Positions 1 through 55,868 of a DNA stretch of 55,868 nucleotides are shown here, piece after piece. Positions within the stretch are counted from its first letter, which is position 1. Each line of letters opens with the position of its first letter. Under the pieces are notes generated by a model. That model was not told the origin of the DNA, did no database searches, and saw nothing but the letters and a program-made list of their open reading frames with translations. Location of the stretch: the NCBI GenBank assembly GCA_964443815.1, contig CAYUFG010000001.1:1-55868 (forward strand), in the 5' to 3' direction. Position numbers and translations under genes: made by a program. Origin of the DNA: an uncultured Halobacteriales archaeon. GTDB lineage: Archaea > Halobacteriota > Halobacteria > Halobacteriales > Haloarculaceae.

Positions 1-1
1 A

Positions 2-172
2 CCGGTGACAGTGGCTGAGGAAGTGGTCAGACTCTCCGAGGGGATCGGTATCGACTGCGTCGTTATGTCGACCCACCGCCCGGGGGTTCCGCACGAGGCC
101 GTGCTCGAATCGATCCGCCTGACCGGCGACCGCGTTATTCCCGCCGTTCGTGACCGGATCGGCGACGACTAA
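2..172 (+). CDS. C-terminal fragment of a luciferase-like monooxygenase (LLM) family oxidoreductase; the 5' end lies outside the window
   Basis: Frame 2 is open from the window edge to TAA at 170-172 (...VAEEVVRLSEGIGIDCVVMSTHRPGVPHEAVLESIRLTGDRVIPAVRDRIGDD*). The tail parallels the C-terminus of the LLM at 48299-49297 (...GIDCLIIYMHRPDIPQAETLAAMERFGDEVIPQV...). It is absent from the ORF track because there is no start codon in the window. Confidence 0.6.
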   Translation, partial: PVTVAEEVVRLSEGIGIDCVVMSTHRPGVPHEAVLESIRLTGDRVIPAVRDRIGDD

Positions 173-253
173 CTACGAGGAACCACCAACCGAGACAGAA
201 ATCTCCCGTTTCGGAGTCCCCACTCGTGGTGGATAACCGCGCTCTCGGAGCCG

Positions 254-1243
254 CTACGCGTCGGGGGCGAGTTCCGTGACCGTCCGGTCTCGGAGTTCCT
301 CGTCGACGCCCATCGGGATGGTGACGATGACGTCGTCGACTACGTCCTGCTCGGCGAGGTCGTCGAACCGGTCGCGGGCGGTGGACGGCGTGCCGACGAT
401 GGCCAACTGGTGGAGCATCTCGTCCGTCACCGCAGCCCGCGCGTCGTCGCGGTCACCGGACCGCCAGGCAGCTGCGACCTCTTCGGCCTGGTCCGGGAAC
501 GACAGCGCGGCGGCGTTCTTGTAGCCGTCGCTGCTGCCGAGGTAGTACGCGAGGTGATTCCTGACGGCCGCGATCGCCTCGTCCGGATCATCGCTCACCG
601 CACACGGGACGTACGGCGAGACGGTGATGTCGTCGGGGTTCCGACCGGCGTCCCTGGCGGTTTCCGCGATCGTCTCGTACGTCTCCGACAGCTGGTCGAA
701 GGGGATGTTGTGTGGCAGCCAGCCATCGGCGACGCGGCCGGTCGCGCGGCGGTTGGCGGGGCCGAGTGCCGCCGCGTAGACGGGCAGCGGCGTCTCCAGC
801 GACGGGAAGTCCGCGACGTCGAACACCTCGCCGTCGTATTCGACTCGCCCGTCGCTGTCGAGGAATGCCTTCGCGAGTTCGATCGTCTCGTGCAGCCGGC
901 GAGGCGGGTTGGCGAAGGCCATCCCGTGGAGGTCGTCGACGACCTTCTCGGTGCTCGTGCCGATGCCGAGGCGCACGCGGCCGTCCGCGCCGTTCGCGAG
1001 CGTCGCCGCGGCCTGGGCCAGCGTCGCCGGCGACCGGCCGTAGGCGTTGACGATGGCCGTCCCGAGGTCGATCGTCTCGGTCCGTTCCGCCGCGCGGGTG
1101 AGCGCGACGAAGGCATCGCGGCCCCAGAGCTCGGTCACCCAGAGGGCGTCGTAGCCGAGCGACTCGGCGTGGTCGGCGAACGATGCGACGTCGTCGTGGT
1201 CCTCAGGCGTGAGGAGGCCAGTCGCCATGGTTCGACCACTCAC
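254..1243 (-). CDS. LLM class (F420/flavin-dependent, Mer-like) oxidoreductase
   Basis: 329-aa ORF with SLGYDALWVTELWGRDAFV near the N-terminus, GRVRLGIGTS and ADGWLP segments typical of LLM TIM-barrel oxidoreductases. Composition is acidic. The overlapping antisense ORFs (410-1492, 595-1116) are R/G/P-rich artefacts. Confidence 0.85.
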   Translation of the reverse strand: MSGRTMATGLLTPEDHDDVASFADHAESLGYDALWVTELWGRDAFVALTRAAERTETIDLGTAIVNAYGRSPATLAQAAATLANGADGRVRLGIGTSTEKVVDDLHGMAFANPPRRLHETIELAKAFLDSDGRVEYDGEVFDVADFPSLETPLPVYAAALGPANRRATGRVADGWLPHNIPFDQLSETYETIAETARDAGRNPDDITVSPYVPCAVSDDPDEAIAAVRNHLAYYLGSSDGYKNAAALSFPDQAEEVAAAWRSGDRDDARAAVTDEMLHQLAIVGTPSTARDRFDDLAEQDVVDDVIVTIPMGVDEELRDRTVTELAPDA

Positions 1244-1473
1244 GCCCGGGACAACAGCGCTTCGGTCCGGCCGATGGCCGCCAGACCGGCTCGGCTTCGT
1301 GGAATGTTCGTGTGGAAACGAGTCGGTGAATCACCGAGACTCGAGGACGACGTCCACGACTTCAGACGTGGGGAGGACGTCAATTTTACCGACGGGTTCT
1401 ACACTGCCGAGCTCCTCCCCTTCTCGACAATGCGTCAGAACGTCGGGACAGCGTCGCCGATGAATGGCGTTCT

Positions 1474-2313
1474 TCAAGACGAGGATACCTGATAAACGAG
1501 TAGTGAGAAGACTAGCCCGAGGAGAAAACCAGTGGCATGTGATAGGACGTTGATGAAAGTGTCGCCGTGAACGACGTCGTCCGGCACCATCAAGAGGAAC
1601 AGCAGAGCCACGACGGCCCCAAAGCATCCGACCTGAACGATATTCTCGGCATGCTCTGCAACTCGCGCAGGGAGTCGGGCGAGGTCCGCCAGGCCGGTGA
1701 TATTGGCGAACGCAGCTGCAAACAGCAGACTGCCGAGGACGAACAGCCCGGCTAACGCTGGCGTCATGGCTCCCGTCGTTGCTGCGAGGACACCGAGGGA
1801 AGCCATCCAGATCAGCAACACAGCGAGTGTGCCGATCTGAGTCCCGTATTCGTCAGCGACGAAGAACCCGATCGCGGCGAGGAGCATCCCGCCGAAGGCA
1901 CTCACCACTGCCGAGATCCCCCTCGATGTTGCCCCGTCGGCCAGCACGCCGGCGTACTGGTACAGAACCACGTAATCGATCGCAGTCGTTATCGGGGGAA
2001 CGAGAACGACCAGGACTCCCGCCGTCAACCAGAATCGCCGGCGTGCCTGCAGGTGCGCCACGTACAGGAAATATCCGAACCCGATCGCGAGTCCGTACCC
2101 GACGATATTCCCGTAGAGATGCGTGTTGGAGCCGTGCAGCAGTGCTGCCGTCCATGCGGTGATGGGACTGGAATCCCCATAGGTGAACAGCAGCTGATTT
2201 GATAGCGCGTCGGGGAGGACGTAGTGAATCAGCGTGAGTGCGGCGGGGATCGCGAGGAGGACCGCGATGTCGATGAGGACTGGCTTGTGCTCGCCGAGGT
2301 CGGGTGTCCGCAT
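1474..2313 (-). CDS. Polytopic membrane protein with rhomboid-like motifs (function tentative)
   Basis: 279 aa and very hydrophobic, with multiple predicted TM segments. It has H-x4-H-x3-N (LLHGSNTHLYGN), G-x-S-x (RGISAVVSAFGG) and H-x2-G-x3-G (SHATGFLLG) in the order seen in rhomboid proteases. The Ser-to-His spacing is longer than in GlpG and the motif is GxSA rather than GxSG. Confidence 0.5.
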   Translation of the reverse strand: MRTPDLGEHKPVLIDIAVLLAIPAALTLIHYVLPDALSNQLLFTYGDSSPITAWTAALLHGSNTHLYGNIVGYGLAIGFGYFLYVAHLQARRRFWLTAGVLVVLVPPITTAIDYVVLYQYAGVLADGATSRGISAVVSAFGGMLLAAIGFFVADEYGTQIGTLAVLLIWMASLGVLAATTGAMTPALAGLFVLGSLLFAAAFANITGLADLARLPARVAEHAENIVQVGCFGAVVALLFLLMVPDDVVHGDTFINVLSHATGFLLGLVFSLLVYQVSSS

Positions 2314-2366
2314 TTTCGTGATCTATCAGTCTCCGGGATTGCCGGACCGATATGCTGTCCGGGGGC

Positions 2367-3341
2367 TCAGGGCTCTCGCCGGTGCAGTAGCTCGTCGATC
2401 AGACGGAGCTGGCGGTCGAGGTCGCCTGGCTCGGTCGTCATCGGGTGGAGGATCAGCTCGTCGAAGCCGAGCTCGCGGTATTCGGCGACCGTCTCCCTGA
2501 CGGATTCGACCGAGCCGGTCAGACAGCGGTCCATCCGCTCGTCGACGGGCCGACCCTCGGCGGTGATGTACCCGAAGACGTCGCGCTGCTCGCGTTTCGA
2601 TCGCTCGTCGTCGGCGCCGGGCACGAGGTGGACGTACTGTAGCGCGACGCGATCGAAGTCCGACTGGTCGCGCCCCTCGGCGTCGAGGTGTGACTCGACG
2701 TCGGCCAGGTCCGAGGCGATCATGTCCGTGTTACGGGGCGGCGCGATCCAACCGTCGGCATCATCCATGCGTGCGAGCACCCCGTCGGGAATCGACCGGT
2801 CGTCGCCCGTCCCCGCGCCGTCGCCGCCGGCGAGCAGCCGGGGCGGCTGGCCGAGCCGCGGCTCGAGCCTGAAGTCCTCGACCGAGTAGAACTCGCCGTC
2901 GTACGTCACGCGTTCCTCGGTGAACAGCCGTCTGACGAGCCCCAGAGCTTCGCGGTAGCGAGCACCCCGCTCGGCCATCGGGACGTCGACAGCCTCGAAC
3001 TCGGACTCGACGTAGCCCGTCCCGAGGCCGAGCGTGAGCTGCCGACTCGCCAAGTGCTGCAGCGTCGCCGCGCGCTTGGCGAACAGGATGGGGTCACGCA
3101 GCGGCAGCAACAACACGCTCGTGCCGACCGGGAGCGTCTCCGTCTCGCCGGCGGTATAGCTCAGCGTCGTCAGCGGGTCGAGCAGCGAACTCGCGTAGGT
3201 GGGACTCTCTGCGAGGTGCTCGATGAGGTACGCGCCGGCGAAGTTGCGGTCGTCGGCGTCACGGACGTACCGGCGGAAGCGGTCCGGCGGGATAGCGTGG
3301 CTCGGGCTCGAGAACGACGGCAGGCCGATCGAGAGTCGCAT
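2367..3341 (-). CDS. LLM class flavin/F420-dependent oxidoreductase
   Basis: 324 aa with FAGAYLIEHL, LPVGTSVLLLPLRDPILFAKRAATLQHLASRQLTLGLGTGY, ERGARYREALGLVRRLF and the C-terminal ...ELILHPM... pattern of the LLM family. Confidence 0.85.
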   Translation of the reverse strand: MRLSIGLPSFSSPSHAIPPDRFRRYVRDADDRNFAGAYLIEHLAESPTYASSLLDPLTTLSYTAGETETLPVGTSVLLLPLRDPILFAKRAATLQHLASRQLTLGLGTGYVESEFEAVDVPMAERGARYREALGLVRRLFTEERVTYDGEFYSVEDFRLEPRLGQPPRLLAGGDGAGTGDDRSIPDGVLARMDDADGWIAPPRNTDMIASDLADVESHLDAEGRDQSDFDRVALQYVHLVPGADDERSKREQRDVFGYITAEGRPVDERMDRCLTGSVESVRETVAEYRELGFDELILHPMTTEPGDLDRQLRLIDELLHRREP

Positions 3342-3421
3342 GGGCTCACTGCCGGTCGAATCGGCATAAATCGGTCGGGCAGGTCGGTACCGTCATGTAG
3401 CGGGCGGTCCGTGCCTCGGCC

Positions 3422-4264
3422 ATGAACGACACCGACGACTGGTACGAGACGACCGCCTTGACGGACGGTATCGATGCCGTCGACACGCCACACGCGAGGA
3501 CGAGCCGGGTTTTCGTGGTCCACGGGTCGGAGGCGACGGTCGTCGTCGACGCCGGCCGCGGCATCGGCGATCTCCGTGGCTACCTCGGGCTGGATGCGTC
3601 GACGCGGCTCGTCCTGACGCACTCTCACTGGGACCACGTCGGCAACGCCCACCAGTTCGCGAACGTCTCGATCGACCGCCGCGAGCGCAACTCGGACGGC
3701 TCGGTCACGCTGGACGTCGTCTCCGAGGTGTTTCTCAAGCGGCCCGGCCAGTTCATGGACAATCACCTCGACCAGGGCCGACCGCTGCCCGAGGGCGTCG
3801 ACCCCGAAACATTCGATATCCCGCCTGTGCCGGCTGCCGACACCCACGCCGACGGCGACCTCCTCGACGTGGGCGATCACGAACTCGAACTCGTCGGTAT
3901 TCCGGGTCATACCGGCGGGCAGACGGGCGTTCTCTCTCGGTCGGACGGTGTCTTTCTCGCCGCCGACCTCGTCCACGTCGACCGCAACCTCTACGTCCAC
4001 TTCGACGACTCCGATTTGGCCGCCTACATCGAGTCCTTCGACGACACGATCGACCGCTGGGAAGCCGGCGAATTCGACGTGCTCGCGACGGCGCACAACG
4101 AGCCGATGGACCGCGACGAGATCGACCTGCTCTACCGGCTCCGTGACGGGCTCGTTTCGATCGCCGACGGCGACCGAGCCTTCGAACGCGTCGAGACCAA
4201 CTGGGGGCCAGCAAACGAGTACGAGGTCGGCGATTCGACCGTCCTGGTGTCACCCGACGAGTAG
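3422..4264 (+). CDS. MBL-fold metallo-hydrolase
   Basis: 280 aa with the HxHxDH metal motif (LVLTHSHWDHVGN) and a later GIPGHTGG histidine. Composition is acidic. Confidence 0.85.
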   Translation: MNDTDDWYETTALTDGIDAVDTPHARTSRVFVVHGSEATVVVDAGRGIGDLRGYLGLDASTRLVLTHSHWDHVGNAHQFANVSIDRRERNSDGSVTLDVVSEVFLKRPGQFMDNHLDQGRPLPEGVDPETFDIPPVPAADTHADGDLLDVGDHELELVGIPGHTGGQTGVLSRSDGVFLAADLVHVDRNLYVHFDDSDLAAYIESFDDTIDRWEAGEFDVLATAHNEPMDRDEIDLLYRLRDGLVSIADGDRAFERVETNWGPANEYEVGDSTVLVSPDE

Positions 4265-4273
4265 TCCAACCCG

Positions 4274-5185
4274 TCAGTCCAGGCCGATTCGGGAGCGGAA
4301 GGGCGCGCGACCGGTCACGCCAGGCCGACAGCGCAGCGTCGCGCCGGCGAGGTCGCCGTACTCCTCGCGGTCCTGACCGCCACCGGTCGTGACGTAGAGC
4401 TCGTCCAGCTCGGCGCCACCGAAGGCCACGCTCGCGGGGAACGCAACTGGCGTTTCGTACCGCGCCCGCTCGGTCCCGTCGGGCGCCAGCCTGGCGAGTT
4501 CGCCGCCGTAGGCCAGCGCCGTCCACACGTCGCCAGCTGCGTCGACCGTCAGCCCGTCGGGGAAGCCGCCGTCCTCGTCGAAGGTGGCGAACGTCCGCGC
4601 GTTCGAGAGCACGCCCGTGGCCCGATCGTAGTCGAAGGCGTGGATCGTCCACTCGTGTGACTCGGCGTAGTAGAGCGTCTCGAGGTCGGGACTGAACCCC
4701 AGGCCGTTCGAGAGTTCGACCCCCTCGCGGAGGCACGCGAACGATCCGTCGATGTCCAGGCGATAGAGCCGGCCAGGGGCGTCGTCGGTACCCTTCGTGC
4801 CACAGAAGACCCGCCCCTCGGGATCGGCGACGACGTCGTTGAACCGCGCCTCCGTCAACTCGCCAGGTGAGACGAGGGTATCGACCACGCCCTCTCCATC
4901 ACGCCAGACGCGGACCGTCCCTCGGTCGAGGAACAAGAGCAGTGAGCCGTCGGCCTGGAACGTGAAGGCGGCGAGCTCTTTGTCACACTCGTAAACCGTC
5001 TCGACAGTTTCTGCGTCCGGATCGTACCGGAAGAGCCGCCCTTCGTAGATGCCGACCCAGTAGAGGACGCCGTCGCCGTCGTGCCAGAGCGGGTTCTCGC
5101 CGACGCGGAGCGGCTCGTCCGCGACGACGTCGAACGCGAGTTCGTCCGTGGATCCCATGGGATCGATTGCGCCCGGCGGTGCCAA
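4274..5185 (-). CDS. SMP-30/gluconolactonase/LRE family protein (lactonase-type beta-propeller)
   Basis: 303 aa with GENPLWHDGDGVLYWVGIYEGRLFRYDP, NDVVADPEGRVFCG and PDGLTVDAAGDVW repeats characteristic of the family. The start could instead be the internal Met at 5158. Confidence 0.85.
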   Translation of the reverse strand: MAPPGAIDPMGSTDELAFDVVADEPLRVGENPLWHDGDGVLYWVGIYEGRLFRYDPDAETVETVYECDKELAAFTFQADGSLLLFLDRGTVRVWRDGEGVVDTLVSPGELTEARFNDVVADPEGRVFCGTKGTDDAPGRLYRLDIDGSFACLREGVELSNGLGFSPDLETLYYAESHEWTIHAFDYDRATGVLSNARTFATFDEDGGFPDGLTVDAAGDVWTALAYGGELARLAPDGTERARYETPVAFPASVAFGGAELDELYVTTGGGQDREEYGDLAGATLRCRPGVTGRAPFRSRIGLD

Positions 5186-5291
5186 ATATGCGCCGGGCGT
5201 GGGCGGACGGCCCTCAGCAAAACATCCTCGGAGTACGATCGACGTATCGGGGGAAGGTATTATTGTACCCCTGGTTGCACCCGCTCACGCA

Positions 5292-6065
5292 ATGAAACTC
5301 GTCTACCACAGCCTTGGCAACTTGGAGCGCCTGTCGGGCTACGCGGACGCGATGGTCGACTACCTCGACGACGTCTCCCGGCCGGACACCGATGTCGAAC
5401 TGCGCGGGACGCCCAAGGGCGGCCTCGCGGACACGTATCGGTTCTTCTCCTTCCAGGACGAGCAGGGCGTCGCCGAGACGATCGCTCGAGAGCGCGAGCG
5501 CGTCGACGGCATCGCGGTGGGCAACATCCTCGACCCAGCAGTCAGGGAGGGCCGATCGATCGCCGACATCCCGATCCTCGGCCTGGGCGAGGCATCGTAC
5601 ATGACCGCGATGACCGTCTCGGAGACGGCGGCGCTGGTCCCGCTGACGCCGGAGTGGGAGCCCCAGTTGCGCGACCGCATCCGGATGTACGAACTCACCG
5701 AGCGGATTCCCGTCGTCCGCGGGATGGACATCAGTTTGAACAGTATGGCCGAGGCGTTCCACGACGACGACAAGCGCCAGCAAGTTTTGGACGGCTTCGA
5801 CGCCGCGGTCGCCGAGTGCGTCGACGAGGGCGTCGAACTCGTCATCCCCGGCGGCGGCATCATCTCCATGCTCCTCAACCAGGAGGGTATCACCGAACTG
5901 CACGGCGTGCCCGTCATGGATCAGGTGACCGTGCTGACGAAGTTGACCGAGACGTACGTCGACCTCTACGAGTTGGGCGCACTGCAGACCAGCCGAAAGC
6001 GCATGTACGCGTCCCCCGATGAGGACTTCCTCGACGAGTTGTTGGACCACTACGACCTGGAGTGA
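5292..6065 (+). CDS. Asp/Glu/hydantoin racemase-fold protein lacking the catalytic cysteine pair
   Basis: I start at ATG 5292 (MKLVYHSLGN...), in frame with the track ORF 5148-6065. DGIAVGNILDPAVRE...IPILGLGEAS and ...GVPVMDQVTVLTKLTE...LQTSRKRMYASP parallel hydantoin racemase segments as I recall them (ACFGDPG, LGCAGM, ...SKRGAYA.P). The protein has a single Cys (AECVDEG). Confidence 0.7.
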   Translation: MKLVYHSLGNLERLSGYADAMVDYLDDVSRPDTDVELRGTPKGGLADTYRFFSFQDEQGVAETIARERERVDGIAVGNILDPAVREGRSIADIPILGLGEASYMTAMTVSETAALVPLTPEWEPQLRDRIRMYELTERIPVVRGMDISLNSMAEAFHDDDKRQQVLDGFDAAVAECVDEGVELVIPGGGIISMLLNQEGITELHGVPVMDQVTVLTKLTETYVDLYELGALQTSRKRMYASPDEDFLDELLDHYDLE

Positions 6066-6115
6066 CCGTCGGAGACAGCGAATAAACTAAGAGACGTCTG
6101 GCGGATTAGTCGTCC

Positions 6116-7519
6116 ATGCAGTACGACCTCGTCGTCATCGGCACCGGCACTGCGGGGACGGCCGCCGCCGTGGCGGCCGCCGAGGCCGACCCCTCGCTGG
6201 ACATCGCCTTCGTCGAACGAGCGCCGGAGGGCGAACACGGGGGCAACTCCAGATACACGGACGCCTACATGCGCCTCCAGGAGGACGGCTCGCCGGCGCC
6301 GAACTTCCGGGAGGATTTCAGGGAGTTCTCGAACGGGAAGGCCGACGAGGCCATCGTCGACCGCATCGCCAGCGATGCCAAGGAGACGATCGACTGGCTT
6401 CGGGACCACGACGTCGAGTTCGAGCAGCTCGAGACGATGTTCCTCACCGCCTCCCGGCCGCGACTCCTCCCCATCGGCGGCGGCCTCGCCATCGTCGAGG
6501 CGCTCCTCGAAGACGCCCGCGACGCCGGCGTCGACGTCCACTTCGAGACCACGGCCGAGGAGCTCGTCCGCGGCGAGGACGACGGCATCGAGGGGCTGTG
6601 GGTGCGCGAGAGCGCCGGGACATCTCAGTTGATCGAGACCGACAACGTCGTCATCGCCTGCGGTGGCTTCGAGGGTAACCCCGAGATGCTGGCTCAGTAC
6701 GTCGACGGCGACGTGACGGAACTGCCGACGATCGCCCCCGGCGGCGAGCAGAACATGGGGGAGGGAATTCGGATGGCGATGGACGTCGGTGCGGACACCG
6801 ACGGCCAGTTCCGCAAGTTCCACGCCGAGCCGATCGACCCCCGGAGTGATGCACCCGAGGCGGCCATCATGGCGTTTCCCTACGGCATCCTCGTCAACAA
6901 ACGCGGCGAGCGGTTCGTCGACGAGGGCGGCCGGACCGTCGACGAGCACTACGAGTACGTCACCCGTCGGATCCGCGAACAGCCCGACGGCATCGCGTAC
7001 CTCGTCGCCGACCAGAAGATCTTCGACGTCCCGAAGATCGAGCACTCGCTGCAGACGCCGGAGGAACCGATCGAGGCCGAGCCCGACTTCGCGAGCGACG
7101 ACGACCCGCTCGAGACGACCGTCGACAACCTCGCCGCGCAGATCGACGTCGACGCCGACCGACTGCTGGACACCGTCTCGGACTACAACGATTCGGTCAA
7201 CGACACCGAGTTCGACCCGTTCACGACGGACGGCAAGGCCGCCGCCGTCGACCCGCCGAAGTCCAACTGGGCTCAACCGTTGGACACGCCACCGCTGGTC
7301 TGCTGGCCGATGCAGTGTTCGATCGTGATGACGTTCGGGGGCGTCGCGACCAACGACCAGGCACAGGTCGTGAACCCCGACGGCCGCCCGATACCTGGGC
7401 TGTACGCCGCCGGCGAAGTTACCGGGCTGTACTTCGACAAGTACGCCGGCGCGACGAGCGTCCTCCGCGGGCTGGTCTTCGGCCGGCTGGCCGGCCAGCA
7501 CGTCGCCGGCGAGGGCTAG
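6116..7519 (+). CDS. FAD-dependent oxidoreductase, fumarate reductase/tricarballylate dehydrogenase (TcuA)-like flavoprotein
   Basis: 467 aa with an N-terminal dinucleotide fold (DLVVIGTGTAGTAAA), GGNSRYT, and C-terminal GLYAAGEVTGLYF. Length and layout match TcuA-type flavoproteins. It sits 50 bp downstream of the racemase-fold gene on the same strand. Confidence 0.8.
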   Translation: MQYDLVVIGTGTAGTAAAVAAAEADPSLDIAFVERAPEGEHGGNSRYTDAYMRLQEDGSPAPNFREDFREFSNGKADEAIVDRIASDAKETIDWLRDHDVEFEQLETMFLTASRPRLLPIGGGLAIVEALLEDARDAGVDVHFETTAEELVRGEDDGIEGLWVRESAGTSQLIETDNVVIACGGFEGNPEMLAQYVDGDVTELPTIAPGGEQNMGEGIRMAMDVGADTDGQFRKFHAEPIDPRSDAPEAAIMAFPYGILVNKRGERFVDEGGRTVDEHYEYVTRRIREQPDGIAYLVADQKIFDVPKIEHSLQTPEEPIEAEPDFASDDDPLETTVDNLAAQIDVDADRLLDTVSDYNDSVNDTEFDPFTTDGKAAAVDPPKSNWAQPLDTPPLVCWPMQCSIVMTFGGVATNDQAQVVNPDGRPIPGLYAAGEVTGLYFDKYAGATSVLRGLVFGRLAGQHVAGEG

Positions 7520-8262
7520 GCCGTCACGCCGCCGTCGACGACCACGTTCTCGCCGTGGACGTACGCCGCCATGTCGCTCGCGAGAAACGTCGCCACGCCG
7601 GCCACGTCCGACGGTTCGCCGAATCGTCCCGCGGGGACGGCCTCCTCGACCTCCGCGACGTACTCGTCGTCCGCCCGGCGGTCGGCGTTGAGATCAGTTT
7701 TCACGGCCCCCGGCGAGATGGCGTTCACCCGGACGCCGTCCTCGGCGAAGGCGTGGCACATCTGGCGCGTCACCGCGACGATTCCACCCTTCGTGGCTGT
7801 GTAGGCGGGGTCGACGGTGCCGCCCTGGAGCCCCCACGTCGACGCCATGTTGACGACGGCACCGCCACCGCGGTCGGCCATCGCGGGCAGGACGAGGCGA
7901 GAGACGCCGAACAGACCACCGAGATTGACGTCCACGGTCCGGTCCCAGACCGCACGGTCCATCTCCGCCCACGATTCACGGGGGAAGATGCCCGCGTTGT
8001 TCACGAGCACGTCGATCTCACCGAGCTTCTCGCGGGTTCGATCGACCAGGGTCTCGGCGTCACGCGGGTCGGAGATGTCCGCGCCGACGTCGATCGCGGC
8101 CTGTCCGGCCGCCTCGACGGCCGAGACGACCGCCGTTCCGGGCTCGTCGTCGGGGTGGTGGTTCACCGCCACGTCCGCGCCGTTCCTGGCGAACGATTCG
8201 GCGATGGCCCGGCCGATGCCCCGGCTCGACCCGGTGACGAGCGCCGTCTTGCCCTCGAGCAT
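7516..8262 (-). CDS. Classical SDR family oxidoreductase (FabG-like)
   Basis: 248 aa with TGSSRGIGRAIA (TGxxxGxG), NNAG and YTATK (YxxxK). Its stop overlaps the stop of 6116-7519 within CTAG 7516-7519. Confidence 0.9.
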   Translation of the reverse strand: MLEGKTALVTGSSRGIGRAIAESFARNGADVAVNHHPDDEPGTAVVSAVEAAGQAAIDVGADISDPRDAETLVDRTREKLGEIDVLVNNAGIFPRESWAEMDRAVWDRTVDVNLGGLFGVSRLVLPAMADRGGGAVVNMASTWGLQGGTVDPAYTATKGGIVAVTRQMCHAFAEDGVRVNAISPGAVKTDLNADRRADDEYVAEVEEAVPAGRFGEPSDVAGVATFLASDMAAYVHGENVVVDGGVTA

Positions 8263-8286
8263 GGCGCGACCCTACGCCGGCCACCG

Positions 8287-8293
8287 TAAATAA
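8287..8293 (-). promoter_or_regulatory. TATA-like box for the SDR gene 7516-8262 (tentative)
   Basis: The plus-strand TAAATAA reads TTATTTA on the minus strand. It is centred about 28 nt upstream of the start codon at 8262. This spacing is expected for a leaderless haloarchaeal transcript. Confidence 0.3.
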
Positions 8294-8366
8294 CGGGCGG
8301 CCTTCTCTCGAAATAGGGCCACGTCGGCGTGCGGTCCGGAAACGTGTTCGCAAGCGGACCCACACA

Positions 8367-8373
8367 GTATTTG
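8367..8373 (+). promoter_or_regulatory. TATA-like box for the uxuA-like gene (tentative)
   Basis: GTATTTG is centred about 27 nt upstream of ATG 8397, in the same 134-bp divergent intergenic region as the box at 8287-8293. Confidence 0.3.
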
Positions 8374-8396
8374 GCGGTGATGGCGCTACGGCGGGC

Positions 8397-9437
8397 ATGG
8401 CCACACCGACCGAGCCCGACCGCGACCGGCTCGACGCCATCGCCGACCTGCCGATGCGCGTCGGCTGGGGAACGTACCGATCGTTGGGGGCGTCCCACCT
8501 GCGGCTCGTCCGCCAACTCGGCGTCGAGGACCTACTGATCATGCCCTGGCCCTTCGAGGACCGGGAGGGGGCGATTCCGCGGGCGGAGTCCTGGACGTAC
8601 GACCAGCTCCGTCGGCGACGCGACACGATCGAGGATGCGGGCCTCCGGCTGGCCGCCATCGAGATGATGCCGACGCCGCTCTACGACATCCTCCTGGCCG
8701 ACCCCGCAGACCGTGCGGACCTGATCGAGGGGATTCAGGAGACGGTCCGCAACATGGGCCGGGCGGGCGTGCCGATCCTGGGCTACAGCGGCCTGCCGCC
8801 CAGCGGCGTCGGCCGGACAGACCGCGAGGCGACCGCACGGGGCGGCGCCAGGACCACCGCGTTCGACGCGTCGGCGATGGACCAGTCGCCTATCGTCGAC
8901 CGCGAGGTCAGTGAGGCCGAACTGTGGGCTGTCTACGAGGAGTTCCTCGCGGCCGTCTTGCCGGTCGCCGAGGAGTGGGGGGTCACGCTCGCTGTCCACC
9001 CGAGCGATCCGCCGGTCGAGGAGATCGGCGGTGTTCCGCTGTTGTTCCGCTCGCGGGAGACGTTCGACCGCGCGATGGAGCTCGTCCCCTCGGACAACCA
9101 CGGCCTGAAGTTCTGCGTCGGCTGCTGGTCGGAGATGGGCGAGGACGTCCCTGCGGTGATCGACCACTTCGGCGACGACATCGCCTACGTCCACTTCCGC
9201 GACGTCGTGGGGACCGTCCCCGAGTTCTACGAGACGTTCCTCGACGATCCCGACGCGAACTTCGACGCCTACGACGTCATGGCGGCGCTCGCGGACGCCG
9301 GCTTCTCCGGTGTGATGACGCCCGACCACGTCCCCCAGGTCGAGGGCGAGGAGCGGGCAAAACTCGGCGGTCCCCGCGGGCACGCCTTCACCGTGGGGTA
9401 CCTCAAGGGACTCCTCTCGGGCGTCGAGCGCCGCTGA
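8397..9437 (+). CDS. uxuA: Mannonate dehydratase (UxuA) family protein
   Basis: 346 aa. [24 protein letters not shown] matches E. coli UxuA [33 protein letters not shown] and VMTPDHVPQ match the UxuA IYFTHLR and MRPDHGHQ segments, all recalled from memory. Confidence 0.75.
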   Translation: [346 protein letters not shown]

Positions 9438-9475
9438 TCACAACGCTTTTCGAGTCGCTGGCGGTGGTGACGGCC

Positions 9476-10459
9476 ATGTCACTGGACTTCGGCGTGGTGC
9501 TCCTGAGCCAGCACGACGCGGACCGGGATCCACTCGACTGTGCGGACGAGATCAGGTCCCAGGCCCGTCTGATCGACGACCTCGGGTACGACTCCCTCTG
9601 GGTCGGCGAACACCACTTCACCGAGGATATCTACTTCGACAACTTTCAACTCCTGCCACACCTCGCCGCCGAGACCGACGACGTCACCCTGGGGACTGCC
9701 GTCTGTCTCGTTCCGCTGCACAACCCCGTCCAGCTGGCCGAGCGGCTCGCGACGTTGGACGTGCTGTCGGACGGGCGGGTGGTCTTCGGTGGCGGCGTCG
9801 GCTACCGCCAGGAGGAGTTCGACGTGATGGGTGTGCCCAAGCGGGAGCGCGGCCAGCGCACCACGGAGACACTCGAGCTACTGGACAGGCTCTGGCGCGA
9901 AGACGGAGTCTCATACGAGGGCGAGATCTTCTCCGTCGACGACGTCTCGATCAACCCGAAGCCGGTCCAGGCGGGGGGCCCGGACCTCTGGGTCGGCGGC
10001 ACGGCCCCGCCCGCCATCCGACGGGCGGCCGACCTCGGCGACGCCTGGCTGATCGACGCACGGACACCGCTATCGGACGTGCTCGAGAACCGTCCCGTCT
10101 ACGAGGACGCTCTCGAGGAGGAGCCCGCCACCCGCCCGCTCCGACGGGAAGTCTTCGTCGCCGAGTCCGACGAAGAGGCCCGCGAGACCGCACTGCCGTC
10201 GCTCTCGGCCAAGTACGACACCTACCAGAACTGGGGCGGCGGTCACGCGATGGGTGAGGCCGACGACGCCTTCGACGAGTTCGTCGAGGGCCGGTTCGTC
10301 ATCGGCTCGCCGTCGACGGTGATCGAGGGCCTCGAACACTACCGCGACGAACTCGACGCCGACCACATCGTCATGCGCCACCAGTGGCCCGGCATGCCCG
10401 CGGCGGACGCCGAGGCCTCGCTCGAACTCTTCGCCGACGAGGTCATGCCGGCGTTCTGA
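9476..10459 (+). CDS. LLM class flavin/F420-dependent oxidoreductase
   Basis: I start at ATG 9476 (MSLDFGVVLLSQ...), in frame with track ORF 8924-10459. The upstream part of that ORF overlaps uxuA out of frame and is R/G-rich. Motifs are LGYDSLWVGEHHF, LGTAVCLVPLHNPVQLAERLATLDVLSDGRVVFGGGVGY, ERGQRTTETLELLDRLW and ELFADEVMPAF. Confidence 0.85.
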   Translation: MSLDFGVVLLSQHDADRDPLDCADEIRSQARLIDDLGYDSLWVGEHHFTEDIYFDNFQLLPHLAAETDDVTLGTAVCLVPLHNPVQLAERLATLDVLSDGRVVFGGGVGYRQEEFDVMGVPKRERGQRTTETLELLDRLWREDGVSYEGEIFSVDDVSINPKPVQAGGPDLWVGGTAPPAIRRAADLGDAWLIDARTPLSDVLENRPVYEDALEEEPATRPLRREVFVAESDEEARETALPSLSAKYDTYQNWGGGHAMGEADDAFDEFVEGRFVIGSPSTVIEGLEHYRDELDADHIVMRHQWPGMPAADAEASLELFADEVMPAF

Positions 10460-10581
10460 AGCGGAATACTTGCCCAGACCACAACCATGATTCAGGTTCA
10501 TCACAGGGACGGCGACAATCGATGCTGGAGCGCCGACGGTGGCGCGCCGACACGAATGACGCAATCGGATTAACCACAAAC

Positions 10582-12480
10582 ATGCTCGACTCACTGTTCG
10601 ATCCGGTCACGGTCGGCGGTCTCGACCTCCCCAACCGGGTCGTCATGCCGCCGATGGTCACCCGGTTCGCCTCCGAGGACGGCTACGTGACGGACCGCAG
10701 CCGCGAGTACTTTCGCGAACGGGCCCGTGGGGGGACGGGCCTGATCGTCTTCGAGTGCACCTATCCCTGCGAGCGGCACCCACAGCGCCACTGGCTGATC
10801 GACGACTCCTACATCGAGGGCCTCTCGTCGGTCGTCGACGCCGTCCACGACGAGGGCGGCACGCTCGCGGTGCAACTGAACACTCACCGCGCGACGAGCG
10901 ACGAAGTCGAGCCTCTCGCGCCCTCGGCGATCGAGCTACCGGAGGGCGGGACCGCCGACCGCATCTCACGCGAGCGCATGGTCGAGCTCGTCGCCGAGTT
11001 CGCGGCGGGCGCCGACCGTGCGAAACGGGCCGGCTTCGACGCCATCGAGATCCACGCCGCCTCGGGCTACCTCGTCCAGCAGTTCCTCTCGCCGCGGACG
11101 AACCGGCGGGACGACGACTACGGCGGCGACCTCGAGGGCCGGACGCGGTTCGCGCGGGACTTGCTCGCTGCGGTCCGGGACGAGGTGGGCCGGGACTTTC
11201 CGGTCTGGTTCCGAATGCCGGGCCACGAGTTTCTCGAGGGGGGTATCGATCCCGACGAGGCGACGCGAATCGGCCGCCGCCTCGCCGACGCCGGCAGCGA
11301 CGCGCTCCACGTCACCGCCGGCCACGTGTGGAACAACGGCCACATCGTCATCAACGGCCACGACGAGCGGGCTATCTACGCCGACTACGCGGCGGCCGTT
11401 CGCGAGGCGGTCGACGTGCCCGTCATCGCCGCGGGTCGGATCAACGACCCCGAACTCGCCGACGACCTGATCGCCGAGGGCAAGGCCGACCTCACTGCGA
11501 TGGGTCGAGCTCACATCGCCGATCCGCACTTCGTGCGGAAGGCCGAAGCCGGAAATCTCGACGGCGTTCGTCGCTGCGTCGGCGGCATGGAGGGCTGTCG
11601 CGACCTCGTCAACGGTAACCCCGTCACGTGTACGGTCAACCCGCGTGTCGGTCGCGAGGGCGAGTCGGTCGAGCCGGCGGCGGATCCGACGTCCATCGCC
11701 GTCGTGGGCGGTGGCCCGGCGGGCCTGGAGTTTGCCCGCTGGGCGGCCCGTCGCGGCCACAGCGTCACCGTCTACGAGGCGGCGTCTCGTCTCGGCGGCC
11801 AGCTCCGCTGGGCACAGCACGCACCGGGCAAGCGGGAGTACGCCGAGCTGTTGCGATTTCTCGAGACGGAACTCGACCGGGAGGGCGTGGCCGTCGAGAC
11901 GGGAGCCGAGCTCGAGGCTGCCGACGTCGAGGCGCTTCCCGCCGACACCGTCGTCGTCGCCACCGGCAGTGCGCCGGCGGTGCCGACCATCGAGGGCATC
12001 TCCGACGCGATCGCCGATGGTCGCGTAGTGACGCCGGAGGACGTCCTCACCGGCGACGCGGACATCGGGACCGCACTCGTACACGGTGCGAGTGAGATCG
12101 GCGTCGACACCGCCGAGTACCTCGCGGATCGCGGCGTGGCTGTGACGATCGTCTCACCCGGGAGGCTCCTCCCCGAGCGCTACACCGAGGGTGAAGGCGT
12201 CACCTCCCGGGACCGCATCCTCGCCAGCCTCGGCGAGCACGATCGCGACATCGAGACCATCGAACACGCCAGTCTGCAGGCCATCGAGGACACCACGGCG
12301 CGTGTCATCGACGTCGACGGCGAGGAACGATTCGTCGCGTTCGACGAGCTCGTCATAGCTGGCGAGCGCCGACCCCGATCGCTCGACGTCGAGGACGCCG
12401 TCGTCATCGGCGACGCCGAGACGCCGAGCGACCTCTACACCGCCATCCACGAGGGCGCCCGCCTCGGCCGCTCCATCTAG
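10582..12480 (+). CDS. Old-yellow-enzyme (NADH:flavin oxidoreductase) domain fused to an FAD/NAD(P)-binding domain; 2,4-dienoyl-CoA reductase (FadH)-like
   Basis: I start at ATG 10582 (MLDSLFDPVTVGGLDLPNRVVMPPM...). The OYE TIM-barrel motifs are GFDAIEIHAASGYLVQQFLSPRTNRRDDDYGG. The linker RRCVGGMEGCRDLVNGNPVTCTVNP aligns to the FadH Fe-S motif. It is followed by IAVVGGGPAGLEFA (Rossmann fold). Confidence 0.85.
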   Translation: MLDSLFDPVTVGGLDLPNRVVMPPMVTRFASEDGYVTDRSREYFRERARGGTGLIVFECTYPCERHPQRHWLIDDSYIEGLSSVVDAVHDEGGTLAVQLNTHRATSDEVEPLAPSAIELPEGGTADRISRERMVELVAEFAAGADRAKRAGFDAIEIHAASGYLVQQFLSPRTNRRDDDYGGDLEGRTRFARDLLAAVRDEVGRDFPVWFRMPGHEFLEGGIDPDEATRIGRRLADAGSDALHVTAGHVWNNGHIVINGHDERAIYADYAAAVREAVDVPVIAAGRINDPELADDLIAEGKADLTAMGRAHIADPHFVRKAEAGNLDGVRRCVGGMEGCRDLVNGNPVTCTVNPRVGREGESVEPAADPTSIAVVGGGPAGLEFARWAARRGHSVTVYEAASRLGGQLRWAQHAPGKREYAELLRFLETELDREGVAVETGAELEAADVEALPADTVVVATGSAPAVPTIEGISDAIADGRVVTPEDVLTGDADIGTALVHGASEIGVDTAEYLADRGVAVTIVSPGRLLPERYTEGEGVTSRDRILASLGEHDRDIETIEHASLQAIEDTTARVIDVDGEERFVAFDELVIAGERRPRSLDVEDAVVIGDAETPSDLYTAIHEGARLGRSI

Positions 12481-13241
12481 TGATCCGCCGGGAGAACGCC
12501 ACGCTTCTCGGCCTCCTCTCGGACGATGTCGGCGCTCTCGATCATGGTGTGCGAGCCGAGGATGCTCGCGATTTCGATCACCCCCGCGACCTCCGATGGC
12601 GTGGCACCGTGGTCGAGGGCACTTCTGACGTGCGTCCGGATGCCCGGCGTGTAGACTGTCGTCCCCGCCGCGTTGACAGCGACGTAGATGAGCTCCTTCA
12701 GTTTTGGCTCCAGAACTCCCTCCGTCCACGGGATCGCCGCGATGTCGAGATACCGCTCGAAGAAGGCGGCGTCCGTGGCGAGGATCGCCGCCAGCTCGTC
12801 GTCCCAGGATTCCACGGTGTCGCGGTACTCGTCAGCGAGACTCCCGTCGCCGGGGTCGGGCGCTTCCCCGTCGGAGACCTCCTCCGCAAGGACGGCAAAC
12901 CCCTCACGAGCACCATTGAAGCCGACGTCGCTCGTGATGAGAAGGACCTCGGTGAGTTCCTCGACGGTGGCGCCTTCGTCGAGGGCCTTGCCCACGTGGG
13001 CGCGAGTGCCGAGGTTGTAGAGGTGCGTTGTCGACGCGTCGATCGCCACGTGGACGAACTCCCGCTCTTTCGGCGCGAGCCCCGCCCGCTCCCAGGCGTG
13101 GCGCGTCAGCTCGCCGTAGGCCTCGAGCCACGCCGGCTCCAGGCGGAGGATGTCTTCGAAGTTGCCGGTCCAGTACCGGTTCTCGGTGTAGGCATCCTTG
13201 ACACGTCGCTGTTCTGCGGTCAGATCGTCTTCCGAGGCCAT
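12477..13241 (-). CDS. Carboxymuconolactone decarboxylase (CMD/AhpD-like) family protein, two-domain
   Basis: 254 aa with two repeats of the CMD pattern (KEREFVHVAIDASTTHLYNLGTRAHVGKALDEGATVEEL and KLKELIYVAVNAAGTTVYTPGIRTHVRSALDHGATPSEV). Confidence 0.8.
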   Translation of the reverse strand: MASEDDLTAEQRRVKDAYTENRYWTGNFEDILRLEPAWLEAYGELTRHAWERAGLAPKEREFVHVAIDASTTHLYNLGTRAHVGKALDEGATVEELTEVLLITSDVGFNGAREGFAVLAEEVSDGEAPDPGDGSLADEYRDTVESWDDELAAILATDAAFFERYLDIAAIPWTEGVLEPKLKELIYVAVNAAGTTVYTPGIRTHVRSALDHGATPSEVAGVIEIASILGSHTMIESADIVREEAEKRGVLPADH

Positions 13242-13327
13242 GCGGGGAAGGCCCGCCCGTGAGCCATGAGTCTTGCGTCGGACCCCATCTGCGAGGAATT
13301 AAGGGTCCGTGCGGGGTTGACCGAGAT

Positions 13328-14536
13328 ATGCATTCTGAGTCCGGCGCGGGCATGCTCGACGGCATCAAGGTCCTCGACGTGACACAGGTCGTCGCGGGAT
13401 CGTTCGGGTCGATGCAGCTCGCGGATCTCGGCGCCGACGTCGTCAAGGTCGAACGCGTCGGCCGGGGCGACATCGGCCGGGGGTTCGATCCGTACGTCGG
13501 TGGCACCAGCGCGTACTTCGCCTCGGTCAACCGCAACAAGAAGTCGATCGCCCTCGACCTCAAGTCGGACGACGGCAGTCAGGCCTTCCTCGATCTCGCC
13601 GAACGTGCCGACGTCGTCGTCGAGAATTACCGGCCGGGGACCATGGAGTCGTTCGGCCTCGGCTACGAGGAGGTCAGCACGGTCAACCCGGAGATCGTCT
13701 ACTGCTCCATCTCCGGCTACGGCCAGACGGGGCCATACGCCGAGTACCCCGCCCTCGACATCATCATCCAGGCCTTCGCTGGCAACATGTCGATCACGGG
13801 CCCGGGGGACGGACAGCCCTACCGCGCCGGCGCGCCGATCGCCGACATCTCCGGGTCGATGTACGCCGCCCAGTCGGTCATCGCGGCGCTCTTCGAGCGC
13901 GAGCGCACCGGCGAGGGCACCTATATCGACGTCTCGATGGCCGAGAGCATGATCTCCTGGCTCACCGTCCGGGCGGGGTGGTCTTTCGGGACGGGCGAGC
14001 CGTACCCCCGGAAGGGGAACGAACTCGACGAGTTCGTCCCCTACGGGGTCTACGAGTGCGCCGACGGTTACCTCGCGATCTGCGCCGTCCAGGACCACCA
14101 CTGGGACAGGCTCGCCGACGCCATCGGCCGACCGGAACTCGGCGACGACGACCGATTCGAGACCGCAGACGACCGCCGGGCGAACCGCGATGAGGTGAAC
14201 GCGATCCTCGACGACGCCCTCGCGGACGAGACGGCGCGGGACCTCTTCGACGAACTCGCCACACAGAACATCCCCGCGGCGCCGGTTCACGACACGCTCG
14301 AGATCTGGGAGGACGACCACGTCCAGGCCCGGGGCCTGCACACGACCGTCGAGACGCCCGACGGCGGCGAGATCGACGCTATCCGGCACCCTGTTTCCTT
14401 CGAAGGTACGTCGAAGGAACTCCCCCGTGGCGTCGCTGCCCTCGGCGAGCACACCCGTGAGGAGCTTGCCGCGGCGGGCTATTCCGACGACGAGATCGAC
14501 GAGATCCTCGAGTCGGGTGCGGCCGGCGAGCCCTAG
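13328..14536 (+). CDS. Family III (CaiB/BaiF) CoA-transferase
   Basis: GIKVLDVTQVVAGSFGSMQLADLGADVVKVER and SISGYGQTGPYAEYPALDIIIQAFAG are signature segments of family III CoA-transferases. The start is ATG 13328 or the Met at 13352 (MLDGIKVLD). Confidence 0.9.
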   Translation: MHSESGAGMLDGIKVLDVTQVVAGSFGSMQLADLGADVVKVERVGRGDIGRGFDPYVGGTSAYFASVNRNKKSIALDLKSDDGSQAFLDLAERADVVVENYRPGTMESFGLGYEEVSTVNPEIVYCSISGYGQTGPYAEYPALDIIIQAFAGNMSITGPGDGQPYRAGAPIADISGSMYAAQSVIAALFERERTGEGTYIDVSMAESMISWLTVRAGWSFGTGEPYPRKGNELDEFVPYGVYECADGYLAICAVQDHHWDRLADAIGRPELGDDDRFETADDRRANRDEVNAILDDALADETARDLFDELATQNIPAAPVHDTLEIWEDDHVQARGLHTTVETPDGGEIDAIRHPVSFEGTSKELPRGVAALGEHTREELAAAGYSDDEIDEILESGAAGEP

Positions 14537-15324
14537 AGCGTCGACGCGTGTGAACCGCCGTTCACGAAGATGGCGTCGCCGTTGATGTACCCCGCGCGGT
14601 CCGAGCAGAGGTAGGCGACGGTGTCGCCGAGTTCGATCGGGTCGCCCATCCGGTCGACTGGAATCCCCTCAGCGCGGAGTTCTCGCCCCTCGTCGTAATC
14701 GGCGATCTCGCCCTCCTCGATCATGCGGTCGAAGCCGCGGTAGACCCGGGGGCTCTCGTAGGCACCCGGCATGATCGTATTGGCGCGAATCTCTGGAGCG
14801 AGTTGCTCGGACAGCACTTTCTGGATGCCCGCGACGGTCATCCGGACGGAGCTGGAGAGGACGTTCGCGGTGCTGGCCTCCTTGATGATCTGTGAGGTGA
14901 TCGCGACGACGGAACCGCCACCGTCTGCCTCGAGGTGTGGGGCCGCCTCCCGGACCGTCCGGACGACCGGCATCACCAGCAACTCCCAGGCGTCGTTCCA
15001 ATGCTCGTCGTCGGTTTCGAGGAACTGGAGCCGGGGTGGCCCGCCTGCAGACGTAACGAGGTGGTCGAGCCGGCCGAACTCATCGACCGTCGTCTCGACC
15101 AATTCTGCCGGCGTGTCTGGATCGGTGATGTCGCCGGTCACCGCGACGACATCGCCGGTGGCGACGTCCTCGATCTCCGCTCGGGCTTCCTCGAGCGATG
15201 CTTCCGTTCGGCCGTTGATCACCACGTCGGCGCCCTCCCTGGCGAGCGCCGTCGCTGCGCCTTTGCCCAGGCCGCCGCTCGATGCGAGCGTCAGTGCTGC
15301 GGTGTCCTCGAGTCCGAGGTCCAT
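14533..15324 (-). CDS. SDR-fold oxidoreductase, divergent active site
   Basis: 263 aa with a Rossmann motif (ASSGGLGKGAATALA) and ...IRANTIMPG.... Where classical SDRs have YxxxK this protein reads SSSVR, so the chemistry may differ. Confidence 0.8.
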   Translation of the reverse strand: MDLGLEDTAALTLASSGGLGKGAATALAREGADVVINGRTEASLEEARAEIEDVATGDVVAVTGDITDPDTPAELVETTVDEFGRLDHLVTSAGGPPRLQFLETDDEHWNDAWELLVMPVVRTVREAAPHLEADGGGSVVAITSQIIKEASTANVLSSSVRMTVAGIQKVLSEQLAPEIRANTIMPGAYESPRVYRGFDRMIEEGEIADYDEGRELRAEGIPVDRMGDPIELGDTVAYLCSDRAGYINGDAIFVNGGSHASTL

Positions 15325-15363
15325 ACCCCGAGCCCGTCCAGCCCAACAATAAAGCTACGGCGC

Positions 15364-15585
15364 TTAGGACCGTTCGTCCGGTCGCTTCCAGGATTCCGGT
15401 GCCACGCCCAGCCTGAGGACTACTGGTCGGTAGGCGAAGACGATCACCATCACCACGGCGAAGAAGACGATGATGTTGTCGATCCCGAGCTGGTTCTCGA
15501 CGATCTCGAGCGCGAGGAAGACCAGCGCGAGCATCACCAGGTAATGGGGCAGTACGTCGACGGTCCTGGCGAGTACCTCTCCCAT
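15364..15585 (-). CDS. Small hypothetical membrane protein (two predicted TM helices)
   Basis: 73-aa ORF with two hydrophobic stretches (YLVMLALVFLALEIV, IIVFFAVVMVIVFAY). I recognise no family. It fits the gap between flanking genes. Confidence 0.4.
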   Translation of the reverse strand: MGEVLARTVDVLPHYLVMLALVFLALEIVENQLGIDNIIVFFAVVMVIVFAYRPVVLRLGVAPESWKRPDERS

Positions 15586-15663
15586 ATGCGCCGTTAGGAC
15601 AACCGGCTAATGGCCTTTTGGGTCCGCGTCGTTTATCTCGGCGTCACTCTTCAGTCGAACCGA

Positions 15664-16143
15664 ATGGGCGACAAGACCGTGTCGGCCGTGTTCGTTCCCG
15701 TGCACCGGCCCGACGACGGGCCGCCACGACTGGGGTTCGTCTGGCGGTCGCCGGACTCCACCACCCACGCCGGCCACGTGGGATTCCCCGGAGGGAAGGT
15801 CGAACCCGAAGACGAGGACCTGCGCGAGACGGCCCGCCGGGAGACCCGCGAGGAGACCGCCCTGACGCCTGCGGACTTCGCTATCGACGAGCGACTGGAC
15901 GATCACCACACCCGATCCACCGGGTTCGCGGTCGCGCCGTTCGTCGGAACCGTCGATCACCCTGCTGGATTCGTCCCCGACTCCAGGGAAGTCACCGACT
16001 CCTTCTGGGCCTCGATCCCTGACCTTCGCGCCGCATACGAGATGGACGGTGACCGGGTCCGGTACCGGCTTGCAGACGGCGAGGTGTGGGGCGTCACCGG
16101 CCGTATCGTCACCTCCCTGCTCGCGACTCGTTGGATCGAGTGA
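15664..16143 (+). CDS. NUDIX hydrolase, CoA pyrophosphatase (NudL/NUDT7-like)
   Basis: LGFVWRSPDSTTHAGHVGFPGGKVEPEDEDLRETARRETREETAL parallels the CoA-diphosphatase motif plus Nudix box (...RS....G.V.FPGGK.D..D....A.REA.EE.GL). The start is set at ATG 15664. The track start at 15610 would leave only 24 bp to the divergent gene. Confidence 0.75.
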   Translation: MGDKTVSAVFVPVHRPDDGPPRLGFVWRSPDSTTHAGHVGFPGGKVEPEDEDLRETARRETREETALTPADFAIDERLDDHHTRSTGFAVAPFVGTVDHPAGFVPDSREVTDSFWASIPDLRAAYEMDGDRVRYRLADGEVWGVTGRIVTSLLATRWIE

Positions 16144-16200
16144 TGCCCAACGTTCATACGGCCCCTTGGAGTACCCCGGCGTAGGTAGGCGACTATCCGC

Positions 16201-17403
16201 GTGTCTAGTCTCTCACTCCTCTCACGGGCCCGTGACGCTGCCCGCGACGAACACCTGTTGATACTGGTCGCGATTTCGGCGGGCTGGTTCCTGTCGCTGG
16301 GCGTCAGGCTCGTCTATCCCGTGTTGCTTCCCTACATTCGCGAGTCCTACAATCTGGACCTGGCCGTGGCCGGATTGCTGTTGAGCGCGCTCTGGTTCGC
16401 GTACGCGCTGGGCCAACTTCCGGGCGGCTACCTGGCGGACCGCCTGGGTGAAGGCCGCGTTCTGGTCGTCAGCTCGATCGTTGCCGCCGGGACGCTCGTG
16501 CTCGTCGCACTCGGCGGTTCCGTGTCTTCCCTGTTCGTTGGCACCGTACTCCTTGGACTCGGCACTGCGCTGTTTGGTGTCGCTCGCTTCACCATCATCG
16601 CCGATCTGTTCGCCGACCGTGTTGGGACGGCCACCGGGATCACGCTTGCCGCCGGCGATGCGGGGAATGCCGTGCTGCCACCGCTCGCGGGATTTCTGGC
16701 AGCGGCGATCGCCTGGCAGGCCGGCTTCGGCGTTCTCGTCCCCCTATTCCTGCTCGCCGCCATTTCGCTCTGGATGGTCGTCCCCGCGACGACGTCCAGT
16801 GCGGCTGATGGCATCGACGAACTCTCGCTCGACAGCGCACGCCGGGTGCTTGCGGGCCTTCGCTCGCCGGAGATCGTCAGGGGAACGGCGGTGCTGTTCC
16901 TCGGCAACTGGATCTGGCAGGCGTTCACCGGCTTCTATCCGACCTATCTCGTCGAGATGAAGGGCCTCTCGCCGACGCGAGCGGGCCTGCTCTTCGGCGG
17001 GTTCTTCGCCCTTGGCATCGTCGTCAAACCCCTCGCCGGTGACGGGTACGACCGCATCGGCATCCGGCGGTCGCTCCTGGCTGTCGCCATCGCGATGGCC
17101 GTCTCACTGGTGCTCCTCCCATTCGCCGAGGGTCTCGGCCCGATCATCGCGGTGACGGCGCTCGCGAGCGGCCTGTTGGGGTACGGTACCCTCGCGCTGA
17201 CGTACGTGACGACGGCCCTCCCGTCCGCGGTTCGGAGCACTGGCCTCGGCGCTATCCGGACGACGTACAGCACGGTCGGGGCGGCCAGTCCGCTGGTCTT
17301 CGGCGCGCTCGCAGACCGCGGCTACTTCGACGAGGCGTTCTTCCTGCTCGCCGGGCTCGCCGTGGTGATGGCGGCGCTGGCGCTGCTGATTCCGGAGCCC
17401 TAG
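16201..17403 (+). CDS. MFS transporter
   Basis: 400 aa with about 12 hydrophobic segments, an MFS loop motif (GGYLADRLGEGRVL) and a GTG start. Confidence 0.85.
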   Translation: MSSLSLLSRARDAARDEHLLILVAISAGWFLSLGVRLVYPVLLPYIRESYNLDLAVAGLLLSALWFAYALGQLPGGYLADRLGEGRVLVVSSIVAAGTLVLVALGGSVSSLFVGTVLLGLGTALFGVARFTIIADLFADRVGTATGITLAAGDAGNAVLPPLAGFLAAAIAWQAGFGVLVPLFLLAAISLWMVVPATTSSAADGIDELSLDSARRVLAGLRSPEIVRGTAVLFLGNWIWQAFTGFYPTYLVEMKGLSPTRAGLLFGGFFALGIVVKPLAGDGYDRIGIRRSLLAVAIAMAVSLVLLPFAEGLGPIIAVTALASGLLGYGTLALTYVTTALPSAVRSTGLGAIRTTYSTVGAASPLVFGALADRGYFDEAFFLLAGLAVVMAALALLIPEP

Positions 17404-17750
17404 TCCCGACGGCTGTAGATGGCGACTCGCGCCAACTTCCCGTCCGTGAAGTCGAAGACGTCGCAGAACTCGCTCTCGACCGTCCCGTCGCCGTCGTTGA
17501 GCGTCGCCTCGCCCTCCGCGACCGCGAAGTCGTCGCCGTAGCGCCGGCGGTTCGTCTGGTGGTCGGAGTCCCGGTCGCCGCGGGTATTTCGGTAGTAGTC
17601 CTTGACGTCCTCGATGCCGTTGTACACCTCACCGACACCGGTGACGAGTTCGAAGTCGTCGGCGAGGATGGTGAACAGCGTCTCGTAGTCGGTCGTGTCG
17701 AGGCTGTCGAAGTAGGTGTCGATGAGGTCGTCCGCAGTCTGCTGATCCAT
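17400..17750 (-). CDS. SnoaL-like/NTF2-fold small protein (tentative)
   Basis: I take the acidic 116-aa C-terminal part of track ORF 17400-18155, starting at ATG 17750 (MDQQTADDLIDTYFDSLDTTDYETLFTILADDFELV...GKLARVAIY). It has an NTF2-like layout. The upstream ORF portion is basic and overlaps the MFS gene on the other strand. Confidence 0.5.
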   Translation of the reverse strand: MDQQTADDLIDTYFDSLDTTDYETLFTILADDFELVTGVGEVYNGIEDVKDYYRNTRGDRDSDHQTNRRRYGDDFAVAEGEATLNDGDGTVESEFCDVFDFTDGKLARVAIYSRRD

Positions 17751-17829
17751 GGGCCGACCAGGGCCGACCTGGACGTAAAGACACCGGGTCATCGATTCCT
17801 TCACAAGGGAGGCCGTCCGGTCTCCGGCC

Positions 17830-19014
17830 GTGTCACGCCGGCAACTGTTCGGGTCGCTCTGTGCGATGGTCTTCCTCGTGAACATGGCGCGGATCATCTT
17901 CGCGCCGCTCGTCCAGCCCGCGGCGGCGGACTTCGACGTTACCGCCGCGTCGCTCGGCGTCGTCACGAGCGCCGCGTGGCTCGGCAGCGCGGCCCCACGG
18001 CTGCCGACGGGATATCTACTGACGAAGACGTCGCGGGCTCGAGTCGTCGCGGGGACGGGCACCCTACTCGTGGTGACGTCGCTGTTCACCGCCGCAGCTG
18101 GATCCGTTTCCCACCTCGCCGTAGGCGCGTTCGCCATGGGGACCTCGAGTGGCATCTACTTCATCGCCGCTCTGCCACTGGTGAGCGAACTCTATCCGGA
18201 CCGCGTCGGTAGCGCGATCGGCGTCCACGGTGTGTCCAGCCAGGTGGCCTCCATCTTGGCCCCGCTCGTGCTCAGCGCCGTGTTGATCGCTGGCGACTGG
18301 CGGACAACGTTCGTGCTGATCGCCGCGCTAGCCGCAGCCATCACCGCCGGCCTCGTCTGGGCTGCCCGCCGAACCGACCTGCCCGACGCCGGTCGGGATG
18401 ACCGCAGCCTCCTCGCGGCCATTCGGGGCCAATGGCCGCTCGTCGTCACTGCCGTCGCCGTGATCGGCATGGCGGGATTCCTCTGGAACGGCCTCTTCAA
18501 CCTCTACGGTGACTACCTCACGGTCGTGAAGGGGATCGACCCCGCGACCGGCCGGCTGTTGCTCTCACTGATGTTCGCCGCCGGCGCCGTGGCCGTGTTC
18601 GCTGCGGGCCGCCTCGCGGATCGGCTGCCGAACGTTCCGATGCTGCTGGCGATCAGCGGCGGGTTCGGCGTGAGCGTGCTCGCGCTGACGGCCGTCTCCG
18701 GTATCGTCCTCATCGCCATCTTCAGCGTCTGTGCCGGGGCCTTCTTCTTCGCCCTCCTGCCCACGACGGACACCTACATGCTCTCCTCGCTGCCCGACCA
18801 CCACCGCGCCAGCGCCTACTCGTTCTACTCAGCATCCATGATGTTCGTCCAGGCGCTGGGATCCGGCTTCGTGGGGACCGTGGTGGTCGGCGGGACGAGC
18901 TACGACGCGGCTTTCCAGGGACTCGCCGCCGTGGTTCTCGCGGTCGTGGCGGTGCTGGCTGTCCTCCACCGACTCGGACGGCTGCCGACCGGCGGCCGGC
19001 CGGCGAATTCTTGA
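17830..19014 (+). CDS. MFS transporter
   Basis: 394 aa, multi-TM, with an MFS-type repeat organisation and a GTG start. Confidence 0.8.
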   Translation: MSRRQLFGSLCAMVFLVNMARIIFAPLVQPAAADFDVTAASLGVVTSAAWLGSAAPRLPTGYLLTKTSRARVVAGTGTLLVVTSLFTAAAGSVSHLAVGAFAMGTSSGIYFIAALPLVSELYPDRVGSAIGVHGVSSQVASILAPLVLSAVLIAGDWRTTFVLIAALAAAITAGLVWAARRTDLPDAGRDDRSLLAAIRGQWPLVVTAVAVIGMAGFLWNGLFNLYGDYLTVVKGIDPATGRLLLSLMFAAGAVAVFAAGRLADRLPNVPMLLAISGGFGVSVLALTAVSGIVLIAIFSVCAGAFFFALLPTTDTYMLSSLPDHHRASAYSFYSASMMFVQALGSGFVGTVVVGGTSYDAAFQGLAAVVLAVVAVLAVLHRLGRLPTGGRPANS

Positions 19015-19101
19015 CGCAATTGATAGTCGTTACCGGTAGGAAACCGCGTGAGGCGGAACGATATCGAGTCTCGAGAGGGCGGGTCTTCCCAGGCTCCCTC
19101 A

Positions 19102-21066
19102 CTACCCAGCGGCTCGTTCGATCCGGACCGTCCGGTCCGGCCCACGGACGAGGGTGTCCGCCGCACTTGCGTCGATGGCCACTGTCCCCCGGCGGATGGC
19201 GTCGTCGACGTGAGCGCTGGCAACGATGTGGCCGGAGTCAGAACGGACGATCACGCGGTCGCCGTCTGTGATCGACCGTGTCTCGGCGTCGGCCGGGTGG
19301 AGATGTAATCGTTCGTCGCCGCTGCCCTCCACAGCGAAGCCGCCGATGCGACTCGTCACCACCAGTTGTAGCCCCTCTCCGTCGGTAGGCCCACGCCGTG
19401 TCTCGACCGGGACGAACTCGGCGCGCCCGTCGGCGGTGTGGAACCGATCAGTGTAGAGAACGTCCGTGCTGGCCCCGTCGTCGGCCGGCCACCGGACGCC
19501 ACGTGGCTCGATGCTGACCTCGGCGTATGGTGGACAGACTTCCTGCATCTCGGCAAACGCATCCGCCGGTCGATCGAAGTCGAACGCCCCGGTGAGCTTG
19601 CGCCCGAGGGCCCGGAGTATCTCGAAATCCGGTTTCGTTCCCCTGGGGGCCTCGGCGATAGGGTGGATCGGCTGCACGAGTCGGTCGAGACTCGTGACAG
19701 TGCCATGCTTCTCCAGCCCGCCCGCGGCCGGAAGGACGACATCGGCGAAATCGGTCGTCCCGGTCGGAAACACGTCAACTACCACGAGTGCCTCGAGCGC
19801 TTCGAACTGCTCACGAATCCACGACTTCTCCCGCTTCTCCACGGCGGGGTTCTCCCCGACCGCGAGCACGCCATGCACACCGTCACCGAACGCCTCGAGC
19901 GACTCGCGCTCGTCCAACCCAGGACTCGCGGGAACGTCAGTATCCCACACCGAGCTCACAGCAGCCCGGGCCGTTTGATCCGTGACCGGTCGGTGACCCG
20001 GAAGCCGATCCGGTCGACATCCCATGTCCACCGCCCCCTGTTCGTTGTTCAGGCCCCGGAAGACGTTGAATCCGGTCCCGGGTCGGCCGACGTTTCCCGT
20101 CGCGAGCAGGAGATTCAGCAACGCGTCGGCCGTTCCGGTCCCGCCGTTTGGCTCCTCGATGCCGGTGCCGCCGACGACCGCAATGCGATCGGCACGTTCC
20201 AAACAGTCGACAGCCGACTCGACGGCCGACGCTGGGACGTCCGCTTCGGCCAAGAGCCGCTCCCGATCGAGGGATTCGAGTCTCTCGGCGAATCGAGGGA
20301 AGCCGTTGGTCCGTGTGGCTACGAACTCCCGATCGATCGCCTCGCGATCGAGTAGTTTGGCAGTCAGTAGGGTAACCACTGCCGCGTCCGACCCCGGGCG
20401 GGACGCGATGTGCTGGGTGGCGAGACGGGTGGTGTCGGTCTGCCGCGGGTCGACGTGGATCAGCGCCGTGTCGTCGTTGATCGCCGGCCGGATGTGGGAG
20501 TCGAACGCGATGGGTTGCTGGACGGCCGGATTCGCTCCGATGATCAGTATCGCGTCGGCTGCGCCGAGGTCAGTTAGCGAGTTCGTCATGGCCGGCCGGC
20601 CGAGACGCTTCGCCACCGCCGTCATCGACGAGCGGTGACAGCTCCTGGCGCGGTTGTCGACGTTGTTGGTTCCGAGGGTTCGCGCGAGTTTCTGAAGGAG
20701 GTAGTTCTCCTCGTTGGTACACCGCGGGGCTCCAAAGAAGGCCAATCCATCCGCACCGTGGGTGGCCCTGACCGCGTCGAGTTGCCGAGCGGCTCGGTCG
20801 AGAGCGGCCTCCCAGGACGTCTCGGTGAGTTCGCCGTTGCGACGAACCATGGGACTCGTCAGTCGATCGGCCGAATCGAACGCCGACGCCGCACGGATTC
20901 CCTTGGAACAGAGCCGGCCATCCGGATTCGCCCGACCCGGCACGCCGCGAACGCGCGTCGCGTCGTTCTGGGTAGAACTGAGCCGACAGCCGACCGAGCA
21001 GAACGGGCATACGGTCGACGAGCCCTCGTCTTCACTCATGGCGGGGTCAGTCCGCTCTTCGGTCAC
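19102..21066 (-). CDS. Molybdopterin (bis-MGD) oxidoreductase, formate-dehydrogenase-like, second catalytic subunit of the operon
   Basis: 654 aa. It has an N-terminal [4Fe-4S] motif (CPFCSVGC...C in RLCSKG), ENYLLQKLARTLGTNNVDNRARSCHRSS with a Cys-His dyad (Cys codon 20638-20640, minus strand), and a C-terminal MGD-binding beta-barrel (GDRVIVRSDSGHIVASAHVDD). There is no RR (Tat) leader. Its start overlaps the DUF1641 gene by 20 nt. Confidence 0.85.
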   Translation of the reverse strand: MTEERTDPAMSEDEGSSTVCPFCSVGCRLSSTQNDATRVRGVPGRANPDGRLCSKGIRAASAFDSADRLTSPMVRRNGELTETSWEAALDRAARQLDAVRATHGADGLAFFGAPRCTNEENYLLQKLARTLGTNNVDNRARSCHRSSMTAVAKRLGRPAMTNSLTDLGAADAILIIGANPAVQQPIAFDSHIRPAINDDTALIHVDPRQTDTTRLATQHIASRPGSDAAVVTLLTAKLLDREAIDREFVATRTNGFPRFAERLESLDRERLLAEADVPASAVESAVDCLERADRIAVVGGTGIEEPNGGTGTADALLNLLLATGNVGRPGTGFNVFRGLNNEQGAVDMGCRPDRLPGHRPVTDQTARAAVSSVWDTDVPASPGLDERESLEAFGDGVHGVLAVGENPAVEKREKSWIREQFEALEALVVVDVFPTGTTDFADVVLPAAGGLEKHGTVTSLDRLVQPIHPIAEAPRGTKPDFEILRALGRKLTGAFDFDRPADAFAEMQEVCPPYAEVSIEPRGVRWPADDGASTDVLYTDRFHTADGRAEFVPVETRRGPTDGEGLQLVVTSRIGGFAVEGSGDERLHLHPADAETRSITDGDRVIVRSDSGHIVASAHVDDAIRRGTVAIDASAADTLVRGPDRTVRIERAAG

Positions 21067-21649
21067 GCCCGAGGGCCTTCAGGAGGGCAACTCCGTATCC
21101 CAGGCCGGCACGAACGTCCGCATTCCGGAGGGAGCGGACGAACCCGAGGAGGCCGATCGACTGTCGATCCGCCTCCGGTTGGCGTTCGACTTCACCCACG
21201 GCCGCGAAGACCCGATTCATCCCCTGGATGGTGTCGCCGTCGAGCTCCAGGTCGGCCGCCAGCTTCGTCAGCGCGATCAGTTCCTCGAGGTCCCCCGACC
21301 GCTCCAGTTCGACGAGTCGTTCGGTGATCGACGCGAGTGCGTCTCCATCCTCGCCCACCCGTTCGGCGAGCGTGGCCGTCTGCTCCGTCGTGAGGCCATC
21401 CGCGGCGTTCGTCAACGCGACGAGCGAGTCGGTCACGTACTCGACGTCCTCGTCGTCGGCACTGGCCAGCACGAGGATCGCCGTCTCGAGGACCTCCACG
21501 AGTTCGTCAGTGTGTTCGATCGCCGCTGCGTACTCGTCGCCGTATTCGGCCAGGGCTGCCCGCAGCGCGGCCTCGCCGTCACCCACGGTACTCGCCTCGC
21601 GGTTCGTGGCTCCGGTCGGAACCGTGCGGTCGGGATCAGCCACTGACAT
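21047..21649 (-). CDS. DUF1641 domain protein
   Basis: I start at ATG 21649 (MSVADPDR...), giving 200 aa, very acidic. The C-terminal IGLLGFVRSLRNADVRAGLGYGVALLKALG matches the DUF1641 signature as I remember it. It overlaps the upstream fdhA stop by 14 nt and the downstream start by 20 nt. Confidence 0.7.
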   Translation of the reverse strand: MSVADPDRTVPTGATNREASTVGDGEAALRAALAEYGDEYAAAIEHTDELVEVLETAILVLASADDEDVEYVTDSLVALTNAADGLTTEQTATLAERVGEDGDALASITERLVELERSGDLEELIALTKLAADLELDGDTIQGMNRVFAAVGEVERQPEADRQSIGLLGFVRSLRNADVRAGLGYGVALLKALGRDRRAD

Positions 21650-23906
21650 CACCCTCTGGGGCAGCCGATCCATCCCCGCCAGCGTCCGCCTCGGCCGGCG
21701 AGACGCGGACCGCCGAAACCTTGTACTCCGGTGTCGCCGCTGCATCGTCGAGCGACTCCTCGTCGGTCAGCCGGTTGACTGCCGTTTCGGCGAAGTGGAT
21801 CGGCACGAACACCGTCCCTTCGCCCACGCGGTCGGTGACCTGCGCCGGGACGACGATCTCGCCCCGCCGTGATTCGACGCGGACCGATTCGCCATCCCCG
21901 ATGCCGTACCGGTCGGCCACCGCGGGATGAATCTCGACGAAGTCCTCACCGGTGTAACCCATCACACCCGCCTCACGGTGGGTCATCGTGCCGGTGTGGT
22001 ACTGGTAGAGGACGCGACCGGTCGTCAGTGACAGCGGATACTCGTCGTCCGGTGTTTCGCGTGGTTCGCTATAGCCGACGGGTTGGAGGTGTGCGAGGCC
22101 GTCGTCGGTGTGGAACTCGTCCTCGTAGAGTCGTGTCGTCCCCGGGTGATCGAGCGAGTGACAGGGCCACTGAAGGGGTGCGTCGTCGACCACCCGTTCG
22201 TGTGAGACGCCGCCGTAGATCGGTGTCAGTTCGCGGATCTCCGCCATGATCTCGCCGGTGTCGTCGTAGTCCCAGTCGCGGCCGAGGCGACGGGCCAGCT
22301 CCGAGAGGATCACCCAGTCGGGCTTGGAGTCCCCCTTCGGCTCCATCAGCTTGTTCACCTTCTGAACGGTTCGATCGGTGTTGGTGAACGTCCCTTCCTT
22401 CTCGACGAACGAACACGCCGGTAGGACGACGTCGGCGTACTTCGTCGTCTCGGTCACGAACAGATCCTGTGCGACGAGGAAGTCCAGCTCCTCGAGGACG
22501 GATTCGGCGTGGTTGATCCCCGGCTCCGAGAGGGCCGGGTTCTCGCCGATGACGTACATCCCGCGGAGGTCACCGCGGTCCGCGGCGTGGAACATCTGTG
22601 TCGTGTAGTGACCGTATGTGGGTGAGATCTCGCAGTCCCACGCCGCCTCGAACTTCTCGCGGACCTCGTCGTCGGCGATGTCCTGGTACCCGGGAAAGTT
22701 GTCCGGGAGCGGGCCCATGTCACCCCCGCCTCCCTGCACGTTGTTCTGACCGCGGAAGGGTGAGACGCCTGCGCCGACCTCCCCGAGGTTCCCCGTGACC
22801 GCGGCGAGGTTGCCCATCGCCATCACGTTCTCGGTGCCGTGGGCGTGCTCCGTCAGACCGAGGGTCCACCCGAACACGCAGGTATCCGCGGCGGCGATGG
22901 TCTCGGCCGCTGCGGCGATTTCTTCGGCCGGCACCCCCGTGACGGCTTCGACCCGCTCGGGGGTGAACTCCGCCACGGCTTCACGCATCGCTTCGAAGCC
23001 ACGTGTCCGCTCGGCGACGAACTCCTCGTCCTGAAGGTCGTGTTCGACGATGTAGCGAACGAGGCCGTTGATCCAGACGGCGTCGTAGCCGGGTTTGATC
23101 TGGGAGTACTGCGTGGCCCACTCGGCGATCTGGACTTCGCGTGGGTCGAACACGAGCAGGTCCGCGTCGCCCTCCCGGACACGCTGTTTGATCCGGGTCG
23201 CGAGCACCGGATGGGCCTCCGTCGTATTCGAGCCCGTCAGGAGGTAGCAGTCGGTCTCCTCGAGGTCCTCGACGCTCACCGAGGCCGCCCCGAACCCGAA
23301 CATCCGGGCGAGTGCGGCGACGGTCGACGAGTGACACAGCCGGTTGCAGTTGTCGACGCTGTTTGTGCCCAGCACCTGCCTGGCGAACTTCCCCATCAGG
23401 TAGTTCTCCTCGTTGGTCGCCTTCGAGGAGGCGATGACCGACAGCGCATCGCTGCCGTGCTCTCGACTGATGGATTCGAAGCCGTCGACCACCCGTTCGT
23501 AAGCCTCCTCCCAGGTGGCCTCGCGGAACCGGCCGTCGTCGTCACGGACGAGCGGCGAGGTCAGCCTGTCGTCGTGATCCACGAAGTTGTAACTGAACTT
23601 GCCTTTCACGCACGTCGAGATGCCGTTGACCGGTGCGTTTCCCGCGTCGGCCGGTCTGGCCCCGAGTATCTCGGTCCCGTCGGAGACGAGTTCGAACCGA
23701 CAGCCGACGGCACAGTAGCCACACGTCGTCTCCGCGAGTGTGAGGTCGTCGATGCGCTTCTCCCCGATCGTCGTCGCGATGTCGAACAGCTTCCCCTCCG
23801 ACATCGTCCCCGCCGCAGCCCCCTCCAGAACCGACTCGACGTTTCGCAGCGCCTGGTCTTTCGCCTGCTGCATGTAGCCCGCGACACCCTCCGGCTCGTG
23901 GCTCAT
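21636..23906 (-). CDS. fdhA: Formate dehydrogenase alpha-type molybdopterin catalytic subunit (Cys type)
   Basis: 756 aa. Motifs are TCGYCAVGCRFE...C (STCVKG) for the [4Fe-4S] cluster, ENYLMGKFARQVLGTNSVDNCNRLCHSSTV (Cys codon TGT at 23334-23336, not TGA), FRGQNNVQG, and a C-terminal MGD-binding domain (GESVRVESRRGEIVVPAQV). There is no Tat motif. It has an ATGA start/stop overlap with the upstream Fe-S gene. Confidence 0.9.
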   Translation of the reverse strand: MSHEPEGVAGYMQQAKDQALRNVESVLEGAAAGTMSEGKLFDIATTIGEKRIDDLTLAETTCGYCAVGCRFELVSDGTEILGARPADAGNAPVNGISTCVKGKFSYNFVDHDDRLTSPLVRDDDGRFREATWEEAYERVVDGFESISREHGSDALSVIASSKATNEENYLMGKFARQVLGTNSVDNCNRLCHSSTVAALARMFGFGAASVSVEDLEETDCYLLTGSNTTEAHPVLATRIKQRVREGDADLLVFDPREVQIAEWATQYSQIKPGYDAVWINGLVRYIVEHDLQDEEFVAERTRGFEAMREAVAEFTPERVEAVTGVPAEEIAAAAETIAAADTCVFGWTLGLTEHAHGTENVMAMGNLAAVTGNLGEVGAGVSPFRGQNNVQGGGGDMGPLPDNFPGYQDIADDEVREKFEAAWDCEISPTYGHYTTQMFHAADRGDLRGMYVIGENPALSEPGINHAESVLEELDFLVAQDLFVTETTKYADVVLPACSFVEKEGTFTNTDRTVQKVNKLMEPKGDSKPDWVILSELARRLGRDWDYDDTGEIMAEIRELTPIYGGVSHERVVDDAPLQWPCHSLDHPGTTRLYEDEFHTDDGLAHLQPVGYSEPRETPDDEYPLSLTTGRVLYQYHTGTMTHREAGVMGYTGEDFVEIHPAVADRYGIGDGESVRVESRRGEIVVPAQVTDRVGEGTVFVPIHFAETAVNRLTDEESLDDAAATPEYKVSAVRVSPAEADAGGDGSAAPEGDVSG

Positions 23907-24829
23907 GGCCAGTCACGCTCCGGGTCGTCGGAGCCACGGTCCGGCTGTGGCCGCTCGTCGGCATCGTCTCGTTTCTTGGGCGTCATCGGACCCTTGGGGG
24001 AGTCGCCGGACTCGACCGTCGCCCCAACACTGTTCGTCTGTGTGAAACCCGGGAGCGGGATGGTCGTCGCGTCGACGAGGCCGGTCTCGACCATCGCGCC
24101 GGTCGGACACACTGTCACGCAGTGCCCACAGGAGACACAGGTCGACCCCTCCATCGTTTCCGCGTCGCTCTGGAACCCGATCCGCGTGTCCCGGCCCTCG
24201 CCCTCCATCCGCAACACCCCCTCGACCTGCACGTCGTTACAGGCCTCCACGCACCGGTTACAGAGGATGCACTTGTTCCGGTCGATCTGGATGAATGCGG
24301 AGGTATCGTCGATCGGTTCGTACTCCTCTTTCCTGTCGAACACGCCGAAGCGTGGCTCCTCGACTTCCGCATCGATCGCCGCGTCCTGGAGCTCGCACCG
24401 CCCGTTCTTGCCACAGGTCGTACAGCGCAAGTTGTGGTCGGAGAGGACGAGATCGAGATTGACGTCTCGCGCCTCGGATGCGTCAGGGTCGTCGGTGCGA
24501 ACGACCGCGCCGTCGGTCGCGGGGTAGCTGCAGGCCGGGACCACCCCCGCTGTCTCCGTCCGCACCATACAGGTCCGACACTCGCTCCGTGGGCCGATTC
24601 GATCCTCTGCCGCGTGGTCGTAGTGACACAACGCGGGCACGTCCGCGGCCGTGTCGACCGCCTCGATCGCGTCCAGGATCGTCGAACCGGTGGGCACCTG
24701 GACGTCCTGGCCATCGACCGTGACGGTGGCCGGTGCGTCCGAGCCGACAGCCGGATCGGTCGCCGTCCCGGGTGTGATGGTCTCGGTCAGTGGTGGAACG
24801 TCGTCGGGCCGCCCGGGATCCGAGCTCAT
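23903..24829 (-). CDS. NuoG N-terminal-like Fe-S subunit ([2Fe-2S] + His/Cys3 [4Fe-4S] + 2x[4Fe-4S] ferredoxin), the split-off N-terminal module of NAD-type FdhA
   Basis: 308 aa. The cluster motifs are PALCHYDH...SECRTCMV...PACSYP (2Fe-2S), DHNLRCTTCGKNGRCELQ (HxxxCxxCxxxxxC), CILCNRCVEACNDV and CVSCGHCVTVCPTGA. The C-terminal tail of about 50 aa is low-complexity and acidic. Confidence 0.9.
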   Translation of the reverse strand: MSSDPGRPDDVPPLTETITPGTATDPAVGSDAPATVTVDGQDVQVPTGSTILDAIEAVDTAADVPALCHYDHAAEDRIGPRSECRTCMVRTETAGVVPACSYPATDGAVVRTDDPDASEARDVNLDLVLSDHNLRCTTCGKNGRCELQDAAIDAEVEEPRFGVFDRKEEYEPIDDTSAFIQIDRNKCILCNRCVEACNDVQVEGVLRMEGEGRDTRIGFQSDAETMEGSTCVSCGHCVTVCPTGAMVETGLVDATTIPLPGFTQTNSVGATVESGDSPKGPMTPKKRDDADERPQPDRGSDDPERDWP

Positions 24830-24869
24830 GGGCGACCTCCGGGGACGGTCCAGCCGAGAGGGACTGGAC

Positions 24870-26351
24870 TCATCCAGTCACCCCCGACGATTGGTCGCAA
24901 ACGCCCGCCGGACAGCGACCTGCCGCGTGGGCGTGGAACTCGTCCGCGAACCGCTCCAGCGCCGTCCGGGCCGGGCGTGGCACGTCGCGGCCGAACTGGC
25001 AGATACTCGATCGCTCCATAACCCGCGCGAGTTCGTCGATCTGATCGGCGGGGACCGTCCCGTCGTAGACACCGCGGAGCAGTTCGGCGAGTTGGGTCGA
25101 CCCTTCCCGACACGGCACACAGCGACCGCAGTTCGTCTCAGACGCCCACTGCGTTCGCTTCCCAGCGAAGGCGACGACACACCGATCCGTGGTGAGCACC
25201 TCCATGGTTGCCTCCGTCCCGAGCCCGGCCGACTGGAGGGTATCCACCCCGATGGCTGTGTCGAGGGCGGCCGTGAGTCCGCCGAAGCGTCCACCGACGC
25301 AAACTGCCTTGACTTCGCCCTCGACGGGCGTCACCTCGAGAGCGGTCTCGATCGGCTCGGTCGGTGGAAGCTCGATGATTGCCTCCGCGGCGACGTCGCC
25401 CGTCACGTTCAGCACCCGTGTGTCACCTGCTCGATCTCGGCCGCTAGCGGCGATGGCTGCCAGTGTCCGCGGGGTGTGAACCAGCGTTGGCCGCCCATCG
25501 ATCCCGGTCGACGCGGGCCCGGGCGGTCTGAGCCGTGCTTCGAGGCGGTCCGCACCCTCGATCGATTCGACGGCCATGGTCGGTTCGGCGGCCCGGTAGC
25601 GATCCGGCCCCGATTCGATCCTGACGTCGAGTTCACCGGGGAACGCATCGACCGCGTCGGCCAGGCGCTCGCGCACACGCTCGGCGCTCGCGGCGGTGTA
25701 CACGATCACCTCTGTGGAATCGATGGCCGACGCGGCCACCGCCGCTCCGTCGAGAATCGCGAACGGATCGCTCGAGACCAGAAGTTCGTCACAGGCACTC
25801 CCGTGGGCGTTCACGACGACCACGCCGGCGCCGGCCGCGTCCCTCGCCTCTCGCCAGTACGGTGCGAGGGGTTCCCCCGACGCGAGATCACCCCAGCCGC
25901 GTCCCTGCTGGGCATCCGCGAGGGTGAGAGCTGACTCCACGTTGACGGCTGAACTCACGAACCCACCCGCAGCACGGTAGTCGGCGGCGGCGTCGGGCCG
26001 CCGCCATCCACAACCCGAGAGAAGCCGTCGGTGGCCGACGCCAAGCGGCCCGCTGTTCGGAGCCGGAAGACCGATGGGAGTTGTGTCGTCGCTGACGGCA
26101 TCAGCCGCTGGAAGCTCACCGGTTTCGAGCCCCGATGCGATACCGTCGATTCGGTCGGCGGCGCAGTTGTGGTAGTAGACCGTTCGATCGTCGTGGGTCG
26201 CAATCACCAGCGGCTCGATGGCCGTGAGACCCGTCGACCCCACCGAAAGGACGGCTGCCGACGTCGCCGATCGTGCAGTTGAAGCCAGGTCAGGTGTCTC
26301 CCGTGCCGATGCGATCCGGAGTACCGGCGAGTCGGTCGCCGGCTCAGTCAT
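24870..26351 (-). CDS. FdsB/NuoF-like subunit with a conserved [4Fe-4S] motif but divergent FMN/NADH motifs
   Basis: 493 aa. ETNCGRCVPCREGSTQ...SSICQFG matches the NuoF N3 cluster motif. GPDRYRAAEPTMAVESIEGADRLEARLRPPGPA...PTLVHTPRT aligns to GAGAYICGEETALLESLEG...KPPFPA...PT.VNNVET. GRGWGDL replaces GRGGAGF, and NAHGSACD replaces NADEGEPG. Confidence 0.8.
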   Translation of the reverse strand: MTEPATDSPVLRIASARETPDLASTARSATSAAVLSVGSTGLTAIEPLVIATHDDRTVYYHNCAADRIDGIASGLETGELPAADAVSDDTTPIGLPAPNSGPLGVGHRRLLSGCGWRRPDAAADYRAAGGFVSSAVNVESALTLADAQQGRGWGDLASGEPLAPYWREARDAAGAGVVVVNAHGSACDELLVSSDPFAILDGAAVAASAIDSTEVIVYTAASAERVRERLADAVDAFPGELDVRIESGPDRYRAAEPTMAVESIEGADRLEARLRPPGPASTGIDGRPTLVHTPRTLAAIAASGRDRAGDTRVLNVTGDVAAEAIIELPPTEPIETALEVTPVEGEVKAVCVGGRFGGLTAALDTAIGVDTLQSAGLGTEATMEVLTTDRCVVAFAGKRTQWASETNCGRCVPCREGSTQLAELLRGVYDGTVPADQIDELARVMERSSICQFGRDVPRPARTALERFADEFHAHAAGRCPAGVCDQSSGVTG

Positions 26352-26521
26352 CGAGGTCTCCCCTGCATGTAATTGTCAACCGTGCACCCCCGCGGGCCAA
26401 AATAGTTTGGACGATGCTGCATCGACTCGTTGCCCCCGACGGTGGCTGGAAGCGGTTGACCCCGTCTCCCGTTCGGGGCTACCGGGAGCAGCCTTTTGCC
26501 GGTCCACCTCCAGGACTGGCC

Positions 26522-27724
26522 ATGACCCACGGGGACGAATCGGGGGCCGGTTCGACCGTCGACCTCGCCACGGCTCGGGACCGCTGGCTTCGACTCGTCT
26601 CCGAACACAGCCGTGTGGAGCGGGTGCCGGTCGAACGCGCAGCCGGACGCGCCCTTGTCGAGCCGATCGTCGCCGAGCGAGCGGTTCCACACTACGAGCG
26701 GGCCGCCATGGACGGCGTCGCCGTACGCGCAGGGGCGGTGGCCGAGGCCGATCTACCGGTCGAACTCGAGGTGACGACCGGGGGCGTTTTCCACGAGCAG
26801 GCGGTGCGGGTGAACACCGGTGATCCGATACCGGACGGTGCAGACGCGGTGGTGCGAGTGGAGCGGACACGACAGCGCGATGGACGGGTCGCGATCGAGA
26901 CGCCGACCGCCGTCGGTGCGAACGTCGCTCCGGTCGGCGAGGACGTCGAGAGCGGCGAGCAGCTCTACGAGGCCGGTAGCCGCCTCGATGCCGCGGATCT
27001 GAGCCTCCTCCAGGCGACGGGACATCACACGATCAGGGTCCTGGAGCCGCCGACCGTGAGCGTCATCCCGACGGGCGAGGAGCTCGTACCGCCGCGGGCT
27101 GAGCCGGGAGCCGGCGAGACGCCGGAGACCAACGGCCTGGCTGTCAGGACGCTCGTCGAGCGCTGGGGTGGGACCGCCAGCCACCACACCGCGATCAGCG
27201 ACGACCGGGCGCGACTCGTCGGGGCACTCGAGGCCGACCTCGACCACGACATACTCGTCACGATCGGTGGGAGTTCGGCCGGCGAGCGCGATATCGTGCC
27301 CGACGTCGTCCAGGATCGTGGCTCGCTGGCCAGCCACGGCATCGCGATCAAGCCGGGCCACCCCGCTGGATTCGGTCGTGTCGGTGAGACGCCCGTGCTG
27401 ATGCTACCCGGCTATCCGGTCTCGACCATCGTCGTCGCCGTTCAACTGCTCCGACCCGCGATCGCTTCGAGCGGCGGTTTCGAGCCGGACCCACTCCCGA
27501 CCACAACGTCTGTGCTCGAGCAGGCGATCGATGGCGCGGGCGACAGACGGCGCTTCGTTCGCGTCGCCCTCGACGGCGATGCGGTTACCCGCATCGACAG
27601 CGCCGGGGCGGGCGTGCTCTCGAGCGTCACGACGGCCGATGGATGGGTTGTCGTCCCCGAGGAGCGCGACCGTCTCGAGGCGGGGGAGACCGTCGACGTC
27701 GAGCACTGGCTCTGGCACGCCTAG
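26522..27724 (+). CDS. moeA: Molybdopterin molybdotransferase MoeA
   Basis: I start at ATG 26522, giving 400 aa. Motifs are ERAAMDGVAVR (the SxMDGYAV-type motif), VLEPPTVSVIPTGEELV, ILVTIGGSSAGERD and IAIKPGHP. This is the typical MoeA domain order. Confidence 0.85.
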   Translation: MTHGDESGAGSTVDLATARDRWLRLVSEHSRVERVPVERAAGRALVEPIVAERAVPHYERAAMDGVAVRAGAVAEADLPVELEVTTGGVFHEQAVRVNTGDPIPDGADAVVRVERTRQRDGRVAIETPTAVGANVAPVGEDVESGEQLYEAGSRLDAADLSLLQATGHHTIRVLEPPTVSVIPTGEELVPPRAEPGAGETPETNGLAVRTLVERWGGTASHHTAISDDRARLVGALEADLDHDILVTIGGSSAGERDIVPDVVQDRGSLASHGIAIKPGHPAGFGRVGETPVLMLPGYPVSTIVVAVQLLRPAIASSGGFEPDPLPTTTSVLEQAIDGAGDRRRFVRVALDGDAVTRIDSAGAGVLSSVTTADGWVVVPEERDRLEAGETVDVEHWLWHA

Positions 27725-27748
27725 CTCTTCACGTCAGCGCCGCCGGAG

Positions 27749-28546
27749 TCAGTCCGTCCACATCGTCGCCATCTCGGTCGACGAGTCCGGAAGCGCCTCG
27801 CGGAGCCTGGTACCGAACTCCGTAATGATATCGACTGCCTCGGCGTGGGTCTGAGCGGCGATCGCCACGAACGCGACGTGGCCCGATTCCTCGGCGAGTC
27901 TGGGGCGGTGGTGGGTCTCGACGGCAGTGAGCGATTCGTTGCCGTCGATTGTCCCTCGGCAGGTGTCGAGTGCCGCCTCGAGGTTCCGCCGCTGACGCCG
28001 GTCGAGCCACCCCTCGTGATCGGCCGTTGGCTGTGTGGCGACACAGGTGGCAATCGTGCTGGTGCGTTCAGAATCGATCGCCTCCCGAATGTCGCTGACG
28101 AGCGAGTCTCGCGTTTCGATCCCGTCGCAGCGATCGACACACGCCAGGGTGTCGCGGAGATCGATTGCGTCGACTCCAGGGGCTGTTGCGATGGCCCTGC
28201 CGGCGTGGTCTCGATCCCCGAGGACGACTGCCGGGACCCGTCCGTCGGTACTGTACCCCTCGATCAGCACGTACTCGTACTCGGGGGCGAGAGCGACCAG
28301 TAACTCACCGAGGTCGCGATCTCGACCTGTCGCGAACCACGATCCAGCCGGCATCACGCCGTATGTCTCCGCGGCGCCAGCCGCCCGGTGGCGATAGGTG
28401 TCTTTCCCCGGCTCGTCAATCTCTACCCGACAGTCGAGGTGTTTGACGGTTGCAACATCACCGCGCTCGGCGAGTTTCGGTACCAGTCGCTCGATCAGCG
28501 TGGTCTTGCCCGCATCCGACGGCCCGACGATTCGAAACGGCCGCAC
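27749..28546 (-). CDS. mobB: Molybdopterin-guanine dinucleotide biosynthesis protein MobB with a C-terminal extra domain of about 100 aa (MoaE-like?)
   Basis: 265 aa. It has a Walker A motif (GPSDAGKTT) and the MobB body (VATVKHLD...DEPGKDTYRH...YVLIEGY). The C-terminal part (...VETHHRPRLAEESGHVAFVAIAAQTHAEAVDIITEFGTRLRE...) resembles the MoaE HR.G.l..ge..v.vav...HR.eAf...id.lK segment from memory. Confidence 0.75.
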   Translation of the reverse strand: MRPFRIVGPSDAGKTTLIERLVPKLAERGDVATVKHLDCRVEIDEPGKDTYRHRAAGAAETYGVMPAGSWFATGRDRDLGELLVALAPEYEYVLIEGYSTDGRVPAVVLGDRDHAGRAIATAPGVDAIDLRDTLACVDRCDGIETRDSLVSDIREAIDSERTSTIATCVATQPTADHEGWLDRRQRRNLEAALDTCRGTIDGNESLTAVETHHRPRLAEESGHVAFVAIAAQTHAEAVDIITEFGTRLREALPDSSTEMATMWTD

Positions 28547-28760
28547 GTCGTTCCGTTCGCGCCGGTGGCTCTTTGCTCCACCGTCTCGTTAGTGCACTAC
28601 CGACGGAAGCCCGATCAGAACAGACGAAGCGGTGGCCACAATCCATGGGTGTATTTGCCGGCATACGCAGCGCTCGAAACGCGACGAGTGGTGCTGCTGG
28701 GTGGAGGGCGCAAGGGGGGAGATCTGCGCCCGGCCGAGTGCCCCTGACGGGAGGAACCGG

Positions 28761-29345
28761 ATGACCCGCCGTGCGATCGTCCTCGCGGGTGGCCAGAGCC
28801 GTCGATTCGGCGGCAGGGACAAGGCCCTCGCAAAGGTCGGGGGTGAACCGATGCTCCGTCTGGTCGGCCGGGCCGTGGGCGAGGCCACTGGCGCCCCACC
28901 GGTCGTCGCCGTCGGGTCCGCGGAGCGGGAAGCAACGTACGGCAGCGTTCTCGACTCTGCGGAGTTCGTTTTCGACGCTCCCGAGCCGGACGGCCCGGCC
29001 GGCGGCCTCGCGGCTGCTCTCGACCACACCACTGCCGAGTGGCTGTTTTTGTGTGGCTGTGACATGCCACATCTCGATCCTACGGCGATCGAGTGGTTGT
29101 TCGACCGGCGCGGAGACGCGGAGGCCGTCGTTCCAAAGTCCGATGAGTGGCGCCACCCGCTTCACGCGTGGTACCGCCGGTCAGCGCTCGAGCGTGCGCT
29201 CGACGACGAGCTGCGGCGATTACAGCAGCTCTGTGACACCATGTCAGAGACGGCGATCGTTGCCGTCGACGAGGCACCCGATTCTGTCCCGCTCGAGGCG
29301 TCGGTTCGGAACGTGAACACGCCCGACGAACTCGACCGTGAGTGA
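28761..29345 (+). CDS. mobA: Molybdenum cofactor guanylyltransferase MobA
   Basis: I start at ATG 28761, giving 194 aa. Motifs are AIVLAGGQSRRFGGRDKAL (the LAGGxSxRmG..DK motif) and FLCGCDMPHL. It is divergent from mobB across a 214-bp spacer. Confidence 0.85.
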   Translation: MTRRAIVLAGGQSRRFGGRDKALAKVGGEPMLRLVGRAVGEATGAPPVVAVGSAEREATYGSVLDSAEFVFDAPEPDGPAGGLAAALDHTTAEWLFLCGCDMPHLDPTAIEWLFDRRGDAEAVVPKSDEWRHPLHAWYRRSALERALDDELRRLQQLCDTMSETAIVAVDEAPDSVPLEASVRNVNTPDELDRE

Positions 29346-29491
29346 GTTCGCCCGCGATGGAGTCCACTGCGGGATCGTCCACGTAGGCGGAACGGCCTGC
29401 AGCGACCGGTTCATCCGACTGCCGACCGGCGGCCCGCCCACCGAGCCAGCGTAGCGCAACCTATTCGACCCCGGGGGCGGACAGAGCCCGC

Positions 29492-30724
29492 ATGGGCGAC
29501 GACCCCGGTCGGTGGGAGTACTCGATCCTGGTTCTGGGTGGGCTCGCTTACGCCTGCTACACGTTCGTCTGGTTCTCGCTGCCCGCACTCCTGACGCCGC
29601 TCATCGAGGACTTCGGCCTCTCGACGACACAGGCCGGCCTGGTCGTCGGCGCGGTTCCGCTCGTCTACATCCCGCTGGGGCTCGTCAGCGGCGTCCTGAT
29701 CGACCGACTCGGCTCCCGAGCGGCCATCGGCATCGCCCTGACCGGGTTCGGCCTCGTCCAGATCGCCCGCGGCGTCGCGACGGACTTCCTCGGCTTGCTC
29801 GTCCCGACGCTCCTCCTCGGCGTCCTCGGGATGGCAACGACGTTCGGCCTTCCAAAACTCGTCGCCGAACTCTTCCCACCGGAGCGGACCGGGTCGAGCA
29901 CCGCTGTCTACCAGGTGGGCTCACAGCTGGGGCCGGTCGCCGCCTTCGGTCTGAGTCGGCCGCTGCTCGAGCCCGTGCTGGGCGGGTGGGAGGCGGTGTT
30001 TCTCGTGAGCGGTGGCGTCGTGCTGGGTTTCGCGGCCGTCTGGTGGCTCGTCACGACTGTCTACGCGCGAACGGCCGAAGGTGGCTGGGGCGAGGCACCG
30101 AGCGACGGGGACGACGACGAGTCCACGCTCGAACTCGCCCGCCGCAACATCGGCACGCTGGTCACGCACCGCGACATGCTCTTGCTCGTGCTCGTCGGCA
30201 CGATGTACCTGTTCATCAACCACGGCCTCCGGGGCTGGCTCGCCGTCATACTCGAAGGAACCGGGCTCGCACCCGGGCTCGCGGGGCTGCTCGTCAGCTT
30301 CTTGATCGTCGCCGAAATCGCGGGGACGCTCTCGATCCCTACGCTCTCGGACCGGTGGAATCGCCGCAAGGCGGCGCTGGCCGTCTCCGGCGGCTGCTGT
30401 GCCATCGGGACGCTCGGCTTGCTGCTCACTCCCGGTGCCCTTCCCGTGATCGTTGTCGTGCTCGCCGTGACCGGAATCGGCATCGGCGGCCTCTCGCCGA
30501 TGATCAAGGCCATCCCCGCGGACATGGACGGCATCGGTCCCGGCATGACGGCGACTGCGGTCAGCCTGATCTACGCCGTCGGCGAGATCGGCGGCTTCAC
30601 CGGTCCGATCGTGATCGGTGGGCTGCGGGACCTCACCGGTGGCTTCACCGCAGGCCTAGGGGCCCTCCTCTTCGCTGGCGTCGTGGTCATCCTGGGAAGC
30701 CTCTCGATGCGCCGGATCGACTGA
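29492..30724 (+). CDS. MFS transporter
   Basis: 410 aa with 12 hydrophobic segments in a 6+6 layout around a central acidic loop (EGGWGEAPSDGDDDEST), and the MFS loop motif GVLIDRLGSRAAI. Confidence 0.85.
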   Translation: MGDDPGRWEYSILVLGGLAYACYTFVWFSLPALLTPLIEDFGLSTTQAGLVVGAVPLVYIPLGLVSGVLIDRLGSRAAIGIALTGFGLVQIARGVATDFLGLLVPTLLLGVLGMATTFGLPKLVAELFPPERTGSSTAVYQVGSQLGPVAAFGLSRPLLEPVLGGWEAVFLVSGGVVLGFAAVWWLVTTVYARTAEGGWGEAPSDGDDDESTLELARRNIGTLVTHRDMLLLVLVGTMYLFINHGLRGWLAVILEGTGLAPGLAGLLVSFLIVAEIAGTLSIPTLSDRWNRRKAALAVSGGCCAIGTLGLLLTPGALPVIVVVLAVTGIGIGGLSPMIKAIPADMDGIGPGMTATAVSLIYAVGEIGGFTGPIVIGGLRDLTGGFTAGLGALLFAGVVVILGSLSMRRID

Positions 30725-30762
30725 GTGGGTCGCGTCGCAACCGGCCCGCCGGCCGCATCGAC

Positions 30763-31737
30763 TCACTCACCGCCGTTGGTCACCGCGTCCTCGCGACCGG
30801 TGGTCGTCTCTCGAGCCCGCTGGATGGCGGCGACCCGTCGGTCACGTCGGGCGATCGCCGACGCGAGTGACTCGTCGTACTCGTGAAACCCAGCACCGCT
30901 GTCGACGCCGGTCCGGCCCGCCTCGATGCGGTCGTCGAAGACGGGGCCCGCCGAGTCCGCCGTCGAAAGGTGCGGGTAGAGGTCGTCGGCGATGTCGCGG
31001 AAGAGCTCGAGCCCCGCGAGGTCGGCGGTTTCGAAGGGCCCGACAGCGGCGGTTCGAAGCGCGTAGCCGTCGCGGACCGCACGCTCGACGTCGGCCAGCG
31101 AGGCCACGCCCTCCTGGACGAGATGGGCACACTCCCGGAGGACGGCGAACTGGATGCGGTTCCAGACGAAGCCAGGTACGTCCCGCTCGACGACGATCGG
31201 GTCGCGGCCGACGCCTTCGACGTACCCGACGGTCCGGTCGACGATACGGTCCGCGGTCGCCTCCCCGCGGACGACCTCGACGAGCGGTAGCAGGTACGGG
31301 GGGTTCCACCAGTGACAGCCGACCACCCGCTCCGGCTCGGGGACGAACTCGCCGAGTTCGGTGATGGGAATGCCGGAGGTGTTCGAGGCCAGCACGGCCT
31401 CGTCCGGCGCGGCGTCGGCGACTGTCTCGAACACCGAGCGCTTGATCGACCGGTCCTCAGACACCGTCTCGATGACCAAGTCGACGCCGGCGACGGCCTC
31501 CGGGGTATCGAGGGTCGTCTCGATCAGATCGAGTAGCGTCCCGTTCTCGCCCCGGTGCTGCGATTCGGCCTGCAGGAAGTCGATCGCGTCGGCGATCGTC
31601 CTGCGGGCAGCCTCGAGGTTTTCCGCCCGATGGTCGACCAGCGACACGGCGGAACCGTGGCGGGCGAACTGGACTGCGAGGCCCGAGCCCATGGTCCCCG
31701 CGCCCACGATCGCGACCGCATTGGGTGGCGTTGCCAT
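30763..31737 (-). CDS. 3-hydroxyacyl-CoA dehydrogenase-family NAD-dependent dehydrogenase (possibly the lambda-crystallin/L-carnitine dehydrogenase-like subgroup)
   Basis: 324 aa. Motifs are AIVGAGTMGSGLA (Rossmann fold), ASNTSGI and GCHWWNPPYLLPLVEVVRG. The NPPY..PLVE form resembles free-3-hydroxyacid dehydrogenases more than the HFFNP..M.LVE of Hbd, judged from memory. Confidence 0.8.
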   Translation of the reverse strand: MATPPNAVAIVGAGTMGSGLAVQFARHGSAVSLVDHRAENLEAARRTIADAIDFLQAESQHRGENGTLLDLIETTLDTPEAVAGVDLVIETVSEDRSIKRSVFETVADAAPDEAVLASNTSGIPITELGEFVPEPERVVGCHWWNPPYLLPLVEVVRGEATADRIVDRTVGYVEGVGRDPIVVERDVPGFVWNRIQFAVLRECAHLVQEGVASLADVERAVRDGYALRTAAVGPFETADLAGLELFRDIADDLYPHLSTADSAGPVFDDRIEAGRTGVDSGAGFHEYDESLASAIARRDRRVAAIQRARETTTGREDAVTNGGE

Positions 31738-31838
31738 GGGGCGTGGACGGCGGATCGCGCCAAGAAAGCCACGCCGCGGTCACCGCCCGGTTGCCGAGAC
31801 GGCAACGTTGAAGTGACTCATTGGAGTGGGGCCGAACA

Positions 31839-33041
31839 ATGGCGGAGGCCGGCTCATCGACCTCGAACTCCGAGCGACTCTTTCGGGACTACTCGGGGCG
31901 GATGCTGATCATTCTCACCGCGGGGTCCATCTTCGCGACCTTCGGCCGGCGCGTGCTCTCGCCGCTGCTGCCGGCCATCATCGCCGACCTCAGCATCACC
32001 CCGTTCCGGGCCGGCATCGCGCTGTCGATCGCGACAGCCTGCTACGCGGTCCTCCAGTATCCGAGCGGTCGGATGGCCGACCAGCTCACCCGCCGGACGG
32101 TCCTCGTGGGGAGCCTGACGGCCGTGTTCCTGGGCGCTGCGCTCCTCTCGGTCACGCCCACCTACCTCGTGTTCGTCCTCGGAGCCGGACTCATCGGTGT
32201 CAGCGAGGGACTGTACGGGCCGGCCAGCCGCGCCCTCCTCTCCGATCTGTTCACGGCGCGTCGCGGCCAGGCCTTCGGCCTGCTCAACGCGTCGATCGAC
32301 CTCGCGGGCATCTCGGCGGCCGCCGCGGCCATCGGCGTCCTCGCTATCGCCGGCTGGCAGCTGACCTTCCGCGTCGTCGCCCTCGCCGTGCTCCCTGTCC
32401 TCGCGCTCTTGTGGTACCTGTCCAGGGAGCCGATCGAGCTCTCGCGGTTCGACGTCGGTATCCGTGAGACGGGCGCGAGGCTGCTCTCATTCAGCCAGGT
32501 GAAGTGGATCGCCCTGGCGTACATCTTCTACATGGTCACCGTCCAGGGTGCGGTGGCGTTCATCCCCACGCTGCTCGCGCTCGAGCACGGCTTCTCGGAG
32601 ACGGCCGCGAGCGCAATCTTCGGCGCCATGTTCGCGACCGGGCTGGTCGTCAAGCCGCTTGCCGGTCGGCTCAGCGACCGCTTCCCCCGTCTGTACGTAT
32701 CCGGGACCGGCCTGCTGTTCGCCACCGCGGGGCTCGTGATCTTGGTCGTCGCGCCGGCACCTGTTTTCGCGCTCGCGGGGGTGCTCGTCTGGGCGGCCGG
32801 TGGCAAGATGTTCCCGCCCGTCATGCAGGCGTACCTGATGGACACCTTCGACGAGGAGAGCAAAGGTGGGGACTTCGGCGCGCTGCGGTCGGTCTTCCTC
32901 ATCGTCGCCAGCATCGGCCCGGCGTACGTCGGGTTCGTCGCCGGGCGCACCACCTACACGTTCGCCTTCGGGACGCTCATCGTGTGCGTGCTCGCGTCCG
33001 CAGCGATCGTGATCGGCCTCGGCCGCACGACGCCCTCGTGA
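31839..33041 (+). CDS. MFS transporter
   Basis: I start at ATG 31839 (MAEAGSS...); the track ORF begins at TTG 31821. It has 12 hydrophobic segments and the loop motif GRMADQLTRRTVL. Confidence 0.85.
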   Translation: MAEAGSSTSNSERLFRDYSGRMLIILTAGSIFATFGRRVLSPLLPAIIADLSITPFRAGIALSIATACYAVLQYPSGRMADQLTRRTVLVGSLTAVFLGAALLSVTPTYLVFVLGAGLIGVSEGLYGPASRALLSDLFTARRGQAFGLLNASIDLAGISAAAAAIGVLAIAGWQLTFRVVALAVLPVLALLWYLSREPIELSRFDVGIRETGARLLSFSQVKWIALAYIFYMVTVQGAVAFIPTLLALEHGFSETAASAIFGAMFATGLVVKPLAGRLSDRFPRLYVSGTGLLFATAGLVILVVAPAPVFALAGVLVWAAGGKMFPPVMQAYLMDTFDEESKGGDFGALRSVFLIVASIGPAYVGFVAGRTTYTFAFGTLIVCVLASAAIVIGLGRTTPS

Positions 33042-33423
33042 TCCCATCCAATCCGAAACTTGGGACGGGTGCCAACAACCACAAGGTCGGCAGTAGCGGA
33101 AAATCCACCCTCTACCGAAGTCATCAACTTTCGCGTAAATACGTCGGTCAGGGTACGGTCAATTGTCGGTGGTTGTAGCCGTATCCGTGGTGCGTGGTGA
33201 GCGAACCCCACGAGGGTCCCGCCGACGAGGCCATTGAGTCCTACACAGTCCCGTCAGGTCCTCTAGATGTGGTTTGAGACGGCCCTCCCGTCCGATGCAC
33301 AAGGAGAGATTTAATAGGTGGCGCGCGCCCGGTCGGGGCCTAATCGCTGTGCCGCCCTTTGGCACTCGTTCGCCGTGGCACCCTAGCTTCCAGACGGTCG
33401 TCAGAGCGGATACCTGGCCCCCG

Positions 33424-33429
33424 TTTTAT
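33424..33429 (+). promoter_or_regulatory. TATA-like box for the khtT-like/antiporter pair (tentative)
   Basis: TTTTAT is centred about 29-30 nt upstream of ATG 33456, at the end of a 414-bp non-coding region. The spacing is compatible with a leaderless archaeal mRNA. Confidence 0.35.
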
Positions 33430-33455
33430 CTGGTCTCGCTCCGACAGCTGGCGTA

Positions 33456-33956
33456 ATGGTGATCTACGAGACCGAAGTTCCAGGTGTGGGGAAGCGGTTC
33501 GAAGTCGAAACCGGCGGTGGTGAACGCCTCGTCGTGATCGTTCACCACGATGGAAAGCGGGAGATCTACCGCCGTCCGGACCCGGACGCCGATGCAGAGA
33601 AACTGTTCGATCTCTCATCGAGCCAAGCTCGTGAAATCGCAACCGTCCTCGAAGGCGCGGACTTCCAGCCTCTGGACCTCGACGATGCCGACATTCCGCT
33701 GGGGGAGGCAATCATGGAGTGGATCGAGGTGCCCGAGGATTCGCCACTCTCGGGCGAAACCCTGGAAGAGGCCCAAATCGGAAAACGGACCGGCGTCACT
33801 ATCGCCGCGATCCAGCGTGGTGATGAAACGATCGCTAGCCCGGGCGCCGATTCAGTGATATCCCAGGGAGACATCCTCGTAATCATCGGCTCCCGCTCGG
33901 ACCAGCAAGCTTTCCAGTCTCTCGTAGAAACGGGGTCGATTCAGGTCGACGAGTAG
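33456..33956 (+). CDS. TrkA-C (RCK C-terminal) domain regulatory subunit of a cation:proton antiporter (KhtT-like)
   Basis: 166 aa. It has an N-terminal beta-rich segment (VIYETEVPGVGKRFEVETGGGERLVVIVHHDGKREIY), then the TrkA-C pattern (IEVPEDSPLSGETLEEAQIGKRTGVTIAAIQRGDETIASPGADSVISQGDILVIIG). Its stop TAG abuts the ATG of the antiporter gene. Confidence 0.8.
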   Translation: MVIYETEVPGVGKRFEVETGGGERLVVIVHHDGKREIYRRPDPDADAEKLFDLSSSQAREIATVLEGADFQPLDLDDADIPLGEAIMEWIEVPEDSPLSGETLEEAQIGKRTGVTIAAIQRGDETIASPGADSVISQGDILVIIGSRSDQQAFQSLVETGSIQVDE

Positions 33957-35147
33957 ATGGCCGAGACCCCGCTCATCGAGGTAGGCATAGCGATCTTCAG
34001 TCTCGCGCTTGTAGGCGCTGCTGCCCGACGGCTCGGTCAGTCGGTCATCCCCGCCTATATCATCGCCGGCATCCTCGTCGGGCCCTACGTTCCGACGAAC
34101 ATCGGGAGCCTCTCGCTCCAGCTTGTAACCCAAGGTGAATTCCTCACCGTCATCGCGGAACTCGGGATCATCTTCCTGTTGTTCTTCCTCGGGCTGGAGT
34201 TCAGTCTCGGCACGCTCATCCGAAATCGGGTTCGCCTCACGAAGGTTGGCGGTCTCGACCTCCTGTTCAACGGTCTCGTCGGCGTCGGGCTCGGGCTGTT
34301 GTTCGGATTCGGCCCGGTCACGACGGTGCTACTTACGGGGGTGGTGTATATCTCCTCGAGTGCGATCATCACGAAGGCGCTCACCGACACGGGCTGGCTC
34401 GCAAACCCCGAGAGCGAAGTTATCCTCGGGACACTCATCGTCGAAGACCTAGTCATAGCGGTGTATCTGGCGGTTGTCTCGGCCCTGGTGGTTGGTGGAG
34501 GTCCACCGGAGGCGATTGCAATTACTGTCGCACAGTCGTTCGTCTTTCTGGGCGGGTTGGCAGCGGTAGCCCACTACGGGACCGGGTACGTCGATCGGGT
34601 TTTCTCGGTCGAGTCTAACGAGTTGTTTCTGCTCCGAGTTGTCGGGACGACCGTCCTCATCGGCGGCGTGGCGTTATCGATCGGCGCGAGCGAGGCAGTC
34701 GCCGCGTTTTTCGTGGGGACGGCGTTTCACGGGACCGATCTCGTGGGGCGAATCGAGGCACAACTCTCGCCCCTTCGAGACGTGTTCGCTGCGTTGTTCT
34801 TTTTGTCGATTGGGGTCTCGACCGATCTGCGGGTGGTAGCCGACGCGGGCCTGCTTATTGCCGTCGCTGTCGTCGGGACCACGGTAACGAAAGTGGTCAG
34901 CGGATACCTCAGCGGGTACGTGTACGAGTTAAATCAACGACGGTCACTTCGGGTTGGTCTCGGACTCGTCCCTCGGGGAGAGTTTTCGTTGATCATCGCC
35001 GCGTTGGCCGCGACGAGTGCCATTCCGGAGGTTCAGAACGTCATCCCGGCGTTCACGGTCGGATACGTCCTGGTGATGAGTATCATCGGCTCGGTGAGCA
35101 TCCAGTACTCTGATATTTTGGCACGGACGCTCGGTTTGACCGGCTGA
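33957..35147 (+). CDS. CPA2-family cation:proton antiporter (Kef/KhtU-like membrane subunit)
   Basis: 396 aa and multi-TM. Motifs are IPAYIIAGILVGPY, LGIIFLLFFLGLEFSL, and EDLVIAVYLAV, as in Na+/H+ exchanger-family (CPA2) proteins. Confidence 0.85.
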   Translation: MAETPLIEVGIAIFSLALVGAAARRLGQSVIPAYIIAGILVGPYVPTNIGSLSLQLVTQGEFLTVIAELGIIFLLFFLGLEFSLGTLIRNRVRLTKVGGLDLLFNGLVGVGLGLLFGFGPVTTVLLTGVVYISSSAIITKALTDTGWLANPESEVILGTLIVEDLVIAVYLAVVSALVVGGGPPEAIAITVAQSFVFLGGLAAVAHYGTGYVDRVFSVESNELFLLRVVGTTVLIGGVALSIGASEAVAAFFVGTAFHGTDLVGRIEAQLSPLRDVFAALFFLSIGVSTDLRVVADAGLLIAVAVVGTTVTKVVSGYLSGYVYELNQRRSLRVGLGLVPRGEFSLIIAALAATSAIPEVQNVIPAFTVGYVLVMSIIGSVSIQYSDILARTLGLTG

Positions 35148-35319
35148 TCTCGTGTACGCGAAACACACTGATTCGAAAAGTGAGCGTTTGTCGTGAATCG
35201 TGTCACAACGCAGAATCTAAGTTGGTGATCATCTCGACGGACGGCGAGGCGTGACCAGCCCGCGCGGCCAACGCCTCCTGGTACTTCTATTACCCCCGCC
35301 CGCCAACCAGACAGCTGCC

Positions 35320-35958
35320 ATGGCAACCGAAGTCGTACCCGGCGTCTACCAGACGCGCATCGCCCACGCCAAGATCGTCTACGTGGAGGACGCGAACCTC
35401 CTCCAGGACACCGGCCTCGCCGACGAGTGGGCCGACGTCCAGGCATTCGTCGAGGAAGTGGGGCCCGTCGACCGCCTGTTCATCACCCACGCCCACGGCG
35501 ACCACGTCGGCAACGCCGAGCGGGTGATCGAGGAGTACGATCCGGACGTGTACGTCCCCGAAGACGAACCGCTCGACGTCGACTTCGGCGATGCTGACGT
35601 CACCGAGGTCGGCGACGGCGACGAGATCGCTGGCCACGAGGTGGTCTCGATCCCTGGACACACCGAGGGTATCGCGGGGCTGTACATCGAGGAGGAGTCG
35701 ACGCTGCTCGCCTCGGACATGCTCGACGGGGCCGACCGGCGCGGCCTGCCCGCGGGGTTCCTGCTTCCCCCGCCGGCCCAGTACAACTGGGATAGCAAGA
35801 AAGCCGAAGTCGGCCTCGAGCGGCTCCAGGCGCTCGACATCGACACTGCCGTCGTCACCCACGGTTCCAACATCGAGTCTGGCGTCAACGAGCAACTCGA
35901 CCGGTTCCTCGACTTCACCGATCACTACCGACAGGAGCTGCTCGCGAGCCTCGAGTGA
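35320..35958 (+). CDS. MBL-fold metallo-hydrolase (glyoxalase II/thioesterase-like)
   Basis: I start at ATG 35320, giving 212 aa. Motifs are FITHAHGDHVGN (HxHxDH) and SIPGHTEG. It lies 36 bp upstream of, and co-directional with, the acyl-CoA dehydrogenase gene. Confidence 0.8.
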   Translation: MATEVVPGVYQTRIAHAKIVYVEDANLLQDTGLADEWADVQAFVEEVGPVDRLFITHAHGDHVGNAERVIEEYDPDVYVPEDEPLDVDFGDADVTEVGDGDEIAGHEVVSIPGHTEGIAGLYIEEESTLLASDMLDGADRRGLPAGFLLPPPAQYNWDSKKAEVGLERLQALDIDTAVVTHGSNIESGVNEQLDRFLDFTDHYRQELLASLE

Positions 35959-35994
35959 AGGAAGCGTTAACTGCACCTTCCGCCAGGTCGGGAC

Positions 35995-37164
35995 ATGGAC
36001 TTCGAACTGAGCGAGGAACAGCGACTGATCAGGCGGGAGATTCGGTCGCTCTGTGAGGATTTTGGCGACGAGTACTGGCGTGAGAAGGACGCAGCCCACG
36101 AGTTCCCGTGGGACTTCTTCGAGACTTTCGCCGACGCGGGCTGGTGTGGCGTCACCATCCCGACCGAGTACGGGGGCCAGGGGTACGGCCTGAGCGAATC
36201 GGCGATCGTCCAACAGGAACTCGCCCGCTCTGGTGCCGGCGCGGCCGGGGTGTCGGTCACGTCCCACCACGTCTTCAGTACGGCACCGCTCGTCGAGTTC
36301 GGCGACGAGGCGCACAAGGAGCGGTACCTGCCGAAGGTGGCGGCCGGCGACGTCATGGTCTCGACCGGCGTGACCGAGCCGAACGCCGGCTTGAATACGC
36401 CGACGATCGAGACTGTGGCCGAGCGCGACGGGGACCAGTACGTGATCAACGGCCAGAAGATCTGGACTTCCAAGGCCCAGGAGGCGGACGTGATCATGCT
36501 GCTGGCCCGGACCGAACCGTACGATCCGGACAACCGCCTCGACGGCATGACGCTGTTCTTCACCGAGTTCGACAAGGACATGGACGGCGTCACCGTCCAG
36601 GAGATTCCGAAGGCCGGCCGTGGCGCCTCGGACTCGAACGAGGTGTGGTTCGAGGAGTTCCGGGTGCCCGCCGCCGACGTGATCGGCGAGGCAGGACGCG
36701 GGTTCAAGTACCTCCTCTCCTTCGCGAACGCCGAGCGAGTCAACGTCGCCGCGAACTGCATCGGCATCGGCCAGGCCGCCCTCGACAGGGCGGCCGCGTA
36801 CGCGACCGAACGCGAAGTTTTCGATGGCCCGATCGGTGCCTACCAAGGCATCCAGCACCCCCTCGCCGAGTCGTGGACGAAACTCAAAGCCGACGAGGCA
36901 CTGATGTGGGAGGTCGCCTGGCTCTTCGAATCCGGCGAGGACTGTGGCGCGGAGGCCAACGCCCTGAAACTCCGAGCCAGTGAGGACGCGCTCGAGGCCT
37001 GCCGGCGCGCGGTCACGACCCACGGCGGCATGGGCTACGCCAAGGAGTACGACGTCGAGCGGTACTGGAAGGAGACGATGATTCAGGTGCTCGCGCCGGT
37101 GTCCGGCGAAATGATCAAAAATCACGTCGCCCAGCACGCCCTGGATCTCCCGCGGTCGTACTGA
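35995..37164 (+). CDS. Acyl-CoA dehydrogenase (paralog A)
   Basis: 389 aa with the ACAD layout: GVTEPNAGLNTPTIET...VINGQKIWTS, GRGFKYLLSFANAERVNVAANCIGIGQAALD, REVFDGPIGAYQGIQHPLAE and THGGMGYAKEYDVERYW. It is near-identical in length and sequence to 53362-54531. Confidence 0.9.
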   Translation: MDFELSEEQRLIRREIRSLCEDFGDEYWREKDAAHEFPWDFFETFADAGWCGVTIPTEYGGQGYGLSESAIVQQELARSGAGAAGVSVTSHHVFSTAPLVEFGDEAHKERYLPKVAAGDVMVSTGVTEPNAGLNTPTIETVAERDGDQYVINGQKIWTSKAQEADVIMLLARTEPYDPDNRLDGMTLFFTEFDKDMDGVTVQEIPKAGRGASDSNEVWFEEFRVPAADVIGEAGRGFKYLLSFANAERVNVAANCIGIGQAALDRAAAYATEREVFDGPIGAYQGIQHPLAESWTKLKADEALMWEVAWLFESGEDCGAEANALKLRASEDALEACRRAVTTHGGMGYAKEYDVERYWKETMIQVLAPVSGEMIKNHVAQHALDLPRSY

Positions 37165-37170
37165 GAACGC

Positions 37171-38064
37171 TCAGTCGACCATTCCGAAGGCGCGGGCGCG
37201 CTCGAGTACCTGCTCGGCGGTCTTGATGTGGGCGATGTCGATCATGTCGCCCTCGTACTCGACGGCGGCCCGGGCCTCTTCGAGCTCCGCCCGATCCATC
37301 TCCTCCATGAGGCCCTGGTAGTACTCGACCTCTTCCTCGTCTGGCGTGAAGATCTCGTTGATCGGCTCGATGTGACTCGGGTGGATGACGTGGTACGAGG
37401 TGTACCCGATCTCCTTCAGCATCTGCGCCTCGTTCTTCAGGCCCTCGACGTCCTCGATGTCGGTCCAGGCCCCGCCGGTGATCTCGGGGATCTCCGCGGC
37501 CCGGCCCTCCATGTTGATCTTCGAGAGCATGTACTGCTTCTCGTGGCCCTCCGCCGTCCACTCCCAGTTGAGCGCCCGCTGGATGTCGGCGCCGCGTGAG
37601 GTGCCACCGGAGATGGAGTAGACCCGGTCGCTCGCCGTACACAGCTCGTAGGCGTTGTACATGCCCTTGGCCGTCTCGGGGACGATCAGGATCTGTGTCG
37701 GGTCGTCGATGTCACGCACGTCTTCGAGGTAAGTGAGCACGGAGTCGGCGTGCTTGATCTCGTCGGGCTCCATCGCCTTCGGCACGACGATGCCGTCGAG
37801 CCGCTCGTGGACGATCTCCTTGAGATCCTGCTCGAGGAGTCCCGTCTCGGGCGCGTTCACACGCGCCGTGACGTTGATGTCGTACTCGTCGAGTGCGTCG
37901 TAGGCGTCTCGGAGGATCTCGCGGGCTTCCTGTTTCTCGGCCGGCGGGACGGAGTCCTCGATGTCGAAGATGTAGCCGTCCGCGTCGAAGTTCTCCGGGG
38001 CGTCACGCACCCAGTCCTCGTTGTTGGCCGGGATGAACAGCATCGACCGGAACGGGTCCATCAT
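37171..38064 (-). CDS. HpcH/HpaI-family CitE-like acyl-CoA lyase (citramalyl-/malyl-/beta-methylmalyl-CoA lyase type)
   Basis: I start at ATG 38064 (MMDPFRSMLFIPANNEDWVRDAPENFDADGYIFDIEDSVPPAEKQEAR...), giving 297 aa. LIVPETAKGM fits the CitE Mg/substrate motif. It has an ATGA overlap with the MaoC gene stop (38061-38064). The upstream part of track ORF 37171-38430 is R-rich and rejected. Confidence 0.85.
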   Translation of the reverse strand: MMDPFRSMLFIPANNEDWVRDAPENFDADGYIFDIEDSVPPAEKQEAREILRDAYDALDEYDINVTARVNAPETGLLEQDLKEIVHERLDGIVVPKAMEPDEIKHADSVLTYLEDVRDIDDPTQILIVPETAKGMYNAYELCTASDRVYSISGGTSRGADIQRALNWEWTAEGHEKQYMLSKINMEGRAAEIPEITGGAWTDIEDVEGLKNEAQMLKEIGYTSYHVIHPSHIEPINEIFTPDEEEVEYYQGLMEEMDRAELEEARAAVEYEGDMIDIAHIKTAEQVLERARAFGMVD

Positions 38065-38537
38065 TCGAGGGCCTCCTCGTGGTACATCAGGGCCGCCCGC
38101 TGGCACTCGCAGATCAGGTCGCCGTCCTGGTTGTGACCGCGATGCTTGAACTGGACGATGCCGCTGTCGTCGCGGGAGTCCGACAGCCGCTTGTCGAGGA
38201 TCTCCGTCTCGGCGTAGATGGTGTCGCCCGCGAAGACGGGGTTGGGGAACGAGATCTCCTCGAAGCCGAGATTGGCGACGGTCGTCCCGAGCGTGAGGTC
38301 GTGGACCTGCATCCCGGTGACGACACCGAGCGTGAAGATGCTGTTGACCAGCCGCTCGCCGAACGGCGTGTCCTTGGAGTGGTGGGCGTCGATATGCAGC
38401 GGCTGCAGGTTGACCGTCATCAGCGACCACATCGTGTTGTCGGCCTCGGTCACCGTCCGCCCGGGCCGGTGTTCGTAGACTTGGCCCACCTCCAGTTCCT
38501 CGTAATACTTGCCGCGTGTGCGCTCTGGCATAGCCAC
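38061..38537 (-). CDS. MaoC-family (R)-specific enoyl-CoA hydratase/dehydratase, single hot-dog domain
   Basis: 158 aa. Motifs are GRTVTEADNTMWSLMTVNLQPLHID, ERLVNSIFTLGVVTG and FPNPVFAGDTIYAETEILDKR, typical of MaoC dehydratases. Confidence 0.85.
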   Translation of the reverse strand: MAMPERTRGKYYEELEVGQVYEHRPGRTVTEADNTMWSLMTVNLQPLHIDAHHSKDTPFGERLVNSIFTLGVVTGMQVHDLTLGTTVANLGFEEISFPNPVFAGDTIYAETEILDKRLSDSRDDSGIVQFKHRGHNQDGDLICECQRAALMYHEEALE

Positions 38538-38590
38538 GCTAGTCGTCAGAGGTTCCCAAGATAAAGGTTGTCAAACCGCCCGACGTCGCC

Positions 38591-39373
38591 TCAGTCCTCG
38601 TAGAGCGACCGCCCCTGCGTCATGACCTGTGCGCCGTGTCTGGCCCCTTCCTGTGTCTCGACGGCGCCCGCGAGCGACGCGCTGATGGCCTCCCGGCGGA
38701 CGTCCTTCATGGCTTCGAGCATCTCCGTCCCGACGTCGTTGCCGGCGGTGTTGTCGGCGATGGTCCGGGCCATGTCGAGCGTCGCGTCGCGCACGTCGTC
38801 GGGGTCGACGACGCGGTTGACGAGCCCCATGTCGACCAGCCGGTCGGCATCCGCCGTCCCGGGCTTGCCCATGAGGACCAGCTCGAGAGCGTTCCCCGTC
38901 CCGACGCGCTCTGCGAGGTAGACGGCCAGCTCGGCCGGCGCGATGTCGTACTCGACCTCGGGCAGCCAGTAGGCGACGTCGCGGCCGGCCACGCGCATGT
39001 CTGCGGCGGCGAAGAAACTCCCGCCGAGCCCGACGACCGCGCCCTGGGCGCCGGCGATCGTGGGGACCGGTCCGTTGCGGATCCAGTCGAACACCGGTCG
39101 GCGGTAATCGTGGACGCGGTCCATCTCCTCGGGGTCGTTCCCCTGGACGAGGTTGACGTCCGCGCCGGCCGAGAAGACGGGACCCTCGGCAGTGATCGCG
39201 ACGGCCCGGAGCGCGTCGTTCTCGACGAGGTGGCCCTTCGTGAGCTCGAAGAGGTCGGCGGCTAAGCCGAGCGAGAAGGCGTTGCGCTTCTCGGGATCGG
39301 CGAGGCGCAGCTCGCCGACGCCGTCCGAAATATCGAGTTCGACGCACTCGTTGTCACCGGTATAGGTTGGCAT
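38591..39373 (-). CDS. Enoyl-CoA hydratase/isomerase (crotonase) family protein
   Basis: I start at ATG 39373 (MPTYTGDNECVELDISDGVGELRLADPEKRNAF...), giving 260 aa. The oxyanion-hole segments are VFSAGADV and GAVVGLGGSFFAAADMRV. LPEVEYDI keeps one of the two canonical Glu residues. The 5' extension of the track ORF to 40279 is antisense to the ADH gene and rejected. Confidence 0.85.
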   Translation of the reverse strand: MPTYTGDNECVELDISDGVGELRLADPEKRNAFSLGLAADLFELTKGHLVENDALRAVAITAEGPVFSAGADVNLVQGNDPEEMDRVHDYRRPVFDWIRNGPVPTIAGAQGAVVGLGGSFFAAADMRVAGRDVAYWLPEVEYDIAPAELAVYLAERVGTGNALELVLMGKPGTADADRLVDMGLVNRVVDPDDVRDATLDMARTIADNTAGNDVGTEMLEAMKDVRREAISASLAGAVETQEGARHGAQVMTQGRSLYED

Positions 39374-39482
39374 ACGGCCCCGTCGGGGGATGGCGGGATA
39401 AGTCTGGTTTTGCGCCGACACCGTGGCGGTGGGTCGCCATCTGGACGCAGTTTTAATGCACCCGTGGGCGAAGCCGGCGCCC

Positions 39483-40652
39483 ATGCACCAACTCGTCGAG
39501 CAGTTCGACTTCGCCGCCCCCGACAACATTCGCTTCGGCCGCGGTAGCGTCGCCGATGCCGGCGAGTACGCCGCCAGCCTGGGCGACGCGGCGCTCGTCG
39601 TGACCGATCCGGGCATTATCGACGCCGGTCTCGTCGACCCGGTCATCGAGGCACTCGAGGCCGCCGATATCGACGTCGACGTCTTCGACGGGGTCGAGCC
39701 CGATCCGGGCGTCTCGAACGTCCTCGCGTGTGCGGAGGCGGCGGAGTCGTCGAACGCGGACTGCCTCCTGGGCCTCGGTGGCGGCAGTTCGATGGACACC
39801 GCGAAGACGGCGTCCGTGGTGCTGACCAACGACGTGCCCATCGACGAGCTGTTCGGACGGAACAACGTCCCTCTCGACGGCCAGCCGACGATCCTCGCTC
39901 CGACCACCACGGGCACCGGTAGTGAGGTGTCGCCGGCCGCGGTCTTCTTCGACGACCGACCCGAGGGGAGCGGCGAGAAGGAGGCGGTGCTCGACGAGGC
40001 GCTGTTCGCGAACACTGCACTCGTCGATCCCGACCTCTCGATGCACCTGCCCGCCCCCATCACCGCCGCCACCGGCGTCGACGCCTTCTGCCACGCCATG
40101 GGGTCGTACATGTCGACCACGTCGAACACCTTCGCCGACGCCATCTGTGGCGAGGCGATGGCGCTGCTCGAGACGCACCTCAGAGACGCGACATACCACG
40201 GCGCTGACGCCCCCGAGGCCCGCGAAAAGGTCGCCCTCGCGGCGACGATGGCCATGCTCGGCCGCGTGAACGGCGGCAAGGCGGCCGTCCACTCGATCGC
40301 CTACGGCGTCCAGGCGATGTACGACGTCCCCCACGCAGAGGCCATTTCGATGGTCCTCCCGGAAGTGGTCGAGTACAACCTGCCCGCGACGGTCGAGAAG
40401 TTCGCCGACCTCGGCACGCGACTGTACGGCGCCGAGGGCAACCCCCGCGACCGGGCGGAGACGCTCGTCGACGGCGTCTACCGGCTCCGTGACGACCTCG
40501 ACCTCGACCGCCGGCTCACGGACGTCGGCGCGACGGATGGTGACATGCCCGACCTCGCCGAGCTCGCGACCCACTCCCAGCGTCACCTCGACCCGAACCC
40601 ACGGCCGCTCGACGCCGACGACGCGGCGGACATCCTGGCGGCGGTCTGGTGA
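39483..40652 (+). CDS. Iron-containing (group III) alcohol dehydrogenase
   Basis: I start at ATG 39483 (MHQLVEQFDFAAPDNIRFGRGS...), giving 389 aa. GLGGGSSMDTAK is the nucleotide motif. The metal-binding His region is ...FCHAMGSY...HSIAYGV.... Confidence 0.85.
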   Translation: MHQLVEQFDFAAPDNIRFGRGSVADAGEYAASLGDAALVVTDPGIIDAGLVDPVIEALEAADIDVDVFDGVEPDPGVSNVLACAEAAESSNADCLLGLGGGSSMDTAKTASVVLTNDVPIDELFGRNNVPLDGQPTILAPTTTGTGSEVSPAAVFFDDRPEGSGEKEAVLDEALFANTALVDPDLSMHLPAPITAATGVDAFCHAMGSYMSTTSNTFADAICGEAMALLETHLRDATYHGADAPEAREKVALAATMAMLGRVNGGKAAVHSIAYGVQAMYDVPHAEAISMVLPEVVEYNLPATVEKFADLGTRLYGAEGNPRDRAETLVDGVYRLRDDLDLDRRLTDVGATDGDMPDLAELATHSQRHLDPNPRPLDADDAADILAAVW

Positions 40653-40659
40653 TCTCGGC

Positions 40660-41856
40660 TCAGTCGTCGAACGCGCCGGCGTCCCGCAACGTCTCGATCT
40701 CGTCGTCGGCGAAGCCCAGCTCCGCGAGCACCTGGTCGACGTGCTCGCCGAGGCCTGGGGGATTCCGCGCGCTCGTGGGTTGGATTCGATCGCCCACGAT
40801 CGGCGTGAGCATCGCCTGGAACGCCCCGCCGTCGTCCCGCTCGCTCTCGGTCAGCATGCCCGCCGCCTGCAGCTGTGGGTCGTCGACGAGATCCGATGGA
40901 TCCGAGATCGGCGCGGCGGGGATGCCTGCCTCGTAGCACGCCTCGAGGATCTCGTCGCGGTCCCACTCTCCGATCTCCGATTGGACGATGTCGACCATCT
41001 CCGGGGTGCGCTCGAGTCGCTTGGCGTGGGTCTCGTACCGGTCGTCAGTGATGAGGTCCGCCCGGTCGAGGATGTCACAGAGCGATTCGTACTGGCCCTG
41101 GCTCACGACGCCGATGAACAGCCACTCGTCGTCCCGGCTCTCGAACACGTCGTAGATCGGCATCGCCGGGTGGGACGCCCCCAGCGGCTCCGGGTCGTAG
41201 CCCTGGAACTGCGTGAACGCCACCCAGTACCACATCCAGTTCGTCATCGACTCGAAGAGCGTCGCGGTCACCTTCTGGCCCTCGCCGGTTCGCTCCCGCT
41301 CCAGCAAGGCGGTGACGATGCCGATGGCGCCGAACATGCCGGCGGCGATGTCCGCGATCGAGGTGCCCGCTCTGATCGGCTTGCCACCCTTCTCGCCGGT
41401 CATCTGCATGAACCCCGACATGGCCTCGGCGACGACGTCCATCGAGGCCCGGTCGCCGTACGGCCCCTCGAAGAACCCCTTGATCGAGAGGTAGACCAGT
41501 GCTGGGTTGTCCTTCCGGAGGTCCTCGTATCCGATGCCGAGTCGCTCGACGGCGTCCGGCCCGAGGTTCTCGACGACGACGTCCGCCTCGCTCGCGAGGC
41601 GTTCGTACACCTCGCGGCCCTCGTCGGACTTGAGGTCGAGCGTGATCGAACGCTTGTTACGGTTGAGCGTCTGGAACATGGCGTCACCGGCCTCCCCGGC
41701 CGTCCGCATGCGGTCGCCACCGCCGGGTTGCTCGACCTTGATGACGTCCGCACCGAGGTCCGCGAGCGTGAGCGTGGTGATCGGCCCGGCGACGATCTGG
41801 CCGAGCTCGACGACCGTGTAGCCCGACAGCGGGAGGTCCTCGTCGGCTGCTGGCAT
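40660..41856 (-). CDS. Family III (CaiB/BaiF) CoA-transferase
   Basis: 398 aa with GYTVVELGQIVAGPITTLTLADLGADVIKVEQP and SIKGFFEGPYGDRASMDVVAEAMSG. Confidence 0.9.
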   Translation of the reverse strand: MPAADEDLPLSGYTVVELGQIVAGPITTLTLADLGADVIKVEQPGGGDRMRTAGEAGDAMFQTLNRNKRSITLDLKSDEGREVYERLASEADVVVENLGPDAVERLGIGYEDLRKDNPALVYLSIKGFFEGPYGDRASMDVVAEAMSGFMQMTGEKGGKPIRAGTSIADIAAGMFGAIGIVTALLERERTGEGQKVTATLFESMTNWMWYWVAFTQFQGYDPEPLGASHPAMPIYDVFESRDDEWLFIGVVSQGQYESLCDILDRADLITDDRYETHAKRLERTPEMVDIVQSEIGEWDRDEILEACYEAGIPAAPISDPSDLVDDPQLQAAGMLTESERDDGGAFQAMLTPIVGDRIQPTSARNPPGLGEHVDQVLAELGFADDEIETLRDAGAFDD

Positions 41857-41981
41857 GGTGTTGGCAGGCCCTACATGGTCACCCCTCAGATACCCTTCGA
41901 AACGGCGACTTCGGCTGCCGGTGGCGTGACCCCCATTCCTCGTGAGAATCTTTATGCCCGAACTCGGAGTACGCCGCCGGC

Positions 41982-42950
41982 ATGGACCTCAGTATCAAGC
42001 CCTCCCAGGGCGCCGACGAGTTCGACGCGATGCTCGAGCAGGCCGTCCGGGCGGACGACCTCGGTTTCTCGGGTGTTTACCTCTCCGAGCACCACGGCCA
42101 TCCGATCTACTGGCCGACGCCGGTGCTCGCGCTCGGGGCCATCGCCTCCCACACCGAACACGTCGATCTCGGGACGGCGGTCAAACTCCTGCCGCTGCAC
42201 AATCCCGTCCACCTCGCCGGTCGGATCGCCCTGCTCGACCGCATGTCCGACGGGCGGGCGCGCATGGGCTTCGGCCTCGGGTGGGACCACGACGAGTTCG
42301 ACGCCTATGGAGTGCCGAGATCCGAGCGAGGCGCACGCATGACCGAGTACCTCGAACTCATGAACGACCTGTTCGAGCCGGGGTCGACGACGTTCGACGG
42401 CGACTTCTACGCCTTCGAGGACTTCGAACTGTTTCCTCGACACGCCAGCGACCCGCGGCCGGGGATGCTCGTCGGCGGAACGAGCGATCAGGCCTACCAC
42501 CGCGCAAGCAACCTGGCCGACGGCTGGATCTCGCCGGGTGGCGACCTCGACGAACTCGCCACCTACGCCCGGGAGTTTCGAGACTCCGGTGACGGTGACG
42601 TCGTGATCACCAATCAGGGAACGGTCGTCCGCGACACGTCGGAAGCGGCCCTCGACGGCCTCGAACGGCTCAAGCGGGCGTTTCACGAGCCGCTGATCGA
42701 GCGCGGCCATCCGTACTCACCCTCCCAGCAGGAACTCGAGGACATGTTCTCGGGTGACTTCCGTGGGTACGTCGACGAGCGGGCCCTGGTCGCCGGCACA
42801 CCCGACCAGGCCATCGAGAAGCTGCAACGAATCGAAGACGAGACCGGCGCCGACGAGATCGTCCTCCGGATCTCCACGTGCGGCCTGCCGAAAGACGAGG
42901 GGCTGGAGACGCTCGACCTCCTGGCCGAGGAGGTGCTGCCCTCCTTCTAG
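41982..42950 (+). CDS. LLM class flavin/F420-dependent oxidoreductase
   Basis: 322 aa with LGFSGVYLSEHHG, LGTAVKLLPLHNPVHLAGRIALLDRMSDGRARMGFGLGW, ERGARMTEYLELMNDLF and AEEVLPSF. Confidence 0.85.
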   Translation: MDLSIKPSQGADEFDAMLEQAVRADDLGFSGVYLSEHHGHPIYWPTPVLALGAIASHTEHVDLGTAVKLLPLHNPVHLAGRIALLDRMSDGRARMGFGLGWDHDEFDAYGVPRSERGARMTEYLELMNDLFEPGSTTFDGDFYAFEDFELFPRHASDPRPGMLVGGTSDQAYHRASNLADGWISPGGDLDELATYAREFRDSGDGDVVITNQGTVVRDTSEAALDGLERLKRAFHEPLIERGHPYSPSQQELEDMFSGDFRGYVDERALVAGTPDQAIEKLQRIEDETGADEIVLRISTCGLPKDEGLETLDLLAEEVLPSF

Positions 42951-44869
42951 TCGCGACGCGGGAAGTCCTCGAGCGCCTCGCCGCGGTCGAGCGTCGAGAC
43001 GTCGCCCGCCGAGCCGGTCAGGTAGACGTCCTTGAACCGGCCACGGGGAAGCTTGCCCGTCTGGGTGCGCGGGAGGAACTCCACGACGTACACCCGCGCG
43101 GGCCGGAAGGGCGCGCCGAGGGTGTCGGTGACCGCCGCCTGGACGGCCGACTCGACGTCGTCGGGCGCCTCATCGGTGACGGTCACGAAGGCCACGGGCA
43201 CCGTGTTGCCGCTGTCGGCCTCGACGTCGATCACGGCGGCGTCGTCGACGCCAGTCGTGCCCAAAATCGCCTCCTCGAGTTCCGGTGCGGTGATGCGCCG
43301 GCCGGAGACGTTCATCGTGTCGTCCGCCCGGCCGGTGATGTACCAGAAGCCGTCGTCGTCGATCTCGACCCAGTCGTTCTGGTTCCACACGCCCTCGAAG
43401 TCGCTCCAGTACTCCTCGAGGTACCGCTCGTCGCCGGCGGTCAGGCTGTGGGTCATCCCCGGTTTGGGCAGGTCACAGACGAGGTACCCCTCGTCGGCCG
43501 AGTTGCCGTCCTCGTCGTAGACGTCGACGGAGACGCCCGCCTGGGCGCCCCACAGCGAGCCGGGCTTGAGCTGCGTCAGCGGCGACGGCGCGAGGATGCC
43601 GCCACAGAGCTCGGTCCCTCCGGAGTCGTTGATGATCGGCAGGTGACCGCCGCCGACGGCTTCGAAGTACCACTGCCAGGTCTCCCGGTCCCACGGTTCC
43701 CCGGTGGAGCCGAGTACGCGGAGCGACGAGAGGTCGTTGTCCTCGCGCGGTGTCTCGTTTTCGGTGCGCATGCCTCTGGCGCCGGTCGGACTGATGCCGA
43801 GCGTCGTGATGTCGAACTCCTCGACGAGCCGCCAGAGGCGTTCGCCGTCGGGGTGGTTGGGGGCGCCGCCGACGAGGCCGACCGTCGCTCCCAGGCCCGA
43901 GGCGGTCATGAGCCACGCGGGCACGACCACCCACCCGAAGTCCGTCACCCACGTGAAGGTGTCTCCCTCGGAGACGTCGAACTGGTACTTCATCTCGCGC
44001 ATGCCGTCCGCGACCATCGCGCTGTGGGTGTGGATCGTCCCCTTGGGTTTGCCCGTCGTTCCCGAGGAGTAGGCGATGAAGGCGGTGTGATCGGCGTCGA
44101 CGATCTCCGTCTCGGCTGTCTCGGGCTGGTCGGCGCGGAACGTCTCCCACGTGATCGTGTCGACGCCCCTGAGGGTGTTCTCGGAGCCGATGCGGTCGTA
44201 CGTGACGACGGTGTCGATGACGGGCGTCTCGTCGACCACCTCGTCGAACTTTTCGACCAAGTCGTGGGCCTCGCCCATCCGGCGGTAGCCGTCGGCGAGG
44301 ACGACCAGCTCGGCCTCGGCGTCTTCGAGCCGCTGGGAGATGGCCGTCGCACCGTAGCCGGCGAAGATCTGCGTCTGGACCGCGCCGATCTGCAGACAGG
44401 CGAGCGAGGTGACGATCGCGTCGGGGTGCAGCGGAAAGATGATGCCCACCGTGTCGCCCTTTCCGATGCCGTGCTCTCGCAGCGCGTTCGCGACCCGGTT
44501 AGTCTCCGCGGCGAGTTCCGCGTAGGTGTACTCGAGTGTCTCGCCCTCCTCGCCCTCCCAGACGTACGCCGTCCGATTCGGGGCTCGCTCGACCCATTGG
44601 TCGAGCAGCGTCTCCGTCGCGTTCAGCCGGCCGCCCACGAACCAGTCGGCGAACGCGTAGCCATCGCTCGTGTCGAGCACCTCGTCGTAGTCACGATCCC
44701 AGACCACGCCGACGTCCCGCTCGGCCGCCTCCCAGAAGGCCGCCAGCTCCGCCTCCGTATCCGGGACGACGTCGGCGTAGGTCTCGTAGCCGTACTCGTC
44801 CATGAACCGGGCGATGTTGCTCTGCGTTCGGTAGTACCCGTAGGGTTCCCAGGCGATGTCGGTTGGCAT
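42947..44869 (-). CDS. AMP-forming acyl-CoA synthetase (acetyl-CoA synthetase-like, ANL superfamily)
   Basis: 640 aa. It has an ACS-like N-terminal region (FWEAAERDV...WF.GGRLN), the AMP motif IAYSSGTTGKPKGTIHTH, and YWYITGRADDTMNVSGRRI plus C-terminal PRTQTGKLPR. Confidence 0.9.
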   Translation of the reverse strand: MPTDIAWEPYGYYRTQSNIARFMDEYGYETYADVVPDTEAELAAFWEAAERDVGVVWDRDYDEVLDTSDGYAFADWFVGGRLNATETLLDQWVERAPNRTAYVWEGEEGETLEYTYAELAAETNRVANALREHGIGKGDTVGIIFPLHPDAIVTSLACLQIGAVQTQIFAGYGATAISQRLEDAEAELVVLADGYRRMGEAHDLVEKFDEVVDETPVIDTVVTYDRIGSENTLRGVDTITWETFRADQPETAETEIVDADHTAFIAYSSGTTGKPKGTIHTHSAMVADGMREMKYQFDVSEGDTFTWVTDFGWVVVPAWLMTASGLGATVGLVGGAPNHPDGERLWRLVEEFDITTLGISPTGARGMRTENETPREDNDLSSLRVLGSTGEPWDRETWQWYFEAVGGGHLPIINDSGGTELCGGILAPSPLTQLKPGSLWGAQAGVSVDVYDEDGNSADEGYLVCDLPKPGMTHSLTAGDERYLEEYWSDFEGVWNQNDWVEIDDDGFWYITGRADDTMNVSGRRITAPELEEAILGTTGVDDAAVIDVEADSGNTVPVAFVTVTDEAPDDVESAVQAAVTDTLGAPFRPARVYVVEFLPRTQTGKLPRGRFKDVYLTGSAGDVSTLDRGEALEDFPRRD

Positions 44870-44967
44870 GCCACCGGGTTCCAGTAGTGGCCTATTGCCT
44901 GTTACGGAACACCAAAAATTTGTGATGATTTATCCGTCTGCACGGCCGCAGTCAAGCGATGGCGTCC

Positions 44968-46203
44968 TCACTCATCGGCCGAGAGGACGCCCGCCTCCCG
45001 CAGTGCCGCGATCTCGGCGTCGTCGTAGCCGGCCTCCCGGAGGACGCTTTCGTTGTCCTCCCCACGCAGCGGGGCGTGGGATCTGACGGTCGGCTCTTGG
45101 CGGGAGAGCGACAGCGGCGAGTCCGTCACCCGGACCGACCCCAGCCGTGGGTGGTCGACGTCGACGAACGCGTCGGTCGCCTCGTTGTGTTCGAGTCGGG
45201 CAGCCTCCGAGATGGTGTTGTGCCGGGCGGCGGGAATGTTCTTCTCGCGGAGCTGTTCGAGCGCCTCGTCGACGGTCCGCTCGGCCAGCCACTCCTCGAA
45301 GATGGCGGTGAACTTCGCCGAGTCGGCCATCCGCTCCGCGTCGTCCTCGTAGCGGGGCTCCTCGAGCAGGTCCTCCCGACCGACGAGGTCACAGAACGCG
45401 GTCCAGATGCGATCCGAGTACACCAGCAAGGCGACGGCCACCCAGCCGTCTTTCGCCTCGGCTGCGCCGTAGAGCATGTCCGGTAGCGCGAAGTTGTTGC
45501 GACCTCCACGAGGGATCTCCTCGCCGGTGTTGAGGTGGTACTCGAAGGCGCCGTCGGCGGCGTGCATCGTCGACTGGAGCATGGAGATGTCGACCTTCTG
45601 GCCGCCATTGCCGCGTTCGGCGTCACGGAGGGCCGCGAGCGCACTCAGCGCCGCGTTGTAGCCGGCGTAGAAGTCCGCTACCGAGGACTGTGACCGGATG
45701 GGCGGGTCGCCCTCGTAGCCGAGCGTGCTCGCGAACCCGGAGACGTGCTGGACGATGCTGTCCATCGCGGGCTGGTTCGCGGCCGGCCCGGTCTCGCCGT
45801 AGCCGCTGACGTGGACGTACACCAGATCGGGGTTGTGTGCCGCGAGCGTCTCGTAGTCGAGGCCGAGCTTGCCGGCGACGCCCGGCGGCCAGTTCTGCAC
45901 CACGATGTCGGTCTTCTCGACGAGGTCGTACACGATCTCCAGACCCTCGTCGGACTTGACGTCGAGCGACAACCCTCGCTTGTTGCGGTTGTAGACCTCG
46001 AAGGGTGGGTTGAATCCGATGCCGTCCTTCTCGCGGCGGTTGATCCGGTAGACGTCACCGGCCGGTCGTTCCACCTTGACGACGTCCGCGCCGAGGTCGG
46101 CGAGGAAGGTCGCACAGATCGGCCCCGCGATCGCCTGGCCGAAGTCCAGCACGGAGACGTCCGAGAGCGGCAGGTTGCCAGCGTCCATGTGCCACCGATC
46201 CAC
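44968..46203 (-). CDS. Family III (CaiB/BaiF) CoA-transferase
   Basis: 411 aa with VSVLDFGQAIAGPICATFLADLGADVVKVERP and HVSGYGETGPAANQPAMDSIVQHVSG. Confidence 0.9.
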   Translation of the reverse strand: MDRWHMDAGNLPLSDVSVLDFGQAIAGPICATFLADLGADVVKVERPAGDVYRINRREKDGIGFNPPFEVYNRNKRGLSLDVKSDEGLEIVYDLVEKTDIVVQNWPPGVAGKLGLDYETLAAHNPDLVYVHVSGYGETGPAANQPAMDSIVQHVSGFASTLGYEGDPPIRSQSSVADFYAGYNAALSALAALRDAERGNGGQKVDISMLQSTMHAADGAFEYHLNTGEEIPRGGRNNFALPDMLYGAAEAKDGWVAVALLVYSDRIWTAFCDLVGREDLLEEPRYEDDAERMADSAKFTAIFEEWLAERTVDEALEQLREKNIPAARHNTISEAARLEHNEATDAFVDVDHPRLGSVRVTDSPLSLSRQEPTVRSHAPLRGEDNESVLREAGYDDAEIAALREAGVLSADE

Positions 46204-46227
46204 GAGGGAGCCGCCTACCTCTTTCGA

Positions 46228-47004
46228 TCACTCCGGCCGATCGTACGCCGGTTCGCGATCCGCCTCGAGTGCGGCGACTGCCTCCGCGTGCTCGGCGTCG
46301 GTGACGCAGTTCCACTGGGCGTCGATCGACGCGGAGAAGTACGCCTCGAGGTCGCCCTCGAACCCAACGAGGTCGTTCGTCTCCCGGACCGCGCGGGCGG
46401 GGCGGTCGACCAGCCGGGTGGCGAACTCGACTGCGGCCGTTGTGGGGTCGTCGACGACGTCGACCGCGAGCCCGAACTCCCGGAGTTTGGCCGCCTCGAT
46501 GTCGTCACCGGGGAGGAGATACCGCCTGGTCCGAGCCCGGCCGATCTCCCGAGCGAGCAGCCACGCCGACCCGTCGGCGGGGGTGATCCCGAGCCGGGTG
46601 AAACTCGGGCGAAGATAGGCCCGTTCGCTCGCGTACATCAGGTCGGCGCCGAGCGCCAACCCGCATCCACCACCCACGGCCGGACCGTCAACAGCCGCGA
46701 TCGTCGGCGTCGAGCTCGACTTCAGCTGTCGGACGCAGTGCTGGTAGTTGCGGAGAAAGCTCGCGTACTCGGCCCGGCTCAGTTCCTCCCACCCGGGCAC
46801 GTCGTTCGTGTCGACGCCCGCACAGAAGCCGTCGCCGGCCCCTGCCAACACGATCGCGTAGACGTCGGCGTCATCGCGAGCAGCACGGAGGCGGTCGTTG
46901 AGGGCGTCGAGCAGTTCGGTATTCAGGGCGTTGTACGTTGCCGGTCGGTCGAGCGTGACCGTGGCGACGCCCGCGTCGGTTTCGTACCTCACCGGGTGGG
47001 TCAT
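46228..47004 (-). CDS. Enoyl-CoA hydratase/isomerase (crotonase) family protein, non-canonical active site
   Basis: 258 aa with VATVTLDRPATYNAL, GFCAGVD and AAVDGPAVGGGCGLALGADL. Both positions of the canonical hydratase glutamates appear substituted (GGGCG, RPSFTRLG). Confidence 0.85.
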   Translation of the reverse strand: MTHPVRYETDAGVATVTLDRPATYNALNTELLDALNDRLRAARDDADVYAIVLAGAGDGFCAGVDTNDVPGWEELSRAEYASFLRNYQHCVRQLKSSSTPTIAAVDGPAVGGGCGLALGADLMYASERAYLRPSFTRLGITPADGSAWLLAREIGRARTRRYLLPGDDIEAAKLREFGLAVDVVDDPTTAAVEFATRLVDRPARAVRETNDLVGFEGDLEAYFSASIDAQWNCVTDAEHAEAVAALEADREPAYDRPE

Positions 47005-47043
47005 GCTCCCGCTGTGTCGCGCCGCGGGTTTGCGTTTCCGGTT

Positions 47044-48249
47044 TCAGTAGGACTTCGGCAGCCCCAGCACCTGCTCGCCGACGTAGTTCAGGACGAGCTC
47101 CTGGGTGATCGGCACGAGCTTCGTGAGCCGCGCCTCGCGGAAGTACCGCTCGACGTCGTACTCGGTCGCGATGCCGAAGCCGCCGTGGGTCTGGACCGCG
47201 GCGTCCGCCGCCTCGTAACACGCCTCCGCGGCCAGGTACTTCGCCATGTTCGCCCGGGCGCCGACCGCCTTCGCGTCGCCGCCCTCGACCTGGTCGGCCG
47301 TCTGGTAGGTGAGCGCCTTCGCTCCCTCGAGTTGGGCGTGGGCCGACGCGAGGGGGTGCTGGATCGCTTGGTTCTTGCCGATCGCCCGACCGAACACCTC
47401 GCGGCTGTCGGCGTACTCGACGGCCCGCTCGATGGCGAGTTCGCCCAGCCCGAGCGCCTCCGCGGCGACGACCGTCCGCTCCTCGTTCAGGCCGTCGAGC
47501 ACCTGGTAGAAGCCGTTGCCCTCCTCGCCGATCAGCGCGTCCTCGGGGATGCGGACGCCGTCGAACCACATCTCGAAGGAGTTGACCATGTCGCTGGCGG
47601 ACTTGGGGATCTTCTCGTACTCGAGCGTCCCCGCGGAGACGGCGGCTTCGATGTCAACCAGGAACATCGAGATACCACGGGTGGGTTTGTCCACCTCGTC
47701 GACGGGCGTCGTCCGCGCGATGACGACCGCGTAGTCGCTCACGTCGACGCGGGAAGTCCAGATCTTCTGCCCCTCGATCACCCACTCGTCGCCGTCTCTC
47801 TCGGCCGTCGTCTCGATCGACGTCGAGTCCGAGCCGGCGTTCGGCTCGGTGAGACAGAACGCCTGGATCGATACGTCGCCGTTGGCCACCTTCGGCAGTA
47901 GCTCCTCCTTGCGTTCCTCGCTGCCGTAGTTGACGATCGGCACCGAGTTGTAGATGGCGCCGTGGATCGCCTGCGCGCCGGAGAACCCCGCCCCGCCCGC
48001 GGCGATCTCCTCCATCATGACCGTCACCTCGGGCGTGCCGAAGCCCTCACCGCCGTACTCCGGCGGGATGGCGACGCCCAGCCACCCGCCATCGACGAGT
48101 TCGTCGACGAACTCGTGGGGGTACTCGTGGTTGACCGACCGCTGTCGCCAGTACTCCCGGTCGAAGTCGTCACAGATCGCGCGGATGTTCTTCCGGACGA
48201 GTCGCTGGGCCTCGGACATGGGCGGCTCGGACCCGAGTTTCGCGCTCAT
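47044..48249 (-). CDS. Acyl-CoA dehydrogenase
   Basis: 401 aa; an alternative start is MSEAQRLV at 48219. Motifs are CLTEPNAGSDSTSIET...VIEGQKIWTS, GNGFYQVLDGLNEERTVVAAEALGLGELAIE, REVFGRAIGKNQAIQHPLA and THGGFGIATEYDVERYF. Confidence 0.9.
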   Translation of the reverse strand: MSAKLGSEPPMSEAQRLVRKNIRAICDDFDREYWRQRSVNHEYPHEFVDELVDGGWLGVAIPPEYGGEGFGTPEVTVMMEEIAAGGAGFSGAQAIHGAIYNSVPIVNYGSEERKEELLPKVANGDVSIQAFCLTEPNAGSDSTSIETTAERDGDEWVIEGQKIWTSRVDVSDYAVVIARTTPVDEVDKPTRGISMFLVDIEAAVSAGTLEYEKIPKSASDMVNSFEMWFDGVRIPEDALIGEEGNGFYQVLDGLNEERTVVAAEALGLGELAIERAVEYADSREVFGRAIGKNQAIQHPLASAHAQLEGAKALTYQTADQVEGGDAKAVGARANMAKYLAAEACYEAADAAVQTHGGFGIATEYDVERYFREARLTKLVPITQELVLNYVGEQVLGLPKSY

Positions 48250-48298
48250 ACCCGAGCCTCGGGCCGTGCGCTTAAATTTCTGCCACTCTCCGGCCCGC

Positions 48299-49297
48299 CT
48301 ACTCGCCGATGCGCTCCTCCACCTGCGGGATCACCTCGTCGCCGAACCGTTCCATCGCCGCGAGCGTCTCTGCTTGGGGGATATCGGGCCGGTGCATGTA
48401 GATGATCAGGCAGTCGATGCCGAGGTCGTCGTGGAGGTGGACGATCCGGTCGGCGACGGTCTCCGGCGAGCCGATGAGGAACTGGTCGAGCCCGGCGGCG
48501 TCGAGATCGACCGCCTCGGGCGTCTCCATCGCCTCCCCCTGGCCGGCCCGCTCGTACCAGTCGTAGAACTCCTTGATGTACGGCTCGTACGTCGAGAGGG
48601 CGTCTTCGTCGGTCTCGCCGACGAAGCCGTCCTTGATCGCGGGCTGGAGGCCGTGCCAGCCATCGCCGGCCGGCGGATCGATCAGGCCGAGCTGCCGTTC
48701 GATGACGTCCTCCTTGTCGTGAGGGTTGACGAGCCAGGCCGAGCCCTGCTCGCTCGCTCGCTTGACGGCGGCGTCCTTGTTCGCGCCGATCCACAGCGGC
48801 GGGTGGGGATCCTGGACGGGCTTCGGATTCGCCGTCGCGCCGTCTAGCTGGTAGAACTCGCCGTCGAAGTGGACGTCGTCCTCGGTCCAGAGCCGTTTGA
48901 CGACCTCGACGCTCTCGGCGACCCGCTGACCGCGCTCACGCCGGTCGACGCCGAATGCCTCGAACTCCTCCTTCCGGTAGCCGCCGATGGGCCCGAGAAT
49001 GACGCCGCCGTCGGTCATCGCGTCGATCGTGGCGAACTGCTCGGCCACCTCGACGGGGTGGACGAGCGGCATGATCACGTTCGCGCCGACCCGGAGATCG
49101 ACCTCGCCGGCGAACCGCGAGATGGCGGGGACGACCTGGAACTTCTGGCGGTCCTCCAGGAGGAAGTGCTGGCCCGCCCAGAGGAGATCGAAGCCGACGG
49201 ATTCGGCCAGCCGGGCCTGCTCCAAGGCCTGGTCGAAGTTGTCGTTTGGCGCCGCGTCGTAGGCGTGGTGGCCGATCAGGTTGATACCGAACTTCAT
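48299..49297 (-). CDS. LLM class flavin/F420-dependent oxidoreductase
   Basis: 332 aa with MKFGINLIGHH, VGFDLLWAGQHF, ERGQRVAESVEVVKRLW and ERFGDEVIPQV. Confidence 0.85.
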   Translation of the reverse strand: MKFGINLIGHHAYDAAPNDNFDQALEQARLAESVGFDLLWAGQHFLLEDRQKFQVVPAISRFAGEVDLRVGANVIMPLVHPVEVAEQFATIDAMTDGGVILGPIGGYRKEEFEAFGVDRRERGQRVAESVEVVKRLWTEDDVHFDGEFYQLDGATANPKPVQDPHPPLWIGANKDAAVKRASEQGSAWLVNPHDKEDVIERQLGLIDPPAGDGWHGLQPAIKDGFVGETDEDALSTYEPYIKEFYDWYERAGQGEAMETPEAVDLDAAGLDQFLIGSPETVADRIVHLHDDLGIDCLIIYMHRPDIPQAETLAAMERFGDEVIPQVEERIGE

Positions 49298-49336
49298 CCC
49301 GTACCCCTATCCATGCCCGGACCGAGAACCTTCGGG

Positions 49337-50311
49337 TCAGAGATCCGCGAGAGCCGCGAACCGCGACAGCTGGCGGCGCTGGTCGGGCGCCGTAAAGCGG
49401 ACGGCGAAGTGCTCGACGCCGGCCGCCTTGAACGCCTCGAGGCGCTCGGCGACGTGTTCGGCCGGGCCGAAGGCACCCGTCTTCCGCATGTAGTCGTCGG
49501 GTCGCTCCGGGCGGGCGGGGTAGTACCGCGCGTAGAACTCCTTCGCCGTGTCGAGTGCCCGCCGCTCGTCCTCGTCGACGACCACGTCGAGGTACAGCGC
49601 CTTGTCGACCGAGTTCGGGTCTCGGTCGGCGTCTTCGAGGATGGACTCGACGCCCTCGCGGGCGGTCGCGTAGTCCTCGGGCGTCAGCCCGATGGGCAGC
49701 CAGCCGCCGCCGTACTCCGCGAGCCGCCGGCGGATGGGTGTGGGATAGCCCTCCGTCGGGTCGAAGGCCGCCGTGGGAATGTAGATCGGCGGATCCCGAA
49801 CCGGGCCGAAGCCGATGCTTGCGTCGTCGAGGGTGACGTGGTCGCCGTCGTAGTCGACCGCCTCGCCGGACCACAGCGCCGTGACGACGTCGAGGAGTTC
49901 GTCCATCCGCCGGCCGCGGGTCCCGAAGTCGAGGTCGAGGTTGGCGTACTCGGCCTCGACGTCGCTGCCCGAGCCGACGCCGATGCCCAGCGCGAGCCGG
50001 CCGCCGCTGAGCTGGTCGACGGTCGCGGAGAGATGCGCGACGTGGACGGGATCACGCAGCGGCGGGAGGTACACTGCCGTCCCCAACTGGACGGACTCGG
50101 TGGCCGTCCCGACGGCCGCGAGCGTCGACAGCGGCTCGTGTCGCGGCTTCGCGAGGACGCTGTCGCCGACCCAGACCGACCGAAAGCCCGACGCCTCCGC
50201 CCGTTCGGCCAGCCCGATCACGTCCGCCTGCGTCTTCGCCGCCAGCGTCTGGTCGTCGTCGCTCGATAGCACACTGCCACGCGTCGGCAGGAGATAGCCG
50301 TAGTCTACCAT
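49337..50311 (-). CDS. LLM class F420-dependent oxidoreductase
   Basis: 324 aa with MVDYGYLLPTRG, SGFRSVWVGDSV, LGTAVYLPPLRDPVHVAHLSATVDQLSGGRLALGIGVG and GGGWLP. It is 39 bp upstream of the next LLM gene on the same strand. Confidence 0.85.
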   Translation of the reverse strand: MVDYGYLLPTRGSVLSSDDDQTLAAKTQADVIGLAERAEASGFRSVWVGDSVLAKPRHEPLSTLAAVGTATESVQLGTAVYLPPLRDPVHVAHLSATVDQLSGGRLALGIGVGSGSDVEAEYANLDLDFGTRGRRMDELLDVVTALWSGEAVDYDGDHVTLDDASIGFGPVRDPPIYIPTAAFDPTEGYPTPIRRRLAEYGGGWLPIGLTPEDYATAREGVESILEDADRDPNSVDKALYLDVVVDEDERRALDTAKEFYARYYPARPERPDDYMRKTGAFGPAEHVAERLEAFKAAGVEHFAVRFTAPDQRRQLSRFAALADL

Positions 50312-50440
50312 ACCGGCCGTCGGTCCGCCTGGTACAAAGGTGCGGTGACACGCCTCAACCGGATGGCCACGTGGCCGGTCGTGTCGAGGAATCGACGACC
50401 GGTGCCGATTTGGTCTTCGCTTGGGTAGCCCCGCTATCGG

Positions 50441-51136
50441 ATGTCTCGCCGGGACTTCAGTGACGGCGTTCGGGCCGTACTCCCGCTGCTGCCTGGCTTT
50501 GCTCCCTTCGGTCTGATCGTGGGCGTCGCGTCGCGGGAGCTCGGGCTGTCCATCCTCGAGGTGACCGGCTTCTCGCTGCTCATGTTCGCTGGGACGGCGC
50601 AGTTGGCGGCCGTCGAACTCTTGGGCCAGGGCGCGCCGGTCTGGGTGATCGTGGTGACGGCGCTATTGATCAACGCGCGGTTCTCGATGTTCAGTGCCGC
50701 TCTCGAGCCGTACGTCCGCTCGTTTTCGCGGCCGTGGACGTGGGTCGCCGGCTTTTTGGTCACGACGCCGACGTTCGTCCTCTCCACTGCGGAGTTCGAT
50801 AGCGACCGCGACCGCGCCCGGGAGTGGTACTACCTCGGAACCGGCCTGCCGCTGTACGCCAACTGGGTGCTGACGACGACGGTCGGCGCCGTCGTCGGGG
50901 CGAGTGTCCCCCAGGGACTCCGCCTCGATTTCGTCGTCCCGCTCGTCTTCCTCGCGCTCCTGTTCGACGTGGTCTCGGACCGCGGAACGCTCGTTGCGGC
51001 CGTCACTGCCGGTCTCGTCGCCGTCGCCGCCGCGGGAATGCCGGCCAACCTTGGCCTCCTCGTCGCCGCACTCGTCGGCATGGGCGTCGGATACGTCTCG
51101 GATCGCGGGGGTGAGCCGGATGGCCTCGGCGCCTGA
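50441..51136 (+). CDS. azlC: AzlC-family branched-chain amino acid permease subunit
   Basis: 231 aa with LPGFAPFGLIVGV, SLLMFAGTAQLAAVELL and LLINARFSMFSAAL, matching the AzlC pattern. Confidence 0.8.
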   Translation: MSRRDFSDGVRAVLPLLPGFAPFGLIVGVASRELGLSILEVTGFSLLMFAGTAQLAAVELLGQGAPVWVIVVTALLINARFSMFSAALEPYVRSFSRPWTWVAGFLVTTPTFVLSTAEFDSDRDRAREWYYLGTGLPLYANWVLTTTVGAVVGASVPQGLRLDFVVPLVFLALLFDVVSDRGTLVAAVTAGLVAVAAAGMPANLGLLVAALVGMGVGYVSDRGGEPDGLGA

Positions 51137-51455
51137 TCCCGCGTTCTACTGGGGGCTCGTGGCCGTCCTCGCCGTGGGGACGTTTTTCGTCCGGCTGTCG
51201 TTCCTCGAGGTCTTCACCTGGCTCGAGTCCGTCCCGGACTGGCTCGAGCGAGCGCTGCGGTACGTCCCCGCTGCCGTCCTCGCTGCCATCCTCGTCCCCC
51301 GGGTCGTCTTCGCCGATGGGACGCTACTGGTGGGGCTCGGCAACGAGAAGTTGCTGGCGCTCTTCCCCGCGGCGATCGTGGCCTGGTACACCGAGAACAT
51401 CCTCGCGACCGTGACTGCGGGGATGGCCGTCCTCTGGGCGCTGACGCTTCTCTAA
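51120..51455 (+). CDS. azlD: AzlD-family small membrane protein
   Basis: I start at ATG 51120, giving 111 aa. It has 3-4 hydrophobic segments (GTFFVRLSFL...YVPAAVLAAILVP...) and overlaps the azlC stop by 17 nt, as is typical for azlCD pairs. Confidence 0.7.
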   Translation: MASAPDPAFYWGLVAVLAVGTFFVRLSFLEVFTWLESVPDWLERALRYVPAAVLAAILVPRVVFADGTLLVGLGNEKLLALFPAAIVAWYTENILATVTAGMAVLWALTLL

Positions 51456-52333
51456 CGCCACTGGTGGCCGTGGGATGAGGCGTAGTCACGGTACAGGGAC
51501 GTCAACTCGCGGGTGATCGGACCGGGCGAGCCGTCGGCGACCGTTCGGCCGTCGACGCTCGTGACGGGCGCGATCTCCGACATCGTGCTGGTGAGGAAAG
51601 CCTCGTCGGCGGTGACGAAGTCGTAGGGTGTCAGGCGCTCCTCGCTGGTCTCGATGCCCGCGTCGTCGGCGAGCCCGAGGACCGTCTGCCTCGTGATTCC
51701 GTTGAGCACGTTCTGTCGCGTCGGCGTCTGGAGGACGCCGTCGTCGACACAGAAGAGGTTGCCCGCACACGCCTCGGCGACGTAGCCGTCCGCGTCGAGC
51801 AGGACGCCGTCGTCGGCGTCGCCGTCGAACACCTCGAGCTTCGCGAGGATGTTGTTGAGGTAGTTGTTGGACTTGATACGCGACTCGAGGTGTTCGAAGG
51901 GCGTCCGGCGGATCGAGAGCGTCTCCAGCGAGAGGCCGGCCTCGTACTGCTCGTCGCGGTACTTCGGCTCGCGGATCTGGGGGATGATGACGATCGTCGG
52001 CCCGTCGAGATCGCGGGAGTAGCCGATCCCGACGGGTCCCTCGCCGCGGGAGACTACCGGCCGCAGGTACGTCACGTCGTCGGGATTCGCCCGCAGTACC
52101 TCGGCGTGAGCCTCGGCGAATTCGGGCTTCGTCAAGGGGATGTCGATGTCGAGCATCCGCGCCGAGTCGTACAGCCGGTCGAGGTGTTCGTCGAGCGCGA
52201 AGATGCGGTCGTCGTAGACGCGTATCCCCTCGAAGCAACCGTCGCCGTAGAGGAAGGAGTGGTCGAACACCGAGACGGTCGCCTCGTCGGCCGGCACCAC
52301 GTCGCCGTCGACGTAGATCTGGAGCTCACTCAT
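51452..52333 (-). CDS. ilvE: Branched-chain amino acid aminotransferase (PLP fold type IV)
   Basis: 293 aa with FLYGDGCFEGIRVY, YLRPVVSRGEG and the catalytic-Lys region SRIKSNNYLNNILAK, plus VLNGITRQTVL. Confidence 0.85.
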   Translation of the reverse strand: MSELQIYVDGDVVPADEATVSVFDHSFLYGDGCFEGIRVYDDRIFALDEHLDRLYDSARMLDIDIPLTKPEFAEAHAEVLRANPDDVTYLRPVVSRGEGPVGIGYSRDLDGPTIVIIPQIREPKYRDEQYEAGLSLETLSIRRTPFEHLESRIKSNNYLNNILAKLEVFDGDADDGVLLDADGYVAEACAGNLFCVDDGVLQTPTRQNVLNGITRQTVLGLADDAGIETSEERLTPYDFVTADEAFLTSTMSEIAPVTSVDGRTVADGSPGPITRELTSLYRDYASSHGHQWR

Positions 52334-52415
52334 CGGTGCCGTGACTGCCGGCCCCGGTTACATAGAGGTGACGTTCCCTGCGATGGTCGGGGGATCTCCC
52401 GAACGAGCGTCGGCG

Positions 52416-53282
52416 CTAGTCGTCGTCCTTGATCGGCTCGCCGTCCTCCCAGACGTAGAAGCCCTCGCCGGACTTCTGGCCCAGCTTGCCGGCGCGGACC
52501 TTCCGCTTGAGGACCTGTGGCGGGCGGAACCGCTCGCCGAGTTCATCACGGAGGTACTCGAGGACGTCCAGCCGAACGTCGAGGCCGACGAGATCCGTCA
52601 GTTCGAGCGGGCCCATCGGGTGGTTGTACCCGAGCTCCATCGCGGTGTCGATGTCCGCCGGCGACGCCACGCCCTGCTGGACCATCCGCATCGCCTCCGT
52701 CCCCAGGGAGACGCCCAGCCGCGACGAGGCGAAGCCGGGGAAGTCCTGGACGACGATGGCCGTCTTGTCGATGTCGGCGACGAACTCCTCCGCGCGGGAT
52801 CGCGTCTCCGCCGTCGTCTGCTCGGCGACGACGATCTCGACCAACGGCATGATGTGTGCGGGGTTGAAGAAGTGCAGCCCGCAGACCCGTCCGGGGCGGT
52901 CGAGCAGGTCCGCGATCGACGTCAGGGAGATCGAGGACGTGTTCGAGGCGATGAGGGCATCGTCGTCGACGGCGTCCTCGGCCTCCGTCAGGACCGCCTC
53001 CTTGATGTCGATATCCTCGGGAACTGCCTCGATGACGGCGTCCGCGCCGGCGATATCGGCCATCGCCGTCGTGGACGTGATCCGGTCGAGCGCATCGTCG
53101 GCCTCGGCCAGGCTCAGCTTGTCGCGCTCGACGCCGCCCTCGAGGTTCGACTCGATCGTCTCGAGGGCGTCCGCGAGGATGTCCTCGTCGATGTCCCGAA
53201 GCGTGACTTCGTGGCCGGCGACGGCGCTTGCGTGAGCGATACCGTTCCCCATCGTGCCGGCACCGAGTACGGCGACGTGCAT
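52416..53282 (-). CDS. 3-hydroxyacyl-CoA (3-hydroxybutyryl-CoA) dehydrogenase
   Basis: I start at ATG 53282 (MHVAVLGAGTMGNGIA...), giving 288 aa. Motifs are ASNTSSISLT, GLHFFNPAHIMPLVEIV and GYNHPMGPLELTDLVGLD. The 5' extension of track ORF 52416-53522 is antisense to the ACAD gene. Confidence 0.9.
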   Translation of the reverse strand: MHVAVLGAGTMGNGIAHASAVAGHEVTLRDIDEDILADALETIESNLEGGVERDKLSLAEADDALDRITSTTAMADIAGADAVIEAVPEDIDIKEAVLTEAEDAVDDDALIASNTSSISLTSIADLLDRPGRVCGLHFFNPAHIMPLVEIVVAEQTTAETRSRAEEFVADIDKTAIVVQDFPGFASSRLGVSLGTEAMRMVQQGVASPADIDTAMELGYNHPMGPLELTDLVGLDVRLDVLEYLRDELGERFRPPQVLKRKVRAGKLGQKSGEGFYVWEDGEPIKDDD

Positions 53283-53361
53283 GGCCGAGTCGACAGGCGC
53301 GTCGACGTTAAGCCTTCGTCCTTCCGGGGTCTTTACGCTCCCACCCCGGGAAGCGTGCGCT

Positions 53362-54531
53362 ATGGACTTCGCACTCAGCGAGGAGCAGCGCCTCATCCGG
53401 CGAGAGATCCGCAAACTCTGTGCGGACTTCGGTGACGAGTACTGGCGCGAGAAGGACAAGGCCCACGAGTTCCCCTGGGACTTCTTCGAGACCTTCGCGG
53501 ACGCCGGCTGGTGTGGCGTCACGATCCCCCAAGCGTACGGTGGCCAGGGCTACGGTCTCCAGGAGTCCGCACTCGTCCAGAAGGAGCTCGCCCGGTCGGG
53601 TGCCGGCGCCGCGGGGATGTCGGTTACATCCCATCACGTCTTCAGCGCTGCGCCGCTGGTCGAGTTCGGCGACGAAGATCACAAGGAGCGGTACCTGCCG
53701 AAGGTCGCCGCGGGTGACGTCATGGTCTGTACGGGCGTGACCGAGCCCAACTCGGGGCTGGACACGCCGACGATCGAGACGGTCGCCGAGCGAGACGGCG
53801 ACGAGTACGTGATCAACGGCCAGAAGATCTGGACGTCGAAGGCCCAGGAGGCGGACGTCATCATGCTGCTGACCCGGACCGAGCCCTACGATCCGGACAA
53901 CCGGTTCGACGGCATGACGCTCTTCTTCACGGAATTCGACAAGGACATGGACGGCGTCACCGTCGAGGAGATTCCCAAGGCGGGTCGTGGCGCCTCGGAT
54001 TCGAACGAGGTGTGGTTCGAGGAGTTCCGGGTGCCCGCCGCCGACGTCATCGGCGAGGAGGGTCGCGGGTTCAAGTACCTCCTCTCCTTTGCCAACGCCG
54101 AGCGGGTGAACGTCGCCGCGAACTGCATCGGCGTGGGTCTCGCCGCACTCGACAAGGCGTCCGCGTACGCGAACGAGCGCGAGGTGTTCGGGAACGCGAT
54201 CGGGTCCTACCAGGGAATTCAACATCCCCTCGCTGAGTCCTGGACGAAGCTGAAGACCGACGAGGCGCTCATGTGGGAGGCCGCCTGGCTGGTCGACGAG
54301 GGCGAACAGCCAGGCGCGGAGGCCAACGCCGTCAAACTTCGCGCGAGCGAGGACGCCCTCGAGGCCTGCCGGCGTGCGGTCACGACCCACGGCGGGATGG
54401 GCTACGCCAAGGAGTACGACGTCGAGCGGTACTGGATCGAGTCGATGATCCACGTGCTGGCGCCGGTGTCCGGCGAGATGATCAAGAACCACATCGCGGG
54501 CGAGGCGCTCGACCTGCCGCGGTCGTACTGA
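53362..54531 (+). CDS. Acyl-CoA dehydrogenase (paralog B of 35995-37164)
   Basis: I start at ATG 53362, giving 389 aa. It is collinear without gaps with 35995-37164. I count 43 mismatches over 389 residues by eye. Confidence 0.9.
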   Translation: MDFALSEEQRLIRREIRKLCADFGDEYWREKDKAHEFPWDFFETFADAGWCGVTIPQAYGGQGYGLQESALVQKELARSGAGAAGMSVTSHHVFSAAPLVEFGDEDHKERYLPKVAAGDVMVCTGVTEPNSGLDTPTIETVAERDGDEYVINGQKIWTSKAQEADVIMLLTRTEPYDPDNRFDGMTLFFTEFDKDMDGVTVEEIPKAGRGASDSNEVWFEEFRVPAADVIGEEGRGFKYLLSFANAERVNVAANCIGVGLAALDKASAYANEREVFGNAIGSYQGIQHPLAESWTKLKTDEALMWEAAWLVDEGEQPGAEANAVKLRASEDALEACRRAVTTHGGMGYAKEYDVERYWIESMIHVLAPVSGEMIKNHIAGEALDLPRSY

Positions 54532-54614
54532 GACGAACGCGGATTTTCCGGGCTTCTAACGGGTGAGGGAGCGACTGCTGTCTTGCTGGAAAACGAAAGG
54601 AAAAGCGCCTCGAT

Positions 54615-55868
54615 TCAGGCGACGCGGATGTCGATGTCGAAGTACCACATGCCGACGGAGATCACGGAGATCGTGATCGCGACCTGCGTGATCGCCAGCG
54701 CCGCCAGTGCGGCCGTCTGGGCCGTCGACCAGAACTCGTAGAGTGTCACGGTGAACACGCGGCTCGAGCTGGTGTACAGGAAGATCGACGTCGACAGCTC
54801 GTTCATGAACAGCGCGAACAGGATGACCCAGATGGAGATCATCCCGCTTTTCATGTTGGGGAAGATGATGTGGCGGAGTCGCGAGATCAGGCCGGCGCCG
54901 CAGATCTTGCCCTGCTCGTCGAGCGTCGGTGACTGCTGGACGATCAGCGACTCGTTCATCCGGGTACCGAGCGCGAGGAACCGGACGAGGTATGCGAGCA
55001 TCAGCGCGAAGATGGTGCCGTAGATGCCAACCGGGACCCAGAGGTAGGTCCACAGGTACGCGATCCCGAGGACGACGCCGGGCGTCGCGATGGGGATCCA
55101 CGCCAGCCACGAGATGACCCGTGAGCGGAGGTTGTTCTCACGTGACTTGACGTAGGCGACGTAGGCCGTGACGATGACGGCCACGGACGCGGTGACGAAG
55201 GCGATGATCACCGAGTTCTGGACTGCGGCGGTCGCGAGGTCGCTGCTGTAGAGGTTGATGAAGTGGTTGAGCGTGAGGTTGTCGATGGCCCATTGGCGGC
55301 CCTCCAGCACGCCGAGGATGAACAGCTGGAGGAAGGGCAGGATAACGCCGAACAGCAGGATGCCGGCGATGAGGCCGGCACCGCCGAGCTGCCAGCGCCG
55401 CGGCGTGTGTGTCGTGCTCTGAGCGCCACGGCCGCTGACGACCGTGTACTGTGCGGCGTCACCGACCAGTCGGCCGGTCAGCGTCGCCAACAGGAACGCC
55501 ACGACGACCATGATGAACCCGATGCTCGCCATCATGCCGTACGGCGGCGGGAAGAAGTTCTGCAGGCTGATGAGATACGTCGAGAGGACGTAGATCCGCT
55601 GAGGACCACCCAGGATGAGCGGCGCGGAGACGGACTGGAAGCCGAGCAGGAGCAGCAGGAACATGCTCGAGAGGATGAACGGCTTGATCAGCGGGAGCGT
55701 GATCCGGCGGAGGATCGTCCACGACCCGGCGCCGGTGATCTGGGCCGCGTACTCGAGCTCCGTACTGATGTTCTGCATCCCGGAGGAAATGAACGCGTAC
55801 GCGTAGGGCATCTGGTAGATGCCCGCGACGAGGATCATCCCGTAGACGTTGTTGATGTCGAAGGTGAC
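54615..55868 (-). CDS. ABC transporter permease, fused double-permease type (iron(III)/thiamine/polyamine-like); N-terminus lies outside the window
   Basis: The reading frame stays open to the window edge (VTFDINNVYGMILVAGIY...). Two EAA-like loops are present (LEYAAQITGAGSWTILRRITLPLIKP and LDEQGKICGAGLISRLRHIIFPNMKSG), with more than 8 hydrophobic segments. Confidence 0.8.
   Translation of the reverse strand, partial: VTFDINNVYGMILVAGIYQMPYAYAFISSGMQNISTELEYAAQITGAGSWTILRRITLPLIKPFILSSMFLLLLLGFQSVSAPLILGGPQRIYVLSTYLISLQNFFPPPYGMMASIGFIMVVVAFLLATLTGRLVGDAAQYTVVSGRGAQSTTHTPRRWQLGGAGLIAGILLFGVILPFLQLFILGVLEGRQWAIDNLTLNHFINLYSSDLATAAVQNSVIIAFVTASVAVIVTAYVAYVKSRENNLRSRVISWLAWIPIATPGVVLGIAYLWTYLWVPVGIYGTIFALMLAYLVRFLALGTRMNESLIVQQSPTLDEQGKICGAGLISRLRHIIFPNMKSGMISIWVILFALFMNELSTSIFLYTSSSRVFTVTLYEFWSTAQTAALAALAITQVAITISVISVGMWYFDIDIRVA

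Follow-up and report, generated by a model that had tools for sequence, protein, structure and literature searches.

A haloarchaeal operon putatively encoding a formate dehydrogenase on the ForCE plan, accompanied by a NuoF-like subunit and a second molybdoenzyme

ForCE of Bacillus subtilis, which occurs as ForCE1 (YjgC-YjgD) and ForCE2 (YrhE-YrhD), is a non-canonical, menaquinone-linked formate dehydrogenase (FDH) whose structure has been solved as a ForC4E4 assembly (PDB 8RQZ/8RR0; PMC8808070; PMC13397495; PMC13433803). Its DUF1641 subunit, ForE, is a helical membrane plug (HMP) channelling quinone; like other HMP proteins it constitutes a tube for this purpose and is essential for the activity of ForC (PMC8808070; PMC13397495; PMC13433803). 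Residues 223–257 of ForC form two amphipathic helices which build the menaquinone (MK7) pocket of the complex (PMC13433803), while the motif CQ...RGH defines the ForC subfamily (PMC8808070). Menaquinones are in use in haloarchaea (PMC5437934). From one of these, Halodesulfurarchaeum formicicum, the FDH-type gene products HTSR_1736 and HTSR_1740 have been described as monomeric FdhA copies, both of which were detected in proteomes (PMC5437934).

The locus studied here lies within a window of 55,868 nucleotides, by which we mean the whole stretch of archaeal DNA analysed. Five closely packed, co-directional open reading frames occupy the minus strand at 19102–26351. A first-pass annotation had described them as an operon, and each of its reading frames was recovered with the expected position and domains. 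The features of the operon and its flank are as follows.

19102–21039, minus strand: Mo2, divergent FDH-fold molybdoenzyme, 645 aa (molybdopterin oxidoreductase domains, motifs, AF2 model)
21047–21673, minus strand: DUF1641/HMP protein, ForE-like (PF07849)
21636–23906, minus strand: FdhA, catalytic subunit, 756 aa (TIGR01591, Fdh-alpha)
23742–23894, minus strand: FdhA N-terminal extension, about aa 5–55 (alignment to ForC 211–260)
23903–24829, minus strand: Fe-S subunit, 308 aa (Pfam Fer2_4, NADH-G_4Fe-4S_3, Fer4_7)
24870–26351, minus strand: NuoF/HydB-like Fe-S subunit, 493 aa (Pfam, NCBIfam, motifs)
26352–26521, no strand: divergent intergenic region between operon start and moeA, presumed promoter region (sequence read)
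26522–27724, plus strand: MoeA, molybdenum insertion into molybdopterin (Pfam MoeA_N, MoCF_biosynth, MoeA_C; start placed according to where that domain lies)
27749–28546, minus strand: MobB-domain protein, flanking maturation gene (Pfam MobB)
28632–29345, plus strand: MobA-like NTP transferase, MGD synthesis (Pfam NTP_transf_3, 113 bits)

The three flanking genes for MoeA, the MobB-domain protein and the MobA-like protein had not been mentioned previously; by tblastn, the MobA-like gene matches the MobA which adjoins Mo2 in Halococcus.

Reading of the junctions reproduced the 40-bp gap behind the NuoF-like gene, the ATGA overlap leading into fdhA and the 14-nt overlap of fdhA with the DUF1641 gene. 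The supposed 20-nt overlap between the DUF1641 gene and the Mo2 gene, by comparison, results from a GTG start at 21066, which yields a product of 654 aa. While the reading frame itself stands, the ATG at 21039 is the likelier start since the resulting 645 aa match the database protein P0001 and the alignment of homologues, which leaves a 7-nt gap in place of the overlap. The view that the five genes constitute a real operon is borne out by related haloarchaeal loci: in 66 of 137 loci, distributed over many genera, all five are present in identical order and on one strand with median intergenic gaps of 1 to 26 nt, and many of the others are interrupted by contig ends. Such an arrangement is far beyond chance. 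Among loci found via the NuoF-like gene, those of type A with enough sequence invariably contain both the DUF1641 gene and the Mo2 gene (26/26), while both are absent from 15 of 16 type B loci. As annotated before, no gene for NuoE, FdhD or FdsD was seen among the scanned reading frames of the window; a NuoE/FdsG gene was found in none of the loci examined.

The Fe-S subunit displays the cysteine and histidine motifs of one [2Fe-2S] cluster, one His-ligated [4Fe-4S] cluster and a 2x[4Fe-4S] ferredoxin domain. It aligns with residues 5–212 of B. subtilis YjgC and with residues 6–244 of FdsA from Rhodobacter capsulatus and thus corresponds, as judged by alignment, to the N-terminal portion of ForC, FdsA or NuoG. 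FdhA reaches 798 bits on TIGR01591 (cut-off 666) and can be assigned as the putative catalytic subunit of a Mo/W-bisPGD formate dehydrogenase of class CH...RGQ. Its best solved relative is YjgC/ForC1 (608 bits), the alignment starting from ForC residue 211, and FdhA corresponds to the C-terminal portion of ForC or FdsA. Since the Fe-S subunit covers ForC 5–212 and FdhA the sequence from 211 onwards, the two genes together correspond to a ForC split just past the ferredoxin domain. The first ~55 residues of FdhA resemble ForC 211–260, a span which includes the helices of the MK7 pocket, while the match of R. capsulatus FdsA begins no earlier than FdhA residue 58. This extension is strongly conserved in haloarchaeal FdhA of both type A and type B. 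As type B operons retain it without an adjacent DUF1641 gene, the segment alone is no proof of coupling to an HMP protein.

The DUF1641 protein, comprising 200 aa if started at 21649 or 208 aa if started at 21673 as in the database model, matches PF07849 at its C-terminus with 38.6 bits (cut-off 21). One member of its family bears the NCBI name “helical membrane plugin domain-containing protein”, and a profile search yielded sub-threshold matches to the HMP proteins YjlC and 9pxk_E. ForE was recovered with this query neither by phmmer nor by profile search of the PDB, the similarity to ForE being confined to the short Pfam domain. Translational coupling links the gene to fdhA; across loci, a median of 1 nt separates the two.

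The NuoF-like protein contains a weak Complex1_51K match (40 bits) and an NADH_4Fe-4S domain; its scores on NuoF equivalog models (46–96 bits) remain far below the cut-offs of 389–749. Its closest solved relatives are HydB, NfnB and HoxF (118–128 bits). The N-terminal domain is thioredoxin-like but devoid of cysteines, the FMN/NADH domain is degenerate, and the C-terminus is shortened, its last motif being an invariant H-x2-G-R-C-P-x-G-x-C. Where Escherichia coli NuoF has GRGGAGF(S/P)TG, we find GRGWGD; NADE.EPG is replaced by NAHG plus a four-residue deletion, GAG.YICGEETAL by GP.EYRAAEPTMA and VNNVET by VHTPRT, each of these exchanges being invariant in the family. Despite these replacements the cysteines of the N3-type [4Fe-4S] cluster are retained (NCGRCVPCREG...C). 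The canonical FMN and NADH motifs are thus lost while the [4Fe-4S] site is kept, and the former label “FdsB/NuoF-like”, which implied an NAD-type enzyme, does not hold in that sense. The protein may represent a relic of a HydB/FdsB-type subunit whose sole retained cofactor site is the [4Fe-4S] cluster, and, to judge from its motifs, it probably terminates the Fe-S chain as an additional subunit which bears a cluster or serves as adaptor; flavin binding in a non-canonical way is possible.

That the operon encodes two distinct FDH-type molybdenum subunits is confirmed. Both FdhA and Mo2 retain the [4Fe-4S] cysteines and the Cys-His pair, and additionally the catalytic arginine; in both the catalytic cysteine is encoded by TGT rather than TGA (Cys191 within NRLCHSS in FdhA, RSCHRSS in Mo2), and neither N-terminus shows a twin-arginine motif, all as previously noted. 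In Mo2, C11, C14, C18, C44, C134-H135 and R328 are invariant in the homologue alignment. Family-wide, RGQ is changed to RGL, NNVQG to NNEQG and HP to QP, and a loop is deleted in domain IV; the class CH...RGL-x-NEQG is found in 85 of 85 members. Mo2 is predicted to possess an intact active site with an altered second sphere. It belongs to none of the characterised families, as it stays below the cut-offs of TIGR01591 (479 versus 666 bits) and of the NasA model (295 versus 1000) and forms a clade of its own (96/100 bootstraps) which is restricted to salt-loving archaea. Its AF2 model (pLDDT 80) has FdhF, ForC and FdsA as top fold matches (TM 0.81–0.84). Its substrate is, at a guess, most likely formate/CO2, perhaps handled with a different metal or at a different potential.

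We consider it an even chance that the operon specifies a cytoplasm-facing, peripherally membrane-attached formate dehydrogenase on the ForCE plan. Contrary to the first-pass annotation, which found no characterised counterpart for the arrangement, Bacillus ForCE (YjgC/YjgD) offers equivalents of three of the five genes, and the helical membrane plug points to coupling with quinone and membrane rather than to the soluble complex proposed there. As the Fe-S subunit, FdhA and the DUF1641 protein correspond to a split ForCE, the complex is probably linked to both membrane and quinone, not soluble and NAD-linked. By homology, formate would be oxidised at the Mo/W-bisPGD of FdhA (Cys-His...Arg), the electrons would pass via the [4Fe-4S] cluster of FdhA to the separate Fe-S subunit, and menaquinone held between the N-terminal helices of FdhA and the HMP tube would be reduced. 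If Mo2 belongs to the complex, which is a guess, its electrons would travel via its own [4Fe-4S] cluster to the shared Fe-S module; lacking quinone-pocket helices of its own, it would as a complex member have to use that module. Against the ForCE plan stands the motif of FdhA, which reads CH...RGQ and not CQ...RGH.

Concerning the role of Mo2 only, and compatible with a ForCE-like core, a rival reading to which we assign a tentative but appreciable probability regards Mo2 as an independent, FdhF-like monomer with a soluble partner such as ferredoxin, merely co-transcribed, so that the operon would encode two enzymes, Mo2 being an FDH isoenzyme or acting on a related small substrate. Mo2 homologues occur without NuoF-like, Fe-S, FdhA or DUF1641 genes in six genome loci, hence Mo2 need not be a subunit of the FdhA complex. 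Four of these are Halococcus loci where an ABC transporter and an OFA/SfMCT-family MFS transporter flank it, with MobA and MoaA; a monocarboxylate transporter of the OFA/SfMCT family adjoins the operon or stand-alone Mo2 in 16 loci. Mo2 matches monomeric FdhF in size and architecture, FdhF being also its best fold match, ForC-type N-terminal helices are missing, and the nearest relative outside the family in the representative library is P0321, a 694-aa single-polypeptide FDH with canonical CH...RGQ, presumably haloarchaeal in view of its acid-rich composition. The adjacent cytoplasmic FdhA paralogues of Halodesulfurarchaeum have likewise been treated as monomeric (PMC5437934). The joint presence and absence of Mo2 and DUF1641 genes described above, however, speaks against this reading, as do the short gap between them (median 26 nt across loci) and the position of Mo2 downstream of FdhA in most genomes, which is direct even in variants devoid of DUF1641 (L033, L034, L042, L100).

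A soluble, NAD(P)+-reducing enzyme of the FdsAB type, whose NuoF-like subunit would bind flavin and nicotinamide nucleotide in a divergent pocket, seems unlikely to us. The order NuoF-like, NuoG-N-like, FDH does equal that of FdsB-FdsA, FdhA shares the CH...RGQ motif of FdsA-type enzymes, the strict conservation of the altered pocket residues suggests some bound ligand or partner, and in type B proteins the NADH loop has preserved its length and its acidic residues (NANEAD). Yet the glycine-rich FMN loop, the NADH loop (in type A) and the GEET and NNVET motifs are all replaced, the equivalog scores are low, NuoE/FdsG is missing throughout, the thioredoxin-like domain lacks its cysteines, and a quinone-channelling HMP subunit is present. 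Less probable still is a cytoplasmic FDH operating with EtfAB in flavin-based electron bifurcation to reduce ferredoxin and NAD+, as proposed for sulfur-respiring haloarchaea (PMC5437934; PMC6176080). In about 20 type A loci, genes for EtfB-EtfA do immediately precede the operon on its own strand, but there they follow a DMGDH/SARDH-type dehydrogenase (DAO, FAO_M, GCV_T), a classical ETF donor which accounts for Etf without the FDH. Moreover, Etf is absent from the window and from most loci, and the authors of the proposal took no account of the genes for the NuoF-like, Fe-S and DUF1641 proteins.

Compared with ForCE, the window shares one [2Fe-2S] and three [4Fe-4S] clusters ahead of the FDH domain, an adjacent DUF1641/HMP partner (co-expressed in ForCE, predicted to be so here), a cytoplasmic location without Tat signal, Cys instead of Sec as Mo ligand and the region homologous to the MK-pocket helices. 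It differs in its divided catalytic polypeptide, its active-site class, its HMP protein, which has only the short DUF1641 domain in common with ForE, and its archaeal rather than bacterial host; ForCE of Bacillus, moreover, has neither a NuoF-like partner nor a second Mo subunit. NAD+-dependent FdsABG(D) of R. capsulatus and Cupriavidus necator (PDB 6TG9) agrees in gene order, in the CH...RGQ active site and in the cluster set of the FdsA-equivalent part; the window, however, lacks FdsG/NuoE and FdsD, its FdsB equivalent is without FMN and NADH motifs, and it additionally contains the HMP subunit and Mo2. With HydB, NfnB and HoxF of the Bfu-family enzymes (PDB 7T2R, 9N5U, 7Q4V) the NuoF-like protein shares the thioredoxin-like N-domain, the N3-type cluster and the start of the C-terminal CP..C region, but neither the N-terminal [2Fe-2S] cysteines, nor canonical FMN/NAD(P)H motifs, nor the C-terminal 2x[4Fe-4S] domain.

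Mo2 resembles single-polypeptide FDHs such as E. coli FDH-H (FdhF) in size and four-domain fold (TM 0.81), in its single [4Fe-4S] cluster, whose fourth Cys is followed by Lys or Arg, and in the Cys/Sec-His pair and catalytic Arg; the exchanges to RGL, NNEQG and QP distinguish it from FDH-H, as do DxC→DNR ahead of the Mo ligand and loss of the HYHTGTMT loop from the beginning of domain IV. A DUF1641-type C-terminal domain like that of the window protein also occurs in HucM (Huc hydrogenase of Mycobacterium smegmatis) and in the YjlC-Ndh pair of B. subtilis; both follow the principle of a soluble oxidoreductase tethered to the quinone pool (PMC13433803), although they serve other catalytic partners and resemble the window protein very little in overall sequence. 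HTSR_1736/HTSR_1740, compared by published description, are like the window two neighbouring cytoplasmic FDH-type catalytic genes, but that description (PMC5437934) mentions no NuoF-like, Fe-S or DUF1641 subunit.

The five minus-strand open reading frames proposed in the first-pass annotation are all present in the window, and the domain content assigned to them by Pfam and NCBIfam profiles matches the one proposed there. A compact cluster of genes for maturation of the bis-MGD cofactor lies divergent from the formate dehydrogenase (FDH) operon:

24870-26351, minus strand, NuoF-like protein (Complex1_51K only 40 bits; NADH_4Fe-4S 70 bits)
23903-24829, minus strand, NuoG-N-terminal-like Fe-S protein of 308 aa (profile domains)
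21636-23906, minus strand, FdhA, FDH alpha subunit (TIGR01591 798 bits, cut-off 666)
21047-21649, minus strand, DUF1641 protein (PF07849 38.6 bits, cut-off 21)
19102-21066, minus strand, Mo2, molybdopterin oxidoreductase (TIGR01591 479 bits, below the cut-off of 666)
26522-29345, plus, minus and plus strand, MoeA, MobB and MobA-like genes

The 40-bp gap, the ATGA overlap and the overlap of the FdhA and DUF1641 genes were likewise found as described, as were the TGT codon of the Mo-ligand Cys and the subsequent His in both FdhA and Mo2 and the absence of a twin-arginine leader from both. Mo2, to which 654 aa had been ascribed, more likely starts at ATG 21039, which yields 645 aa; the database model of the DUF1641 protein starts at 21673 and comprises 208 aa. 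The reported lack of FdhD, NuoE and FdsD holds for the window ORFs scanned, but the flanking MoeA, MobB and MobA-like genes, which are the set required for finishing bis-MGD, had been overlooked. As fdhD of B. subtilis is likewise unlinked to forCE (PMC8808070), the absence of FdhD from the window says little.

GC content within the window ranges from 0.62 to 0.70, and the relatives are haloarchaeal. GC3 amounts to 0.77 in Mo2 (19102-21066) and 0.75 in the NuoF-like gene (24870-26351) compared to 0.83-0.93 in the Fe-S gene, FdhA and most neighbours, possibly because these two genes are less well adapted in codon usage or differ in history. Decay of Mo2 or the NuoF-like gene into a pseudogene, suspected from these values, was dismissed in view of about 50% identity across genera and invariant cofactor residues. 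Catabolic genes are unusually frequent in this region. Among five luciferase-like monooxygenase genes (254-1330, 2367-3392, 41946-42950, 48299-49306, 49337-50662) and three family III CoA-transferase genes (13202-14536, 40660-41988, 44968-46227) there are acyl-CoA dehydrogenases, enoyl-CoA hydratases, 3-hydroxyacyl-CoA dehydrogenases and several MFS transporters. An oxalate pathway as the setting of the CoA-transferase genes was discarded, no oxalyl-CoA decarboxylase being present in the window ORFs scanned.

A scan seeded with the Mo2 family and restricted to one genome per species yielded 57 loci from many haloarchaeal genera. All five genes are present in conserved order and strand in 36 of these, and five more follow the same pattern interrupted by a contig end; eight comprise FdhA (with or without NuoF and Fe-S genes) followed by Mo2 without DUF1641, six Mo2 alone, one a NuoF-Fe-S-FdhA set divergent from Mo2 and one an odd arrangement. 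Metagenomes were scanned independently with the NuoF-like family as the seed, which gave 80 loci of two types, with an FdhA at least 65% identical to that of the window in type A and 55-59% identical in type B. Both DUF1641 and Mo2 are found downstream in every type A locus with enough downstream sequence (26 of 26), while both are missing downstream in 15 of 16 type B loci, the remaining one having Mo2 only; DUF1641 and Mo2 behave like a linked unit appended to a NuoF-Fe-S-FdhA core. MobA follows FdhA in the type B loci examined; the order NuoF-like, Fe-S, FdhA (CH...RGH), MobA is seen, for example, in L112, L113, L120, L124 and L126 (L-numbers denote related genomic loci fetched for comparison), and a CopD-like membrane protein is encoded after MobA in some type B loci. 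The full five-gene order occurs in 66 loci overall, the median distance between neighbouring genes being 1-26 nt, so that the operon must be considered real, old and under selection. The DUF1641 gene is syntenic in 72 loci and in the window overlaps the FdhA stop codon. At 9515-11548 of L054, a metagenome-assembled genome, an N-terminal fragment of the NuoF-like protein (query aa 29-183) directly adjoins a Mo2 truncated at its 5' end (match from query aa 152), which is either a deletion/fusion variant or an assembly artefact.

Among PDB entries, the window FdhA is matched best by B. subtilis YjgC (608 bits), designated ForC1, the catalytic subunit of the formate:menaquinone oxidoreductase ForCE, with an alignment beginning at ForC residue 211. 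This score and that obtained with TIGR01591 (798 bits, cut-off 666) place it among the Mo-bisPGD catalytic domains of the FdsA/ForC lineage. The Fe-S protein in turn matches ForC over residues 5-212 and FdsA at its N-terminus; hence, the two proteins together correspond to a ForC/FdsA-type subunit which is split after the ferredoxin domain. The one [2Fe-2S] and three [4Fe-4S] motifs of the ForC N-terminal extension are all present on the separate 308-aa polypeptide. At its N-terminus the window FdhA has a stretch of about 55 residues that is homologous to the helix region of ForC and strongly conserved among haloarchaeal FdhA proteins, including those of type B operons without adjacent DUF1641; the match of R. 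capsulatus FdsA begins only at residue 58. As ForC is accompanied by its DUF1641 partner ForE, FdhA has a syntenic partner in which PF07849 scores above the Pfam threshold, and one member of this family bears the NCBI name of an HMP-domain protein (HMP, helical membrane plug/plugin). ForE itself was recovered neither by phmmer with the DUF1641 protein nor by the family profile search of the PDB; these searches yielded only sub-threshold matches to YjlC and an NDH-2 coupling protein and a spurious one to a PPR repeat. The AF2 monomer model calculated from a 23-sequence alignment is poor (pLDDT 61, pTM 0.33), and Foldseek returned no PDB match with E < 1 for it. This outcome carries no information on the fold, as is to be expected of a subunit which folds only within a tetrameric tube.

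The nearest solved relatives of the NuoF-like protein are the HydB, NfnB and HoxF subunits of Bfu-type enzymes, followed by FdsB and NuoF. NuoF models score merely 46-96 bits against it, with cut-offs of 389-749. The FMN and NADH binding motifs of FdsB/NuoF are absent from the protein: canonical GRGGAGF(S/P)TG is replaced by GRGWGD..., NADE.EPG by NAHG with a deletion of four residues, GAG.YICGEETAL by GP.EYRAAEPTMA and VNNVET by VHTPRT, each replacement being invariant in the window family. Type B proteins have kept the length of the NADH loop (NANEAD) and otherwise show the same losses as type A. The thioredoxin-like domain at the N-terminus no longer has its cysteines, and of the features of Bfu-family B subunits (HydB/NfnB) neither the FMN site nor the N-terminal [2Fe-2S] nor the C-terminal pair of [4Fe-4S] clusters was found; only the N3-type [4Fe-4S] motif NCGRCVPCREG...C is intact. 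A gene for an FdsG/NuoE [2Fe-2S] subunit was found neither within the operon nor among the window ORFs scanned, nor does one intervene between the genes of related loci. From its sequence we read the NuoF-like protein as a conserved cluster-bearing relic and not as an NADH dehydrogenase module; non-canonical flavin binding is possible. Near its C-terminus it contains an invariant H-x2-G-R-C-P-x-G-x-C motif (aa 475-485; window 24870-24914) and ends about eight residues beyond C-P-x-G-x-C, at the point where the C-terminal ferredoxin domain of HydB/NfnB-type subunits, which carries two [4Fe-4S] clusters, begins. Two Cys and one His are too few for a cluster of its own; a metal site or an inter-subunit ligand are possible roles of the motif.

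Mo2 constitutes a compact family, in which clustering at 50% leaves only two full-length representatives with Mo2 motifs. The four cluster cysteines (C11, C14, C18, C44), the C134-H135 pair and the catalytic Arg (R328) are invariant, the fourth Cys is followed by Lys or Arg, and the motif survey revealed 'CH' in 111 of 112 sequences compared. Several changes extend across the whole family: RGQ is converted to RGL (85 of 85 sequences), NNVQG to NNEQG, HP to QP and, upstream of the Mo ligand, DxC to DNR, and the HYHTGTMT loop that opens domain IV is deleted. FDHs have been divided into classes I-III according to the residue after Arg-Gly (RGQ, RGH and RGE; PMC8808070); Mo2 lacks the polar Gln, His or Glu at this position, and none of these classes contains RGL. 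Neither Mo2 (479 bits) nor its homologues (464-541 bits) reach the TIGR01591 equivalog cut-off of 666. Judged by identity (30-36%) and phmmer scores against PDB chains (292-324 bits), the FDH group is nearest to Mo2; identity amounts to 26% with FdnG and 24% with NapA (158 bits against its PDB chain). The AF2 model of Mo2 (pLDDT 80) finds its top fold matches in FdhF, ForC and FdsA (TM 0.81-0.84). A neighbour-joining tree recovers Mo2 as a monophyletic group (96 of 100 bootstraps) which lies outside the neighbouring FdhA clade and every reference group. Its clade is drawn towards the NuoG outgroup, probably by long-branch attraction, and its deep placement relative to the FDH and Nap families is not fixed by this tree. 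As Mo2 has no N-terminal extension, it lacks the quinone-pocket helices of the ForC type. The next best full-length match of the Mo2 profile, with 740 bits compared to 557 for the following one, is P0321, a single-polypeptide FDH of 694 aa from the representative library with canonical CH...RGQ and HP and an intact domain IV loop. By its acid-rich composition P0321 looks haloarchaeal, and it is plausible that it represents the ancestor type of Mo2.

Stand-alone Mo2 genes are present in Halococcus (L026, L028, L031 and L052, about 5300-15000), where a conserved block encodes an ABC transporter made up of a PBP_like_2 binding protein, two permeases and an ATPase, followed by Mo2, an MFS transporter of the OFA/SfMCT family, MobA and MoaA. 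The order Mo2-MFS-MobA resembles that of nasABC, which had prompted the idea that Mo2 is an assimilatory nitrate reductase (NasA). This assignment was abandoned because Mo2 reaches only 295 bits with the haloarchaeal NasA model NF041323, whose cut-off is 1000 (345 bits for the stand-alone Halococcus homologue), the Cys-His pair is FDH-like where E. coli NapA has Cys-Met, and the adjoining MFS protein belongs to the OFA/SfMCT monocarboxylate family, not to NarK. A recent duplication of the neighbouring FdhA was likewise rejected on account of 36% identity and separate clades. In other genera, an OFA/SfMCT-family transporter lies divergently upstream of the five-gene operon; with such a transporter near both stand-alone Mo2 and the operon, a small carboxylate such as formate fits as the common substrate.

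In about 20 type A loci the genes for an 844-aa protein composed of DAO, FAO_M and GCV_T domains and then for EtfB-EtfA immediately precede the operon in the same orientation (ahead of the NuoF-like gene in L010, L018, L019, L085, L088, L089 and L092-L097, and further in L102, L103, L116, L118, L127 and L131); these genes are absent from the window. By its domains, the protein has the architecture of dimethylglycine/sarcosine dehydrogenases, which transfer the methyl carbon to tetrahydrofolate and the electrons to ETF. The downstream FDH would then finish the oxidation of the C1 unit derived from dimethylglycine or sarcosine. These loci suggest that formate arises from the catabolism of methyl groups of the methylamine or betaine type, the latter being abundant in brines.

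The reading we favour, at about even confidence, is that the operon encodes a ForCE-like, HMP-tethered formate:menaquinone oxidoreductase with a split catalytic subunit and an FMN-less NuoF relic, Mo2 being either part of the same Fe-S module or independent. The HMP tube would tether the ForCE-like enzyme for oxidoreduction between formate and menaquinone, the NuoF relic would act as an extra Fe-S subunit, and Mo2 would be a second FDH-fold enzyme which is plugged into this module or works alone. That Mo2 is indeed an enzyme in its own right, as the existence of stand-alone loci suggests, we consider a tentative albeit serious possibility; the strict co-occurrence of DUF1641 and Mo2, however, favours a functional link. 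An unlikely elaboration of this link is a single HMP-anchored complex in which the Mo/W sites of FdhA (CH...RGQ) and Mo2 (CH...RGL/NNEQG) share one Fe-S wire and the NuoF relic docks the second catalytic subunit or a soluble carrier. If true, it could run two formate/CO2-type half-reactions, or a Mo- and a W-dependent one, against the menaquinone pool or, as speculated in the first-pass annotation, link the oxidation of formate to another Mo-dependent reaction.

An NAD-linked enzyme of the Fds type, for which the FdsB-FdsA gene order and the CH...RGQ motif might speak, is rendered unlikely by the replaced FMN and NADH motifs and by the failure to find an FdsG/NuoE gene in the loci. Less likely still is electron bifurcation by cytoplasmic FdhA together with EtfAB, as has been proposed for haloarchaea (PMC5437934, PMC6176080): EtfBA does adjoin the operon in the loci described, but bifurcation is the less economical reading of this DAO/FAO_M/GCV_T neighbourhood.

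The FDH fold, the ForCE/HMP principle and NuoF-type subunits are of already known kinds. In the literature searched we found no description of the conserved haloarchaeal combination of NuoF-like protein, Fe-S protein, FdhA, DUF1641 and Mo2, of a degenerate NuoF relic or of a CH...RGL class of FDH-like enzymes. Haloarchaeal cytoplasmic formate oxidation has been ascribed to a 'monomeric FdhA' with guessed partners (PMC5437934, PMC6176080), whereas our analysis points to a multi-subunit enzyme conserved across the class. The quinone-channelling HMP scaffold, so far demonstrated in Bacillus (ForCE and Ndh) and in mycobacteria (Huc), would thereby be linked to archaeal respiration. The NuoF-like protein would represent a natural case of a NuoF-type subunit kept under selection after losing its flavin and NADH motifs, and CH...RGL a new active-site class inside the FDH fold, suited to test the role in formate/CO2 catalysis of the residue after Arg-Gly, which the ForCE authors left unresolved (PMC8808070).

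The characterised system closest to the proposed enzyme is ForCE, a non-canonical formate:menaquinone oxidoreductase for which the DUF1641 partner ForE is essential (PMC8808070). DUF1641 proteins are now termed HMP, and the tube they form is a conduit for quinone that links the membrane with a soluble oxidoreductase (PMC13433803). ForCE assembles as a ForC4E4 hetero-octamer (PMC13397495), and its MK7 occupies a V-shaped pocket made by ForC helices 223-257 (PMC13433803). The window operon differs from this system. ForC carries the CQ...RGH motif of its subfamily (PMC8808070), whereas the window FdhA has CH...RGQ (NRLCHSS, FRGQNNVQG); and ForC is a single polypeptide in which the Fe-S extension is fused to the catalytic domain, whereas the catalytic subunit of the window is split at ForC residue ~211.
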